A DNA stretch of 62,706 nt, the filler included, from Diploschistes diacapsis (Eukaryota): assembly GCA_023645945.1 (NCBI GenBank). It is 15 parts of 15 records of this genome, joined end to end, with 100 filler letters (N's around TTAATTAATTAA, not from the genome) between each part and the next. Parts side by side here need not be neighbours in the genome. Positions count along the whole stretch, not along the records: positions 3,070 to 24,419 come from JALAIB010000310.1; 14 more parts are not named here. One strand, given 5' to 3'. The notes under the pieces were generated by a model. The model was not told the DNA's origin, made no database searches, and saw only the letters and a list, made by a program, of their open reading frames with translations. Of this stretch, positions 1 to 62,706 are shown piece after piece. How positions within the stretch are numbered: the first letter of the stretch is position 1; each line of letters starts with the position of its first letter. The position numbers were made by a program, and so were the translations under genes.

Positions 1-959
1 GATACATTAGATCTATATAACGCCATTTAAAGGATGTAACGTCCCTAAGAATACTATCTTAAAAATCAATAAGAACTTATGCGAATTAAAGCAGGCAGCA
101 AAAGACTAAAACGAAGAATACGATAATACAATTTTAAACTTAAGATTTAAAAGATACGACGTCGATCTTTATATCTTCATTTTATAAAATCGAAAACTAT
201 TAATTGGCTTATACGTCGACGATATTATGGTAATAGTACCTAAATTACAAAACGTAAACTAGTTTAAAAGAACTTTTGCTGAACGTTATAAAATTAAAGA
301 TCTAAAATATTATTAAATAAACGTTAATAATACGTTTACGGAAGCGTCGTTGACGTATTAGATTTATATAACATTATTTGAAGGATATAACGTCCCTAAG
401 AATACTATCTTAAAAATCAATAAAAGCTTATACGGACTAAAATAAGCAACAAAAAATTAATATAAAAAATATAATAATATAAAATTAAATCTAGGATTTA
501 AAAGATACGACGCCGATTCTTATGTTTTTATTTTATAAGGTCGAAAGTTACTAATTAATTTATACGTCGACGACATTATCGTGGTAATATTTGAATTACG
601 AGACGTGAACTGGTTTAAGAAAACCCTCGTTGAACGCTATAAGATCAAGAATCTGGAAAAGATTAAAAAGATTTTAGAAATAAGAATTCAGCGATAACGC
701 TAAGGAATAATTCAGCTGAACTTTAATCAAGAAGCTTACGTTGAAAAGATGCTCGACCGGTTCAAGATAACAACGGACACGCACAAAGATTAAAAGGTCT
801 TATTTAATGGATATAACGGTATTAAATAAAGCGACTCGCTTAAATCAACGGATAAGGTTTAATATTAAGAAATAATTAATAATATTATATATATAATAAT
901 CTATATTAGATTAGATATTGCTTTCGTAATTAAGAAATTTAATTAATATATAAATAACC
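1..959 (+). mobile_element. RIP-degraded Ty1/Copia reverse transcriptase remnant with an internal 351-bp tandem duplication
   Basis: Reading through the stops gives IYxTP..KINKSLYGLK*A..LLIGLYVDDI..YKIKDL..NQEAYVEKMLDRFK..IRLDIAF. The YVDD catalytic motif occurs twice (~210 and ~561). Many TAA/TAG codons are consistent with C>T/G>A mutation. Confidence 0.9.
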
Positions 960-1435
960 TAGGCTAGCCGTTTCGTGCTACGGATACTTCTACGGACATT
1001 ATCGAGAAAATTTTTTAAACACGATATTGCCACGAACACTACCGCTAAAATTTTAAAACACGGACATTTTCACGGATACTACGCTATAATAAAAACACGG
1101 ACACGGACATTACGATTAAAAATTTTAAAATACGGATACTTTTACGGATATTACCGCTAAAATTTTTAAAACACGATATTATCACGGATATTATATTATA
1201 ATAAATTTATTGAAATATTATCGTGAATCTATCGAAATACAGCGGTGAAAAAATAAAAGCGTAAAAAATAAATATAATAATTTTAGAATTATTAAAAAAT
1301 AAATATTATTTAAAAATATTTCTATAAATACACGGATACGGCAATAAATCTATTAACACGAATATTACGATTAAAAATTTTAAAATACGGATACTTTTAC
1401 GGATATTACACTGTAGTAAAAGCACGGACACGGAT
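960..1435. mobile_element. MITE copy (TAGGCTGGCCGT family), truncated by the contig end, interrupting the Copia RT
   Basis: Begins TAGGCTAGCCGTTTCGTGC and contains arrays of CACGGACAC-like subrepeats. Matches the copies at 36415 and 37301. Confidence 0.85.
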
Positions 1436-1535
1436 NNNNNNNNNNNNNNNNNNNNNNNNNNNNNNNNNNNNNNNNNNNNTTAATTAATTAANNNNNNNNN
1501 NNNNNNNNNNNNNNNNNNNNNNNNNNNNNNNNNNN
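1436..1535. other. Artificial contig linker (N44-TTAATTAATTAA-N44, six-frame stop spacer); first of 14
   Basis: Identical 100-nt linkers start at 1436, 2970, 24420, 25954, 27488, 29021, 30554, 32086, 33618, 35148, 36678, 38208, 39738 and 61178. Confidence 0.99.
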
Positions 1536-2175
1536 TTTTTAATTAAATCTTTAAATCCGTCCTTATATATTTCCATCAAGACTTCCTTATTTTATCTAAT
1601 TAATCTAACGTATTCCTAAAATTTCGCCGTATATTCTAAAACCGAGCTTCTTTAGTTAACTATCTTGATAACTCGAATCGCATATTTTCTATCGTTGGTT
1701 ATCTCGAAGGCCAGTCGGACCTATTTTTTGAACCCCGCGAAGTTTTTAAACATTCCGTAACTGTTTTCTTAACTTCTTAAATATACGTCGAGATAAAGTC
1801 TCATTTATATTAATACGCGGTCACGTATGAATCCTACGACGAAGATTATTCGTTTCCCTTAATCATCTATGATATACGGGTTCTAATAGAAATATATTGA
1901 GAATTAAAGTATCTAATATTCTAGTTTCTTTCGATCTCCATAGAACATTATTAACTTTACAGCTTTTATAGTGGATTTTCTATACGATTTATCTTCGTCG
2001 AATTCATCGTTACTTCCGAGATCGTCGCCTCTGGCTTCCGCTATATCCTCTATACGGACATCGGTTTTATTTAATAACGTTACTACCCTAAATACGCGAA
2101 GTATTACGGATTTAATTATCGATAACGATCGCCCGGTTATATTATTAATAATACTCATTCTTAAAAATGTTCTAG
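1536..2175 (-). mobile_element. RIP-degraded Ty3/Gypsy gag remnant
   Basis: Minus strand reads IKAVKLIMFYGDRKKLEY*IL*FSIYF...KRIIFVVGFIRDRVL...LEYTAKF, the F-x-G-D-R..L..W/F pattern of fungal Ty3 gag, riddled with stops. Confidence 0.7.
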
Positions 2176-2629
2176 TATTATGATCTCTATCTATATAAAG
2201 TATACACGAGTAAAATCAAGATGGATTTAATTTCTATTAAAAAAGAAATATAACAAAAAAAGAAGATAAAACAATCATAAATCTTAGACTATCTCTAGAA
2301 AAAAGGTTCTTTAATGATAGAAATAACGAATATAAATTGATCCCGAGCAGTAGCTAAGGATGTCTATAAAAGTGAACACGCCCTAGATTTATAGAAGCCA
2401 TAACGACGTTCTTATATAACCAACAGCTCCCTTAGTAAAATAGATGAATAGATAAATAAAACTACCGTTCTCCCTTTCTACCCACGACTAAGTAGAATGA
2501 TCTCCCAGACCTTCTACTCATCACGTGACCCGTGTCACCCTAATTGGACTATATACAAGGAATGGTTAGGAAATGCCCGACTAGCTGTTGCGTGCCAAGT
2601 ACTACCGACTAGTGACTTGGATCGTAACA
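2176..2629 (+). mobile_element. Solo LTR, long family L1 (~454 bp)
   Basis: Inverted termini T(G>A)TTATGATC...GATCGTAACA. Homologous to 28708-29020, 31643-32076, 32653-33109 and 37716-37900. Confidence 0.8.
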
Positions 2630-3069
2630 TATTTATCCTAAGATCCTAATTTTACGCGCGAGGAAGAAAAAGAAAAAGAATGTATTAAAACGGCCGACGA
2701 TCTAGAATCTAAAGAAGAATTTATTAGCGAGATTAATTTTATTAAGATATTATAGGAAATGGACTTGGATTTTATATAAAATAATATATTTTTTTTTAGT
2801 TTATGATTCGATAATTAAAGGTTTAAAAAAGGATAACGATAATAAAACATTTTAAATATCGGGTACATATTACTTCTCACGTTTATTTCTTATAATATCA
2901 TAAATTATATATATAAAATTAATAATCGTTATAGATAACTTAAAAGAACTTTATTTGTTTATAAATAACNNNNNNNNNNNNNNNNNNNNNNNNNNNNNNN
3001 NNNNNNNNNNNNNTTAATTAATTAANNNNNNNNNNNNNNNNNNNNNNNNNNNNNNNNNNNNNNNNNNNN

Positions 3070-4765
3070 CAATCCCCGTCTGCGCCCTCATGACCTCCTC
3101 CCTCCCCGCGCCCGTCTGCTCCTCCGTCAAGCCAAGCTCCAGCCGCCCCACCACCGCGGCCAGCAGGCACGCAAACTCGGCCCTCGCGAACCCCATCCCG
3201 ATGCAGCTCCGCGGCCCGTGCAGGAAGGTCAGGTTCGAAAAGTTGCTCTCCGCGCCCCCGCTGTTGGCCTTCCCCTCGCCGAGCCAACGCTCCGGCTTGA
3301 ACTCGCCGGCGTCGGCGCCCCACTGCTCCGTGCTGAAGTTGACGGCCCACGGCACGACGAACACCGAGGTGCCCTTGGGAATGCGCTGGCCGAGGACCGT
3401 GGTGTCGTGGACCGCGACGCGGCGCGTGATGGGCACGGGCGCGTGGAAGCGGAGCACCTCGTTGCAGACGGCGTGCAGCAGGGGGACGCACCTGTCCATC
3501 AGGTCGGCCGTCATGGGCGCGCCGGCGTGGCCGTCGGGTTTGCGGGGCGGGGGCAGCTGGGCGCGGATCTCGGCGCGCAGGCGGGCCTGCAGCGCGGGCC
3601 GCTGCGCGAGCTCGAGCAGGGCCCAGCTGGTGGCGGTTGCGGTGGTCTCGTGGCCGGCGGCCAGGAAGGTCATGGTTTGGTCGACGAGGTTCTCCACGCT
3701 GAAGCCGCCGGAGGACAGCGCGACGGAGAGGATGTCCTTGTCGCCGGTTGGGCCGGCGTTGGCGGTGCTGTTGCGCATCTTGGCTTGCTTCTCCGTGATG
3801 AGACTGCGCGAGACGCTGCGGATGCGCTGGGCCGCGCTGGTGATGTCGCGGTTGCGCTGGAGTGGGAGCCGAGTCAGCAGGCCGAGGGGCAGGATCTGCG
3901 AGAGCACAAAGAGGGAGCGCGCGCCGAAGCTATTGCCGCCGCCGAAGACGCGGCGGTAGATCTGGTTGAGCTCATTGTTGGGGTCGTGGATCGCGTTGAA
4001 GTTGAAGCCCATGCCTGCTATACCGATGATGTCGAGCGTGCAGCGAGATAGCCAGTTGCCCATGTCGGTGATGGTGCCTTTGGAGTTGGTGTCAATGTTG
4101 GACGCGTTTTTGCCGGCGATCTCGGCGACGACGGCGTCCACCATCTCACTCGATTTCTCCCAGAAGACGGAGTACAGGTCGCGGATGTGATGGTACTTGA
4201 AGGCCGGCATGAGGTTCTTGCGCTGCTGTCTGTGCTCGTCGCCTTCGGCCAGTAGAACGCCGAAGCCGAGGAGCCGGCCGAGCGTGTAACGGGCGTCAGC
4301 AGGCTTCTGGAATTCATAGCTCTTGGTTACGAGAACTTCTGATAGCGCCTTGGGGCTAGCGAGGAGGACCCGCTCGCGGTTAAAAATGTGCGTGTAGCGG
4401 ATCAGGCCGTCATTGGGGACGGAGTTGATCCAGTTCCTGTGCGGGATACCAACCTCTTCCTTCATAATGATCCTACCATGGCCCGTGAAGAAGCCTGCAC
4501 CCTATTATCTGTTAGTTGAATCGGGTAGATTAACAGGTGCTTCTGCACTTACTGGTGGCGTCGGGAGATGTCGAAGCGGACTGAAGAACTTCGGGTACAG
4601 TACTACGCTCCACGTGAAAGATGCGGCTGCAAGTACCACGAAGCCTGTGATAAAAGTGATAGTCGCGGATCCTAGAACGGCAAATTCTGGGATATGATGG
4701 ACGGTCAAGTATGTGGCCAGTGCAGCGAGGCCGGCTAGGACGAGCGGGCTATTCAGAGACGCCAT
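3070..4765 (-). CDS. Cytochrome P450 monooxygenase; 2 exons (4765-4553, 4501-3070); 3' end cut by the contig end
   Basis: N-terminal TM anchor and Pro hinge (FSPLRHLPTPP), I-helix AAGHETT, EVLR (ExxR), PERW and heme motif FLHGPRSCIG. The 51-nt intron 4502-4552 (GTAAGT..CTAAC..TAG) keeps frame. Confidence 0.96.
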
Positions 4766-5132
4766 TGCCAGAGGCTCTTGAACAGTATTGTTGCAGCCGA
4801 TCAGCAAGATAGAAATAAACACACAAAGGAGACCTTTCCAGAGCTCGAGAAAAGTTTGAAAACTGCTAATGGAGAAAACTCATATGTATGAATTTTTCTG
4901 AAATGGCATGGCAGGAAAACAAATTAGGAAAGATACTCTTTATATCAAGTGACAGCCTATTGCTTATCGAATCCTTAGGAACAGCCAGGATGCGCCACAT
5001 CAAGCAACAGCTTTCCACATACGCAGTCAAAAAGTCGGCCATACAGTTCGGACTATCGGAGGAAGTAGAGAAACCGATAGTTTCTTTTTGAGATTCAAGG
5101 ATCGACCAGGAGGTTGATGTTGTTATTATTTG

Positions 5133-5138
5133 CCTCGG
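5133..5138. promoter_or_regulatory. Single CCTCGG (FarA/FarB-type Zn2Cys6 motif) ~370 bp upstream of the P450
   Basis: Exact hexamer match only; one copy is expected fairly often by chance. Confidence 0.2.
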
Positions 5139-5678
5139 TTCGTAAAAGTACACCAATGATATACCAGTAGGACCACCAACTTTGGCCTCCTCGTTTCGCT
5201 CGTTTACTAGTAGATTGAACCCGAGCAATCCGAAATGCAGCCCCATGAGGTTCTGCTCGCAATGAACTGCTCGTTTCTGTTGTTTGAGACTCGTCCTTTA
5301 TCACTTGTTCTAAAGCGGTAATGCATGCGAATCTCCGCCGCTCATCGAAACACTCGAATTTCATGAGCCACTGTCAACATCAAACGGCCCCATAAGCTGT
5401 CACCCTCCAGAGAATCTATTATACATCGAAACAATCCTAGACACCCGTCGCTATGCATAATGCTACCAGATGCGTATCAAAATGCAATCGCTGGCCTCGT
5501 TCTAACACGCCATGTTGTCATATCGTGATCTACCAGCCCCTTTCTTGACCGGAAAATAGACTCTTCTAAATCACGCCTTATTAAGTAATTGGAGATGGAG
5601 GGGAGAACAAGCGTGGCTCCCATTCGTACAGGAAGTCGAGCGCTCTGAATCGTAGTTTTCGGGATCTTTTTAGCTGCA

Positions 5679-6331
5679 TCATACAACCATGGGTGCGCGT
5701 GATGGTTCTGGTGCTTGCGATGGCATTGGCGGTGCCTGTGACAGAAATTCAGTTCTCGCTCGTCGATCTTCTCCAGCTGTGAACAAACCTCTAGTTTCGT
5801 CTGATCTGCCATCATCCTTTGGAATCCAATGCCCACGCCTTCGATGACCGCGAGCAGGCATCCGCACATGATTGCGGATTGGAAAGCTGCCCTGCGGCCT
5901 CCTCTTATGGCGAGCGCGCCTCCTGTGAAAAACCCTGCGATGACTGCGCACAGTTTAGTCGCAGGCCCCTTTCCGACGCAGTAATGATGTATCCTTACTC
6001 GCATTGTACGGGTCTTCCTTTTTCCTAACGCCCTTGACCGCGCAGTCAAACGATGAGAAAAGACCGCCCCATACGCCAAAGTTCCCTCCCAGTACCGGCG
6101 CTCTGGCTTTTATCGCGGTGAGAGCACCTATCCTTCGCTCACCGTAAGGGCTGTTCCGAAACCCCTTCACGCCGTGCCATACTGCCCCTCCGATGGCCTA
6201 TTCATCGAGTGTCAGCCTGTGCGCTCTACATTAAAGAAAGTTGGGGCCGTTTGCCCACAAACACCCATAGCGAAAGCCCCCCCGAAGTCGCTGAGCGCTA
6301 CCCACGGGCAGGGATCTCGCGAGTGATCCAT
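5679..6331 (-). CDS. TIM17: Mitochondrial inner membrane translocase subunit Tim17 (159 aa; exons 6331-6263, 6197-5999, 5943-5789, 5735-5679)
   Basis: [45 protein letters not shown]...[39 protein letters not shown]. Spliced length is 480 nt, in frame. Confidence 0.97.
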
Positions 6332-6880
6332 ACTGGCGCCACTGTCATACTGTGGCATGCTGATCTGAAGGAGATGGGGCGAGTGAGTCGCCTTCGATGA
6401 CCAAGACGACAACCCGCGACTGAAGTGTAAGCAGACGAAACGACCGCAATAGCGCCTAGTACAGCAGGTAGGATAAAATTTGCTTGTCGGGGAGGATAAA
6501 GGATGTACGTGGTTGATAGGACTTCAGGGTGCTCTGCTTGCTATCAATGAGGCAATAATCCGTACAAGAAACTTTTTGACCTTCATGCCGAGAAGATAAC
6601 CGCTAAACCATAAATGGCTTAGCTCTTATTTGTTGGCCTGTGACTGTGAAGCAACTTCCCAAACTTGAAGTCCATGCCCGCAAATCTAGCTATGCTGGGC
6701 TTTCCTAACTCACTGCATCTTGATGTGAAGGCTAATCTGCATCTTGGAAAATCTATACAGACAGGCCTCCCTTGTCTATATTGCGCAAGCCCTAATGTAT
6801 GTACAGCTGAAGAAGTTAAGCGCACCCGCGATTAAAGATAAATGTATCGCCTGAGAAGAACAGGATCAACAAGTGCCACA

Positions 6881-9800
6881 TTATGCAGCAGCATTACCGC
6901 TGGCGCCGGCGCCGCCTCCTCGTCTCCCTCTTATAATAGCCCCACCTCTCGAGATTCCGGTAACGGTCTGACCAACAGGGACGCTACTAGCTTCTCTGCT
7001 AGCTGGGTCTCCACCTTCTTTACTCCCTCCTCCCTGCTCCTTGGCTTTCCCCATGCTCCCAGCGGCGGCACTACCACCTCTCCTACCTCTCCTACCCCTG
7101 GATCCCCTGCCGCCCTTTTCATTCCTGACCTTTGCCGCTTCTTCAGCCTCCATCCTTGCTTTTGTCGCTTTTTCTTCCTGGTTCCACCACTCCTGGAACG
7201 CCTGCTCCTCTTGGATTTCAATGAGAGAGCGTTTAGCGGCGACTTCCTTGAGTATGTCCTTCTCTGACTGCTGCTGCGCAAGAATATCCGCCATTGTGAG
7301 TTGGAGTGTAGGCTCCGCTGATGTGGGGTCGTGTTTGATGGAACGAGACGTCGTAAGAGACGAGGTGGAGGCGGAGGGAATAGGAGTGGGACCCGAGGGA
7401 ATGGTGGTGGCAGAGGAGGATGCCGAAGCTATCGGCTGGGATACATTTCGCTTGGGTTGCTGTGGAGGTTGCGAGGGCGCTGACGTAGTGGTCTGGTAAG
7501 AAGCTTTGCGCTGGGTCGTAATATTCCCAGGAACTGTCTGACGTAAAGTTAACGACGGGGAACGGCGAGATTTGCTTGCTGACGGGCTCGGAGGTGGAGG
7601 CTCTTTGGGGCCGCTGAAGATTTCTGTCAGGGACACCTTAGGGCCAACGGGCGCGAGCTGCCACGGCGATTGCTTTGGCTGAGAAGATCCTTGTGAGGGC
7701 GTTGCTGCGGGTGATGTAGGTGCAAGCTGCTGAGAGGTAGTAGCTTGCTGTCTCTGCTTTTGTTGCTGTCGTTTCCGCTCCTTCTGAGACAGCTTTCCAC
7801 CAGGCACTGACTTCACCGTGGAGTCGTTGCTTGCGCCAGAGATAGCCTTGGATATGTTGGACTGTCGTACTTCAGACGCTTGCGCCATGATTTGCTTCAT
7901 GTCTAATTTGTCTGCATTGAAGGAAGCGCTGGCCCATGGTGCTGCCGTATCAGGTGCCGAATAATGGAGCTGCCCAAGGGATCTTTGGTTGCCGAGGGAC
8001 GTGGGTAAATTTAGAGCAGAAACTGATCCTACTACCGGACTTGGTGACGCTGCACGCGACCCCTTGTCCCAATGAGATGATGGAGTTCTACCCCTAGAAG
8101 ACGGTGGAGTTCGAAGCTGCCAAGTGTCGTGTCCTTGTGCTAACTCTTGCGATTCGAGCTGTGGGCTCATTGTACCTTTATAGCTACTTGACGAAATACC
8201 GGAATCATCTTCCATGTCAAATACGAGATCTGAAGGAGACTTTCTTGCCACAAACGCAGGACTTTTCGCTCCAAGCACTGGGCTTTTGCCCGCAGCTCTT
8301 GAGAGCTTGCCAGCTCTAGCTTCGTCCTCGTGGAGACGCGACTGAAGGGCCATTGAGTCAATCTTTCTCTGACGAGACCTATCGAGCAAATCAAGAAGCT
8401 CAGGATGCCGGTCAAGCAGCTCATGTTCAGCTCTGCCGCTCTTTACAATCGGGAAAGCGTTGAGCTGATTTTGTCGGATCATCTCATTTAGATCTTCCAT
8501 CAGATCATCATTTAGCTCATCAAGAAGGCTTTTTTCACGTTAGGAGACACGCTTCTGTCGAGGGATTTGAGGACTTACCGATTCTCAAGCATGCCTTCCA
8601 GGTTGAGACACATGTACTCAAGGGCAGCATCTCTAAACCCAGTAACAGAACAAGGCGCGACTGCGTTGAGAAGCTGGCATACATTTCTGGAGGTCACTGA
8701 TCGCATTCAGCTACGGCCTTGCAGAATGGAAGCATACTCTTACCGTGTTTCCCAAGGACCTCCTGACACACCTGGGCCAGTCGATCTAGCATTAACTCGT
8801 TTGCAATAGCCATGACATCCAAGACCAGATCCAAGAATGTATCCAGGTCTGAAGCTTTGGCGTCTTCGAATATATCAACGCCCACGTCAGCGTAAAGGTA
8901 GCGAAGGACCAAATCGAACACTAATGGGTCGACATGTTTCAGGTCGACCTTGATGAGCTCACTAGGCCCGTCAAGCTCTTCTCGTCTCGATGATAACCAT
9001 CCACCACCAGCCCGGCCATTGAACAAACTATCAAAGAATGGACATCTTTGACAGATCAAAGCGCCATGGACCTTCCTATTATCGCCATCCAGCTCGATTT
9101 CTACATCTCCCGTCTCAAAAAAGTCGGCGTTCGTGATAACCCTGTCCAAATCCTTGTGTAATTGCTTTGATGGCTCCGACATCAATCTTGCAGCACGCTC
9201 TAAGCCTTTAAGTTCCAGCTGTCCTGCGACCTTCATCACTTCTGTTCGCACTTGACGGTAAGCGTAGGTCATTGTTGGAGCTTGTCTAGTGAATTGCCAG
9301 ACATCAATGATTCCATCGGTATAGACGTAGAATATAATATTCAGCAATGTCAGGATATCTATTCCTTGAAACAGAATGACAGCCTGGCCCTTCCTGTCGT
9401 ATTCTATTGACAGCACATCTGCGATGCTGTAGAAGTACTCCTGACTGAATCGCTGCAGTCCCGTCCGTAAAGGCTCGCTTCGAGCGGCCAGTAGGAAGGC
9501 ATGGCAGGGGATTCGAATCTCCGAAAGGGACGTACCCACCTCGACATCACACGTCGCCAAGTCGGTTTCGCTAAGCTTGGAGATGGATCTCTGGATATCT
9601 GAATCGATAGCTTTCGATTTGACAATACTCCAGCGGATCAAAGCAGGGCTATAGGAGTCCTTCTTCGGCATCCAAAACCTTGGCAGTGGCTCCTCTGTTT
9701 CCGAATCCTCAGTTGATGCAAGATCCCGAAACGGCAGTAGGCTGAAGACGTCCCTCCACAGGTTACTTGGCTCGACAGGAATTTGTTTTCTGAGCACATC

Positions 9801-11819
9801 GCAGTCTTTCCTGACCGTTGCGAAAGCACCAAAGGCATTGCTACGAACAGCAGCCGTGCGGGTCAAGCCGGGCACACGAGAGAACTTGTAGTCTTTGACA
9901 TGTCCGCCGGCAGTAGACGTGTCTTTTATTTTTGCGCGTTTCTCACGCCTCCATACAGAGCCAGCGGCTGTGCAAATAATCACAGATCCATCTTGTCCCA
10001 CATCAACATCTATTGCAGCCATGTGACTCTTTCGCAGTGACCATAGCTCTTGCGGTTTAGACAAAGCTCCCCGAATCTTGGCTGGGTTCGTAGTTGAAGC
10101 GTCTGGAGCTGAAGACTCGGATTTCAGGCTCACGGTGAAGACTGCCCCTTCACTGGAAAGAGCACATATGCTGCTGCCCCCCGAGCATATCTTCACCACG
10201 TGGTTAGACAAGCCGCTACGCCTGGCACCAAAGAAGCTGTTTTTTGCAAGCTGGAATGAGAAATTATCGAGGTCGAACTGAACTCTAGAGTACCCGTAAT
10301 TTGCAAAGACCCAAACCTCATGGTTCTCAAGCAAGCATATTGTGGCCTTATCAATGGCAGACACCATAACGATCGAGCTTGAAAACAGCGACGCAGCGAC
10401 CTTGCGCGGAACCACCTGCATTTCCAAAGATCTTGCGTCAGCGTCTACCAAGCCTAGCTGGCCTTCATTTTTGCCGAACGTGTAGAGCGAGGCTCCTGTA
10501 TGGACGATCGAGTGGGTTCGGGAAGCAGCGCACCCAATGACTATCTCACGCTTAAGTGGTCCGAATATTTGTCGAGGAATAAGCTGAATCTGGTCTTCAT
10601 CTCTCAAAGACTCGGTTGCTAGAGCATAGCCAAGCTGGCCGTAGACATTAGACCCCCAGCTGTGGATCTCACCATTGTCCGTCACTGCAAGAGAATGGTC
10701 CTGACCGAGCCCAATCGCTGTAATTTTCCGACTCGCAAGCCCGCCTCCACCGATCGGCGTAAATGAAAATCTCGTTTGGGTGTCACCAGTCCCGAGACGT
10801 CCTGCTGAGCCGTAACCACACATATAAAGGTTAGACTCGGGATCCATTGTCAAGACAGCGCTATGGAACTTCGCCAGCTGCACATCAAAGACGTTCGTAG
10901 GCCTAAATTGAACAAAGGCCGGCATGTTGTCAGGCGTGGGCAGTTCGGACGAGGCGCTTGAGCGAATCGAGGCATTTTCCGTCAGCGACGCCAAATGCTC
11001 TCGGTAGAGTTTTCGTATCAGGGGCAACGGCCGCTTGAGTGGTGGACGCTCCGGGAATTGGCGGTCATCCTCGTCCCCAAACCCGAGATTGAAATTCTTG
11101 TTCGAACCAAAAAAGTAGAATTCATCCCCATCGATTGCGGAGGCAGGGTCGAACACGGTCTGGTTTGGGTACCCATACTCGTCTTCGTCAGTCTCCTCCG
11201 AGGAAACGTCTGCGTTCTGTCCTGCACTGCGTGCAGAGAGCGCAGACTGATCGATTCTATGCGGCAATACCCGCGGCGCAATGGTCGTCCCATACACATC
11301 AAAGGGACTATTGCCCTCTTTATCCTTTATTTTGATAAGGCCGCCAGCGTGTGCGCCCGCATGCGCAGTCACGGCATCCTCGAAATCTCGTGCCATTAAG
11401 GCTCTGGCTATGGTAATATTGCCAAAATACAGCGCTCGGTGCAGTGACGTCCAGCCACTCTCCTGGTCTTGAACATACAGGTCTATCATCGGTGCCTGCA
11501 GCAGCGCTAAAGCAAAATCCGAGGCATTTTCGGCGCTCGAAGATGCCATATGGTGCAGAAGAGTAAGCCCATGACTATCTCTTGAGTTCAGCTCCGCTCT
11601 TGTGAGGGTTATACCCGCCGACTGCCTGCTGCCCTTGCCCTTGCCCTTTAACGCAGGCGAAGTTGATAGAGTCCGTCCTGGGCTTCCTGCTATCGCGCTG
11701 GACGAAGCGTTGGCGAGCGACGTTCGCGTATACGCACCGCTGAAAGTGGCGGTCGCCAACAGCTGGCGGAAGTTGTCAATGTCATCTTCGAGGTAGTATT
11801 TCCATAGATATTGACTCAT
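6881..11819 (-). CDS. Ankyrin + RCC1 + BTB/POZ domain protein (Btb1/IBTK-like Cul3 adaptor), 1613 aa; exons 11819-8744, 8696-8579, 8528-6881
   Basis: Ankyrin repeats (ESGWTSLHRALYFGN), RCC1 repeats (GRLGTGD, WGSNVYGQLG, FGKNEGQLG) and BTB domains (HAFLLAARS, HGALICQRCPFF). C-terminal SLIEIQEEQAFQEWW and RGG tail. Two canonical introns join the 1041-aa and 539-aa ORFs in frame. Confidence 0.92.
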
Positions 11820-12630
11820 ATGCCGGAAGGAGAAGAGGGGAACGGTGCCGAACCGTTCCCTTGTGTACCTCGCCCTCAGCGCCCCAGAGACGGGCGCGGC
11901 GGAAAGATAGGAAGGAAGGTCAGGAGGGTGTCAAAGTCGGCAGACGAGAAAGCGAGATGTGTGCTTATGTTCTTGGAACAATCTAGACTCTGATCGTCAC
12001 GATGCTGACTGAAAGTTTGCTGTAACGATTTCAGCTAAACAGCGGGATTTGCCCTAGAGAGTGAAGTCGATTAAAAGAGGGGGCAAAAAGAACTATAAAG
12101 TCGAGTAGGTGCCAGGTAAGTAGATCGCCTTGTCGTATCTACTGTATCCCGTCATGGCAATTGAAGGAGACTTGTTGTGCATAGACAGCACTGGCCAATC
12201 GCAAGCTGCCGATGCGCATGTGGGAGACGGAAAAAATAACTTCTCCATCTTGCGCGCATTTCGGCTATAAGGTGACTCACACTATACCTAGAGCCTTGGG
12301 TGGCTGTTTCGGAGACAAATATCCCAATATCATCAACTTCAGGGTGTTTGGATTCAGGAGAACGAAAACGTTCAGGACTACTCTATCTGCTAATGTCTGC
12401 AAGGCATCTAACTAGCTAGTCCAGTATGGTTCCCTTGCCTTGCTGCGCTACTGCAAGACATAGAAGCGGTGAGGCTACCGTGATTCGATGCAAGGTCCTT
12501 GCGCCAAACTTTGTTGACATATCAGTCTCTATCATTGGCCAACAAGCACAATGCGACTCAAGTTTGCAGTACAATGTATGTGCAAGGAGGTACGTACGGG
12601 AACAAAGAACCCCCTGTCGATCGCCATTGA

Positions 12631-14681
12631 CTATAGCCAGTCCCTGAGGATCTTCCTGTTTTTCTTCAGTACCTGATTCAGTTTCTTCTCTGCCACCTCC
12701 GCTTCCTTCCTAGTACTCAGTAACAGCTCTTCCGAGGCCTTCAACGTCTGCTCCGCCTCTTCCACCGTCATCATCGCCATACGCGCCTCGATTTCGTCAT
12801 TCTCTGATTGTGTGCGCGGCGGATACATAGTAGCATACTGGGGCTCCTTGCTATCAGGCCTCATGATCGAAGCCGCATACTCTTTGAGCAACGCCTCTGG
12901 TGTGCCTGCATCTGCCGCCTCGTCATCATTACTATCAAGTGGCGGCGCAACTTGGTGGCCCGAGAGAAGGTCGTTGCTCGTAAAATTCAGCCAGGCGTCG
13001 GCGGGGTATGCGGGGGACGTGAAGCAACCAGCTGTGGCATGGATGAACTCCTTGCGTAGCTCGATGTAGCGCTTTGCTTCCTCGTGCGAGAGATGGCGGA
13101 GGACTGAACGATCTGGAAGCACGACAGCGTACTCCTGTAGATAGACTCTCTTGGGGATACACTCGCCTTGGTCTAACAGCTTCTTTTCTTGACTTGTAAG
13201 GTGGACGAAATCGTCGTAAGCAAAGTTAGAAGCAATAGCGGTTTCGAAGCGAGTATTGACTCCACTGGGGCCAAGAAACAGGTCCAGCGTGGTGGACGAT
13301 ATGACCCCTGCTTTCTTGAGGTCGGGAAAAATTGCTGCTGGCGTCATTCCCGCTCGCGGTTGTACACTGATAGACTCAACAGGTGTGGTATTTTCTGTTC
13401 CAGACTCTTCTACTACTCGAGCTCTGCTCCTCTTGCTTACTGCCATTTCCTTGGCCATGGTGATGGCCTCTTTAGTTTCTTGATCCCTTTTTTCCATGGC
13501 AGCCCTGTCTTCTACTTGAGGAGATGAGACCTCAGAATCGGCTCCTGTCACGATACCTAGGGTTGCTTGTGGCTTCTTGGACTTTTTCTTTCGGCCTATA
13601 ATGGGTGCCTGGACGATTTCTTCTTGCACTGGGCTCGAGGTACTTTCCTCAGCAAGTTTCGCTTCCTCAACCTGCTTCGCTCTTGCTTGTCTATCCTTTT
13701 TCACTTGGTTTCTACTCTTCTGAGAGGCTGGCCCGGTGCCAGGTTTACCACCAAAAGGCGACGGTGGTCTTGATAAAGAAGCAGATGTCAACGAAGCATT
13801 GTCAGAAATTAGATCATTGACTGGCGTGCTAGGCTGTTTGGCTGGCGCTTGCTTCTCCTGCTGTAAAGATCGTTTGGACGCCACAGAGGTGAAGGCAGTG
13901 CTTTCCGGCGGAGGAGTTACTATCTTTTTAGATACATCAATCTTGGCTGGCGGGACAAGTCTTAGGGTGCGTGGATTTCGAGAGGCGGGTAAAGTGGCCT
14001 GCGATGAGTTGGTACCTGAAGAACTCGGTCGCGAGCTGTCGACAGCGGCTGAGCTTGAGATAGATCTTTCAAATGAGTTTTGCGGGAGCTGCTGGATTGG
14101 TAAGGTAAATTTATGGGCCATGTTCTTCAAGTCTGCTGGAGTCTTCGGCTTGGTCTTTGCCTTCACGGGCGAAGGTTTCACAACCTTACTTCCAGCGGCT
14201 GCGGCTGCAGTAGTCGAAACCCCTGCATTTTTAGGCGGTTGTGGAGCGGATTGGACCTCCCCAGTAGTACCGGCAGCTTCGGATTTTTGACTGGTTTGTT
14301 TAGATCGCAGCCCCGACTTCAAAGGGCTCTTGGTCTCTTCCGCCCTTGCGATCTCCCTGGGAGGTGATTCTTTGGGAGACTTGTCGGTCTCCGCTGGCCT
14401 AGCGATATCCTTCGGTGGAGGGGGATGCGAAGCCGTCGGCATAGAGTGATTTTCTGCTTCACCACCCGAGAAAATTGGAGGAACTGGAGAGTCTTTTATA
14501 TCGGCATTGCGTTTGAGGGGGGCAGTAAGGGGTGGAAAATCAGCTGACATCAGTAGTCCTGGAGGTGTTGCGGGAGTGATAGGAGTAGCCCCTTCAGTTT
14601 TCAATGCGGCGACGGGAGGTGGTTGTTGCATAGAGGGCTTACGATCATGCTGGATGATCGAGGTAGTGTCGTCGATTGGAC
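12631..14681 (-). CDS. NOT4: Alternative 3' terminal exon of NOT4 (contains the 666-aa ORF); C-terminal coiled coil
   Basis: Branch site GACTGAC and acceptor TAG at 14684-14682 lie 50 nt upstream of the ORF ATG with an open frame. The acceptor is phase 1, matching two phase-1 donors in NOT4 exon 4. An independent gene is not excluded. Confidence 0.7.
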
Positions 14682-15204
14682 CTAGAGTCTCGAGTCAGTC
14701 CCGTTTGCGGCCAAAGTGCGCCAGTGAAGAGCAGGGCGAATCAGCAAAGCACACAGGATTAGGCGGGCGGCGGGCTTAGGCTCTTTGCTACGGGCGAATG
14801 ATCCTCAAATCGTAGGCGTATGTCAACGAAGTGCATGGAATCTATCAGAGGACGGAGAGTGTAAGAAAGAGCGTTTGCTGGTAGTCCATCTGCATATAGC
14901 AGAGGAGAAAGGGTTAACGTACAATGCGATCCGTTTATTGAATAATGCTGATGCGACAGTATAGCCCAATTCATGCCACCGGGATAAATGTGAATTTTGA
15001 AGCCTCCCATAAGAATTCATATGCCGGTTGCAACGCCATTCTCAGTCATGATGCCTGCACTAGCTGTTTCGTGCTGTCCACAACCATCGAAAAAAAGCCA
15101 CCTTTTCCATGACTTGGGTGCATATCATAAGAATCGTAGGTCCCGGAAGCGTAACCAGAAATCAAGGCTGAATAAAAGGAAAGCATGTTCCATCGTGTTG
15201 TGCT

Positions 15205-16333
15205 TCACCATCGGCCACCAAACCCACCGCCGCCATACATCATGCCCTGAGAGTTGTACCCACCTTGATTCTGAGCATTGCCATAAGGCCCCTGTCCAAC
15301 GCCAGTGTGGTGCATTCGAGCCTGAAGAATGCTTGGGTCCGCAAGATCTACTGTCGCACCTCCTCCAAAAGAGGAAGTGTTAGCATGTCTGTGCCTCTTT
15401 CCCTTCTTCTTCGGCTTTGGGGCTAGCTGATCTTGATATACGGAAGGCACACCAACTTGATGACCACCAGAAGTATATAGACCACGGGGCGGTGTAGGGG
15501 TGGATGCAGATGCTGGGTAAGAGGGGACTATGAACTCACGCTTGCCTTGGTCTGCACCCATGTTATTCCCACCAGTCAATCTCCCACGCATAAGGTCCCT
15601 GGCGTTCTCATCGTTCTTGGTCCCTAAGTTTGAGGTGAAATTGCCGCCACCAGCCATTGCACTAGCAAAGCCATGGCCCTGACCGAACATACCTCCGCCA
15701 CTGATAGGCGGAGTACCGCTCGCCTTGAGCCCTGGTGGCGGTCCTTGGACGCCAGTATAGAAATTAGTATGAAGACCCGTCTGCGTGCCCTGGTGGCCAA
15801 GAAAATTCTTCTGCTGTGTATGAGGCATCATTGCAGATTGCTGTGCTATCAATTGCGCATTTGTAGAGGGCTTAACGACAGTCGAGGCAGACGACGTGTC
15901 GTTCGCGAAGGTGAACCTGGAGGTATGACGCCCATGGCGAGATAACGAGCTTAGGTGCTGGTTTTGCGATTGAAAAGGGTTTGATAATTGAGAGTGATGC
16001 TGGCTTGTGTTGCCACTTGATACACGCCGTGCTTGGTCCAGGCTAGGATCCTGCTGCGTCATTCCTGACTTTAAGAGGGAAATATTGCGCTGTTGTTGTG
16101 GAGTCAAGCTTCGACCACCCATTGACATATTAGAGAATTCGTTACTCATCGAAACTTGCCTGTCGAACGGCTGTGTATCGCCAGAGAAAAGGCCAAATGG
16201 CGTTTGGCGTCTGCTATTGTTAGCAGCTCCCGGAGCGTCATCGCCGTTCTCTGGTTCCCCGCCTAGCTGTAAGCTTCCACCAGCTAGATTTTCTTCATCT
16301 TCAGGCACGCTCAGAGCTTGCTCGGCTTTTTCT

Positions 16334-16365
<32 letters not shown>

Positions 16366-17963
16366 TTCTTCTTCTTCTCCTCCTTCTTCTCCTTCTTCTC
16401 CTTCTTCTTCTTCTTCTTCTTCTTCTTCTTCTTCTTCTTCTTCTTCTTTCCGCTCTTCTTGTTCGCGCTGCTTTTTGGCATGTAATGCAAGGCCGCCGTT
16501 TGGATCGATCAAGGGCGGGTAGTTGTCGATTAGGTCCATAGTTCCTTGATCGTAGACGTTGCGGTCCAGGGACCAACTGAAGTCCGTGCTGCCAACGACC
16601 TTGAATGCTTCCACTAGGCGCGACAGGGAAGCCGGTAACGGCGGCTTTGATGTTAAGCCCTTTGCTGAGCCACTTGGAGATGAAGAAGGTTCTTCCGGTG
16701 CTTTCGATGTTGGCTCGGACGGCGCTGTGGAAGGCGGACAGGCCGCCTGACTTTCCGGTCGCAGAATGACCAGCTTTGGATGCGTAGTTTTGGGACTTGG
16801 CGTGGCACGACTGGCTGCCTGGCTGGATCTTCTACTCTGCTCAACTTGAGGATTCTTTGCCCAGCTCGCTGTTGTTGGCAAAGCAGAGCCCTCTCCACTA
16901 TCACTTCGACTCATAGCTTCAGCTTTGACAGCTTGAGTACTGGAAACTTGAGCAGCTGGTGGCGTAACAGTCGCCTGAGAAGACTGCGCCAGCACAGGGA
17001 CCGCGTTAGCCATTCTCGAGGAACCCGAAGCTGAAGCACTTGGAGCAAGGCGTTGGGAGGATGCAGCGTTAAGTGATGAAAGGTCAGCGCGACTGAAGCT
17101 GTCACTGTCATCGCCCGTCTCGTGCAGAAACATGCAACTACGGTTCGTGCATCTTTCGTTCCTTAGGAAAGCAGAACAGTATTTTGTGGTGCCATATTGA
17201 GCACTTGGACGACATCAGCTCACCATACACGATTTGGGAGCTGCTACTTACCGCAAGACCCGACCTTCGTGTGGTGTTCCATCCACCGCTGCTATGCACA
17301 TTCTTGCATCATCCTTGTTCGCGAATGTCACATATATACCAGTTGACTGCCCCGCGTAACCCTCTTTAGCTTTGCTAGCCACAATCTTGATGATATCTCC
17401 GTACTGTCCGAAGTGGTTTTGACCCCGCAAGGTTTCGAGAGCATTTTCATCACCGCTGATATCCATACCGACAACATAGACTAGATTCTTCTGCAGCACT
17501 CGAAGACCTGCCAGGTGTTTGCGATTCAGTGTCTCCACTTGCCTCCGCTCAGCCTCTTTCTGTCTTGCTGCGGCCTTTTTCTTTGCTTGAGCAGCAATAT
17601 CCGCCTTGAACCTTTACTATGTAAGCCTGGATATGTGGGCAACATTTGACACAAACCTACTCCTCGGGGCTAACCATCTTCCATTCTATGGTTTTGTCAT
17701 CGTACGGCCGCCGACATGCTGGGCAAAGCCCGTTCATGTTTTGCTTGATGTTGTTGTAGCAGAATTGACATACTTGATAGCCGCAAGGACATGGCTTGAA
17801 GTTTTTGTCGGAGAGGTCAAATTCTTCCACGCAGAGGGGGCTACACCGAAAAGGTCAGCATCGCCTCACACTGTGAACAAGACAAAAACCGTTAGTCAAG
17901 GTCTGCTTACCAGGTATCATCACCTTCGTCCATAAAGGAGTCTTGTTGTAATCGGTTGACCAT
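15205..17963 (-). CDS. NOT4: CCR4-NOT subunit Not4 (RING E3 ligase, RRM, CCCH); short isoform 863 aa; exons 17963-17911, 17840-17661, 17611-17252, 17203-15205
   Basis: C4C4 RING CPLCVEEFDLSDKNFKPCPCGYQVCQFCYNNIK..GLCPACRRPY; RRM LRVLQKNLVYVVG..FGQYGDIIKIV; AQYGTTKYCSAFLRNERCTNRSCMFLHE. Spliced length is 2592 nt, in frame. Confidence 0.96.
16330..16448 (-). repeat. (GAA)n microsatellite encoding a poly-Glu tract in Not4
   Basis: About 39 TTC/TCC triplets on the + strand, giving EEEEEEEEEEEEEEEGEEGEEGGEEEEEEEEEEEEEEEE. Confidence 0.97.
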
Positions 17964-18290
17964 CGTGAGATGTGTGAGGTGGGGATTAAGGTGATTGATT
18001 ATATCCTGACAAGCACAGATTTGAGAAGAAATCCTGGGTCTGCCGTAGAAACTCCACGCTACACAAGTAGAAATAGGATCAAAATATGGGTTGCGAAGAG
18101 AAGTTTGTACTCGATTATTCAAGTGTCAATCGTTGTCAAAACGGAGATTGCGGATGGAAATCTCATGCCAAGAGCTCACGAAACGGGATTAGCGCATATC
18201 AAATGGATCTCTGCCAACAACGCTGGGTGAACTGGGGGCAGAGCTCGGGATGAAGCTACCAATTGCACAGTACAATCAGCTTCCCCAAAC
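17964..18290. promoter_or_regulatory. Compact divergent promoter between NOT4 and the complex I 30-kDa subunit gene
   Basis: Only 327 bp separate the two oppositely oriented start codons. Confidence 0.6.
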
Positions 18291-19288
18291 ATGGCCGCGC
18301 GATCAAACGTAGCGAGCAAGCTGCAAGTGGTTTTGCGGTCTTCAAGCAAGCCGTCGTCAGTGTCAGCGGTTCGCCCATTTAGCTCGGCGTCCCGGCGGTG
18401 GAAAGACATTGCCTCTCAAGATGAAGTACCCAACATGCGCCATGCTGCTCGACCTCCTCGTATGCAATGTCCTTTCCTATTCCATTCTCAACATATCTGC
18501 TGCCGCTCAAGGGAGCACCTTATTGCGGACGGCCCATCCTGCTGCGATTGCATCACAACTAACGCCTCGCAGCATCCGGCGACCTTAAAGCCCCCGTCGT
18601 AAACCCCGCCGACAGATACTCCTCCAAAGCCAGCGACTTGCACAGCTACGGGCAATACCTGACCTCTTGCCTACCCAAATACATCCAGCAATTCTCCGTG
18701 TGGAAGGACGAGCTGACAATCTACATCCCGCCCGCGGGCGTGCTCCCCGTTTTCTCTTTCCTCAAATACCACACTGCCGCCGAGTTCACCATGGTCGCCG
18801 ACATCACCGCCGTCGACTATCCGACAAAAGACCAGCGCTTCGAAGTCGTCTACAACCTCCTCTCTGTCCGCCACAACAGCCGCATCCGCGTCAAGACGTA
18901 CGCGGACGAGGCGACGCCCGTGCCGTCCATCACCAGCCTGTACGACGGCGCCAATTGGTACGAGCGCGAAGTGTACGATCTGTTTGGCGTTTTCTTCGTC
19001 GGACACCCGGATCTGAGACGGATTATGACAGACTATGGATTCGATGGACACCCGCTGAGAAAAGACTTTCCGTTGACGGGCTACACGGAGATCAGGTACG
19101 ACGAAGAGAAGAAGAGGATCGTTGTCGAGCCGCTGGAGCTGTCGCAGGCTTTCCGCAACTTCGAAGGGGGCACGGCGGCGTGGGAGCAGGTGGGACCGGG
19201 GAAGGATAGGAAACCGGACAGCTTCAAGTTGCCGGATCCGAAGCCGGAGCCGCCGAAGGAAGGGGAGCAGCAGGGGCAGAAGAAGTGA
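18291..19288 (+). CDS. NDUFS3: NADH:ubiquinone oxidoreductase 30-kDa subunit (NDUFS3/NuoC homologue), 294 aa; exons 18291-18459, 18573-19288
   Basis: Arg/Ser-rich presequence; [53 protein letters not shown]. Intron GTATGC..CTAAC..CAG. Confidence 0.97.
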
Positions 19289-19745
19289 GAGCGGGCTGAA
19301 AGTGGGAAAGCTCAAGGATTACGGGTGACTTGTCGTGTACATAGAGACTTCGGGTTGTTGTTGAGTAGAGTATGTAAGCTACCGAGCGATCCTGATCGCT
19401 GGGGCCTTTCTATACACTTTCCATGTACCCAGCTTGAAAATGTCATTAAATGAATCGTATCGTGTGGTGCTACGGTGAGGTGGATTTAGATAAGGCTTCT
19501 AGCAAAAGAAATCCCTAATAAGAGCGATTGCTTTCCTGGGATTCTTTATACCCACTGCGAAGACATGGATTCACGGAAAAAGCGCTTTCAGTAAAATTCA
19601 TGGTTCAAATACACCAATCTTCCTCCGAAGTTCAATACATATTATTATTATTATTTCCCGCTTCGTAAATCGTCTTGCATCCACTACATAAGCTCTCGCT
19701 CAAGTCAAACACATCCACTTCCATAGCTCACCCCACTGTGTGTTC

Positions 19746-20959
19746 CTAGTTCTTCCTCTTCCCCTTCTCTCCTTCCTCCGCAAACAGAATCTCGTCTCTA
19801 ACCCACATCCCCACTACCGCCAATCCCCCAGGACCCAAGAGTATATAACCCGTCGCCGTTCCCATCACACTTGCCAGCCACTGCAGCGCGCCCTTCGGCG
19901 TCCACTTGTTCCCCACCGCATTCCCTACAACCAACAACAACGCCGAGCTCCCAATAATCTCATCGTACTGCAAGAAGAGCAGCGCGCCCTCCGCTACGCT
20001 GCTGACCTTTAGGCTCGGCGTGATGGCTGCCGGAACAAGTACCTTGCTCGGTGCCCAGGCAGCAACGGAAGCGGGGTTGAACAGCATTGGGAACATCGCG
20101 GAGGTGAAGCAGAGGGTCAGAGTGGCGATCTGTGTAGACGCCGCGCCAATGAGTGCGATGATGTACACGGCTCTGAGCGCAGACATGCCGTGCTTAGCTT
20201 TCTCCTTGTCCGACTTTCCCGATAGCGAAGAGCGGGGGACGAGTAGTTTGAAAATTTGCTGCGAGAGGGATGTCCAGATAGGAAAGACTTGCCACAGTGC
20301 CATGGTGAGCTGCTTGGTGTCTGGGTCTAGATATTGGGGAGCCGGAATGCACATTACTGCTAGCGGCAAGGCATAGCCGAAAAGGACAGAGCAGGGGATG
20401 GTTAGTGCCTCAATAGGGTCCGAGGGAAGCGCAAGAGAGAGCGTAGGGGAGAGCATTCTAGTGCCGAGAAGTGAGAGGGCCATGAGGATGGGATTGACAA
20501 AGCCAATGGAAGCAACCTGGAAGGCTATGCCCCAGAGCATGACACTTTGCCCAGCGTCAGCACATGTGAAGATCTGAATGTTCAGTGATTGGGAAGATAA
20601 CCATACTATGAATTCACCCTCCCCTTGTTTCCGGCCCTTACGCCCTCGAGCATTATCAGGGCCCACAATCCCCAGACTTGGCCGGCAAACTGAAACGACT
20701 GCAAGGAAAGTGTCGGGGCGCTACCGTCAATAACTTGCCAGAAGAAGGTATTGAGCGTGACGAAAAGGCCGTCGAGCTGGGGTATGCCGGTATAGACGGT
20801 TTTGATGGGGATATTGGAGGCGGGCAAGTTGCCGTTCTCCTTGAAGGCGTTGAGGAGCTCGCCCGCACCGTTGCGGCCGAAGAGGCCCCATATCGCATAC
20901 ACGGCGAAGAGTGAAAGATTGATTAGAATGAATTGGAGGGCGCCGGTGGAGACGGCCAT
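19746..20959 (-). CDS. Multi-pass membrane protein resembling the CtvD/AurD/PaxA(IdtA) family, 383 aa; exons 20959-20607, 20544-19746
   Basis: Motifs YTGIPQLD..L..FF, LEGVRAGNKG, ALWQVFPIW and FLQYD recalled from this family; many hydrophobic helices. The 62-nt intron (GTATGG..GCTGAC..AAG) keeps frame. Confidence 0.75.
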
Positions 20960-21185
20960 TGTATGGTGGACAGATGATGACCTCGCTAGAGAAAAGATGA
21001 TACAGACACCGACTGGGAGAAGAAATACTTTTCACAAGCACATTCACATGGAAGAAGGAAAATTATGACAGGGGCATTTTGAGATAGGAAACATGCTGGT
21101 CTTTACTTTATAGCCAGGCTTCAGCCCAGGACTAACGGCCGTACCTAGAGCGTAGGTTATAGGTTTTGCTGAAGCCCCAATGCAG

Positions 21186-21360
21186 TCGGAGTTAGATAGC
21201 GGAAGTCCGAGGAGAAAAAGGCGGAGTCGGAGTCAGGTCCGAGGAAAGGAAGCATCGAGTCTACGAAATATCTACTGAAAAAAAGGTAGAGTGCGTAGCT
21301 CACCTAAAACATTATCTACGAAAGGCATCTACAACAACGTCTGTTGCAGAGATTCCGAGG
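21186..21360. promoter_or_regulatory. Cluster of CGG-type Zn2Cys6 motifs including three TCCGAGG (FarA/FarB-like CCTCGG) sites
   Basis: CCGAGG at 21207, 21239 and 21355, plus several (T/G)CGGA motifs, within a 527-bp divergent intergenic region. Confidence 0.45.
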
Positions 21361-21486
21361 TTGTGAATTGTGCAGCGCCGATACCACAACGGAGCTCTAT
21401 CTCCATAAAGTCTTAACAAGCACGAGTCACGGTCTATTCATTTGAAGCTGATTGTGACTATTTAACCGAACCCAACGGTCCTAGAA

Positions 21487-22876
21487 ATGCCGAAAAGGAA
21501 GCGCGGTGACGTTGCAGACTCTGAAGAAGCTCCCGGTACCGCCAAAAGCCGCAACGCGGAGCTCCTAGAGAGACGCCTACAGGGAGTTATCGAGAACGGC
21601 AAAACACAGCTCTTTCGAGCCTTGAAGCTGGCAAGGGGCTTGGAGCGGCAGAAGCTCGGGAAGAGGCAGAAGAACGCGCGGCAAAAAAAGGCTAGTTCCG
21701 AGGAGGTCAATCGCCTAGCGGAGGAAGCGAGGGTTCTGAAGGTATTTAAAGCAGTACGATTCACTTTCAGGCATATTATGGCTCACTAGGTTTATGGAGG
21801 ATCTCGACCTGAATGTTGCAGCAGAGTTTCATCTCTGCAGGACGCTCGCGAGGATCAAGTCGATCGCTACAGCCCCGGGCTTTCCAGCAGATGTACTTGC
21901 GAAGGGCAATGGTCCCAGTCCGTTTCAGGGGTCTCCAGGCTCGGCAGCGGCGGCAAACGTTACAGCCAGGCTTTACAACTCGAATCCCGTGAAGGACGTG
22001 ATACCAGCGGTTACTGAGAAGGTCCGCGCTGTGCTGGGGGTTGCAAAGGTCGAGCCTCCTTCGAAACAGGGTGATGGAAAGGGCGACGTAGAAGTGAAGG
22101 GCAGGTCTGGAAATCCAGTAAGCGCGTCTGTAGCCCTAGGCAGTGGCGACGACATGTCCTTGGCCTCCGCTACAGGACCGGGCGATTTGGAGCGGTATAC
22201 GTCAAGGCTAGCTGAAAAGTCAAGCGAAGGGTCTGCGAACGAACACGACAGTGATATGGATTTCAAGGATAGCCTAGAGGACTCTCGGGTTTTACAAGCA
22301 GAAATAGGGGAGCCTTCGGTGAAGCACAATGATGATTCTATCTCTACATCTCCCCCGCTGGTACAGTATCCCACTACTAAAAAGAAGAAAAGCCGTGATC
22401 TCTCACCAATTAGAACCTCAACGTTTCTTCCTTCGCTGGCAATGGGTGGCTACTGGTCAGGCTCCGAGTCAGCACCCAACACATCAGACGAGGAAGCCGC
22501 GAAGATAAAGCCACGGAAGAACAGAAGGGGCCAGCAAGCTCGGCGGGCCGTTTGGGAAAAGAAATACGGCAGTGGCGCTAACCACGTCAAACAGCAGAAA
22601 AATAGCCGCGATGAAGGGTGGGATCCTCGAAGGGGGGCGCAATCTGAAGAAACTAAAGGACGCAGCAAAGGTCGGTCGAGTATGCGATCTCGGGCTCGAG
22701 GTCAGGCAAAACAGGAGGGGCCGACAGGTGCGAACAGCGATCCATTGGGTAAAAGTACTCGCAAGCCCACTGTTTCCGTTGACAAGCTGCATCCATCTTG
22801 GGAGGCAGCACAGAGGAGGCGGAAAGATGCGAAGAACACGGCTACTTTCCAGGGTAAAAAAGTGGTCTTTGATTGA
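21487..22876 (+). CDS. BUD22: Bud22/SRFBP1-family ribosome biogenesis protein (~443 aa); exons 21487-21741 and ~21800-22876
   Basis: LFRALKLARGLERQKLGKRQK, TFLPSLAMGGYWSGSES, KNRRGQQARRAVWEKKYGSGANH, LHPSWEAA and FQGKKVVFD. The acceptor position is uncertain. Confidence 0.93.
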
Positions 22877-24158
22877 ACATGTAGTCTTCATTCTCGTCGG
22901 ACATTACAACCACTGTCAGGGGCGACATGACAGAAGGTGGCCGCAGGGAGTAGAGCAAACCGCATATCGTTCAGCTGGCCTCTTCAGCGATGAGCAGGAA
23001 GCGGTGCATTTCCAGACTTTAAACCTAACCAGGTACCAATGTAACTAGGGGCTGCGGATCTATGATGCACGAAAAAGATCGACACCAGCATTGCCCACGA
23101 GACATGCAAACCATGAAAACTAGAATGCATCCGACTCTGTATTTCATTGCCACTCGCTAATTCCTCCGTCCATATCCACGATATACACCACTGTTCGTTC
23201 CAGTAGTGTACATTATCGTTGTAACATTGCATGTTAACATTGCATGTTGTACTTTCTGGACTCGACGCCTAGACCACAGCAGCAGCAAGCTCCACTTCCT
23301 GTCAGATGGGATTACGGACTCCAAAAGTGAAGACCTCATGTAGTCGTAACTTCTGCGTGGTTCGGCCTCACAGCCCCGTGCATTGTACGAGTACACGTAC
23401 GGACCCGGCAAAAGTAGGCTCGAAGACTTTTTGATCAGTCAACGGGTGGGGTCAGCTGACGATGGGAGTTTTGGAAAGGTTCTGCTTTAAGCGAGGCAAA
23501 CCCCATAGAAATGCTAGCAAATCGGAACGGACATCACCCAAAAAGTGCCATACAAAGAACCTTGCGATTAGTTTGTCGAGTTGGTGTTGGTGTACCAGAG
23601 TAAGGCGGACAAGGCCGCAAGCGTCCTATCACATGAGTGGTTTGGGCTAGTGGCGAGAGGGCTGAAAAATTCGCAGTCCAAGGCGTCTCGTACGTTTATT
23701 CGTAAAGTTACACCTGCGTTTATGGGGTGCGTGTACTATTCAACTATGTTTACGATACATTGTACATTACACATGCCATAGATACAGATACGCCCTGTAG
23801 GAATTTTCGTGGTGGTCACTGGTCCAACAGCCACACCGAACTCCGGCGAGGCTGGAACACGGGCCTTAGGCATTTTCTCTCTCCAGTAGACTACCACAAG
23901 GCTAGACCTCGAAAAACGAGCATGTCTTGCAAGGATGTGATATTAACTCAAGCCAAACCACTGGGCTCTCAAATTACTATTACTACTAGCCTGACTTTGC
24001 TGGATGCATCGACATGTTGTTCAATACATGAATATATACCAGCCCCCTCGTGACCTCTGGAATCCAAGAATAAGAATCCATAATATTACCGTTTGCAAAC
24101 CAAGATGAAGATGGTTGAGCTTTAGCTTCTGTCACGTGTGTCACGAGTCCTGGTGAAT

Positions 24159-24298
24159 ACATGATAGTACAGGATAGAACATGATAAAACATGATAAAAC
24201 ATAATAATACAGATCATAATACATGATGATACATGATGACACACGATAATACATGATAATACAGGATAATACAGGATAATACATGATAATACATGATA
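24159..24298. repeat. Degenerate 10-bp minisatellite (ACATGATAAT)n, ~14 units
   Basis: acatgatagt acaggataga acatgataaa acatgataaa ... acatgataat acaggataat acaggataat acatgataat. Confidence 0.9.
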
Positions 24299-24519
24299 CC
24301 AAGTAAAATACTGTACTGCACATGAAGTGTCGGCCGTGCCGCCTTGGAAGGATGGACTATAGGTGGTTAGAGTCATGGATCAACATCCGGCGTTTGTTGG
24401 ACAGCTGAAGAAGAACTTCNNNNNNNNNNNNNNNNNNNNNNNNNNNNNNNNNNNNNNNNNNNNTTAATTAATTAANNNNNNNNNNNNNNNNNNNNNNNNN
24501 NNNNNNNNNNNNNNNNNNN

Positions 24520-24699
24520 GAGCAGGGCACATATAAATACTGGGTGCCAGCCCTACTGCCCTACGGGGTTCAACCCTTGAACCCACAAACGATCAGGATG
24601 TTCCAAATGCTTCAGGAACCCCGATGCATTGTTTCCCTATTACACTATATGTAGGTGCGCAGCTGTGGTAGCGGGGAATCTATGACCCTGTAGGTCACA
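24520..24699 (-). mobile_element. Mosaic short LTR (modules A+C), truncated by the contig start
   Basis: Minus strand starts TGTGACC. It shares CACCTACATATAGTGTAATAGGGAAACA with 29122/39567 and TTGGAACATCCTGA..GTGCCCT with 26777. Confidence 0.7.
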
Positions 24700-24899
24700 T
24701 TATTAGGCATAATGAAATCATTAATATTTAGAATTTAACTTTGTTCAGAATTTTAATGTAAATTCATAAAAAAAAATCTTACGATCCTAATAACTTTAAT
24801 ATATCAAGATATTTACTTGCGATCCGCTTGGAGAATGTCAGAATACTAACCTAAATAGGTTAGTCAGATTGTTTACTAAGCTTTTAGTATGTTCGAATA

Positions 24900-25240
24900 T
24901 TCTGGACGGTTCTAGAAGGTTCTAAAATATTCTAGAACTGAAACGCCAGCGCAGGAACGGATGCTACACTACCGGGGGCTGAGCCTGATCCAGAAGAATT
25001 ACGTGTAACTGGCATCTATAAATAAAAGGTTTCGATTCGAAAAGCTAAAGAAGAAACTATCTAGGTAAGAGGGTGACATATATAAATAATATGGGTACCA
25101 GTTTTATCAGAGTTCGGGCATTACCCGCCTATATAGCCACCCTTTAACATCCTTCGCGCGGCTGGAATCGGCTAAAAGCGGCTATCCCGGTAAGACCCGT
25201 CATGTGATTCTGCCGTGGTCATGTGATCCTGCCGTGGCTT
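24900..25240 (-). mobile_element. LTR-derived segment sharing module D with 26920-26975
   Basis: 24964-25020 is the near-identical reverse complement of AGATGCCCAGTTGCACGTAATCCTTCCGGATCAGGCTCAGCCCCCGGTAGTG. Boundaries are approximate. Confidence 0.55.
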
Positions 25241-25785
25241 AGTAAATATCTGGGCTAAGCAGTTTTATTACCCTCTTATTTAGATGTTTATATTTCTTAT
25301 AAGCGCTATATACTTTTTTAGGCAATTTATATCTCTATATTTATCCTTTTGTTAGATTTCTTTAGAAAGATGTTCGTTATTTTTTAATATTTAACGCTCC
25401 TATATTTTTGATTCCATTTTAGCGTCGTTCTTAATTAAATATGCTTTTAGATTTTATAAGAAGGTAATCGTCGTGATAATCGATATCGTTTTATCCCAAA
25501 GATCCACTCCCGTCTATAATTTTTGCTGACGTTAGCTACCTATCCCCGAATACTGTTAATTACGGAGGTCTTATCTTTTTAAGATTTTAATCGATGAAAC
25601 TTTTATAGGATATCGAAAGTATTTTCGAAATTAATAACGAAATATTAACTATCGTCGGGTAATGTGTTTGACGGGGATTCCGGCCACCTAAAATCAGTAT
25701 TTTCATCTTACATTGGATCTTCCCCAATAATGACTACCTCGTATCGTAATAATTCGATTTTAATAAAATTTAACATCAACGACTA

Positions 25786-25953
25786 ACGTATATGCATAGC
25801 GAGCGGACACTCATAGCGAGCGGACACCCTTCTCGATTCGTACGAGTTACAATTACATTTGTGTAATTAATTCGTACGATATTTTATTATATTAATTATT
25901 AGTATCTTTTTTAGAAGCTATAGATTTTATTTTATAAATTCGCGTATTACGCC
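25786..25953. mobile_element. pogo/Fot1-type DNA transposon end (TIR)
   Basis: TA followed by ACGTATATGCATAGCGAGCGGACACTCATAGCGAGCGGACAC: an ACGT terminus with an internal ~17-bp direct repeat. Second copy at 62441. Confidence 0.8.
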
Positions 25954-26053
25954 NNNNNNNNNNNNNNNNNNNNNNNNNNNNNNNNNNNNNNNNNNNNTTA
26001 ATTAATTAANNNNNNNNNNNNNNNNNNNNNNNNNNNNNNNNNNNNNNNNNNNN

Positions 26054-26300
26054 GACACGGACATTATATTATAATAAATGCACGGATATAGACACCGCAA
26101 TAAAACCTTTCTCGGCACGGACACTAACACGGACACTATATTATAATAAAAACACAGACACGGACACTATAATTCAAATTTTTAAAATATGAACATTAAT
26201 ACGGACATTGCATTTCCGTGAATCCACGGACACGGACACTGCAGCTAAAAAATCTAAAACACTGACACTGACACTGTCAGTGTCAGTGACGGCCAGCCTA
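26054..26300. mobile_element. MITE copy (TAGGCTGGCCGT family), partial
   Basis: Ends GTCAGTGACGGCCAGCCTA; CACGGACAC subrepeats. Confidence 0.9.
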
Positions 26301-26776
26301 CTTTAAATATAAAGCGGATGTTTATTTTAGTAATTTATATGGATCTTTCGGCAGTATTATTTTAATTTCACGTGTATAGTACTATCGGTTCTATCTAAAT
26401 CTTTCAACTTCTTTTTTAATTCTCGATTATAGAAATTAATTTAGGTATATTATCGAAACGTACCGCTTTTAATTGTTTACCGCTTTAGAATTTTACATTA
26501 AGTTTTTACAGTTGTAGAATACGAATAGCATTCTTTCGAGTTTTGTAAAGAATAGACTAGATTTTTCGCGAGTAATTATTTATAATCTTTATAAGGTACT
26601 GATTGTTGTTAAGTAATCTTAAAAAGGATTTACAGATATCGATATTTATCAAATTTAGGATGTTTTATTTATATTTAATTAAAATACGGCCGATATGTTG
26701 CTTAGCTTTAATTAATTGATATATCTTACACGTATAAGGTGCGACGCGGATCGGATTAGCGAGAATCGTAACTTCG
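26301..26776 (-). mobile_element. RIP-degraded Copia integrase remnant
   Basis: TCKIYQLIKAKQHIGR..ILNLINIDICKSF..IINNYSRKI*..KAVRFDN corresponds to the Zn-knuckle end and DDE core (DICGP, DNYSR, RSDN) after RIP. Confidence 0.8.
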
Positions 26777-27050
26777 TGTAGGTTTGGAACATCCTGAACG
26801 TTTGTGGGTTCAAGGGTTGAACCCCGTAGGGCGGTAGGGCTGGCACCCACTATTTATTTGTGCCCTCCTCCCACCTAGATAGTTCCTTCCTTACCTTTTC
26901 GAATCTGAACCATTCAGCCTACAGATGCCCAGTTGCACGTAATCCTTCCGGATCAGGCTCAGCCCCCGGTAGTGCAGACCTATTCCTGTAGGGGCGTTCT
27001 AAGGTTTTAGAGTTTCTTAGGTCCTATATGGGTTATGCGTGCGTGTTATA
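26777..27050 (+). mobile_element. Solo LTR-like element (modules C+D)
   Basis: Termini TGTAGG...TGTTATA (RIP of TGTTACA). A GC-rich island in AT-rich DNA that shares modules with 24520-25100. Confidence 0.6.
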
Positions 27051-27199
27051 GTTAATAACTGTTCTTATTAAACTGAACTTTTGGGTTTAGTTTAGGTTTA
27101 GGCTGAACTCGGTTCAGATTAGCTGGTTTAAATTCAGCTATTGGGTACGTAGTTGTTCTATACGTATATTTTCCTTTCGTAATCTTGCTCGAGTAATAG

Positions 27200-27487
27200 A
27201 TTATTTTTTGATATATAAGAATGATCCGACCGTCGTCGTCGTATAAATACAGATTGTTTTAATTAAAGTTCCTCCCTAATTTTGTTTTATATAACTTTTA
27301 TCTCGATATAAGATTAACCTTTAATTTCGGAACGTATATTATATATCTTAAATATAAAACGTTATTATCTTGCTTTAATCTAATTTTCTTAGCGTAATTT
27401 GAATAGAGCATTTTTCCCCCGATTTTGATTCGTCGTTTTCGAATAGGAGTTAAATGTCTAAATAAATGTAGCTGATTAGTTATATGT
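27200..27487 (-). mobile_element. RIP-degraded Copia protease-region remnant
   Basis: HITNQLHLFRHLTPIRKRRIKIGG...IIYVPKLKVNLIS matches the Copia HM...YVP.L..NLIS pattern. Confidence 0.75.
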
Positions 27488-27587
27488 NNNNNNNNNNNNN
27501 NNNNNNNNNNNNNNNNNNNNNNNNNNNNNNNTTAATTAATTAANNNNNNNNNNNNNNNNNNNNNNNNNNNNNNNNNNNNNNNNNNNN

Positions 27588-27960
27588 ATATAAAGGAGAT
27601 CGATTAAGAAGGTTTTCGTGGTTTATTTATTACGAAAGCTAGATGGGATTTTTTGTAAATAAAATATTAGGCGATAACTAAACTTAAACGTCGCCAATTA
27701 AATCTTAAATTCGTCAATTATAAATTCAAGAAAGGCACGACTATTTAAGAAGTATGGATGTATTTAATAAAACTTTTAAAGAAGTTGTCGTATAAACGAA
27801 TCGAATACGCCTTAAAGGTTCTTTTTTAGTAATTATTTGTAGTATTGCCGCCTGATTACGGAGTTATTGTCGACGTTATTAACACGTAAATCGATAGTAT
27901 TTTATTCGTTAATATCGATTTCGATAAATAATTTAATAAATTTATCGATAAGTAAGATAA
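27588..27960 (+). mobile_element. RIP-degraded Copia gag (UBN2-like) remnant
   Basis: KARWDFL*IKY*..LKFVNYKFKKGTTI*EVW..LPPDYGVIVD. A second copy lies in reverse at 38308-38632. Confidence 0.65.
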
Positions 27961-28123
27961 GCTGATAGAAAAGGTTATAGTATATTTTTTAAGTTATGAC
28001 AAATCATAGTATTCTGGAGGCTTCCGTTTTTAAAAACGATCCGACGAAAGACGACACCGCCATTTTAGCCTAATAAGAGGATATCTATTTCATAAAGACA
28101 ATAATTATCGCGTAATATAGTAC

Positions 28124-28414
28124 TAGGCTGGCCGTCACTGACACTGACAGTGTCAGTGTCAATGTTTTAGATTTTTTAGCTGCGGTGTACGTGTCCGTGG
28201 ATTCACGGAAATGCAGTGTCCGTGTTAGTATTAATGTTTTAAAATTTTTAATTGTAGTATCCGTGTCCGTGCTTTCACTGCAGTGTAATGTCTGTGTCAG
28301 TGTCCGTGTCCGTGTTTTAAAACTTTTGCTGTCGTGTCCGTGTCAGTGTCCGTGTTTTGAAATTTTTTGCTGCAGTGTCCGTGTCAGTGACCGTGGCACG
28401 AAACGGCCAGCCTA
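28124..28414. mobile_element. Complete MITE, 291 bp (TAGGCTGGCCGT family)
   Basis: Perfect 12-bp TIRs TAGGCTGGCCGT / ACGGCCAGCCTA; internal GTGTCCGTG repeats; no transposase ORF. Confidence 0.93.
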
Positions 28415-28707
28415 AATTATACTGCCGGGATGTTTCGTCGTTATCGCTTATTTATCCAATAAATCCTTTATTTAGGGCTTATAAGAAGGTTATTCTTTTC
28501 TCGATTTAAGTTCTCGTTCAGGGTAACTACTGGCGAAGTGTCTCTTCTTATACTAGTTATAACAGGTTTCGTTGTTGATCTATTCTTTAATAAACATGGT
28601 CGGTTTCTTATTAATTATATCGACGAAGGTTTTAAATTCTTTCTTACTACGATTTTTAAAAATTCTTTAGGGACAAGAAATGTACGAACTATTATTTCGG
28701 GTATTAA

Positions 28708-29020
28708 TGTTACGATCCAAGGTACTAGGCAGTAGTACTTGGCACGTAACAGCTAGTCGGGCACTTCCCAACCATTCCTTGTATATAGTCCAATTAGGGT
28801 GACACGGGTCACGTGACGAATAGAAGGTCTGAAAGATCATTCTATCTAGTTATAAGTAGAAAGGGAGAATGGTAATTTTATTTATTTATTTTATTAAGAG
28901 AGTTATTAGTTATATAAGAACGTCGTTATGGCCTTTATAAATCTAAAATGTGTTTATTTTTATAAATATCTTTAATTATTACTCGGGATTAATTTATATT
29001 CGTTATTTTTATTATTAAAG
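28708..29020 (-). mobile_element. LTR family L1, partial
   Basis: Begins TGTTACGATCCAAG; reverse complement of ~2310-2629. Confidence 0.85.
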
Positions 29021-29121
29021 NNNNNNNNNNNNNNNNNNNNNNNNNNNNNNNNNNNNNNNNNNNNTTAATTAATTAANNNNNNNNNNNNNNNNNNNNNNNN
29101 NNNNNNNNNNNNNNNNNNNNA

Positions 29122-29284
29122 TGTAAGGCCTGCGGGGTTACACATCTGCCACCTGCTGCCACAGCCACGCACCTACATATAGTGTAATAGGGAAACAGTG
29201 CTTCGGGGTTCCTGAAAGCATTGTGGTTAGTCTTTTGGCTCAGTGGGATAGCGCTACCTATTAGGCACTACCCCCGCTGTTACA
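29122..29284 (+). mobile_element. Short solo LTR family L2 (163 bp; modules A+B)
   Basis: Termini TGTAAG...TGTTACA. The 3' ~130 bp is near-identical to 32186-32322 and 39600-39736. Confidence 0.85.
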
Positions 29285-29756
29285 AACCATCTTATTTAAC
29301 GTACTTTATATTAAACGTTTAATCCTCGTCCGGAACCATATTTAACGTCGAAAATCTTCTCGATCTCTTATTCTTTTCCGATATCTATTTCTATCGAAAG
29401 TAATTTAGGATATTCTTATCCTTCCAATAAATCCCGTAAATTTTTTAAAAATAAAAACGAATAAAAAGTTTTAAACTATTTTATCGACGTAAATAAATCC
29501 AGTTCGTAATCGACGTCGTTTAATTTTCGTAATACGTTATATGGACCGCTTTATTTACTATTCAGCTTCTTGCAGGCCCGGGTGGTTCTAATATTACATA
29601 TATTTAACTAAACTAAATCATTAGGATTAATCTTTTTAACGAGGCGTCGATGCTCGTTCGCGTATGACTTTTATTTTTACTATATTAAGACTATATATCT
29701 TTTCGCGAAGTTCCAGATATCCTACATAATTTCGACGATAGTATTAATATTTTAAT
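29285..29756 (-). mobile_element. Chromovirus (Ty3/Gypsy) integrase C-terminus with GPY/F motif and chromodomain, RIP-degraded
   Basis: NIRTTRACKKLNSK*SGPYNVLRKLNDVDYELDL...E*EIEKIFDVK...*YKVR*IRW. Confidence 0.85.
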
Positions 29757-29922
29757 TAGGCTGGCCGTCACGGACACTGACACGGCCGTGGCAGTATCCG
29801 TGTTTTAAAATTTTCAGCCGTAGTGTCCGTGTCCGTGCTTTTACTACAGTGCAGTGTCCGTGCCGAGAAAATTTTCGCGGTAGTGTCCGTGTCAGTGACC
29901 GTGGCACGCAACGGCCAGCCTA
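29757..29922. mobile_element. Complete minimal MITE, 166 bp (TAGGCTGGCCGT family)
   Basis: Perfect 12-bp TIRs; fewer internal subrepeats; barely mutated. Confidence 0.93.
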
Positions 29923-30653
29923 CTTAAGAACATGTCTATTAAGGAACCTACGGCCTATGCTGTGAAGAATTCTACAAAATTATCCGTATTAGGGGATAAA
30001 TTGGCGTCTCGACGAGTTATTTTATTAATATGATCGCCGTATTTACCATTTTGTATTTCTTAGGATCAGTCTTGGCTATTAAAAACCATGGATTCCGGTA
30101 CGGTCTTTAATAGTATTCTAATATCCCAGTATCGATTCGTTCTTGAAGCATTTTTATTATTACCGGTTTTAGGGTTTTTGGAATGCGAAAGGATTTTATT
30201 TGTTATGTTTCGTGATCGATGGTGTTTATTTCTTAAGGCGGCGCAACCTCTGGGCGTATGCGTCCTATATAAGAGAAATCTTAGGTTAGAGTTGCTTTCC
30301 GATTTGATAATACTTTTAATAATAATGTTCTTTTTTTTTAATAAATTGCTTGCTTATATTTAGGGCCTGTTTCCGTTCTTCCGTAAAACGGTCCCTTTTA
30401 GGTATTTATGAAAACTTTAGAATAATAAGATCTAAATATTCGTTATTTAATATTATTCTTGCGGTTAAAATCATTTTTTGTAATTCCGCTTCTTTTTATG
30501 CAGACGAGTTTCTTAACGTAGCACTAATATTCGGATTAAGTTTGTCGTTAAGANNNNNNNNNNNNNNNNNNNNNNNNNNNNNNNNNNNNNNNNNNNNTTA
30601 ATTAATTAANNNNNNNNNNNNNNNNNNNNNNNNNNNNNNNNNNNNNNNNNNNN

Positions 30654-31642
30654 TCTGACGCTAGATTAAATACTTGAAAACCTTTAAGAATTAACTTAAA
30701 CGAAAAAGCAACGTACGCGTTTCGTATTTTAAAAAAAGTTATAAGTAAGTAAAAATACCTTCGAAAGAAAGTTTTCATTATTAATAATCGGAAATATTTA
30801 AATCATATACTTTTCGACGAATATAGAAACTTCGGATATAATTACGCCAGGCACGAAACACTAATATACGTCTTTTATAAAAAGATAATTATTAACGTAA
30901 CATTCTAACGATACTACGAGGAAGTATTATATAACAATAAACACGAGGACTATCGTCTTTTATACGACTATAAGACAAAGGGATGTCCGGTTGGTATACA
31001 TAACGGAAAACGAACGAAAACAGATCCATCAACGATAAAAAAAATCATTATAATAACAGAATTCTACTTCGTACATAATACTTATCGTGTAAAAAAGTAC
31101 GAACATCTAGATTACGCGAAGTTCTACGAACCAAAGAACTGCCGTGATAAGAATTACATGATTTTAATATATCACGATTATAAATTTCGGTTAAGAATCG
31201 TAAAAAATATAAAAGTTAACGAATTAAATTCTATATATCCTAAACACGAAAATTAGAACGACTTTTATTATAAAAATAAGAGATATAAATACTATCGCAA
31301 CGGAACATATCTTATATAAAAAGAAATTATAAAAAAAGTTAGAACTTTTTAGTTATAAGTTAAACTAAAGAATTATATACTATAAACATAAGCGCTAGCA
31401 CGCGGACTTAAATAAAACGAATTTAAACCGATTTCGAAATTAGATTAAAACGACATACCGTACGAGTACTAATTAATTTAAATATTATTATAAACGCTAT
31501 CTTAATTTTATGTCTATAACGATTAAAGATAAAGAATTACGAACTTATATAAAAATATACATTCAAAACCGTGACAACACGTAACGCTTTACAGGTCATT
31601 AAACGTACGTTATCGTTAATAATTAAGATCTTAAAGCATATT
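30654..31642 (+). mobile_element. RIP-degraded Ty3/Gypsy gag-protease remnant
   Basis: Cys/His-rich gag-like segments, then VRVLINLNIIINAI at ~31460, which is a transition-only derivative of the aspartic protease motif ALIDSGAT.NAI. Confidence 0.55.
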
Positions 31643-32076
31643 TGTTATGATCTCTATCTCTACAAGGTAGACACGAGGTATTGATCAAGGTGGGTTTGGT
31701 TTCGTTTAGAAGAGGAGTGCAAGCAGGAGAAGAAGGTAGAGCAGTCATAAGTTTGACTGTCTCTGAAAGAAGGTTCTAAATGATAGAAATAACGAATATA
31801 GATTGATCCTAAGTAATGATTAAGGATGTCTATAAAAATAAACACGTCCTAATAAGAAAAGGCTATGGCGACGTTCTTATATAGTTTAAGTTAACAGCCA
31901 GTTATCGATAACAAGCTATCGTAACAGCGCTGTTATTGATAAATAATTATCCCGAATAAATTTATTTTTAATAAATATCTATTAACGGGTATCTGTTAAT
32001 TACGTAACCCCTATTACCGTGATTAGTTATATATAGAAAGCTAGGACGTGTTAAGTTTAATATTTGGATCGTAATA
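31643..32076 (+). mobile_element. Solo LTR, L1-related (shared 5' half, different 3' half)
   Basis: TGTTATGATCTCTATC...GGATCGTAATA. Aligns to ~2176-2420 and then diverges. Confidence 0.8.
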
Positions 32077-32185
32077 TTATCTTTTNNNNNNNNNNNNNNN
32101 NNNNNNNNNNNNNNNNNNNNNNNNNNNNNTTAATTAATTAANNNNNNNNNNNNNNNNNNNNNNNNNNNNNNNNNNNNNNNNNNNN

Positions 32186-32322
32186 TCCCCCTGCTGCCAC
32201 AGCCACGCACCTACATATAGTGTAATAGGGAAACAGTGCTTCGGGGTTCCTGAAAGCATTGTGTTAGTCTTTTGGCTCAGTGGGATAGCGCTACCCTATT
32301 AGGCACTACCCCCGCTGTTACA
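32186..32322 (+). mobile_element. Short LTR family L2, partial
   Basis: Essentially identical to 39600-39736; ends CCGCTGTTACA. Confidence 0.88.
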
Positions 32323-32652
32323 TTATCCTTCTCGATCTCGTTTTTTTCGAAAGGATGATCCGTTCGATTATTTTTTATATGATAGAAACATAATCCTTTT
32401 TATTAGACTCGGTATAGCGAACGTATTTTATCGAGACGGAAAGTATTCTGATATAGTCGTGAAAGAATAGGCAATGATTATAAGATAGTATATTTAGAAA
32501 ACCCCGAAAACGAATAATAGAATTTAGGCGTTTCTTTTATATCGAAGATAAAGAAGACATCGCTGTTCCACGATTTGGAACTTTTTTTTATTTAATACTT
32601 ATATTAACCCTTCGGTGCTTGTCGGGTCGATAAAGTTGAAGGAAAAGGATAA

Positions 32653-33109
32653 TATTACGATTTAAGGTATTATACGATAATATTTGACACGCAATAGTTA
32701 GTCGGGTATTTCCTAATTATTTCTTATATATAGCTTAATTAGGGTAACACGGGTCACGTAACGAGTAAAAGGTTTGGAAGACCGTTCTATTCAGTCGTGG
32801 GTAAAAAAGAAGAACGGTAATTTTATTTATCTATTTATTTATTCCGTTGAGGGAGTTGTTAATTATATAAGAACTTTTATTATAGCTCCGTTAAGTTTTA
32901 GTATGTTTATTTTCATAAACATTCCTAGTTATTACTCGGGATCAATTTATATTCGTTATTTCTATTATTAGAAAGCCTTCTTTCCGGAGATAATTTAAGA
33001 TCTATAATTGCTTTATCTTCTTCTCTTATTTGCATTCTTCTTCTAAACGAGACTAAACTTATCTTAATCAATACCTCGTGTCTATCTTATAAAGATAGAG
33101 ATCATAACA
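32653..33109 (-). mobile_element. Solo LTR family L1 (~457 bp)
   Basis: Reverse complement of 2176-2629 with transition-type differences; ends GATCATAACA. Confidence 0.85.
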
Positions 33110-33123
33110 TAAAGGTGTTAAAA

Positions 33124-33270
33124 ACGGGTCAATTACCCACGTCAACGACGGGTCAATTACTTACGTCAACGACGGATTAATTACCCACGTCAACGACGGG
33201 TCAATTACTTATGTTAACGACGGGTCAATTATTCACGTCAAAGACGCATTAATTACGCACGCCAAAAACG
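33124..33270. repeat. 24-bp tandem repeat (ACGGGTCAATTACCCACGTCAACG), ~6 units
   Basis: Units are directly visible and differ mainly by C>T. Confidence 0.92.
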
Positions 33271-33717
33271 CATCAACGATAAAGGTAAAAGTTCAGCTAA
33301 ATTATACTAAACTTGCACCATTTACTCCTATCGAGGATCACAGTATTTTAAAGGCCTCTACTTCCGCTCCATATGACCAACCCGAGCCAGATGATGGTGG
33401 CCGACGGTTAATAAAAAAGTTCTTACGGGTTAAAGTTTTAAAAAAAAGAATTAAATTTAAACCCAAACTTGAACCTAAATCTATTAAATCGAATATATTA
33501 AAACCTATTACGTTAATAACGGGCGTTATACACGTTATTAATAACCCGATTACGCATACAATACCCGTTAACGCCACGTTAATAACGTTTAATATATAAG
33601 ATTCTTAAACAATAAACNNNNNNNNNNNNNNNNNNNNNNNNNNNNNNNNNNNNNNNNNNNNTTAATTAATTAANNNNNNNNNNNNNNNNNNNNNNNNNNN
33701 NNNNNNNNNNNNNNNNN

Positions 33718-34098
33718 AAAAATAATCCTATAATTATAAATCTGAAACTAATCATGATAAAAAGGTTTTAATAAATAAAGGTAACGAATATAAATTGATT
33801 CTGAGCTTTAATTAAAAATTTCTATAATAATAAGCATATTAAAACATAAATAATCCTAATTAAAACATTATATATGTAGTAACCCTCGATAGAGTATTAA
33901 TACATACTTCTTTAACTTTCACGGAACGAAATGAGCGGCTGCGATAACTCCCATAAAACAAAAAAAACGCTGTTTATTGTTCCCAAAAAGCACATGGAAC
34001 GGTGCCGCTAGCCCCAACGACTCACATGACCAGTACCCACGCGAGATTCCTAAGTGAGTGGCTGGGACGTAACAGGTCTAGTTACCTGGATCGTAACA
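33718..34098 (+). mobile_element. L1-related LTR, partial
   Basis: Shares AACGAATATAAATTGAT and the terminal TGGATCGTAACA with L1; the 3' half is distinct and GC-richer. Confidence 0.6.
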
Positions 34099-34235
34099 TC
34101 TGTTAAGTTATTTATCGTAAATAAAGTCGATAATAACTACGTAATTAAGTGACAATGTTGCAAGTAATTGTTAAAAGAATAACCCGTTTATTGTATAAAA
34201 TTATTCTTTATCTCGTTATTTTTTTAATTAAATAA

Positions 34236-34900
34236 GTTTTATATTAATTTAACCGAACTTCGATAATTATTGAATGATTAATTAAGTTCAACGACGATAA
34301 ACTGAATGTCGATGATTGTCGAGGATAGCGAAATGGTTCAGCGACGATAAATTAAATCTCGATAATTAATAAAGATATCGAGCAAATCTAACGGCGATAA
34401 AACTGGATATCGATTATTGACGAAAGTGATCGAGATAATTCAACGACGATAAGATTAAATGTCGATTATTATCGGAAGTATCGAGAAAGTTCAGCATTAT
34501 TCAATTAAATCTCGATAATTGAAAAAGATATCGAGATGACTTAGTAACGATTTAATTGATTCTCGATCGGGATAAGAAGATTGACTAAGTTCAGTAGTAA
34601 TTCAATTAAACCTCGATCGTTGTCGGAAGATTGAATGGTTTTAAGGAAAATAATAGTTAAATTTCGATCGTTAACAGATGTCGAGTAAATTCAATAAGAA
34701 TTCAACTGAACTTCTATAATTGACGAGATATTGGATTAAGTCTAGTAGCGAGAATATCGATTCTACTAAATATCGAAAGTTAACGAAAGATTCGATTAAA
34801 TCTAATAACGAATATAGCGATTCTATTGGATGTCGAAGATTAATAAAGTAATCGATAAGAATTCAGCGTCTGTTTAACTGAACTTTAATTATTATCGAGG
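34236..34900. repeat. Degenerate ~50-bp minisatellite, ~12 units
   Basis: Units resembling GTTCAACGACGATAAACTGAATGTCGAT recur at 34286, 34336, 34386, 34438, 34489, 34539, 34589, 34638, 34689, 34740, 34800 and 34861. Confidence 0.8.
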
Positions 34901-35494
34901 AAAAAAGGGGGTCGGAGGGTTTTCCTTGACCTGTACAGATAGATAATATTTGGATTTAAGTACTTCTTATTTAGGCATATTCTATGTTAACATAATAAGG
35001 TCCCGCGTTCTTTTAAAATAATATAACTTCTATTTTTAAATCAGATCACCCTAAAGTTTTATACTTTAGATCCTGAACTTTCGGATCTCTTGGGTTTAAT
35101 TTACGATAAATAATATAATCGATATCTGCGTTCGTAATCGTATTAACNNNNNNNNNNNNNNNNNNNNNNNNNNNNNNNNNNNNNNNNNNNNTTAATTAAT
35201 TAANNNNNNNNNNNNNNNNNNNNNNNNNNNNNNNNNNNNNNNNNNNNTAATTATAACGTTCTTAAAAAAAAGTTGTTTCGCTATTCCTTAATCAATAATT
35301 CTAATATAAAAACTTCTTACCGAGATAGTTGTTCTAGAAAGCTACTTTCCGAATAAGACTCAATACAAACTATAAGCAAATTTACTCTCAATATTCTTTA
35401 CTTCCAGATAAAACAGATCTAAGAAATCTTAACAAAAAATACCTTTTTAGATATTAATTAATAATTAATAAATCAAAATTAGCTTTAAATTAGC

Positions 35495-35977
35495 TGTAGA
35501 TTAACCAAAAACGAGGTCGATATATATAATTAAAACTTAATTATAATTTAATTAGAAAGAGGAAAGGAAGATAAAGTAATGTATAAAACAAGTTCTAGTA
35601 ACTGTAAATTAAAGAGAAGGAAGAAGTTTTATAAGATCAAAGCTTTACTACGAATTCTGGTTCAGTATATGAACTAAATGCAGGAACTGCTAGAACTAAG
35701 ATTATTTTAAGAATTAATCGTCCAATTCGTTGTTACCATTTGTCAGTATTAACTTAAATTGATTTGTGAAGTAAAGATGTATTTTAAAAGCTATGGCTAC
35801 CATCGAGCTCTTTATAGCTATTATTATAGCTACTAAACGGGTGGATGCTCAATGATATCATGTCCCATGGCGTCACAGGCGACGCTAGCGAGGGCAGGGA
35901 CAAGCGAGCCCAGCAAGAACAAGCGACTCTCCCTAGTAGCACTATAGCTACTACAATTAGGCTTAATAGTATTAACA
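35495..35977. mobile_element. Probable solo LTR (~483 bp) with a possible 4-bp TSD (TAGC/TAAC)
   Basis: Termini TGTAGAT...ATTAACA and a GC-rich core. Removing it gives the reading KLAFEK into the downstream RT remnant. Confidence 0.5.
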
Positions 35978-36414
35978 TAACGTTCGAAAAAAAGTTACAT
36001 TAACTTCCCTTCCGTTTATCTATTAAGATAAAAGGTTAATAAACTAGACCTAATTACTTTTACGGATAAGCTCAAAATCATTACGGAACTTAATTTCCAG
36101 CGAACTTGGCCCAGTTAAAATACTACATTAAATTAACCGGTTACATGCGTAAATATATATCTTATTATATAGCGATAATAAAACCTTTAAAAATACGTAA
36201 AATAATATTTAACCAAAAGCTCAGATCCATCTCTTAGAAATCTATAAAAAAATAAGTAGATTTAAGAAAAGGAATCACGCCGAAAGGAAATTGCTATAAA
36301 AACCAATAAAAAAAAGTTTTTAACTTTCATATAGTTTCGGAATGTTTTCGCTAAAAGCACGATATTAATCCACCCCGACAAGCGCCGAAAACTATACGGA
36401 AATATTAATATCAA
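35978..36414 (+). mobile_element. RIP-degraded Ty3/Gypsy RT end / RNase H start
   Basis: SYINFPSVYLLR*KVNKLDL..DKLKIITELNFQRT..QLKYYIKLTGYMRKYI...IHPDKRRKLY. Confidence 0.75.
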
Positions 36415-36677
36415 TAGGCTGGCCGTTGCGTGCCACGGTCACTGACACGGATACTACCGCGAAAATTTTCTCGGCACGGACACTTTCACGGATATTATAT
36501 TATAGTAAAAGCACGAACACGGACATTACGATTAAAAAATTTAAAACACGGATATTTCCACGGATATTATACTGCAGTAAAAACACGGATACGAATATTA
36601 CGGTTAAAAATTTTAAAACACGGACATTTCCACGGATATTATATTATAATATATTTATCGAAATATTACCGTGAATC
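36415..36677. mobile_element. MITE copy (TAGGCTGGCCGT family), truncated by the contig end
   Basis: Begins TAGGCTGGCCGTTGCGTGCCACGGTCACTGACACGG. Confidence 0.9.
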
Positions 36678-36949
36678 NNNNNNNNNNNNNNNNNNNNNNN
36701 NNNNNNNNNNNNNNNNNNNNNTTAATTAATTAANNNNNNNNNNNNNNNNNNNNNNNNNNNNNNNNNNNNNNNNNNNNATATATATAAAGACGAGAACAAG
36801 CTCGATCTATATTAAGGATCGAGATAGTAATAATATAGATCGAATTAATTATTTAATTTATTTTAATAGGTAAAGAAAGGACTATAAAGGTGGCTCTAAG
36901 GAACTAGAGCAAGAAAAAAAGAAATAATTATAAAGTCAAGTAAGGAACA

Positions 36950-37109
36950 TGTTAATAGTCGGACAAGCGGCATTCAGGGTCTTAGCTTACGGGTATTTGA
37001 AAGGGGATTTTGCCTTTCTTACTCTCTCCTCTTCTTTAGTAATTAGTCCTAGCATGAATCTGCCCTGCGTGCAGCCATCTTGCCACATTGTCGTATTCCA
37101 CCCTTTACA
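36950..37109 (+). mobile_element. Short LTR-like element family L3
   Basis: TGTTAA...TTTACA; homologous to 38633-38812. Confidence 0.7.
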
Positions 37110-37300
37110 GTTTTAAGGGATAAGGTTTCCGTTTCGTTAGGTTAATTTTTATATTAGATATGCATATGTTCCGTAGATTTTCTAATTTTAATCTCAATTG
37201 TCCTTAATAATGGGTTTATTAGTATCGTGGAATTTCGTTAATTTTGCCTTATAGTTCCTTAGGTTTTCTTTTGATTCCTATATCATGTCTAATTCTAAAT

Positions 37301-37715
37301 TAGGCTGGCCGTTTCGTGCCACGGTCACTAACACGGACACTACAGCAAAAATTTTCAAAACACGGACACTAACACGGATACTACATTATAGTAAAAGCAC
37401 GAACACGGATACTATAATTAAAATTTTTAAAACATTGATATTAACACGGATATTATATTTCCGTAAATTTATCGAAATATTACGATAAATCTATCGAAAC
37501 ACCGCGATGAAACTTTTTTAAAAAAATAAAAGCGTAAAAAATAAACGTGATAATTCTAAAATTATTAAAATTAAAAAAATAATTTAAAATGTTTCGATAA
37601 ATACACGAATACGGATATTATATTTCCGTAAATCCACGGACACGGACACCGCAGCTAAAAAATCTAAAACACGGATACTGACACGGCCGTGTCAGTGTCA
37701 GTGACGGCCAGCCTA
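37301..37715. mobile_element. Complete MITE, 415 bp (TAGGCTGGCCGT family)
   Basis: Perfect 12-bp TIRs; internal subrepeats plus an AT-rich central segment shared with ~1215-1340. Confidence 0.93.
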
Positions 37716-37900
37716 CTTTAATTATTGCTCGGGATCAATTTATATTCGTTATTTTTATTATTAGAACCTTTTTTCTAGAAATAGTCTAAGACCTATGACT
37801 ACTCTATCTTCTTCTCCTATTAGTATTCTTCTTCTAAACGAGACCAAACCCATCTTAATCAATACCTCGTGTCTACCTTATAGAAATAGAGATCATAACA
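37716..37900 (-). mobile_element. LTR family L1 fragment abutting the MITE
   Basis: Matches ~32925-33109 and ends GATCATAACA. The rest of the LTR is missing beyond the MITE. Confidence 0.85.
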
Positions 37901-38207
37901 CGCAATAATTCGATTCTAATAGAATTTAATATTAACGACTGTTTATAGACCCTAAAATTATAATAATATACTAATATTCGAGAAACTGTCCGCGCATTTA
38001 AAGTATCTCGATCGACCATTATAGATCGATTTAATAGAGCTTAATCATGCTTTAATAACAACGAAACGACTTAAATCCTTTTAAATTTAAAAGAAAAGAC
38101 ATTAATATAATAAATTACACGTTTTATATAAATTAGCGTTCTTATATTGCTTACGTTAATAATAGATATAGCCGAAAAAATTCGACGCGAACGTATTCGA
38201 TTCGATT
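37901..38207 (+). mobile_element. pogo/Fot1 transposase N-terminus (HTH_psq + CENP-B-type HTH), RIP-degraded
   Basis: YTNIRETVRAFKVSRSTIIDRFNR...ILLNLKEKTLI**ITRF...DIAEKIRRER. Confidence 0.85.
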
Positions 38208-38307
38208 NNNNNNNNNNNNNNNNNNNNNNNNNNNNNNNNNNNNNNNNNNNNTTAATTAATTAANNNNNNNNNNNNNNNNNNNNNNNNNNNNNNNNNNNNN
38301 NNNNNNN

Positions 38308-38632
38308 TAACTTCTCTTATTTATCGGATAGCCTGTTAAGCAATTTATCGTATTCGATATTAACGGATAGAATATCATTGATTTACGTGTCGATAGAGTC
38401 GATAATGATCATATAATTAGGCGGTAGTGCTGTAAATAATTGTTAAAAAACATTTTTAAAGCGTATTCCGTTCGTTTATACGATAGTTTTTTAAAAGTTT
38501 CATCAGGTACGTTTATATTTCCTAAATAATCGTGCTTTTCTTAAGTTTATAATTAACGAATTTAAGGTTCAGTTGGCGACGTTCAGGTTCAATAATCGTC
38601 TAGTATTTTGTTTATAAAGAATCCTATCTGGC
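38308..38632 (-). mobile_element. Second copy of the Copia gag remnant
   Basis: Reverse complement aligns to ~27638-27960 with transition-type differences. Confidence 0.7.
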
Positions 38633-38812
38633 TGTAAGGCCAAGCGAGTAGCAAGCCAAGAGTCGGACAAGCGGCGCTCAGGGTCTTGGCTTGCTGGTAC
38701 TTGAAGGGGGATTTTGTCCTTCTTATTCTCTTTTCTTTTTAGTAATTAGTCCTAGCATAAACCTGCCCTACGTATAACCATCTTATCACATTATCGTATT
38801 TTATTTTTTATA
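38633..38812 (+). mobile_element. Short LTR-like element family L3
   Basis: TGTAAGGCC...TTTATA; shares AGTCGGACAAGCGGC..TAGTAATTAGTCCTAGCAT with 36950. Confidence 0.7.
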
Positions 38813-39566
38813 GTTTTAATTACTTTATCTTTCTTAAAAACGACGATCCGATAAGATAACACGTTCTTCGCAACGTATACGTAAAATAAACCCACGTAAC
38901 TAAATTAAAATAAAAGAAAGTAAAAGTAAAGAAAGAAAGAAACGATCTAAAATTACTTCATTTAATAAAAAAGATTTAAATTATATCGAGTAATAAGAAC
39001 GAGACTTATAATTTAAAGATAAAATATTAATAAACGAATCGTTAAAATAAGAAGATGATTTCGAATCTATATTAAGAAATATATTAAAAATAATTAAAAA
39101 CATATTATTAAAAATAAAATAAGATATGAAGCTTAAAAAAAGCTAAATAATAAAAATGAAAAAAAATGTTCTTGTTGAGCAGACAGGCAGAAGGCATGGC
39201 TGGGAGTTCGACTGAATTCCAGTCGGGGGTTCAGTTCAGCTGAATTTCCTGGAACTCTGACTAGACCGATCGGAAATAGTGTTAATAATAAGGTTTAACG
39301 GATCCCGTAAGGTATAAAAGTCTACGCAATAGGATATCTTTATAAAATAAGATTTCTAAACTTCAATATATCCATTACGTTATTAAATAAATTATAAACC
39401 CGAATTAGCCTATTCGAACCACTTCGTCTTTAATTATTAGAGATAAGTCTTTCCGGTAGTTAGAACGGTTACGAACGCGGAACCGAATACGCTAACCTTA
39501 TTTAGAAGGTCTAAATCGAAGAGATCCGAAAACCTAGGATCTGAATTATAGGACCCTAGGGTAAAT

Positions 39567-39736
39567 TGTAACGCCCAAAGGTGCGCCCTGGGGTTTAGGT
39601 CCCCCTGCTGCCACAGCCACGCACCTACATATAGTGTAATAGGGAAACAGTGCTTCGGGGTTCCTGAAAGCATTGTGTTAGTCTTTTGGCTCAGTGGGAT
39701 AGCGCTACCCTATTAGGCACTACCCCCGCTGTTACA
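39567..39736 (+). mobile_element. Short solo LTR family L2 (170 bp)
   Basis: Perfect 6-bp inverted termini TGTAAC...GTTACA; unmutated. Confidence 0.88.
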
Positions 39737-40220
39737 TNNNNNNNNNNNNNNNNNNNNNNNNNNNNNNNNNNNNNNNNNNNNTTAATTAATTAANNNNNNN
39801 NNNNNNNNNNNNNNNNNNNNNNNNNNNNNNNNNNNNNGCCATAGGGAGCCATTCGGGGATCAAACGCTGGAAGGAGCGGTGGGGGGGGGGCACAGCAAAG
39901 GTTTCATGGCAAGGCTGACCCACCCACCGCTGAACATTAGCATTGTTAGCCTCATGCTAAATGAAACTTTACTAGCCCATAGATGGATAAAGTACATTTG
40001 TACACAATACCCGCGCTGCCGAGGCTTCTTGTGTAATCAATCAAATACAACGTAATATATCTAATATCCGCCTAGTACATATACAGTCGGTGTCAGATAA
40101 CCATAGAAAAGGGACCCAGGACTTTCATTTGCTTGGAGAATGGGCCGCGTTGGACCGTTGAAATTATTAGGGAAAGCTCATTCGTCGAACTGACAGAATC
40201 CCCATAGCCGTTGCTTGAGG

Positions 40221-43200
40221 TCACCCATCCTTCGGTTCACTCGCAGACCCTGGGTCTTCGAGCTGTTTCAAATTGCCAAGGCTCTGGATCAAGATCGATG
40301 TCCCTTCTTCATCACTCTCGTCATGGAGCAGTCCCAACGAGTTGCTGTTCTGAGCGAGGGCTTGTTGTGCCCCTTCGATCGTGCGGGAGCTGCTCGACGC
40401 CAACTTTTGAAACCGGATAACCTCGCCACGAGTATAGACACGATCAGAGCTGTCGCCCATCACCTCCGAAACATCTTCACCATGCACACGCCAGATGGAT
40501 GGGAGTATGCAGACTGCGAAGTCAGAGCGGCCAGAGGTTCCAGTTGTGTCAATACATTTGAATAGCGCAGAATGCTCCTTAAAATCCATCGTGGCTCTGA
40601 TGGTCTGTGTTTCTAGCCTGTTACACCAGCTCTTAGCATTGCGCATAATCTACGCAAGATCTATATTTACCTTGAGTACCGCCATGCCTCTGCCGCAGTC
40701 TTGACAATCTGGCGGACACAGGCGACAACCTCTTTTCGTTTGGTGCAAAGAGTAAAATGTTCAATAGCCTCCACAATCTCCTTCACGATACTGGCAGCAA
40801 TGTCGTTCACTGACCCTTTGGCCGATGCTGACGTGTAGGCAGCATGTAAGACCCGCTGGCGCCAGAGTGCTTCCCGATCGGGCGAAGACTGACGGAGTCT
40901 ATGAGAAATTCCTCCAAGGAAGATGTTGGCCTCCAGGTGACGATGGCCAAGGGTGAATAGAAAAGGCTCAAACACTCTCTCACAGAGCAATTGCGAGACA
41001 ATGCTCATGATAAGAAAAGACCGTATATCAGGAGGATCCAGATCTGCGCAGAAAAATGAACAGTAATTGGCCGATGCCTGGTTTGCAACAGAAGCTGGCA
41101 CATTTAAGGCGGACTCTGTCTTTCGAAGACCGAACGCGAGGTTGCGGATCTGCCTGTTAAGATCGGTGAAGACACCCACACTGGATAAGGCCTCCATGTC
41201 AGCGCGCTTGCGCTTCCTCGATCCAAGGGACTCTTCTTGAATATACTCGCAAGGGTACATGGCCATTTCGCGTAGTTGAGAAATTCCAAAGCGCCGCCCA
41301 AATTTACTTACAAAAAGTCATCTCCTCGGCTGCGTAAGTCGGTCGCTTCCCCGAATGCCTCAATCACCTTTTGCATGCTCGACTTTGAAGCTGGTTAGCA
41401 AACAAGCATTGAGCGATTGCAAGAAGGCTGCTCACATTGTGTTCGTTCAATCTGGTCGCTGCGATCCTGAAGTCACCAGCCACTCTCGAAAACTTGGCTT
41501 TATCGGCATCCCAAGCACTTTTTACACGAACAATTTCCTGCCGTAAACTTTCCGTTTCTGCCTCCAAAGCTTTGTATTGGCTCCGTTGTTTCGCCATCAA
41601 TAGTTCATGGCCCGCTTCCAGTTTCTCTAACTCGGTTAGATGCTCACTCTTCTGATCTTCGGTAATCTTCTGCCAGTGCTGCTCGATCGAGGATTTCTCT
41701 TGTAACCATTCTTCCTGCACTCTTCGTCGCTCTCTATCAATCTTTTGCGTTTGTGCATTCCACTCGCTTTTCAGGGACTTCTCCATCTGCATATGCTCTC
41801 TTCTTACGTTGGCTAGCGTGGCCTGCTCGGCATGGAGAGTGTCTTCCAACTCGCCTAGCCTGAGGCGATTATCCAACCGGAGATCTTCCATCTTTTGTCT
41901 GGCGTTGGCTTCCATGGCCTCCATTCTCCTAGTTTGTAGGGCTTCGAACTTCACTATCTGCTCCTGAAGCCCACGGACTTCACTCGATTTCGTGTCGGAG
42001 TTATGCTCAGGTATGACTACCGTTGATCCAAGCTCTTCGGCCATGACGTTATTTTTTTCTTGGAGTTGTCTGTAGATCGCCCCTATTTCAGCCTTGAACA
42101 TTTCAAAAGCCGCCTCGTTCGTGACTCGAGATCTTTCGGACTCTGATAATTCTTTGCGGGACGCCATGCATTTCCTCTCCCATTCACTTGCATCTTTCTT
42201 CAGCTTCTCAGATTCCGTCACATGCTTCTTGAGTTGCTCGTCCTCACTCACAGGGCGCTTGACTTCAGTATCATCTGGTTTCGGTGCCATCAATTCAAGC
42301 CCCTCTCCCTGCATCGAATCACGGCTTCCCAATGCCGACGTGCCGCAAATGCGATGGGCTTTAGACAATACCATTCCCATGGCGGGCAATGTCTCGTGTA
42401 GGTTTTGTATCAAACCAATTGCATCAGCAATTGATCTTTCAGTAAGTGTAAAGTCCGACCCAGCTTGGTCCATGGCAGAGCCTGGGAATGGCGCATCGGA
42501 AATTGGGGGTAGCTCTTGTACTACGTGAGCGTAATTTGGCTGCCTCGAATCTACATAATAGGGGTAATTTGGGGCCGCTTGATAGTACAGTTGTGGCATA
42601 CCTGTATTATATGGGATACCGTATTGCGAAGGATGGTATCCTCCATATGGCTCAGATGGAGGAGCACGAAGCGGAACAGGAGACACGAAAGAAGGTGGAG
42701 TGGGTGACGGGACAGCTGGAAATGCTGGAGCTGGAGGCGTGAACGTTCTGGACATCCGGACGGAGGAGCGCTGCCCAGATGAGGGATTGAACTGAGGATC
42801 TTCAGACGCATGCTGCCTTTCGGTGATTTCGAGGGATGTGGTATTGTTCGCGGCTTGCTGCTTCCGACGCGTGTGACGCTGCTGGAGATCGTTCCCATTT
42901 TCCATGGCGTCATCAGGGTCTTTGTAGAAGTTCTCAGCCCGGACACTACAGTTTGAGACGCTGGCAGGCCTTCGCTGGCCAGTGCTGTTAGTACGCTCTT
43001 GTAGCTCGCTTGAACCGAACTCTGTGGATCCCTGATTAGTGGCATATCCCAGAAAGCTGTCCGGGCTGACAATTGACTTGGGGGAATGCAGCGTTTCGGA
43101 AACGCTCTGTAACGATTTAGGCCCTTGACCAGTGGCAATAGGCGTTCGATCATCGCGATACGATATTTCGCGTGTCATGGGTTTTTTCTCAACAGAGCTG

Positions 43201-43670
43201 GTCTTCTCCTGACAACCCATCTCCTCCATCCTTGAGTTGATACGAGTATTTTGCGGCAAGTGGATTGAGCCTGTAGGACTGTTCTTGCCAGCTTCGTCTG
43301 CATCTTCCGCATCCTTCTCAAGATATTGCTGGAGAGCTGCCGGCGTATACGGTTGATGAGCTAAATGATAGGTGCCCGTTTTATTGGATGCAGGCAGGTT
43401 CGGTCGAAGCCCGGACGATGAGAGAGCAGGAGAAGTGGGTTCAGACGAGGGCTGAGACGGCAGGTGCTCAAGAGCAAGGTTCTGCTGTGCATACAGCGTC
43501 GGTTGCAGCACGGGAGATTTGGATGGCGGAGATTTGTTCTCCTGGGTCTTGGAGCTCTCTCGGTGCCGGCGTCCGGTGGAGCTGATGCTGCTTGTCCTTG
43601 GGTGGCCCTCTCGGTCTCGGCCACGGCGACTGCGCGCCGCAGCCGTAGAGTTTGTGTAAAAGAACGACAT
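40221..43670 (-). CDS. Hypothetical protein with a disordered Pro/Ser-rich N-half and a long coiled coil (~1070 aa); exons 43670-41436, 41382-41312, 41180-40671, 40617-40221
   Basis: Three GT..branch..AG introns join the 768-, 199- and 141-aa ORFs in frame (3213 nt). E/K/Q/R-rich heptads. Function not recognised. Confidence 0.8.
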
Positions 43671-44813
43671 CGTGAGAGGACAACATGACAGTTGTTATTG
43701 GAGTATAGAACAGTCGTTAAAGTTTGGGTGCAACACTTGCAACGAAGCTATATCAAATGCGAGACGGTCACCTTCGTAGACCTGATGGATCTTTGCAGTG
43801 TTCTTGGAACCTTGGGGAGGAGAATTCGGTATTCTTACAGTCAGATGCGAAAGCGTTCGAGCTCCCACAGATCTTGATGTCGTCCGAAATGTGCGAGGGG
43901 CGAATCCGCTGATGAAGGAGCAAACAGAGGAAATCAATGAAAGAGACATCAAAAAGATTCCAGTGTTTTTCAAGACAGCCAACACGCCAAAAATAAAAAC
44001 AGCACCAGCGGATCATCGGGCAAACGTGGGAAAAGGTTGGCGGTGGGATGGCTATCAAGGCCCAGCGGGCTAGCTCAGGAGCTCGTCCGTGTCCTTGATT
44101 GAACCTCCCAAAAAGTTCTGGCTTTTAGTTGGAAAGGTTGGGGGTTGAAAATTTTTTTGGGGATGAGGACGATTACTTGCATATAGAACTGCGAACCTTC
44201 CCCCTATGCAGAGGTTGGGCATCAATGATATGCAAAATTGCCGAACCGAGGCCAATCACCTTGCAGATACTTTGTTGCGACCGGAGCTCATGCATCATCA
44301 GCTTGCACGGATAAAGCCTCTCTGGCGAGGAATTGAATCCCAAAAGTAATCACTATCATATCATTAGGAAACCGCCAGCATCGAACGGAGACACGTTGCT
44401 GTGAGTCAGTCAAAGTGAGATAGATTGAGTGCGGAACGACCGAGGGGATACCTAATTAAGAGGTGGATTCCAGGAAGCATAGCAAAAGAATGTTGATTTC
44501 TGGATAGTTTCATCGTAACATACTGAAAGCTTTGCATAGCTGCTAACAAACACCAAAGGCCGCAGTGGTAATGTTAAATCTATTGCTGGCAACATGAATG
44601 GATGAGCAGATTTGTGTAGAGTACGATTACTAATGCCTTTAACTGTCAAGAATCCCATTCCGGGCACGTTATCCTACCGTCTCCTACCCGTGCTGCCGTA
44701 TCTTTCTACTTCAGTACACTTCAGTACACGATCGAAACATCTTTTAATCCCGTAACAATCTATACATACATATACAAGCCAGACCTGCTTGGGCCAGGGG
44801 GGTTTTTTTTTGA

Positions 44814-47434
44814 CTACTCCGCCCTCAAAATTCTCGCTCCCCTCCGCTTGCCGCTCTTCTTTTTCTTGTTTCCTTTGTCAAAGGCCACGGCACTTGCGTG
44901 GTCTCGGCCTACGTTGTCCAGATCCTTGACTTTGAATATTCTTATGATCCAATTCTCGCTGGTAAAAGCTTCATCCAGCGTGTTCAATACGGGGCCTTCA
45001 GCTGGCATCTTAGCACCGCGAACACGGTCCTGCGCCTGTCCAGCCGGGAAGAGCGCTTGATAATTAAAATACGACATCTTGTACCTGCTCACACTTGATT
45101 AAAAAGGGGTAATTCGTAAAGTTGGGAAGAAGGGCATACATCAGACTGTTACGCATTGTCGGCGTGGCTTCGCTGTCCACCCTGTATTCGCCGCGTGCTG
45201 TGAAATAATCGCGCTCCTTGACTTCATCGGGCCAGATACCTTCTGCAATGCGAACCATCCAGAGAAACTTGTTGATGTCGTCACCAGAATAGCCTAGAAG
45301 CCCACCAAAAACCACAAGAACATAGTCTACATCGTGCTCTCGAAGAATAGGATAACTGACTTCTTCGCGGGAACTCATCGCTTTGCCCACAGTGGCGATG
45401 TGAGTATTATTCCAGGTGTTATTGTCGACCAACGTTGGGCGATCTGCCATGCCACCAATTTGATAGCCATAATCCCACCATGACATGATCTTGGCATTTT
45501 TGGGGGTGTTCTGTCTAAGCCAGTAGTACGCTTCCCTGTAGTCGTCGATGATATGTTGACTTCCGTCAGGTAGTCTGCTCGCGAGGACCACGGACGGTGA
45601 TGAATAGGCGTTTGAGGTGACCCAGGTGCAATGAAGGACGAAGAGGAGGAGATAAACCGTGACCATGCAGACAATAGAAAGCTTGGAGAATAACGAGTAG
45701 ATGCCCACTATAGGCTTCTTCGTTGACCTGAGAGAGCCCTGAAGTGCAGCAGTGGCAGTTTTGACCTTGTCCCCATCCGCTTTTTCAGCCTGGGTGCCTG
45801 CCTGGCTGGGAGATTCGGCCACCAAATAAGTGTCGAGAATACTCGATAGGGCCATCGCTGCAGCAACGCAGACCACAGGAGTTAGGGTAAGCATTAGACG
45901 GACCATAACCCCGGCGAAGTAGCTGGACAGAACCGCATATATGACGATGAAGACTTGCTCATCTTTCAGATCTCTGAAACACATGTACACTCCTGCAGGG
46001 AAGAGCCAGATCAACATATTCAAGTCAAAAAAGAATGCCGGCCAAGCGGTGGGCTGGTGCTCGGAAACTGATGCAATGATGGGAATATGTATCTTTGCAT
46101 ACCCAGTGTCCCACAACGAGTAGAACCTTCCACTCCACGGTGCGACAACACCGGCAAACGTGAGAAGAACAAGACCACCAAGGGCGATCACGAAGACGCT
46201 AATCACTAATGCCCTGAGCAAAGTCTGAAACTGGCGGCTCGGGATTTGAGTTCTTACGAACTCCACAAATGCCACAAGCTGCAGAAGGCCGAAGACACCT
46301 AAGAAATGTTAGAAGCCCCAGAAAAGCGGAGGAACGCTATACATACCCAAAGCCGACATGTGCTCGCTGCTCTTCAATGGAAGGAAGCCAACGAAGGGAA
46401 TTTGCATGCTCGCTAGCGTACCCAACGCGTACCAGGTAGTGTAACTGACATAGAGCCTGGGGCTGTATCGTCCCATGGCAATGAGGACGAAAGCATGGAG
46501 CGGAAGCATGTTCGTGATGAAAACATAGCCGCCCCAAGCGGAAACCATATAGCCGTAAAACAAAGCGGTAAATGCTGCCCACATGGCTGATCCTTCTTTG
46601 ACCGATTTGATCCACAAATAGAAGGTGAAGACGAGAAGGAAAATGGCGATTGCCTCATTGTCATAACTTCCCGCCACGGACCTTGATATGTAACCCGGTG
46701 TAATTCCCATGAAGACAGCAGCGAGTAATCCGGCAGACGGAGATGTTGACATCTCGGAGGTGAGAAGATAGGATGCAAAAGCCGTCAACCCACTGAAGGC
46801 TGGAGCGAGCAATACGCAGATATTCCGGATATCGATAGGCAAAGATAAGGCGCGAGCAAGGTGCCAGATTACGCCACTCGTCACCATAAGGCCTGGATAC
46901 AATGTGCCTCCTGTCACACGTCCTAATGGGTGCCATGTGCCTGTAAATCGTAAAGGTCAGCACTTCGGTTTGCCGATAACTCAACAAGAGGGAGGACACG
47001 ACATACGATCATCAAACCAATCCCAGAACTCATAGAAGCCATGTTGCACGAGATATTTCGTCGCTCGAAAATTAAACCAAGGATCGACTATGCAGTGTAT
47101 TAGTTTTGTTTGACTGAAGTACTTCTTCTGAGGATATGTAAAGCGTTGTGGTTGACGGTGTAAGAATGTGCACTACTGACATTCGTGTATGATGCTTTCG
47201 AAGCCTATGCAGAAGGTAAGTTAGCATTGTCCAGACAAGACTCAGAAGGGTGCACATCGTAGCCACTGAGCAAGGAAGGTGCAGGGGCTTACGAATAACG
47301 CTGAATAGCCGGCTCGCAACAGCTGCTGCGGCAATGGTACAGAGAATGATAAGTCGCAGCAGACCTCGAGTGTTGCGCCCAGTATTTCCCTTCAGAAAGG
47401 GCTTAATTGGGCCCAGCGCCGAGGACGACGACAT
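44814..47434 (-). CDS. STT3: Oligosaccharyltransferase catalytic subunit Stt3 (756 aa); exons 47434-47293, 47204-47181, 47087-47007, 46940-46347, 46298-45140, 45084-44814
   Basis: SRLFSVIRFESIIHEFDPWFN, SRSVAGSYDNE, IIASVSEHQPT, WWDYGYQI, DNNTWNNTHI and DDINKFLWM. Spliced length is 2271 nt, in frame. Confidence 0.98.
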
Positions 47435-48474
47435 ATCGTGGGTAGGAAACTTGGAAGAGCTTGGCGTGAGCTTGTGAAGTTCATATGTGTTCTTCTATCT
47501 TGGTCAAACCTACAGCTTTGGGGAGCCTTACCGTAGGGCTGAAGCTATTGATAGGGCTGAAGCAAATCTTTCTGGGGATTACTATCCTTTTCCAATCCAC
47601 ACATCGCTCCTCTTAACTTACGGTCAGGTCCTCTTCCGCGGGATACAGGACCGTACAGAGGTTGGACGTAAGTAAAGAGAATTACAATTATAAAGGTGAG
47701 GATGTGACAAGAAAATGCAGGTATTTAGTAACCCCTCTTTAACGCACCTTTAAAGTTCTATGAGGTATAATAATGCACTCGGCCTTAAGGGCTTAAGTCC
47801 AAAAAAGAAAGGGTAGCGTTGACTAGTGTGGCGCCATACAAAAAGAGCTCAACGTGTCCTGATATATGGTGATTCTCCTTTATTCTACTCTACGTGTGCA
47901 TATCCGAATCCTACTCTACTCCGTACTTCTACAAGTGAGCCCAGTGAGTGGGCACCGACGGGGAAAGAGGAAGCGGGTTCCGATACGTGTTCAGCCGTTT
48001 ACTAACTGCCCAACTGCCACCATCTTTGCCCCTATACGCAGTCACTGTAATTGGTTGCCCCAAGTTTCTCATGGAGCTCGTCAGAGTCGCCACGCACCCA
48101 TTCTTAGGCCCCGCAACAAACATCGTGAGGCTACTAAACAAGGTGTAAACTTCAAGCATATCTAGATTACGGATTAAACTCTTTTAGTTGCGGGGGGCGT
48201 TAAACTGCTTACACCCCCCCCCCTTCCCCCCCCAAGGACTTTCCATACCACATTTTCGGGGCGCGCATTGGGGCGCATTGGAGAGGGCGTTCTAGGCTTG
48301 TAGCACAATGTACGAAGTGCGATAACATCATCTTCCATGCTTCTTCCCATCACTACTTAGTCGTGGACATCTTCACCCTTTTCCGTGATTAGTTTTTAAA
48401 CAAGCATTTGCTGCTCTACATACTCACTCTTGATTTGGAGCCCCGAAACCTAGAATACGTTAGCAGGCCATGCA

Positions 48475-50569
48475 ATGGACTCCCCTGTCTCCAGTATGCT
48501 TCATCTCTCATTCATCGCTCCATGGCCTGTGTGACAAAGACTCACTATTTCTGTAAAATCCTGAATTCTGATCTGTTTAGTCGTACTGTACGCGAATCAG
48601 AGCGGCGCCGCCGGACCTGACACCTCAGACCAGCTGCTTCAATTCATCCGCCTCACAAAGGAAGTCTTCTGGCGCGATAACCACAACCTCGCGGAAGCTG
48701 AGATACAGCGCCTATGGGCTCAGCGAACTGCCCATTTGAACTCGGAGCTTGGATTCTCCCATAGTAGCCAAATAGACAGATCGGACAGTGTGGCCACCCG
48801 CACGGCCGTGCCGACCGCCCTCACTTCAGCTCCGATGGTCAAAAGTCATACAGTGCGGTGTTCAACTCCTTCAGAGTCTGTTAGCAGAAACTCTAAATAT
48901 ACTATAGGAACCGACCTTACCCAGCCCAGAGGCATTCCAAATGAACCGGCCTCGGTCTCACGTGATGAAGCGAAAGTTTTCCAGCCCCTCGACCCTGTCA
49001 CCTTTTTCCAATACAAGACAGATTTCTCCTGTAAGCATGAGGGCATGTCTTGCCAAAGACGATCAGTCATCTATTGGTGACGTTGGCCCAACCCCATGCA
49101 AGTCGCGACGTACGGCCTGGAGCCAGAAACAGCTTCCGCGCATCCCAGAAGTAAAAGTGCGCTCGTTTGAGCCAGCTGATTACATCAAGCAGAACGTTCT
49201 TGAGAGTCGAGATGTAAATAGCTATCTTGAAAACCTCTCCGGGCTCAGTCACGTTCAAGACTGCGTAACGGTATCTGAAACCGAAGCGTTCAGCATGCCA
49301 CAAATCTCTGCAACTCAAATAAGTACTCATTCTTTGCATTCGCCGCTCTCTTCCACACCAGCCTTGAATGATCTCTCAGATCTTTCAACTTCTTCATATG
49401 CCATGGAACGCACGAGCAGCGACGTACGAAGCTCTCTTTGTGGAGGATTAGATCTGATGAGGATCCGGTCACAGGGTCCTAGTGTCTGTGATTTACAGCG
49501 CGGTGCGCAAGGCTCTCACGATTGCATTGAATTGCCATCATACATTTCTGTCCCACCAGCGCATGGTTTCTCCAATTCATTCTCTTCTCCTCTTGTTGAT
49601 TGTGAAAAGAATGTCACCCAAGTCATCTCATCTCTTCCTCAATTCTCCAATCCCAGCATGTATCAAATGCCGTTAACGTCTTGCACTGTGGCGGATGAGC
49701 TAGCTCAAGAGCAAGCGCAAGTGAGTGAAGTACAGATTCGAGGGACGCCGAGATCACGACGTCGACCGGAACCGTCCACCTCTATCGAAAGATTAATAGC
49801 ACCGAAGTCAATGCACGTCTTTGAAAACGAGAACCCCTCACCTGAGCACAACACGCCGCGCAAATCGGCAGATGGTACCAAATATCAGATTTCTAAAGCC
49901 ACTTTCATACGTCCGTCGCGCGAGAAAGTCAAATGTGGGCTTTGCAACAAGCATCCAGAAGGGTTTCGAGGGCGTCACGAGCTAAGCCGGCACACCGAAC
50001 GTGCGCACAACCAGGACCGCAGAGTCTGGATCTGCATTGACGCGTCACCTGGAAAAGATATGCTCGCTAATTGCAAATCATGTCGAACGCACAAACGTTA
50101 TGGTGCGTATTATAATGCTGCCGCCCACCTTCGCCGTTGTCATTTCAATCCGAAGAAAGAGGGACGGAGGGGTAAGGGTGGGGCTGATCGTGCCGGAAAA
50201 GGCGGAGGAGACCAGCCGCCAATTGAGGAGTTGAAGAAGCATTGGATGAAAGAAGTGGAAGAGCATCTACCTCGGCAGGACGATATGGGAGCTGACCTAG
50301 CGGACGCTTCGGATGAAACGGAGCAATCAGAACTGGAGCAAGAGGTCTATCTCTCGGCTGATTCTTCGCTTGGACCACAATCTAAGCTGACGACAACGCA
50401 CAAAGCTTCAGTCGGGCTAGGCGAAATCCAACAGCCTACGGAGCTCGACCATCTCGACCCCTGGCCTTATGACATGTCGGTCGACGCCATGTTCGACTTC
50501 CCGCTTGACTTCAGTGTTTCGGAATGCGGTACCTCTATACCTTCTTATGAGACTTCACTCATGTCTTGA
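48475..50569 (+). CDS. Fungal atypical C2H2 zinc-finger protein resembling KLAP1 (key lime pathogenicity protein), ~650 aa; exons 48475-48493, 48581-48852, 48908-50569
   Basis: CGLCNKHPEGFRGRHELSRHTERAH..VWIC..CKSCRTHKRYGAYYNAAAHLRRCHF..GKGGGDQPP. Two upstream exons splice in frame (1953 nt). The family name is from recall. Confidence 0.82.
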
Positions 50570-51594
50570 CGGTGCTGGCAATGGACGGGTCGATCGTCCG
50601 GTAGTGAAGCTCGAATAGCCCATACTTTTTTTTTTTGGAATAGGTCGCTATATATACGCTCTCTTTTCTGAAATGTCAGGGTTGCACAATCTCACAGCTG
50701 TAGAAACATATTACTTAGCCTGTTATGCAGAGTATATATTTTGCGTCGCGGCCTTGGGCGCCCCGTCGGCGCCTAAGCGCCATCATATTTTGGCCAACGG
50801 TTGTACAATAAATGGGCGAACGTACGTGAAGCTAGCTCCCTTTCAACCCTCATGACCATCTGGAAGCTGAAGGGCTGGCTGTTCTAGAGGAATACCTGGA
50901 CCTGTGTCTTGACTGTGAGCTCTGAATGTGCCTCTGCACGTGGTACGTTTGCACTCGCATAATCGTGCATGATCTGGGCCACAGGCGCATACAAGCATGT
51001 ATCTTGAATAACAAGCCAGACTTTGAATCTAAAATTGGGAACCTGAATATTTACAACGTATGGGGAGGGTGGGGAAAACCCACCATTATCCAATTGTCCA
51101 CCCACTGCAGCACAGCCGCAGCAGACCGACTACGTCAGAGTGTGGCTTTTGCGTGGCTCAGCAGCAAGCCCAGTGGACCGTCGTCAGAGACGAAGGGTTC
51201 TTTCAAGGTCGCTGTTGAAGTCTTACGACGGACCTATTGATCGAAGCCAGACTTCTTTTTCCAGTAGATACGAGTGCCAGAATTCAAAGAGGGCGTATGT
51301 AGGGGTTGTATTTCACAGGGTGTTTTAAACCGGAAGCGAGAAGATTCAGCACGAGGATTAGCATAGACAAAAAACCCCGCGGAGGCCCACAAGCATTGTT
51401 GTCGTGGCGTAGCCCATCATGCCCCCATTCCCGCATGCCTGCCGGGTCACAGATAAATCCCTAGTGAAATCACCAGACTTCTCTTTTTCTCGACTTTCGC
51501 TCCTACAGAACAACCGCTTTTTTTTGCAAACCGCACACCCCCCCTCGACTACATCTCGTCCATCTCGCTGCCGCCCACTCTCTATCGCTGCACA

Positions 51595-52268
51595 ATGTCG
51601 AATCAGGGCTACTACAACCAGAGCCCTCAGTATCCACAACAAGCGTGAGTCCCGCCCCCCGGTACGGAAAACCGCCGTCCCGCATCATGCGTGTGATTAT
51701 CAGCGCTGGCTGAAGAAGTACATCTCGGCCGACCCTCGGCTGACCTCTCTTTTGCTCTCTAGGTATGGTGGCGGTTACCAGCAACAAGGCCACGGGGCCC
51801 CCCACCAGAACTATGGCCCTCCGCAACAAGGCGGCTACTACAACCAGGGGTACAACCAAGGCCCGCCGGTGAGGTTCAACGAGGCCCATGGGCGGCAACG
51901 AGTGGGTGAAGGATGGAAGTACTGATTTCCTTCGCAGATGGCGTACCAACAAGGCCCGCCACAGCAAGTTGTCGTGAAGCAAAAGCGAGGTGGCAACAGC
52001 GGGCTTTCGGCCTGGTAAGTCTCGGCGCAACGAAACAAGCTCTATCAAGGGGGATTCCTTTATACGAGGTATAGACTGGCTGATTATTTTATTTTCTCAT
52101 TATAGCCTTGCGGCGATGTGCTGTTGCTGCCTGGCGGAAGAGACCTGTAAGTAACGTCGTTCTACGCGCTTTGCCCCCTTCAAGGTCGTTCGAAGTTGAC
52201 CGCTTGCAGGCGAATGCTGTTGTGATATGGGTGGGGATTGCTGCGACTGTGCCGAGATGTGTTGCTAA
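51595..52268 (+). CDS. CYSTM (cysteine-rich transmembrane module) protein, 110 aa; exons 51595-51644, 51763-51868, 51938-52014, 52106-52146, 52210-52268
   Basis: Q/G/Y/P-rich N-terminus, basic patch KQKR, then GLSACLAAMCCCCLAEETCECCCDMGGDCCDCAEMCC*. Four canonical introns; 333 nt in frame. Confidence 0.92.
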
Positions 52269-52899
52269 GAAGACCCCATGACGAATCTGGTTGCAGATGA
52301 GCGACGGGCTTGCTCCTCCGGCATCGAAGCAATATATGGGCAACAGTTGAGGATCAGCTGGAGGAGGTTACTCACGGAGCGGGTCCCACAGGGCGTAGTT
52401 TTGCTTTGGTTCTGGGCGGGATTGCATTTCCTTAGCGGATGAACGGTTTATGGGATGAACAAGTGCGGCCTATTGTTTGCATTTTAGGTTGAGAGGATGG
52501 CTGCGGTCGTAGCGGTCTATTCCTCCGATCCAGTTCTTAAACTCAATGCAGCGGTATCAGCCAGTGCATGCAATGTGTGCCTACCTTGGGATTTGCGAGC
52601 ACAATTGCGAGCGCAATTGGTTTCCAATAAGTTCCTCGATTCTCTAGATACGAGTCTCTCTACGTCGGTGCGTCGGATAACTCAACAGGGATCGCCTTAC
52701 CGCTCGTTGCCGTGGGCCCAAGATCTGGTTCGGATGGTGAATTAAAATACATGCAATAGCTAGAACGCAGGTACAGGTTCTCCCCTTTTCATCACGTAAA
52801 ACACCCGTTGCGTATCTTCATAGTTTGTTGCGTCAAAGGTTGGCCTTCCCAGGTTGTACAAGTAGAGAGTCGATGTATTGCTTTACTCCTGCATACAAT

Positions 52900-53646
52900 T
52901 CAGGGTCCAGAGTTAGGCCGATGGGGTGGGTTGTCGTTTCTGCAGTTCTCCGCCCTTGTCGCAGAGGATGAGCCTCCCATGAGCTTCAGCAGGACCATTT
53001 CTCGCCTCCGCTCCTCCTTTAGTTCCGTGAAATGCTTCCGGACGGCGTAGGCCAGCCTCTCGTGGGCATCGATCTCCGCACACAACCAAGCAACGTAATC
53101 GGCGTGTTTGCTGCTGTCGCAAGCATACTTGGAGAGTTCCAGCGTGAGGGGCGGCTTAGATCCGCCTGGGCCGGCGACATACTCTTCCAAGATAAGGCAA
53201 TTGAAGACATTCGTGGCCTTCAGACGGACTTCAGTAATCTGAGCATAGCGTTGTTGGCGGTGGGCGGGAGAGAGCTGCGCTACGCCCTGATCATCGGGAG
53301 CCCGCGTTTTAACATTGTTTGTGGCCGCTGCAGCATGTCTGGAACGAGGGTCCGTGCGGTACCGTACCCACGCACGAGCGTTCTTATTCGGCAGTGTCAT
53401 TTTCTCCATGGCTCCGTCTCGTCTCAGCAGGAACAGGGATTTCTGTAGAGTAAGAAAGATTCTGCGCAGGTTTGAGGAGATAGCATGGTTGCGCGTTACT
53501 GCCCGAGTATGGAGCTTGTGCTGAAGCGTGCGGATGGGAACCTGGTTCATGGCTTCGATCCGCTGTTTTAATGCAGGGACAGTATCCCTGAGTATTACGG
53601 AGCCTGGTGAGAGGAGAATCGAAGATAAAGAATTTGATACTTTCAT
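52900..53646 (-). CDS. Hypothetical protein (248-aa ORF; possibly the last exon of a longer gene)
   Basis: Long ORF in otherwise gene-free DNA with a helical-looking C-terminus. No family recognised. Confidence 0.45.
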   Translation of the reverse strand: MKVSNSLSSILLSPGSVILRDTVPALKQRIEAMNQVPIRTLQHKLHTRAVTRNHAISSNLRRIFLTLQKSLFLLRRDGAMEKMTLPNKNARAWVRYRTDPRSRHAAAATNNVKTRAPDDQGVAQLSPAHRQQRYAQITEVRLKATNVFNCLILEEYVAGPGGSKPPLTLELSKYACDSSKHADYVAWLCAEIDAHERLAYAVRKHFTELKEERRREMVLLKLMGGSSSATRAENCRNDNPPHRPNSGP

Positions 53647-56307
53647 TCAAGCTGCAAGATATTTGGATAAATCGGCGTGACGCTCGAAGAACTATGCCCA
53701 ACACTTTGAAACGAGCTTATCCTGCTGAGGGCGCTTGGGAAGCTCGTGAGGTTTTCCTATGCACATCAGTTTATTGGAGCGTAGAGGGAAATAAAGCTAG
53801 CGAAAACTGCGTTCTAAATGAAGACCAGAAGCCGGGTATCTAGTCAGAAAGGGTATTCCTTGGGTTAGGAGTGTTCAACACTCTATATCATATGTCATAT
53901 TCACGGGTGGTACTAGCCTCCAGCAAGATACGGGAACAAGAGAGTCGGTGGAGGAATGAGACATTGTCGCAAAGTCTCGGTCTTATAGCATACACGAGCG
54001 TCAGCAGCAGAGATTCCAGAAGAAGACTTTACTTGTTCTAAAGACCCGTAATATAGTTCGATGGACTCATGTTTTAACCAAGCTGGGCCAGGATGTAAGG
54101 TGATATAAGAGACTTCTCGTCGTTTTTGCTTATAGTAAGCACTCCAAATGAAATTCAAACGTCTTCAAACAAACACCCTTAAGCAGGTACTCTCACATCG
54201 GTAAATCTGCTCTATACGCTTCTCTACCTCACGTCTTAAGCAATTCGCATATCTGGGATATGTGTGTCTGGCATGCTCTGAAAGAATACCCCTTTGGTGG
54301 ACAGTTGAGTAAATGTTAGGTCTCAATCAAAGGTATGATACAGAACCCACAACCCAGGGGACGGATGGCAATGCTTACTGTATTCGGTTAAACTGCAGGG
54401 CTCGGTTGATCTGGGTAAGCGAGCCACCAGTCTGGGGTTGAGCTTCACGAGATCTTGACTCAAACGGCGCGTCAATCAAGATGAGCACTACCGGCCACGC
54501 TGGATGGGGAAGTCATTTAAGCTAGTAGGAACGGTTTTCTTTTTCAGGCTGCATATTTGTTCTGCATAAAATATAAAATATAAAATGAGGCAGATTCTGA
54601 CCGGGTGACATGACGAGGCTTTGAAGGCAGAACGCACCAGCTTCTAACAAAAGCCAATCGTCCACATCAATACTGCGAATGCCAAAGTGGGGGTGGAAAA
54701 CGCCCGGGCTGCCGGGGTTTTGCTGCCATAACCAGAACGATCGTAAGAAGCATCCAGGCAAAGAAGGCAACCCCAACTAGAGCAAGGCGTAACTCTGGGC
54801 AACATGATACCAGCATATCACAACTTAACAGTGCTATCTATCTATCCATTGGATTTCAATTGGCGTGCAGGACCGAGAAACTACTAACTTAGCCTCGCGA
54901 ACCGGCTCGGTGTAGTACTAGTTTTTCAGCAGAGCCTCAATTTCTTTTCCTTTCTTTCTCCCCCCCCCCTCCCCTAAACCACATCCACATTCGAGCTGCA
55001 GCTTTCCTTCTTGAGTCATTGCTCTTTTCGCGAATGCGCTATGTCGTGTGTAGAAGCCGCCACCTTCTTCTGTGCTTCGCCTCCGTTACCTGACTAAGTT
55101 TACATATATAGGAAGAAGTAATCTAGCAGTATACAGAGACACCCATGAGCGCTGCTCGATTGGTGCGCAGAGTATTGCTTTCAGCTGACTGCTAGGCTTG
55201 TATTCTACTTATACCCGCGTCGTCAAGAGAGGGAGCGTGGGCCGGGCTACTGCGCAGACCGGCATCCGAGCAGGAGAGACATCTGCACACCATGATCACC
55301 CCCATTCGGGTAAGAACTACGGATCACGGGACTATCGAGACAACAGCTCATCGTTTCAGGCAAAGGAAGGCGGCTTTCCTACCCCACCCCCTTCGTAAAG
55401 GCCCTCGAGCCCCCGTTCTGCCTTGATTCTATGTTTTCCCAAGCAGAAAACTGACCGGCTTCCTAGCAACAACAACTCTGTGACTGTTCGAGTAGCCGTT
55501 TTAACGCGCTGCGAGACAAATCGCCAAAACTCGCCTTCATTCTTAAGGTACTCGACACTTGCAATGTGGAACAGTGAAACGCATAGCTTTAAAAGCCCAT
55601 GTGTCTGCCACGCTCGAGAAGCATGGGGATCCTGCCCGTGGGGGCTGAAATTGCGTAGGTCCCTGCTGGCATGCAACGAAGACAGTTCGGTCGAACTACC
55701 TGACTGGGATGGCTGGGACAGCTGGATAGCTTCCAGGGGCACGAAGAAAGCTTACTCTCCTTAGCGCACGAGCTTGCAAGCGCCATGGCATCAATTCTCC
55801 ATCTCATCTCTGCTTGTAAAAGTTCCAGCTTCGCCTCCCACTGCTGCCAGCCGAACCCCGAATCATGGGGGTTGCCTCAAGAAGCATACGCCACCAACTT
55901 GCAGCTCTTTTCTTATGCTGCCTACCCGATGCAGGGGGACCTGGCTATCTTGTTAATTGTCCAAGAACATGAGGCTCTGCGGCCCTCGATGTACTGTCTC
56001 GTTGACCGTCTGTCTGTGCAAAAGACGCATAAGTACTCAGATGAGCCTCTTGATTATATCTTCCGCTTTTATGCCTCTCCCGAAAACCAAACGTTTTTTG
56101 TAACACGTTGTTTTGCTGCACTAGTCCGACTCTCCGTCGGCGCAGATTGTATGCCTTGGGGCATTTTTTTCCTACTCGTATTGAGCTTTGTGTTGCGCGT
56201 GCGGCTAGTTTAAACAAACGAACTGGACGGTTATAGCGATTGACCCAGCCAGATTCTCGCTTGTCTAGGTCTTATTACTTCCCCCCCAAAAATCATAGAT
56301 CAAGCTC

Positions 56308-57981
56308 ATGGACGGCGCGACAATGTTCAGCGACCTTCCAGGCATCGACCCAGATTTTGATTATACCTTACAAGGCCAATGCCGCGATCAGAGTACTTAC
56401 AACCCATACGACATGCGGACGCCTAGATCTGGTCCAAGGTCGTATGGAGTAGTACCTATGGGTCTCCGTCCTGGGAGCTATCCGCAGCCCAGGGAGCTTT
56501 CAGCCTTTGCACCGGTTGGATGCGTTGAGAGTTCCGATTACAACTCCTCAGTCATCCACAATGGGTATGCCCAGTCTCCCTGGGGTCACGCTATCCCCGA
56601 AGCCCCAGTGCGGCCGGATGGATGCCACGCTTGGGCTTCCAAAGCTTCCCCTTCGCCATCATTTACTGACGGATCCGCAAGCGAGGATGGTTTAAACATT
56701 GCGTCGAGGCAGTGGAACATTACGGCTGGGAAAAGGGATGGCTTTGGTTATGCCAACCATTACTTGCCGATAACCCCTCCGTCGCCAGCCTCATCAATAG
56801 CAGACACGCACTACGGGGCTGGTGACTGCGCCAGCTACCCTCCCGCGGGGCCCGTGTGCTACGGCAATAGTTGCCCGGCTTCCGGGATCAAAATGGAAGA
56901 TATTCAACAATATCCCGACCCCTATCCGGAGGATCGGTTCGACGAGCTCAACAGAGACGAAATCGAGACAATACGGGCAAACCTCCTCGATACGAGGATG
57001 GCTGCGTGTCCGGAGCCTGAAGACCAGGCTTTGACCCTGGCGTCCAGTGCGAGTCAGATCGAACCCATCAAAGAGGAAAGCATGGAGGAAGAGGTAGAAG
57101 AAGAAGAAGAAGAAGAAGAAGAAGACGTCATGTCGGACTACTCGCCCCGATCACAGAGGAAGTTAAAAGTCAACCATGGCACACGCTTGAGAGATCGTGC
57201 TCACAGAGCGACTAAACCGACCATTCGACGCTCAAAGCGCCCAAATCCTAGTCAAGTTGCCAAACGGCCTCAGAAGGCCAATGCCGCACATGAGGCCGTT
57301 CCGCTCTCTTCGAGTCGGATATCCTGCCCACATTGCTCACAGTCGTTGCACAGCAAAGCAAGCCTCAGCAAGCATGTTGCCACGGCCCATACCCGACCCT
57401 TCACCTGTACTTTCCGAGAGTATGGCTGCCCGTCTACCTTTGGATCGAAGAACGAGTGGAAGCGGCATGTGTCCTCTCAGCATCTGCGTCTAAGCTTCTG
57501 GCGGTGCCAGCTTGGAAGTTGCTATCCACAGCCAAGTTCGGTCGGCAGTAAAGAGGGGAGGGAGGAAGAGCTGGTGTTCAACGATTTCAACCGCAAGGAT
57601 CTTTTCATGCAGCACTTGCGACGAATGCACGCTCCGCATGCGTCCAGTTCCCCAGCGGACAGGGCAGCGTTCAACTCCTCCCTGGAGAACATCGGCCGAC
57701 AGTGCTTCGTCGCGGTACGCACCACACCACCTCGAAGTATTTGCGGTTACTGCACAACGGCCGAGGGCAGGGAACAGATCTTCGAAGGTCCGGGAACTTG
57801 GGAGAACCGCATGGAGCATGTCGGAAGGCACCTGGAGAGCGGCCACGGCGAAGAGAGGGCATGGGCAAAAGACGGCTATCTCGAGCGGTGGCTTGTCGAG
57901 GAGGGTTTGGTGGAGGGCAGCGATAGCAAGGGATGGCGCCTAACGGGCTTGCCATCCGAGGATGGGGGACGGAGGAGATGA
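56308..57981 (+). CDS. C2H2 zinc-finger transcription factor (557 aa)
   Basis: CPHCSQSLHSKASLSKHVATAHTRPFTCTFREYGCPSTFGSKNEWKRHVSSQH; DFNRKDLFMQHLRRMH; CGYC..WENRMEHVGRH; acidic poly-E followed by a basic segment. Confidence 0.92.
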   Translation: MDGATMFSDLPGIDPDFDYTLQGQCRDQSTYNPYDMRTPRSGPRSYGVVPMGLRPGSYPQPRELSAFAPVGCVESSDYNSSVIHNGYAQSPWGHAIPEAPVRPDGCHAWASKASPSPSFTDGSASEDGLNIASRQWNITAGKRDGFGYANHYLPITPPSPASSIADTHYGAGDCASYPPAGPVCYGNSCPASGIKMEDIQQYPDPYPEDRFDELNRDEIETIRANLLDTRMAACPEPEDQALTLASSASQIEPIKEESMEEEVEEEEEEEEEDVMSDYSPRSQRKLKVNHGTRLRDRAHRATKPTIRRSKRPNPSQVAKRPQKANAAHEAVPLSSSRISCPHCSQSLHSKASLSKHVATAHTRPFTCTFREYGCPSTFGSKNEWKRHVSSQHLRLSFWRCQLGSCYPQPSSVGSKEGREEELVFNDFNRKDLFMQHLRRMHAPHASSSPADRAAFNSSLENIGRQCFVAVRTTPPRSICGYCTTAEGREQIFEGPGTWENRMEHVGRHLESGHGEERAWAKDGYLERWLVEEGLVEGSDSKGWRLTGLPSEDGGRRR

Positions 57982-60061
57982 TGATCTCTGCTACGATTTC
58001 ATGAGACTACGAAGGTGCGCGGACTGGGACGTATAATGGATACAAGAGTAATGGTAATGCGCCGTGCAACTAATGGATTGTAGCCCATAGCCGTATATTT
58101 TGTATATGAACCAAAAAAAAGTTTGTTGTCTGCCAGTCGGAACTTCCCCGCCCACTGTTTCTGCCAATGGCTGCAAGATCATGCAGTCTTCTTGACGGAA
58201 AGCCCAATGGCAACAGACCGGAGCCAGGAGCGTGTCAAAGCCAAAGCAGCGGGTCCCAGGTCCGTGGGCAGAATCATTGCTATACGCACACACGAAATGA
58301 CCACCACTGCCTTTTTGATAAACCCCTCCCCCGGCCCCTGGTGCTGCTGGTGGGCTTCAGAAGACTCAGGAAGATCCGTTCAGCAATGAAAAAGCAACGG
58401 TGAGACGATTGTTTAACGAGGTTAGGAGAAAGTTGGGCGCTTAAACGAAAAGACTGTGACCAGCGGTCGTTGGGTCGCAATCGTTTCAGGATGATATCGG
58501 CGAGGTTGCAGCGGGCTGAACGAAGCATTCATCGACATTCGGAGATGCTATACGCACACAGACACAGACGATCGCACAGACGAGGCAAACTAGGCTGTAA
58601 CTTGTGAGCAGAACATGTGCGCCTATACTCCACCAGAATCCTTGGGCCTTGTGCCTTGTCCCTGGTCCTTTACCGCTTGAAGGCCAGCAAGCTCCGGGGC
58701 AGAGGCCAGGTTTTCTCTTTACTCTTCTACTTCTTTTTTGCTCTTTTGGTCCCGCCCAGCATCTTAGATTGCGCCCGATTAAGCAGCTGCGCCTACCGCT
58801 GTGGTATTTGCCTCGTTTCGTAAGAATCCTACTACCCTCGCCGTCGGCGCTACTTGGTGCAGTGCTTGTGCACAAGTCGCAGTGCGTCGCCATGTGCCCC
58901 GTCTCCATTGGCCGGTTCGAGCCAAAAATTTTCCTCGCGCATACTAGCTGAAGCCTGTTCAAGGCAACCCCTAGGCAAAGCAAAAAATAGCGAAGAGACG
59001 CTGCAGATGCGCAAAAAGATTGGAGATCAACTCGCAACCTAGTATACGTCCCCACTTGTACTCCGACTGCAGCGATTTGCGGAGTTGGCACTTCAACCCT
59101 CCGCCAACCATCTTTTCCCCCTACCTACTACTATGTAAGCACTGATGGGTCTCGCCAACGTTAGTCATCTGCGAGAACCCCCGCAGATCATTGTTGTTCG
59201 ACACTGCAGCTCAGCTCGTTTCAGCCTCTGCTCCCTTATGGTCGATCTCCAGAAGGGCCGGCAGTGCAACCACCAAGAGGCCAGGAAGGTAACATGTCAC
59301 AAACTTGGACAAGGGAAAAGCACCTGAACCAAAAAAAATAAGTCGATCGATCCGTACATCGGTCAGTAAGCCCGGGCAGGAAACACAAGATCTTTTTCTT
59401 AGAGAGAGACACTACACCATCAAATGATTCCATCGAGTCAAGTCTGACTTTGCCTATCTTTCAAGACTGTTGTGAAGGCTAGTGATGCACATAGCGAGAC
59501 TTTCACTTATGTCTTTGGCATCGGAAAAGGCTCACTTGATTCCGGACACTACACAAGAAAGCCGATGCTGGTAGTGTCTTCCTGTCAAGAGTGTTCTGTT
59601 TGACGCTCCCAGGCTGGGTGATCACCCTTTCGCACAAAAATCCTATCCTGTCTGTCCTTCCATATGTGATTATCTGACTGCCCCCAGTCTAGGCTTTTCA
59701 ACGTCATTGAAGGCCTCCTCATGGGTCGATGCGGTTGCGAGAGGACATCGTCTTCCTTGTCCATGTCACTTGGGAAAAGATGAATATACCTTCCTTCGAG
59801 AATGTCTTTCGATGAACACGCTTTAGGACAAGCCGATCGGGACGATTAAAGTATTTTACAGGTACATGAAGGATGAAAGCAGATAGTTCATCTTGTTGCA
59901 AATAATTCTGTCAATATATAGAGAAGAGGGTCGATTCGGCCTGATCTCACAGTCGCGCCTGCGTTGAAGCCTGACTGCTCAGCCCTTCGCATCGCCCCAA
60001 CCATAGGCACCCGCACCTCGACCGACCATCCCGCTATATCCTTCATATCCCCTTGTTCTTA

Positions 60062-60900
60062 CACTTCGACCCTGACGGGTAGTCGCGCGTACAGCAGCAT
60101 CCCTTGATCACCTGTCCAAAACGTACATCAGTCAGATCCGGGAACCCTCCCTCCTGGAACCGCTGGCGTACAGATTCCCCATACGCCCATCTTGCGTCTC
60201 CTATGGGGGGAATTGCCTTCATAAAAAAGATAACGGCCAGTCATGATGATCTAGGTGGTAGTGCCAAGGCTAAAGACGTCGCGCCGTGGCGTCTCGTCGT
60301 CGTCTGCCATGGTCGGATCAGAAAACGGGTCGTCAGGGAAGGTTCTGCCCCATCCAGCCTGAGAATTTTTGCATGGAAGCACCTCCAAAGTCGCTCAGCA
60401 GCAAGTCGAGGGACTTTCCATTATAGTGGACGAGGGGGTTTCATATGCTCAAGTCCTGATGCACGATGCCTTGCTCGTGAATATGAGCCACAGCTTGAGC
60501 GGCCTGGAGACTCCATGTTACACGTATCCCGTCATCAATCGAAGCGTTGTCTCTTTCGATATATATGCCTCAAACGGTCCTTTATTTGCTTCACCTGACA
60601 CAAGGCATTCTTTGTTGTTCGGTACTCGCCGCAACCATGAAACCTGCCAGCCGTGTTAGCTATGCGGAAAATTGTCAATGGGCAAGTAAAGCGCAACGGA
60701 GCGGACTTCCAGATTCTTGGACGAGAACTCAGTCCTTTGAATATTTCTGTTCCCACTGGGAAAGAGTTCGCGATCATGCCGCGCAGTTGTTGACAAGTTC
60801 GCGACCGTGTCCGGTATATCTCGCGGCACTTACTTACTGGGTGCAGTTATTCTGACCGAAATATTTGCGGTTATTTATTTTAGCGTACGGCGTAGAATGT
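60062..60900 (-). pseudogene. Ser/Thr protein kinase pseudogene
   Basis: WSLQAAQAVAHIHEQGIVHQDLSI*NPLVH..LDLLLSDFGG..PDDPFSDP..RRDVFSLGTTT*IIMTG..FPDLTDVRFGQVIKGC. Stops at 60443-60441 and 60253-60251, several frameshifts, and a retained intron at 60706-60644. Confidence 0.88.
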
Positions 60901-61016
60901 TGGTGTAACGGAATGGCCTCACATTCTAATTATTTATATACAATTCAAAGGATCTATAAAGTAAATAGATTTTTATAAATATTCAATATTAAAGTGAAGC
61001 TATTTAAGGATTAGAT

Positions 61017-61177
61017 TAGGCTGCTCGTCACTGACACTAACACTGCGATGTCCGTGACGCGGACACCGACGGTGTTAGTATCCGTTTTTAAATTTTTTTT
61101 GAAACTGCGTTGTGCGTGTCCCATATTTTTATGGTAATGTAATGTCCGTATCCGTATTTAAAATTTTTTAATTATAG
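61017..61177. mobile_element. Diverged MITE copy at the end of contig B
   Basis: TAGGCTGCTCGTCACTGACACTAACAC..., with TGTCCGT subrepeats. Confidence 0.75.
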
Positions 61178-61277
61178 NNNNNNNNNNNNNNNNNNNNNNN
61201 NNNNNNNNNNNNNNNNNNNNNTTAATTAATTAANNNNNNNNNNNNNNNNNNNNNNNNNNNNNNNNNNNNNNNNNNNN

Positions 61278-61700
61278 CACCTATATAATACGGTAATAGA
61301 CTATATTATCTTCGAGATAAGCTTTAAACCAAACCATTGTAACCATTTGGAGTTACCCTCTGTCAAAGGACGAAAGAAAGTCGAAGAAACCTTAATTGCT
61401 TATCGATTAGATCCGGAATTAACCAAAAACGGTAAATCCCTGATTATCAAGATCTTACCACGTGTTACAGTAGATAGTGGTAATAAAATTAATATAAAAG
61501 ATTTAACATGCTTGCCCGCCCCCCGTGAAACCGATAAACGAGTTTACACGAACAATAATTCTAATCGAATCTTCGTTATCAACGTTATAACCTTCGACGT
61601 CGCCAGTCGATAAACTGGGACAGAAATCTTTCCCATCTCGATAAAAGAAATCGATCAATAGTTAAAAAAGAAAAAAACAATAAGAAATAATAACGAAAAA
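61278..61700 (+). mobile_element. Probable Ty3 pol remnant (protease-RT linker region)
   Basis: AT-rich, stop-containing frame ending VITFDVASR*TGTEIFPISIKEIDQ. No catalytic motif seen. Confidence 0.35.
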
Positions 61701-61867
61701 TGTAACAGATACCTGTGACAGTCCTCCGGGCGAGCGGAGGATCTCAGCCCTAGCACCACGCCAAGGCCACTGGCCCATATAAGAGGAATTTTTAAAAAGA
61801 AGTTTCCTACTTTCTTCTTTAGAAATTAGTTCATAAATATTATAATCGTTATTACTATATTATTGCA
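61701..61867 (+). mobile_element. Short LTR-like element, followed by a possible degraded gag start (61920 onward)
   Basis: Termini TGTAACA...ATTGCA, GC-rich 5' part and a TATAAG box. Confidence 0.55.
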
Positions 61868-62440
61868 TCTTATCCTTTATAGTTTCAATCTTTTTCTAGT
61901 GAAGCAGTGATCCGGTAAAATGGCGAAAGGAAAGCAAAAGGCCGCGACTATATCCCGAAATATTAAAAAATCGGTAGCAATCGTAGATCTAACGGACATC
62001 GTTATTTCATCCCGACGGGAATCATTAATGCATAACGAGATATTAACGGAATCCCCACGGTCAGTAACCGTAGAGGCCTCGCGAAAAAAAGAAATCGTCG
62101 AAAGGAAACGCGTCACCGTCGAAATTCTTAAATTAGGCAAAAAAGATTAATTAAATTCTATTAATGAAAAAGAATATTTATCGAACGTAAACCCTTCGCG
62201 ATTTAATCGGGAACATATCGTTTATTTTAAAAAAAAACGAGAGAGACTATTAAAATAAAAAAGAATATAAACTCTAATTATAGAAATAACCAATCTAGAG
62301 ATTTAATCACGTCTCCGATAATCGAAACGGAACATACAACTTAAATTATTTATAAGTGAGTCGTATTTAGCGAGCACGTTATTAACGCCACGAGATACCT
62401 TCGACTTTAATCTTTATTTAAGTATTAGAAATTATCTATA

Positions 62441-62706
62441 ACGTATATGCATAGCGAGCGGACACTTATAGCGAACGGATATCCCCCATTTAATTTTATA
62501 AACTTTTAACTTTCGTATCAACTTTCTACGCGTACGATTATGGAATTATCTGTAATTAAAAATAGAATCATAATAATATTTTAGGTTATTAAATAAGACC
62601 TAAATCTTAATATAAAACGCGTATTGTAGATATATAAGATTTCTTATACGACGCTTATTGCTCGACGCGATAATCGTACTTTAAAACACGATATCTTAAT
62701 TAATTT
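62441..62706. mobile_element. pogo/Fot1-type DNA transposon end (TIR)
   Basis: TA + ACGTATATGCATAGCGAGCGGACAC, the same TIR as at 25786. Confidence 0.8.

Follow-up and report, generated by a model that had tools for sequence, protein, structure and literature searches.

Organization of the NOT4 locus

The window analysed here, the whole stretch of 62,706 nucleotides (filler included) from Diploschistes diacapsis, carries on its minus strand a gene of four exons up to a first stop codon (the short stop), with coordinates and lengths that we recomputed, followed by a 666-aa reading frame. Judged by its sequence, the gene is a member of the NOT4/CNOT4 family, with a predicted N-terminal RING followed by RRM and CCCH domains: a RING C4C4 cysteine pattern was read in the translation of exons 1 and 2, an RRM was matched by Pfam, and the CCCH finger gave a weak Pfam match (E 0.2). 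Its closest named relatives are from lichen-forming fungi, for example Xylographa. The features are listed below, with a slash marking the exon–intron boundary of donors.

17911..17963, minus strand: NOT4 exon 1, start codon at 17963 (translation)
17661..17840, minus strand: NOT4 exon 2, RING cysteine pattern (translation; homologues with PF14570)
17252..17611, minus strand: NOT4 exon 3, with a coiled region and the RRM (RRM_1 of Pfam scoring above cut-off, E 8.8e-06)
15205..17203, minus strand: NOT4 exon 4 to the short stop, 863-aa form (translation)
15351..15539, minus strand: exitron of 63 codons, 189 nt (D1 as donor, GTGAGT at 15539, branch GCTAAC at 15384-15379, CAG acceptor at 15351)
15411-15385, minus strand: exitron-encoded basic motif KKKGKRHRH (translation)
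15264..15350, minus strand: exon 4b, 87 nt, exitron acceptor to donor D2 (computed)
15258..15263, minus strand: donor D2, CAAG/GTGGGT, in frame with the tail (conserved donor)
15205..15263, minus strand: short-form C-terminus, 19 residues ending in GGRW-stop, stop at 15205 (residue conservation)
14842..14922, minus strand: putative nested post-stop intron, 81 nt here (acceptor placed by homology)
14682..14700, minus strand: GACTGAC branch (14700) and TAG acceptor (end at 14682) of the tail exon (sequence)
12631..14681, minus strand: tail exon, contributing 683 codons to long forms (666 aa if counted from the first ATG)
14527..14541, minus strand: DFPPL, candidate RACK1-binding FPxL motif (motif conservation)
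13573..13602, minus strand: basic motif IIGRKKKSKK (GRK[KR] motif in 18/21 tails)
13036..13341, minus strand: small predicted alpha/beta domain (AlphaFold2 model residues 94-195; pLDDT ~90 at 141-190)
12634..12807, minus strand: terminal helices, coiled-coil-like (model helix 286-328, pLDDT ~90; conserved in the alignment)

Recomputation reproduced the elements given in the original prediction: the 666-aa frame from the ATG at 14631 to the stop at 12631 on the minus strand, the branch site GACTGAC and TAG acceptor 50 nt before that ATG with an open frame in phase 1, the two phase-1 donors (CAAG/GTGGGT at 15263, 19 residues before the stop, and AAGC/GTGAGT at 15539), the DFPPL (14541-14527) and IIGRKKKSKK (13602-13573) motifs, and products of 863, 800, 1527, 1464, and 1435 aa. 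The segment starting at D1 has the form of an exitron, with GT-AG ends, a branch site, and a length divisible by three (189 nt) inside an open coding exon. The last intron, from D2 to the tail acceptor, is 582 nt long in the window, and a genome search found a single copy of the tail exon. A GC donor at 15545 was rejected as the main exitron donor because the GT at 15539 is the invariant one, and a stwintron at intron 1 was rejected because frame and length do not fit.

A scan of metagenome contigs for relatives of the locus yielded 118 confirmed stretches, and 80 of them entered the analysis. Removal of 14 duplicates, 3 stretches without an anchor, and 2 truncated ones, with the window added, left 62 distinct loci, which were reduced at 85% identity to 34 representatives. 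Any class placement of the metagenome loci is presumed from resemblance.

The downstream reading frame as the last exon of NOT4

By sequence comparison, the 666-aa frame is a C-terminal last exon of NOT4 specific to filamentous fungi (the tail). When 3747 candidate proteins of 1167-3330 aa were searched with its last 337 residues, 13 matched, and all 13 carried the NOT4 RING; homologues are named NOT4 and have PF14570. Residues 330-666 matched Not4 of Aspergillus and Histoplasma (E 1e-4 to 8e-4) and of Xylographa (E 4e-28), and on this similarity the window tail is a homologue of the C-terminal extension of Aspergillus Not4. The frame had been called an orphan, a label that is wrong given that the 13 long homologues are all NOT4 fusions. 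The description of an 'uncharacterised' C-terminal module was likewise mistaken, as the long form is standard annotation in many Pezizomycotina and has been both reported and studied by truncation in A. fumigatus (PMC7773993).

The claim that the frame is a spliced tail of NOT4 was borne out. In addition to the 13 fusions, the tail ORF lies on the same strand, 375-761 nt past the short stop, in all 40 loci whose sequence extends 1900 nt or more downstream. Among 21 non-redundant loci (window included), a branch site and YAG precede the tail ORF in phase 1 in all 21, in phase 0 in none, and in phase 2 in two. Within the stop-to-stop ORF, the position of the tail's first methionine varies between 1 and 466, and often there is none ahead of the conserved DFPxL. 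The constant phase of the acceptor and the scattered first methionines thus point to the anatomy of an exon rather than of a gene.

That the ORF is a separate downstream gene driven by a promoter of its own, with the fused models as prediction errors, might be suggested by the ATG that the window ORF has 50 nt past the acceptor, by one Emmonsiellopsis assembly in which the tail is annotated as a separate 686-aa gene, and by the database matches, most of which are stand-alone ORFs (94 of 99 in a 50%-representative search, with 4 full-length NOT4 proteins and 1 spurious match). We read these stand-alone matches as intron-blind ORF calls and regard a separate gene as extremely improbable: no start codon is conserved, coding similarity begins at the phase-1 acceptor in 21/21 loci, in-frame donors upstream are conserved, and no tail unlinked to NOT4 was seen in the 40 testable loci, which were recruited via NOT4 so that unlinked copies would be invisible, while the organism's own genome has one copy. 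The match to P0212 was discarded as a spurious repeat protein.

Conservation of donors D1 and D2 and of the exitron

All 62 distinct loci have the phase-1 GTGAGT of D1. Codon usage at the donors was strongly restricted. At D1, arginine is encoded by CGT in 33/33 representatives and glutamate by GAG in 33/33, compared to 14% and 51%, respectively, elsewhere in exon 4; the 34th representative is shifted by one column and has the same bases there. At D2, GGT is used in 29/33 and GGG in 25/28 representatives. Codons adjoining the donors, including those of nearby arginines, vary freely, and the fixed codons at D1 and D2 indicate that these donors are selected as RNA. D2 reads AAG/GTGGGT in 25/34 representatives, has a variant donor in 4/34, and is unrecognisable in 5/34.

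In 28/34 representatives, the exitron has an intact branch and acceptor and a length of 183-204 nt, and D1 is kept in the 6 whose branch or acceptor is damaged or missing, which fits D1 also serving a direct skip to the tail. The exitron-encoded basic motif had a pN/pS of 0.04; the counts were crude and used an alignment guided by protein sequence, which biases such ratios downward. In RNA folding, the exitron gave no clear structure signal (mean z -0.6).

Conservation of the short C-terminus

By the same crude counts, pN/pS was 0.38 for the short C-terminus, 0.49 for a constitutive linker, and 0.33 for exon 4b. The terminal tryptophan is present in 33/34 representatives, and the penultimate arginine uses all six codons. 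A W-ending within three residues was found in 114 of the best 120 of 862 matches to exon-4 ORFs, a sample biased by a query that included the short end. Conservation of amino acids together with synonymous freedom is the pattern seen here, and on that pattern the short C-terminus is a sequence selected as protein.

A third donor and a nested intron after the short stop

The interval between the short stop and the tail contains a third donor, D3 (14922), which was absent from the original prediction. D3 lies 282 nt past the short stop in the window, and its motif, T/GTAYGT, is the most conserved element of the interval: with a pattern tuned on the same loci, it was found in 50 of the 52 distinct loci that extend 650 nt or more downstream, compared to a mean of 0.34 after shuffling and 1 on the reverse strand. 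The two misses are L073, which has a near match, and L028, from which the intron has been removed. In the latter contig, a 54-nt GT-AG intron ~320 nt past the stop is precisely spliced out relative to L030. L028 thus has a 3'UTR intron spliced far past the stop, and the corresponding intron of the window would consist of donor D3 T/GTACGTTAAC, a small hairpin, a non-consensus branch CTTAC at 14865, and the TAG acceptor at 14842.

The flanks of the nested intron form a long duplex in 21/30 representatives (mean z -3.6), compared to 2/30 for a shifted control (mean z -0.2). Several pair types per column were seen in the 20 loci examined, with pairs taken from each locus's own fold, which is not an unbiased test of covariation. 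The long duplex was not significant in the window (z -0.5) or in 8 other representatives, and RNAalifold gave no consensus structure of the nested intron for 18 sequences. The hairpin within the intron was modestly supported (mean z -1.36; 19/33 below -1). Searches against Rfam gave one chance-level match in the window stretch (E 0.77), no family at gathering score in 8 loci, and no TPP aptamer in either.

According to the available text of two papers on N. crassa, 3'UTR introns trigger EJC-dependent NMD (PMC7746235, PMC10578600, citing Zhang and Sachs 2015), as do long 3' UTRs (PMC7746235, PMC10578600). Because an exon junction lying well past a stop triggers NMD in Neurospora, the short-form mRNA could be held down by EJC-dependent NMD, an outcome to which we give roughly even chances.

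Isoforms in contigs and gene models

Contigs L028, L034, and L041 are without 3, 3, and 1, respectively, of the upstream introns of close relatives, and all three retain the exitron together with the short stop, which makes them transcript-level evidence of the short form; L075 offers a fourth, weaker example. The sequence of L028 continues past the short stop and the tail acceptor and enters the tail exon, although this contig was assembled and may combine several isoforms. In Histoplasma, a different species from the window organism, the exitron is spliced in model P0233. Histoplasma H88 is annotated twice, with proteins of 1526 aa and 781 aa (QSS57802.1, short form minus exitron). The H88 gene models were transferred from RNA-seq transcripts, as described in the available text of PMC8725592, and we infer that QSS57802.1 belongs to the assemblies of that study. 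QSS66365.1 is a similar 781-aa model that carries no strain label and may be a prediction. Annotated models among the homologues include long, long-minus-exitron, skip, and short forms. None of the 80 loci yielded a transcript in which D1 or D2 is joined to the tail, and the long junctions rest on conservation and gene models.

The combinatorial isoform system that had been proposed is upheld in this respect: short and long forms probably both exist, in versions that retain and versions that lack the exitron, as suggested by the conserved donors and by the short form in relatives' contigs and in the Histoplasma model. Given how well the splice signals ahead of the tail are conserved, production of a short as well as a long protein from this gene is very probable. 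If only long Not4 were functional, the read-through form would be an unproductive RNA bound for decay. The post-stop intron and a 3' UTR of more than 2 kb are both NMD features in Neurospora, and long forms are frequent in annotation. The 19-residue end is nevertheless conserved as amino acids, with synonymous freedom and a fixed terminal W, and the RNA-seq-based Histoplasma model encodes a short form. We thus judge it very unlikely that the long form is the sole functional product.

Donor choice and polyadenylation

The original prediction attributed the isoforms to competition between polyadenylation in 14682-15204 and splicing. This mechanism would give the same proteins, but it found little support. 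The window has an AATAAA at 14939, and contigs L034, L041, and L075 stop 431-636 nt past the short stop, yet AATAAA occurs in just 3/21 loci, no poly(A) run ends these three contigs, and L028 continues beyond the tail acceptor to reach the tail exon. Because poly(A) signals in fungi are degenerate, the scarcity of AATAAA is weak evidence. The strongest conserved elements of the interval are a splice donor and, across many relatives, an RNA stem. Donor choice or retention fits these observations better, and we consider it improbable that cleavage and polyadenylation make the choice, although polyadenylation can coexist with donor choice.

The explanation that best fits the whole, and that we hold to be likely, is that the ~900 nt before the tail are an old alternative-splicing switch of filamentous ascomycetes, with the tail as the terminal exon of NOT4. 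Three donors lie upstream of one tail acceptor. Splicing of D1 (15539) or D2 (15263) to 14682 would give long Not4 of 1435, 1464, or 1527 aa. If neither were joined to the tail, read-through of D2 to the conserved stop would give 863 or 800 aa. Independently, the exitron would add or remove a basic NLS-like motif. D3, a strong donor, would be spliced to the nearby weak acceptor, an event seen in one relative, and competition of D3 for the tail acceptor is also conceivable; either event would leave an exon junction ~280 nt behind the short stop. The short mRNA would then carry an intron after its stop, and its 3' UTR might include the entire tail exon. For the window organism, we infer all splicing events as well as localisation. 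A fuller version, in which a structure-gated, three-donor switch sets a RACK1-docked long form against short forms differing in the exitron, with the post-stop intron closing an autoregulatory NMD loop, is speculative and, in our estimate, rather doubtful.

The tail protein and its FPxL motif

The tail had been described as having a folded-looking segment and a terminal coiled coil, and AlphaFold2 agreed: a model of the last 329 aa from 68 sequences contained a confident small alpha/beta segment and a long terminal helix, within a fold of low overall confidence (pTM 0.37). A single-sequence model of the small domain had a pLDDT of 46, too poor for a structure search. No Pfam family was found on the 666-aa ORF, and the 68 aligned tails gave single weak Pfam matches only. 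Sequence searches of the PDB with the tail returned 0 matches, the ESM Atlas gave no usable tail match, and Foldseek with the tail model, including the terminal helix, gave no match at E<=0.001. The best VIA match (Z 5.4) came from the terminal helix, in a match list dominated by that helix.

The first 330 aa contain the motif [DE]FPxL in 14/21 tails, compared to 0.11 expected, and lack it in 7/21. The motif was also present in 41/71 mid-length tail ORFs and in 22/22 full-length proteins, many of which are close relatives. The DFPPL of the window tail fits the FPx[LF] core of RACK1-interacting sequences. In the accessible parts of two reports (PMC12823453, bioRxiv 10.64898/2026.08.26.747346), an FPxL motif that binds blades 2-3 of RACK1 is described in ZAK, SERBP1, LARP4, and RNF10, and human CNOT4 is listed with a predicted FPxL motif. 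A complex prediction of Letharia RACK1 (P0259) with tail residues 15-50 scored 0.02, in a run made without folded controls. Because of the match to the RACK1-binding motif, docking of long Not4 at the 40S head is our best functional guess; we place binding of the motif to RACK1/Cpc2 on the 40S subunit at about even odds. The tail may be a mostly disordered docking arm, comprising the FPxL motif, the basic motif, the small folded domain, and the terminal coiled coil. For tail function in fungi, FPxL provides a concrete candidate motif that can be mutated.

Comparison with known systems

To our knowledge, deeply conserved, protein-changing alternative splicing has seldom been documented in fungi. 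At NOT4, a core E3 of mRNA decay and ribosome quality control appears to keep an exitron, two coding donors, a short end selected as protein, and a post-stop intron, and these features are kept across distant filamentous ascomycetes. The proposed switch would account for database entries of ~800 aa, ~1500 aa, or two genes, even in one Histoplasma strain. A literature search, mostly of non-subscription coverage, returned nothing on splicing isoforms of NOT4 from filamentous fungi, and a search for conserved exitrons in filamentous fungi gave only unrelated plant and algal work. The terms not4, mot2, and ccr4 are absent from the main texts of PMC5640933 and PMC8216456, and 'filamentous' does not occur in the Not4 review PMC12746107. 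The long Not4 protein was already known, and the conserved choice between isoforms appears to have been undescribed.

Several systems resemble parts of this arrangement. Like the 3'UTR introns that elicit NMD in Neurospora, in the accounts available to us, the NOT4 intron is spliceable, lies far past a stop, and belongs to a translation-related gene; unlike them, it is nested in a larger intron of a coding isoform, and its donor can compete with two in-frame donors. In the TPP-riboswitch intron of N. crassa, conserved pairing in a long fungal intron is likewise tied to 5' splice-site choice (PMC3597705, available text), whereas no TPP aptamer or other Rfam family reached gathering score in the NOT4 stretch of the window or in 8 loci. 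The conserved [DE]FP[PAS]L of the tail resembles the FPPLIK of ZAK (PMC12823453, bioRxiv 10.64898/2026.08.26.747346), and RNF10, also a ribosome E3, requires its own motif. Unlike the motifs of these proteins, as far as they are described there, the candidate in fungal Not4 would be isoform-specific.

Yeast Not4/Mot2 and human CNOT4, the RING E3 of CCR4-NOT, share the N-terminal part with RING, RRM, and CCCH (PMC12746107, available text), whereas no homologous tail is reported for yeasts and mammals in the available text of PMC7773993. The closest comparison is with A. fumigatus Not4 (XP_750771.1), which is described as approximately twice the length of the yeast protein and as having a C-terminal region restricted to filamentous fungi (Shwab et al., 2020, PMC7773993). 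Its phosphopeptide S919 falls in the region homologous to the window tail, and truncations increased its abundance and altered its localisation (PMC7773993). The words 'splic' and 'intron' are absent from the main text of that paper, which handles Not4 as one protein. By offset from T638, the 1-693 truncation ends ~4 residues before the position of D1; it thus resembles the part common to all isoforms and would also remove the RNA switch. The raised abundance of the truncated A. fumigatus protein could, on this RNA-level reading, be partly an RNA effect.

Genomic context of NOT4

The NOT4 locus lies within one uninterrupted contig. Elsewhere, N runs, 44 nt long and paired, recur every ~1530 nt at 24420-39837 and at both ends of the window, and are apparently an artefact of assembly or joining. 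Two neighbouring ORFs were found in the window:

8694-11930 (-): neighbour ORF of 1078 aa, which we take to resemble ankyrin/RCC1/BTB proteins
18563-19288 (+): divergent neighbour ORF, presumably resembling the complex I 30-kDa subunit

Potential additional splice sites and possible regulatory elements

The window sequence contains further potential splice sites in NOT4:

17871 (-), region 17871-17910: second branch site and CAG acceptor in intron 1, consensus-like
15351 and 15348 (-): tandem CAG/TAG acceptors at the end of the exitron
15545 (-): GC donor, 6 nt upstream of the exitron donor D1

Splicing of intron 1 to the CAG at 17871 gives a computed product of only 22 aa, and use of this acceptor is possibly an unproductive splice. 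The tandem acceptors and the GC donor would yield in-frame variants 1-3 aa shorter, and tandem TAG acceptors are likewise present there in several relatives.

Two places show unusually little variation in codon choice: just past the exitron acceptor at 15339-15334 (-), where GAC occurs in 34/34 and CCG in 29/31 representative loci, and in the lysine run at 15411-15394 (-), where AAG is used in 27-33 of 33-34, vs a background of 63%; this conservation suggests splicing-regulatory elements at both. In seven relatives' loci (L022, L051, L061, L063, L064, L072, and L079), the third donor, D3, and the stem are both strong and the near acceptor of the nested post-stop intron (~+60 to +140 past D3) is unclear, so D3 may there be spliced mainly to the tail acceptor.

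Variable coding segments of NOT4

One segment of exon 4 is highly repetitive:

16330-16446 (-): GAA-repeat run of ~40 codons, mostly Glu

Because the four close relatives inspected carry no more than a short acidic stretch at this place, the run looks like a lineage-specific microsatellite expansion. Just inside the exitron, FPxF/FPxL is absent from the window; the exitron start encodes FPxF or FPxL in many relatives (L015, L017, L022, L023, L042, L056, and others), where it is possibly a second RACK1-type motif.

Follow-up and report, generated by a model that had tools for sequence, protein, structure and literature searches.

Functional alternative splicing that yields two proteins from one gene is considered uncommon among fungi, in which retained introns tend to be dismissed as noise. 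Exonic introns, or exitrons, are said to have been defined by Marquez and colleagues in 2015 in Arabidopsis and human, and tandem acceptors of the NAGNAG type are likewise a known concept. Within the fungi, the alternative splicing of SKI7/HBS1 is ancient and gives two functional proteins from one gene in mRNA surveillance or decay (PMC3597508). We analyzed a stretch of 62,706 nt of DNA from Diploschistes diacapsis (GenBank assembly GCA_023645945.1), hereafter the window, which contains within its NOT4 gene a 189-nt segment with parallels to each of these systems.

Like the exitrons of Arabidopsis and human, the segment lies inside a coding exon, runs from GT to AG, is free of stops and a multiple of three in length (3n), would leave both isoforms coding, and encodes what looks like a disordered linker. 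It differs from them in belonging to a filamentous fungus and in being conserved at the nucleotide level over at least five ascomycete classes, and it differs from isolated exitrons in that its donor is common to a second, much longer intron, making it part of a multi-way hub. Like SKI7/HBS1, NOT4 would represent a rare and deeply conserved instance of fungal alternative splicing in a gene of mRNA surveillance or decay. However, the gene and the architecture are different, since NOT4 combines an internal in-frame deletion with a choice of C-terminus rather than producing two paralogue-like proteins. The parallel to NAGNAG acceptors is found in the hexamer CAGTAG at 15353-15348, which places two in-frame acceptors 3 nt apart. 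The product of the +3 site, K-H-LADP, occurs in one gene model (P0282); use of either acceptor in D. diacapsis is putative.

Searches of the literature on Not4/CNOT4 isoforms, exitrons and alternative splicing in fungi turned up no description of fungal NOT4 splice isoforms. Among the matches listed for "exitron" in the fungal literature, the term occurred only in plant and animal papers, and the 12 of 21 places covered of a 2025 review of CCR4-NOT (PMC12746107) leave NOT4 splicing unmentioned. So far, NOT4 isoforms exist only as unreconciled gene models, and the conflicting Not4 models of ~600-870, 1465, 1480 and 1555 residues become readable as isoforms of a single locus. Judged by its sequence, the candidate NOT4 exitron is a new and unusually well-conserved fungal case in the exitron class, placed within a combinatorial hub. 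It would make a clean case as well, with splice signals invariant at synonymous sites across Pezizomycotina and a retained sequence that is still coding, in a gene on which the control of mRNA decay and of translational quality centrally depends.

We consider it probable that the segment is a genuine exitron, i.e. an in-frame NOT4 intron that is alternatively removed and that is conserved across Pezizomycotina. This reading is preferred because protein conservation marks the retained form as coding, nucleotide-level conservation has kept the splice signals fixed, and the spliced junction occurs in database proteins of other species. Splicing in D. diacapsis itself, its ratio, and the role of the linker are what we infer from these comparisons.

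The NOT4 gene and its 189-nt segment

The gene was assigned to Not4/Mot2 from an N-terminal C4C4 RING followed by an RRM (Pfam RING PF14570 at 17657-17854, E = 2.4e-22; Pfam RRM PF00076 at 17248-17613, E = 8.9e-06). Its homologues carry the names Not4 and MOT2, the nearest of them being from lichen-forming Lecanoromycetes. The borders of its three upstream introns were read by eye, while its last exon is an open frame (17214-15208, minus strand) that runs through the 189-nt segment. The features referred to below are as follows.

15205..17963, minus strand: NOT4/MOT2 short-form coding span, with ATG at 17963, three short introns and stop TGA at 15207-15205
15534..15539, minus strand: donor D1, GTGAGT, in the context AAG C/GTGAGT TC, with GT at 15539-15538, lying within codons CGT GAG T(TC)
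15351..15539, minus strand: candidate exitron, 189 nt, 63 codons without a stop, phase 1 at both ends (coordinates script-checked)
15385..15417, minus strand: basic cluster K-P-K-K-K-G-K-R-H-R-H, NLS-like by pattern only
15367..15384, minus strand: branch site GCTAAC (15384-15379) and pyrimidine tract ACTTCCTCTTTT (15378-15367), codons A-N-T-S-S-F
15348..15353, minus strand: tandem acceptor A1, CAG at 15353-15351 and TAG at 15350-15348, both phase 1
15264..15350, minus strand: 87-nt module from A1 to D2, encoding (V)DLADPSILQARMHHTGVGQGPYGNAQNQ
15258..15263, minus strand: donor D2, GTGGGT, codons CAA G/GT GGG T, with GT at 15263-15262, phase 1
15205..15263, minus strand: short-form tail GGYNSQGMMYGGGGFGGRW plus stop, translated only with the D2 intron retained
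12631..14699, minus strand: acceptor A2 and 687-codon downstream frame, with ACTGAC at 14699-14694 and TAG with its AG at 14683-14682, phase 1

The segment encodes REFIVPSYP...KPKKKGKRHRHANTSSFGGGAT(V). Codons for K-R-E-F (15543-15532) span D1, GCTAAC supplies the A-N codons of H-A-N, and the RNA of the basic cluster is a purine-rich AAG repeat just 5' of the branch site. By its parts it has the makeup of an exitron, as it sits inside a continuous coding exon with a GT donor, a branch site and an AG acceptor, is free of stops, and has a length of 3n. Much of this had been anticipated. The original prediction had named the gene as Not4 on the minus strand, which the two Pfam matches and the homologue names bear out, and had described a donor C/GTGAGT, a branch site GCTAAC and a CAG/TAG tandem acceptor bounding 189 nt (63 codons) of stop-free sequence in phase 1 at both ends. 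A scripted reading of the minus strand returned every one of these elements at the predicted coordinates, and translation gave the retained peptide exactly as it was first read. The simple on/off switch that had been proposed was not borne out, since D1 would also join 14682 and another frozen donor is present at 15263, which points to a multi-way hub.

Retention of the segment would place in the protein a poorly conserved linker, then a near-invariant basic cluster, and then H-R-H-A-N-T-S-S-S-G-G-G-G. Splicing from 15539 to 15351 would give ...GK-L-DLADPSILQ with the loss of 63 residues and splicing to 15348 would give K-H-LADP with the loss of 64, with the frame kept either way. The branch site and pyrimidine tract would then be dual-coding, doubling as A-N-T-S-S codons. 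We envision the exitron as one arm of a hub of four sites, D1 (15539), A1 (15351), D2 (15263) and A2 (14682), all of which are in phase 1 such that D1-A1, D2-A2 and D1-A2 joins all remain in frame. With the D2 intron retained, the protein would be short and end in GGRW; D2-A2 removal skips the TGA at 15207-15205 and joins the 687-codon frame. NOT4 would accordingly specify proteins of either length, and in both the basic linker could be present or absent. The 87-nt module behaves as a cassette exon once both flanking introns are removed, and its protein sequence is strongly conserved and present in exitron-spliced models and proteins.

Conservation across Pezizomycotina

The pattern GTRAGT, CTAAC within 400 nt and then YAG occurs 11 times on the two strands of the window, compared with 10.9±3.8 times in 100 mononucleotide shuffles of the window, and among these 11 cases only the NOT4 segment is both 3n and open throughout. 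Within the window alone, the splice-signal pattern is at chance level, and a single in-frame, open-through case is approximately what chance would produce. As the window pattern does not go beyond chance, the question has to be settled by cross-species comparison. A possible 5-bp pairing of the donor's GCAAG with a CTTGC past the acceptor, also noted by eye, was dropped because the upstream codon is not conserved.

For the comparison, peptide patterns upstream of the donor were used to collect 80 orthologous loci from metagenome contigs, which reduce to 56 distinct sequences and, with the window, give 57. The nearest named relatives of the distinct sequences fall into five classes, which we take to be Lecanoromycetes, Eurotiomycetes, Dothideomycetes, Sordariomycetes and Leotiomycetes. 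For each of the 80 loci, tblastn returned one alignment in one frame across the segment with its protein conserved, and the segment is likewise kept as protein in 120 of 120 near-length homologues. Its first half is variable and contains indels, its second half, KQKKKGKKHRHANTSSSGGGG, is almost invariant, and the basic cluster is nearly invariant in orthologues (KQKKKGKKHRH). Based upon the near-invariance of KQKKKGKKHRHANTSSSGGGG and upon retention of the segment in contig L052, the retained form is judged to be translated and under protein-level selection. Of the 80 loci, L052 alone is clearly cDNA-like, as it lacks four introns of its relative L054. It keeps both the exitron segment and the D2 intron, ends in ..GRW, and belongs to a clade with eroded 3' signals.

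A different situation is encountered in P0326, P0329, P0342 and P0350, in which the frame ends a few codons past the donor (..GKRK*, ..GRRK*). This suggests that in such lineages the coding capacity was lost and the segment is a plain intron. The frame also ends shortly after the donor in P0306, P0311 and P0316, and ..GRRESNTVF* is a further ending of this kind.

At the donor, AAG CGT GAG T is nucleotide-identical in 57 of 57 distinct sequences. Synonymous changes, taken as Fitch counts on a tree built from flanking columns, number 0, 0 and 0 at K87, R88 and E89, compared with 23, 16 and 16 at other conserved Arg columns; conserved four- and six-fold columns upstream show 14-25 changes and two-fold columns show 8-14. 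CGT accounts for 16% of the Arg codons in the sampled NOT4 genes. Residue 90 may be F, L, Y or S, yet its codon is always T-first, with Ser written only as TCN and Leu only as TTA or TTG (TTR constitutes 26% of Leu codons in the background). The synonymous constraint stops exactly at intron position +6.

At the other end of the segment, GCTAAC is present in 50 of 57 sequences, and 49 of the 57 combine it with an in-frame YAG located 10-37 nt further on. Segment length in these 49, whose signals are intact, ranges from 177 to 198 nt and is always 3n. Such frozen synonymous sites at donor, branch and acceptor, together with a 3n length, had been named as the check on the prediction, and the comparison passed it (57/57 at the donor, 49/57 for the 3' signals). 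Fitch synonymous changes amount to 4 at A140, 0 at N141, 5 at T142 and 2 at S143, versus 12-22 at four- and six-fold control columns. The first YAG past the branch is in frame in 50 of the 50 sequences that have one. An AG is near-automatically in phase 1 here because the codons that follow start with G, and in-frame length alone is therefore weak evidence, whereas codon choice is informative. The codon preceding the acceptor exhibits an excess of A-ending forms, with ATA for Ile in 17 of 17 cases (background 22%), GTA for Val in 17 of 23 (background 17%) and TTA for Leu in 6 of 15 (background 9.6%). An earlier in-frame CAG (TCA/GGA) lies 14 nt past the branch A in eight sequences, three of which have no other in-frame YAG up to 37 nt from that A. 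Lys columns of the basic cluster, immediately upstream, show 0-5 synonymous changes each versus 9 at control Lys columns. The conservation of H-A-N-T-S-S may reflect RNA signals rather than protein function.

Synonymous sites are also frozen just 3' of the acceptor, in GAT CTT GCG GAC CC (15347-15335, minus strand), with GAT at D152 in 50 of 50 sequences, GAC at D155 in 57 of 57, 0 Fitch changes at each, and CTT and GCG nearly fixed where the residues are L-A. This GAT..GAC block could act to enhance splicing of the 87-nt module. At the far end of the module, D2 reads GTGGGT in 45 of 57 sequences and retains GT in 50 of 57, synonymous changes are reduced (4 at Q179, 4 at G180, 3 at G181), and the residue after D2 (Y, F or L) is T-first in 56 of 57, the exception, L067, having lost D2. 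Many long gene models exit the frame exactly after ..GQGQ, i.e. at D2. In one Pleosporales-like clade A1 and D2 decay together with D1 still invariant, and this joint decay counts in favor of the exitron. The tail beyond D2 is conserved as protein up to the stop, with R197 and W198 invariant in 16 sequences.

Spliced products and alternative explanations

Long Not4 models from other Pezizomycotina were gathered in a first search with a segment-containing query, and 44 more were found with a query restricted to sequence upstream of the donor. The resulting 164 long models are distributed as follows.

Segment retained: 127 of 164
D1-A1 spliced, ..AAK-L-DLADPSILQ..: P0260 (Blastomyces), P0261 (Histoplasma), P0262, P0266, P0275, P0278 and P0281
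D1-A1 spliced via the +3 acceptor, ..K-H-LADP..: P0282, bringing the D1-A1 total to 8 of 164
Probably D1-A1: 1 of 164 (P0254)
D1 joined to the downstream exon (D1-A2): 24 of 164, ..AAK-L-DEEFPPLG in Aspergillus, ..GK-H-D.. in Alternaria and relatives
Other or unclear: 4 of 164 (P0183, P0218, P0243, P0272)

When 1.84 billion representatives were searched by phmmer with a 218-residue stretch of P0262, 129 proteins were listed, 116 of them new, and the junction is present in seven of these 116 (P0291, P0323, P0339, P0340, P0353, P0355 and P0399). P0355 is a complete frame of 745 residues, from M to W, and the ..RW tail that ends L052 also ends six of the seven junction proteins. P0291 matches A. 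fumigatus Not4 (P0177) over residues 671-707 and then 770-801, with 62 residues absent. It would represent a spliced Not4 of A. fumigatus-like type, for which the genome models keep the segment. Since the Leu codon at the junction is split by the splice (C+TA), nucleotide-level splicing is needed to create it, and the junction proteins are best read as derived from spliced transcripts or splice-aware models, not from exons stitched together by homology. The product ...GKLDLADP had been predicted from the D. diacapsis sequence, and that junction is found exactly in database proteins of other species (8/164 and 7/116); that Not4 gene models of other fungi include both forms had likewise been stated and proved correct, with 127 of 164 retaining the segment and 8 of 164 reading K-L-DLADP or K-H-LADP. 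Two models were excluded as evidence and put down to prediction artefacts, namely P0183, in which a tiny intron starts at D1, and P0218 (Bacidia), in which the donor follows ..SSSGG. In P0272 (A. niger), splicing occurs after ..SSFY, at another phase-1 GT inside the segment. The odd sites of all three models are probably prediction artefacts, yet the predictors do see D1 as a donor.

Retention of the segment in 127 of 164 models and in the cDNA-like L052 speaks against use of the exitron, and three other explanations were considered. It is conceivable that there is no splicing in the Diploschistes lineage and that the segment is plain coding sequence, its signals being inherited or fortuitous and without present function. 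The chance-level occurrence of the signal pattern in the window fits this view, as does the retention of the segment in all 21 long Lecanoromycete-type models (P0122-P0142). Nevertheless, neither the window nor any Lecanoromycete-like locus has lost one of the signals, and passive inheritance over such depth is implausible when synonymous sites elsewhere in the alignment are saturated; we regard this explanation as quite improbable. At the opposite extreme, a constitutive intron misread as coding would account for the strong consensus signals and for the few other lineages with a stop just after the donor (GKRK* and GRRK* in P0326, P0329, P0342 and P0350). This is scarcely credible for D. diacapsis and is refuted for the lineages of the 80 loci, as all 80 carry the segment as an open, in-frame stretch, the KKKGKKHRHANTSS motif is near-invariant, and a spliced transcript-like contig, L052, retains it.

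A further explanation accepts D1 as real, but solely as an alternative 5' site for removing the long terminal intron (15539 to 14682) that skips the conserved C-terminal module, in which case the internal acceptor would be unused in D. diacapsis and its conservation would stem from protein or other RNA constraints. Use of D1-A2 in 24 of 164 long models (..K-L-DEEFPPLG and ..GK-H-D..) could by itself explain the invariance of D1 entirely, and D1 and D2 are both in phase 1. It is also consistent with the Pleosporales-like clade, in which GCTAAC and YAG are lost and GTGAGT is kept invariant all the same, in agreement with the D1-A2 models of Alternaria. What it leaves unexplained is the low synonymous change from A140 to S145, the rare A-ending codons at the acceptor, the CAG at +14 that is the sole in-frame YAG near the branch in three sequences, and the exact D1-A1 junction in 8 models and 7 further proteins. 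We therefore deem it unlikely, and an alternatively removed exitron remains the preferred reading of the segment.

The basic linker and the long C-terminus

If the exitron is used in this manner, one element gained or lost would be the basic cluster. By eye, KPKKKGKRHRH (15417-15385) fits K-K/R-X-K/R, the core pattern of the classical monopartite NLS. That splicing partitions the E3 ligase between nucleus and cytoplasm through an NLS switch is a tentative proposal, and a rather doubtful one, the cluster being NLS-like by pattern only. Passages of PMC7773993 describe A. fumigatus Not4 as about twice the length of the yeast protein, with a C-terminal domain specific to filamentous fungi, and report that cutting it at residue 693 increases its abundance and alters its localization. 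This phenotype is the sole hint, and an indirect one, of nuclear import through importin-alpha. Residue 693 is located 14 residues before the D1 position (K707/R708 in P0177), so that the truncation drops the extension along with the linker and the DLADPSILQ module and therefore cannot single out the basic cluster. The protein is orthologous, and splicing is not among the features described for it in these passages, in which the strings "splic" and "intron" are absent and "isoform" occurs once.

The 687-codon frame (14681-12631) forms the C-terminal extension of the long (~1500 aa) Not4, and the 164 long models from other Pezizomycotina (1178-2184 aa) continue into homologous ..DFPPL.. sequence; the exact position of A2 in the window is a putative placement from sequence and frame. 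Pfam gave no match in the 687-codon frame. With regard to the Not1-binding C-terminal segment of the yeast structure, a phmmer search of the last 198 residues against PDB sequences gave a single chance-level match (MutL, E = 1.2). L052 extends ~940 nt beyond the short-form stop, and a further 54-nt intron ~320 nt 3' of that stop, seen at L054:3871-3924, is absent from L052 (3021/3022). It follows that the mRNA enters the downstream exon region even with the D2 intron retained.

A broader and more speculative scenario would combine all of these features into an ancient hub producing at least four in-frame proteins, in which an NLS-like arm partitions Not4 between nuclear and cytoplasmic or ribosome-associated pools, a second arm contributes ~690 residues specific to filamentous fungi, and H-A-N-T-S-S serves partly as an RNA signal. 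Taken as a whole, we view this combination as possible, though unlikely. A synonymous change of the Arg codon would lock retention of the segment, just as an intron-less allele would lock the spliced form, and with such locked NOT4 alleles the contribution of the basic linker could be told apart from that of the long extension.

Two minor observations concern the surroundings of the segment. A GAA/GAG repeat in the last NOT4 exon (16330-16460, minus strand) encodes ~55 residues that are almost purely Glu, at a position where the consensus of the orthologues has a short acidic patch only. Divergent from NOT4, a 241-codon open frame (18563-19288, plus strand) may correspond to the 30-kDa subunit of mitochondrial NADH dehydrogenase (complex I), which it resembles.
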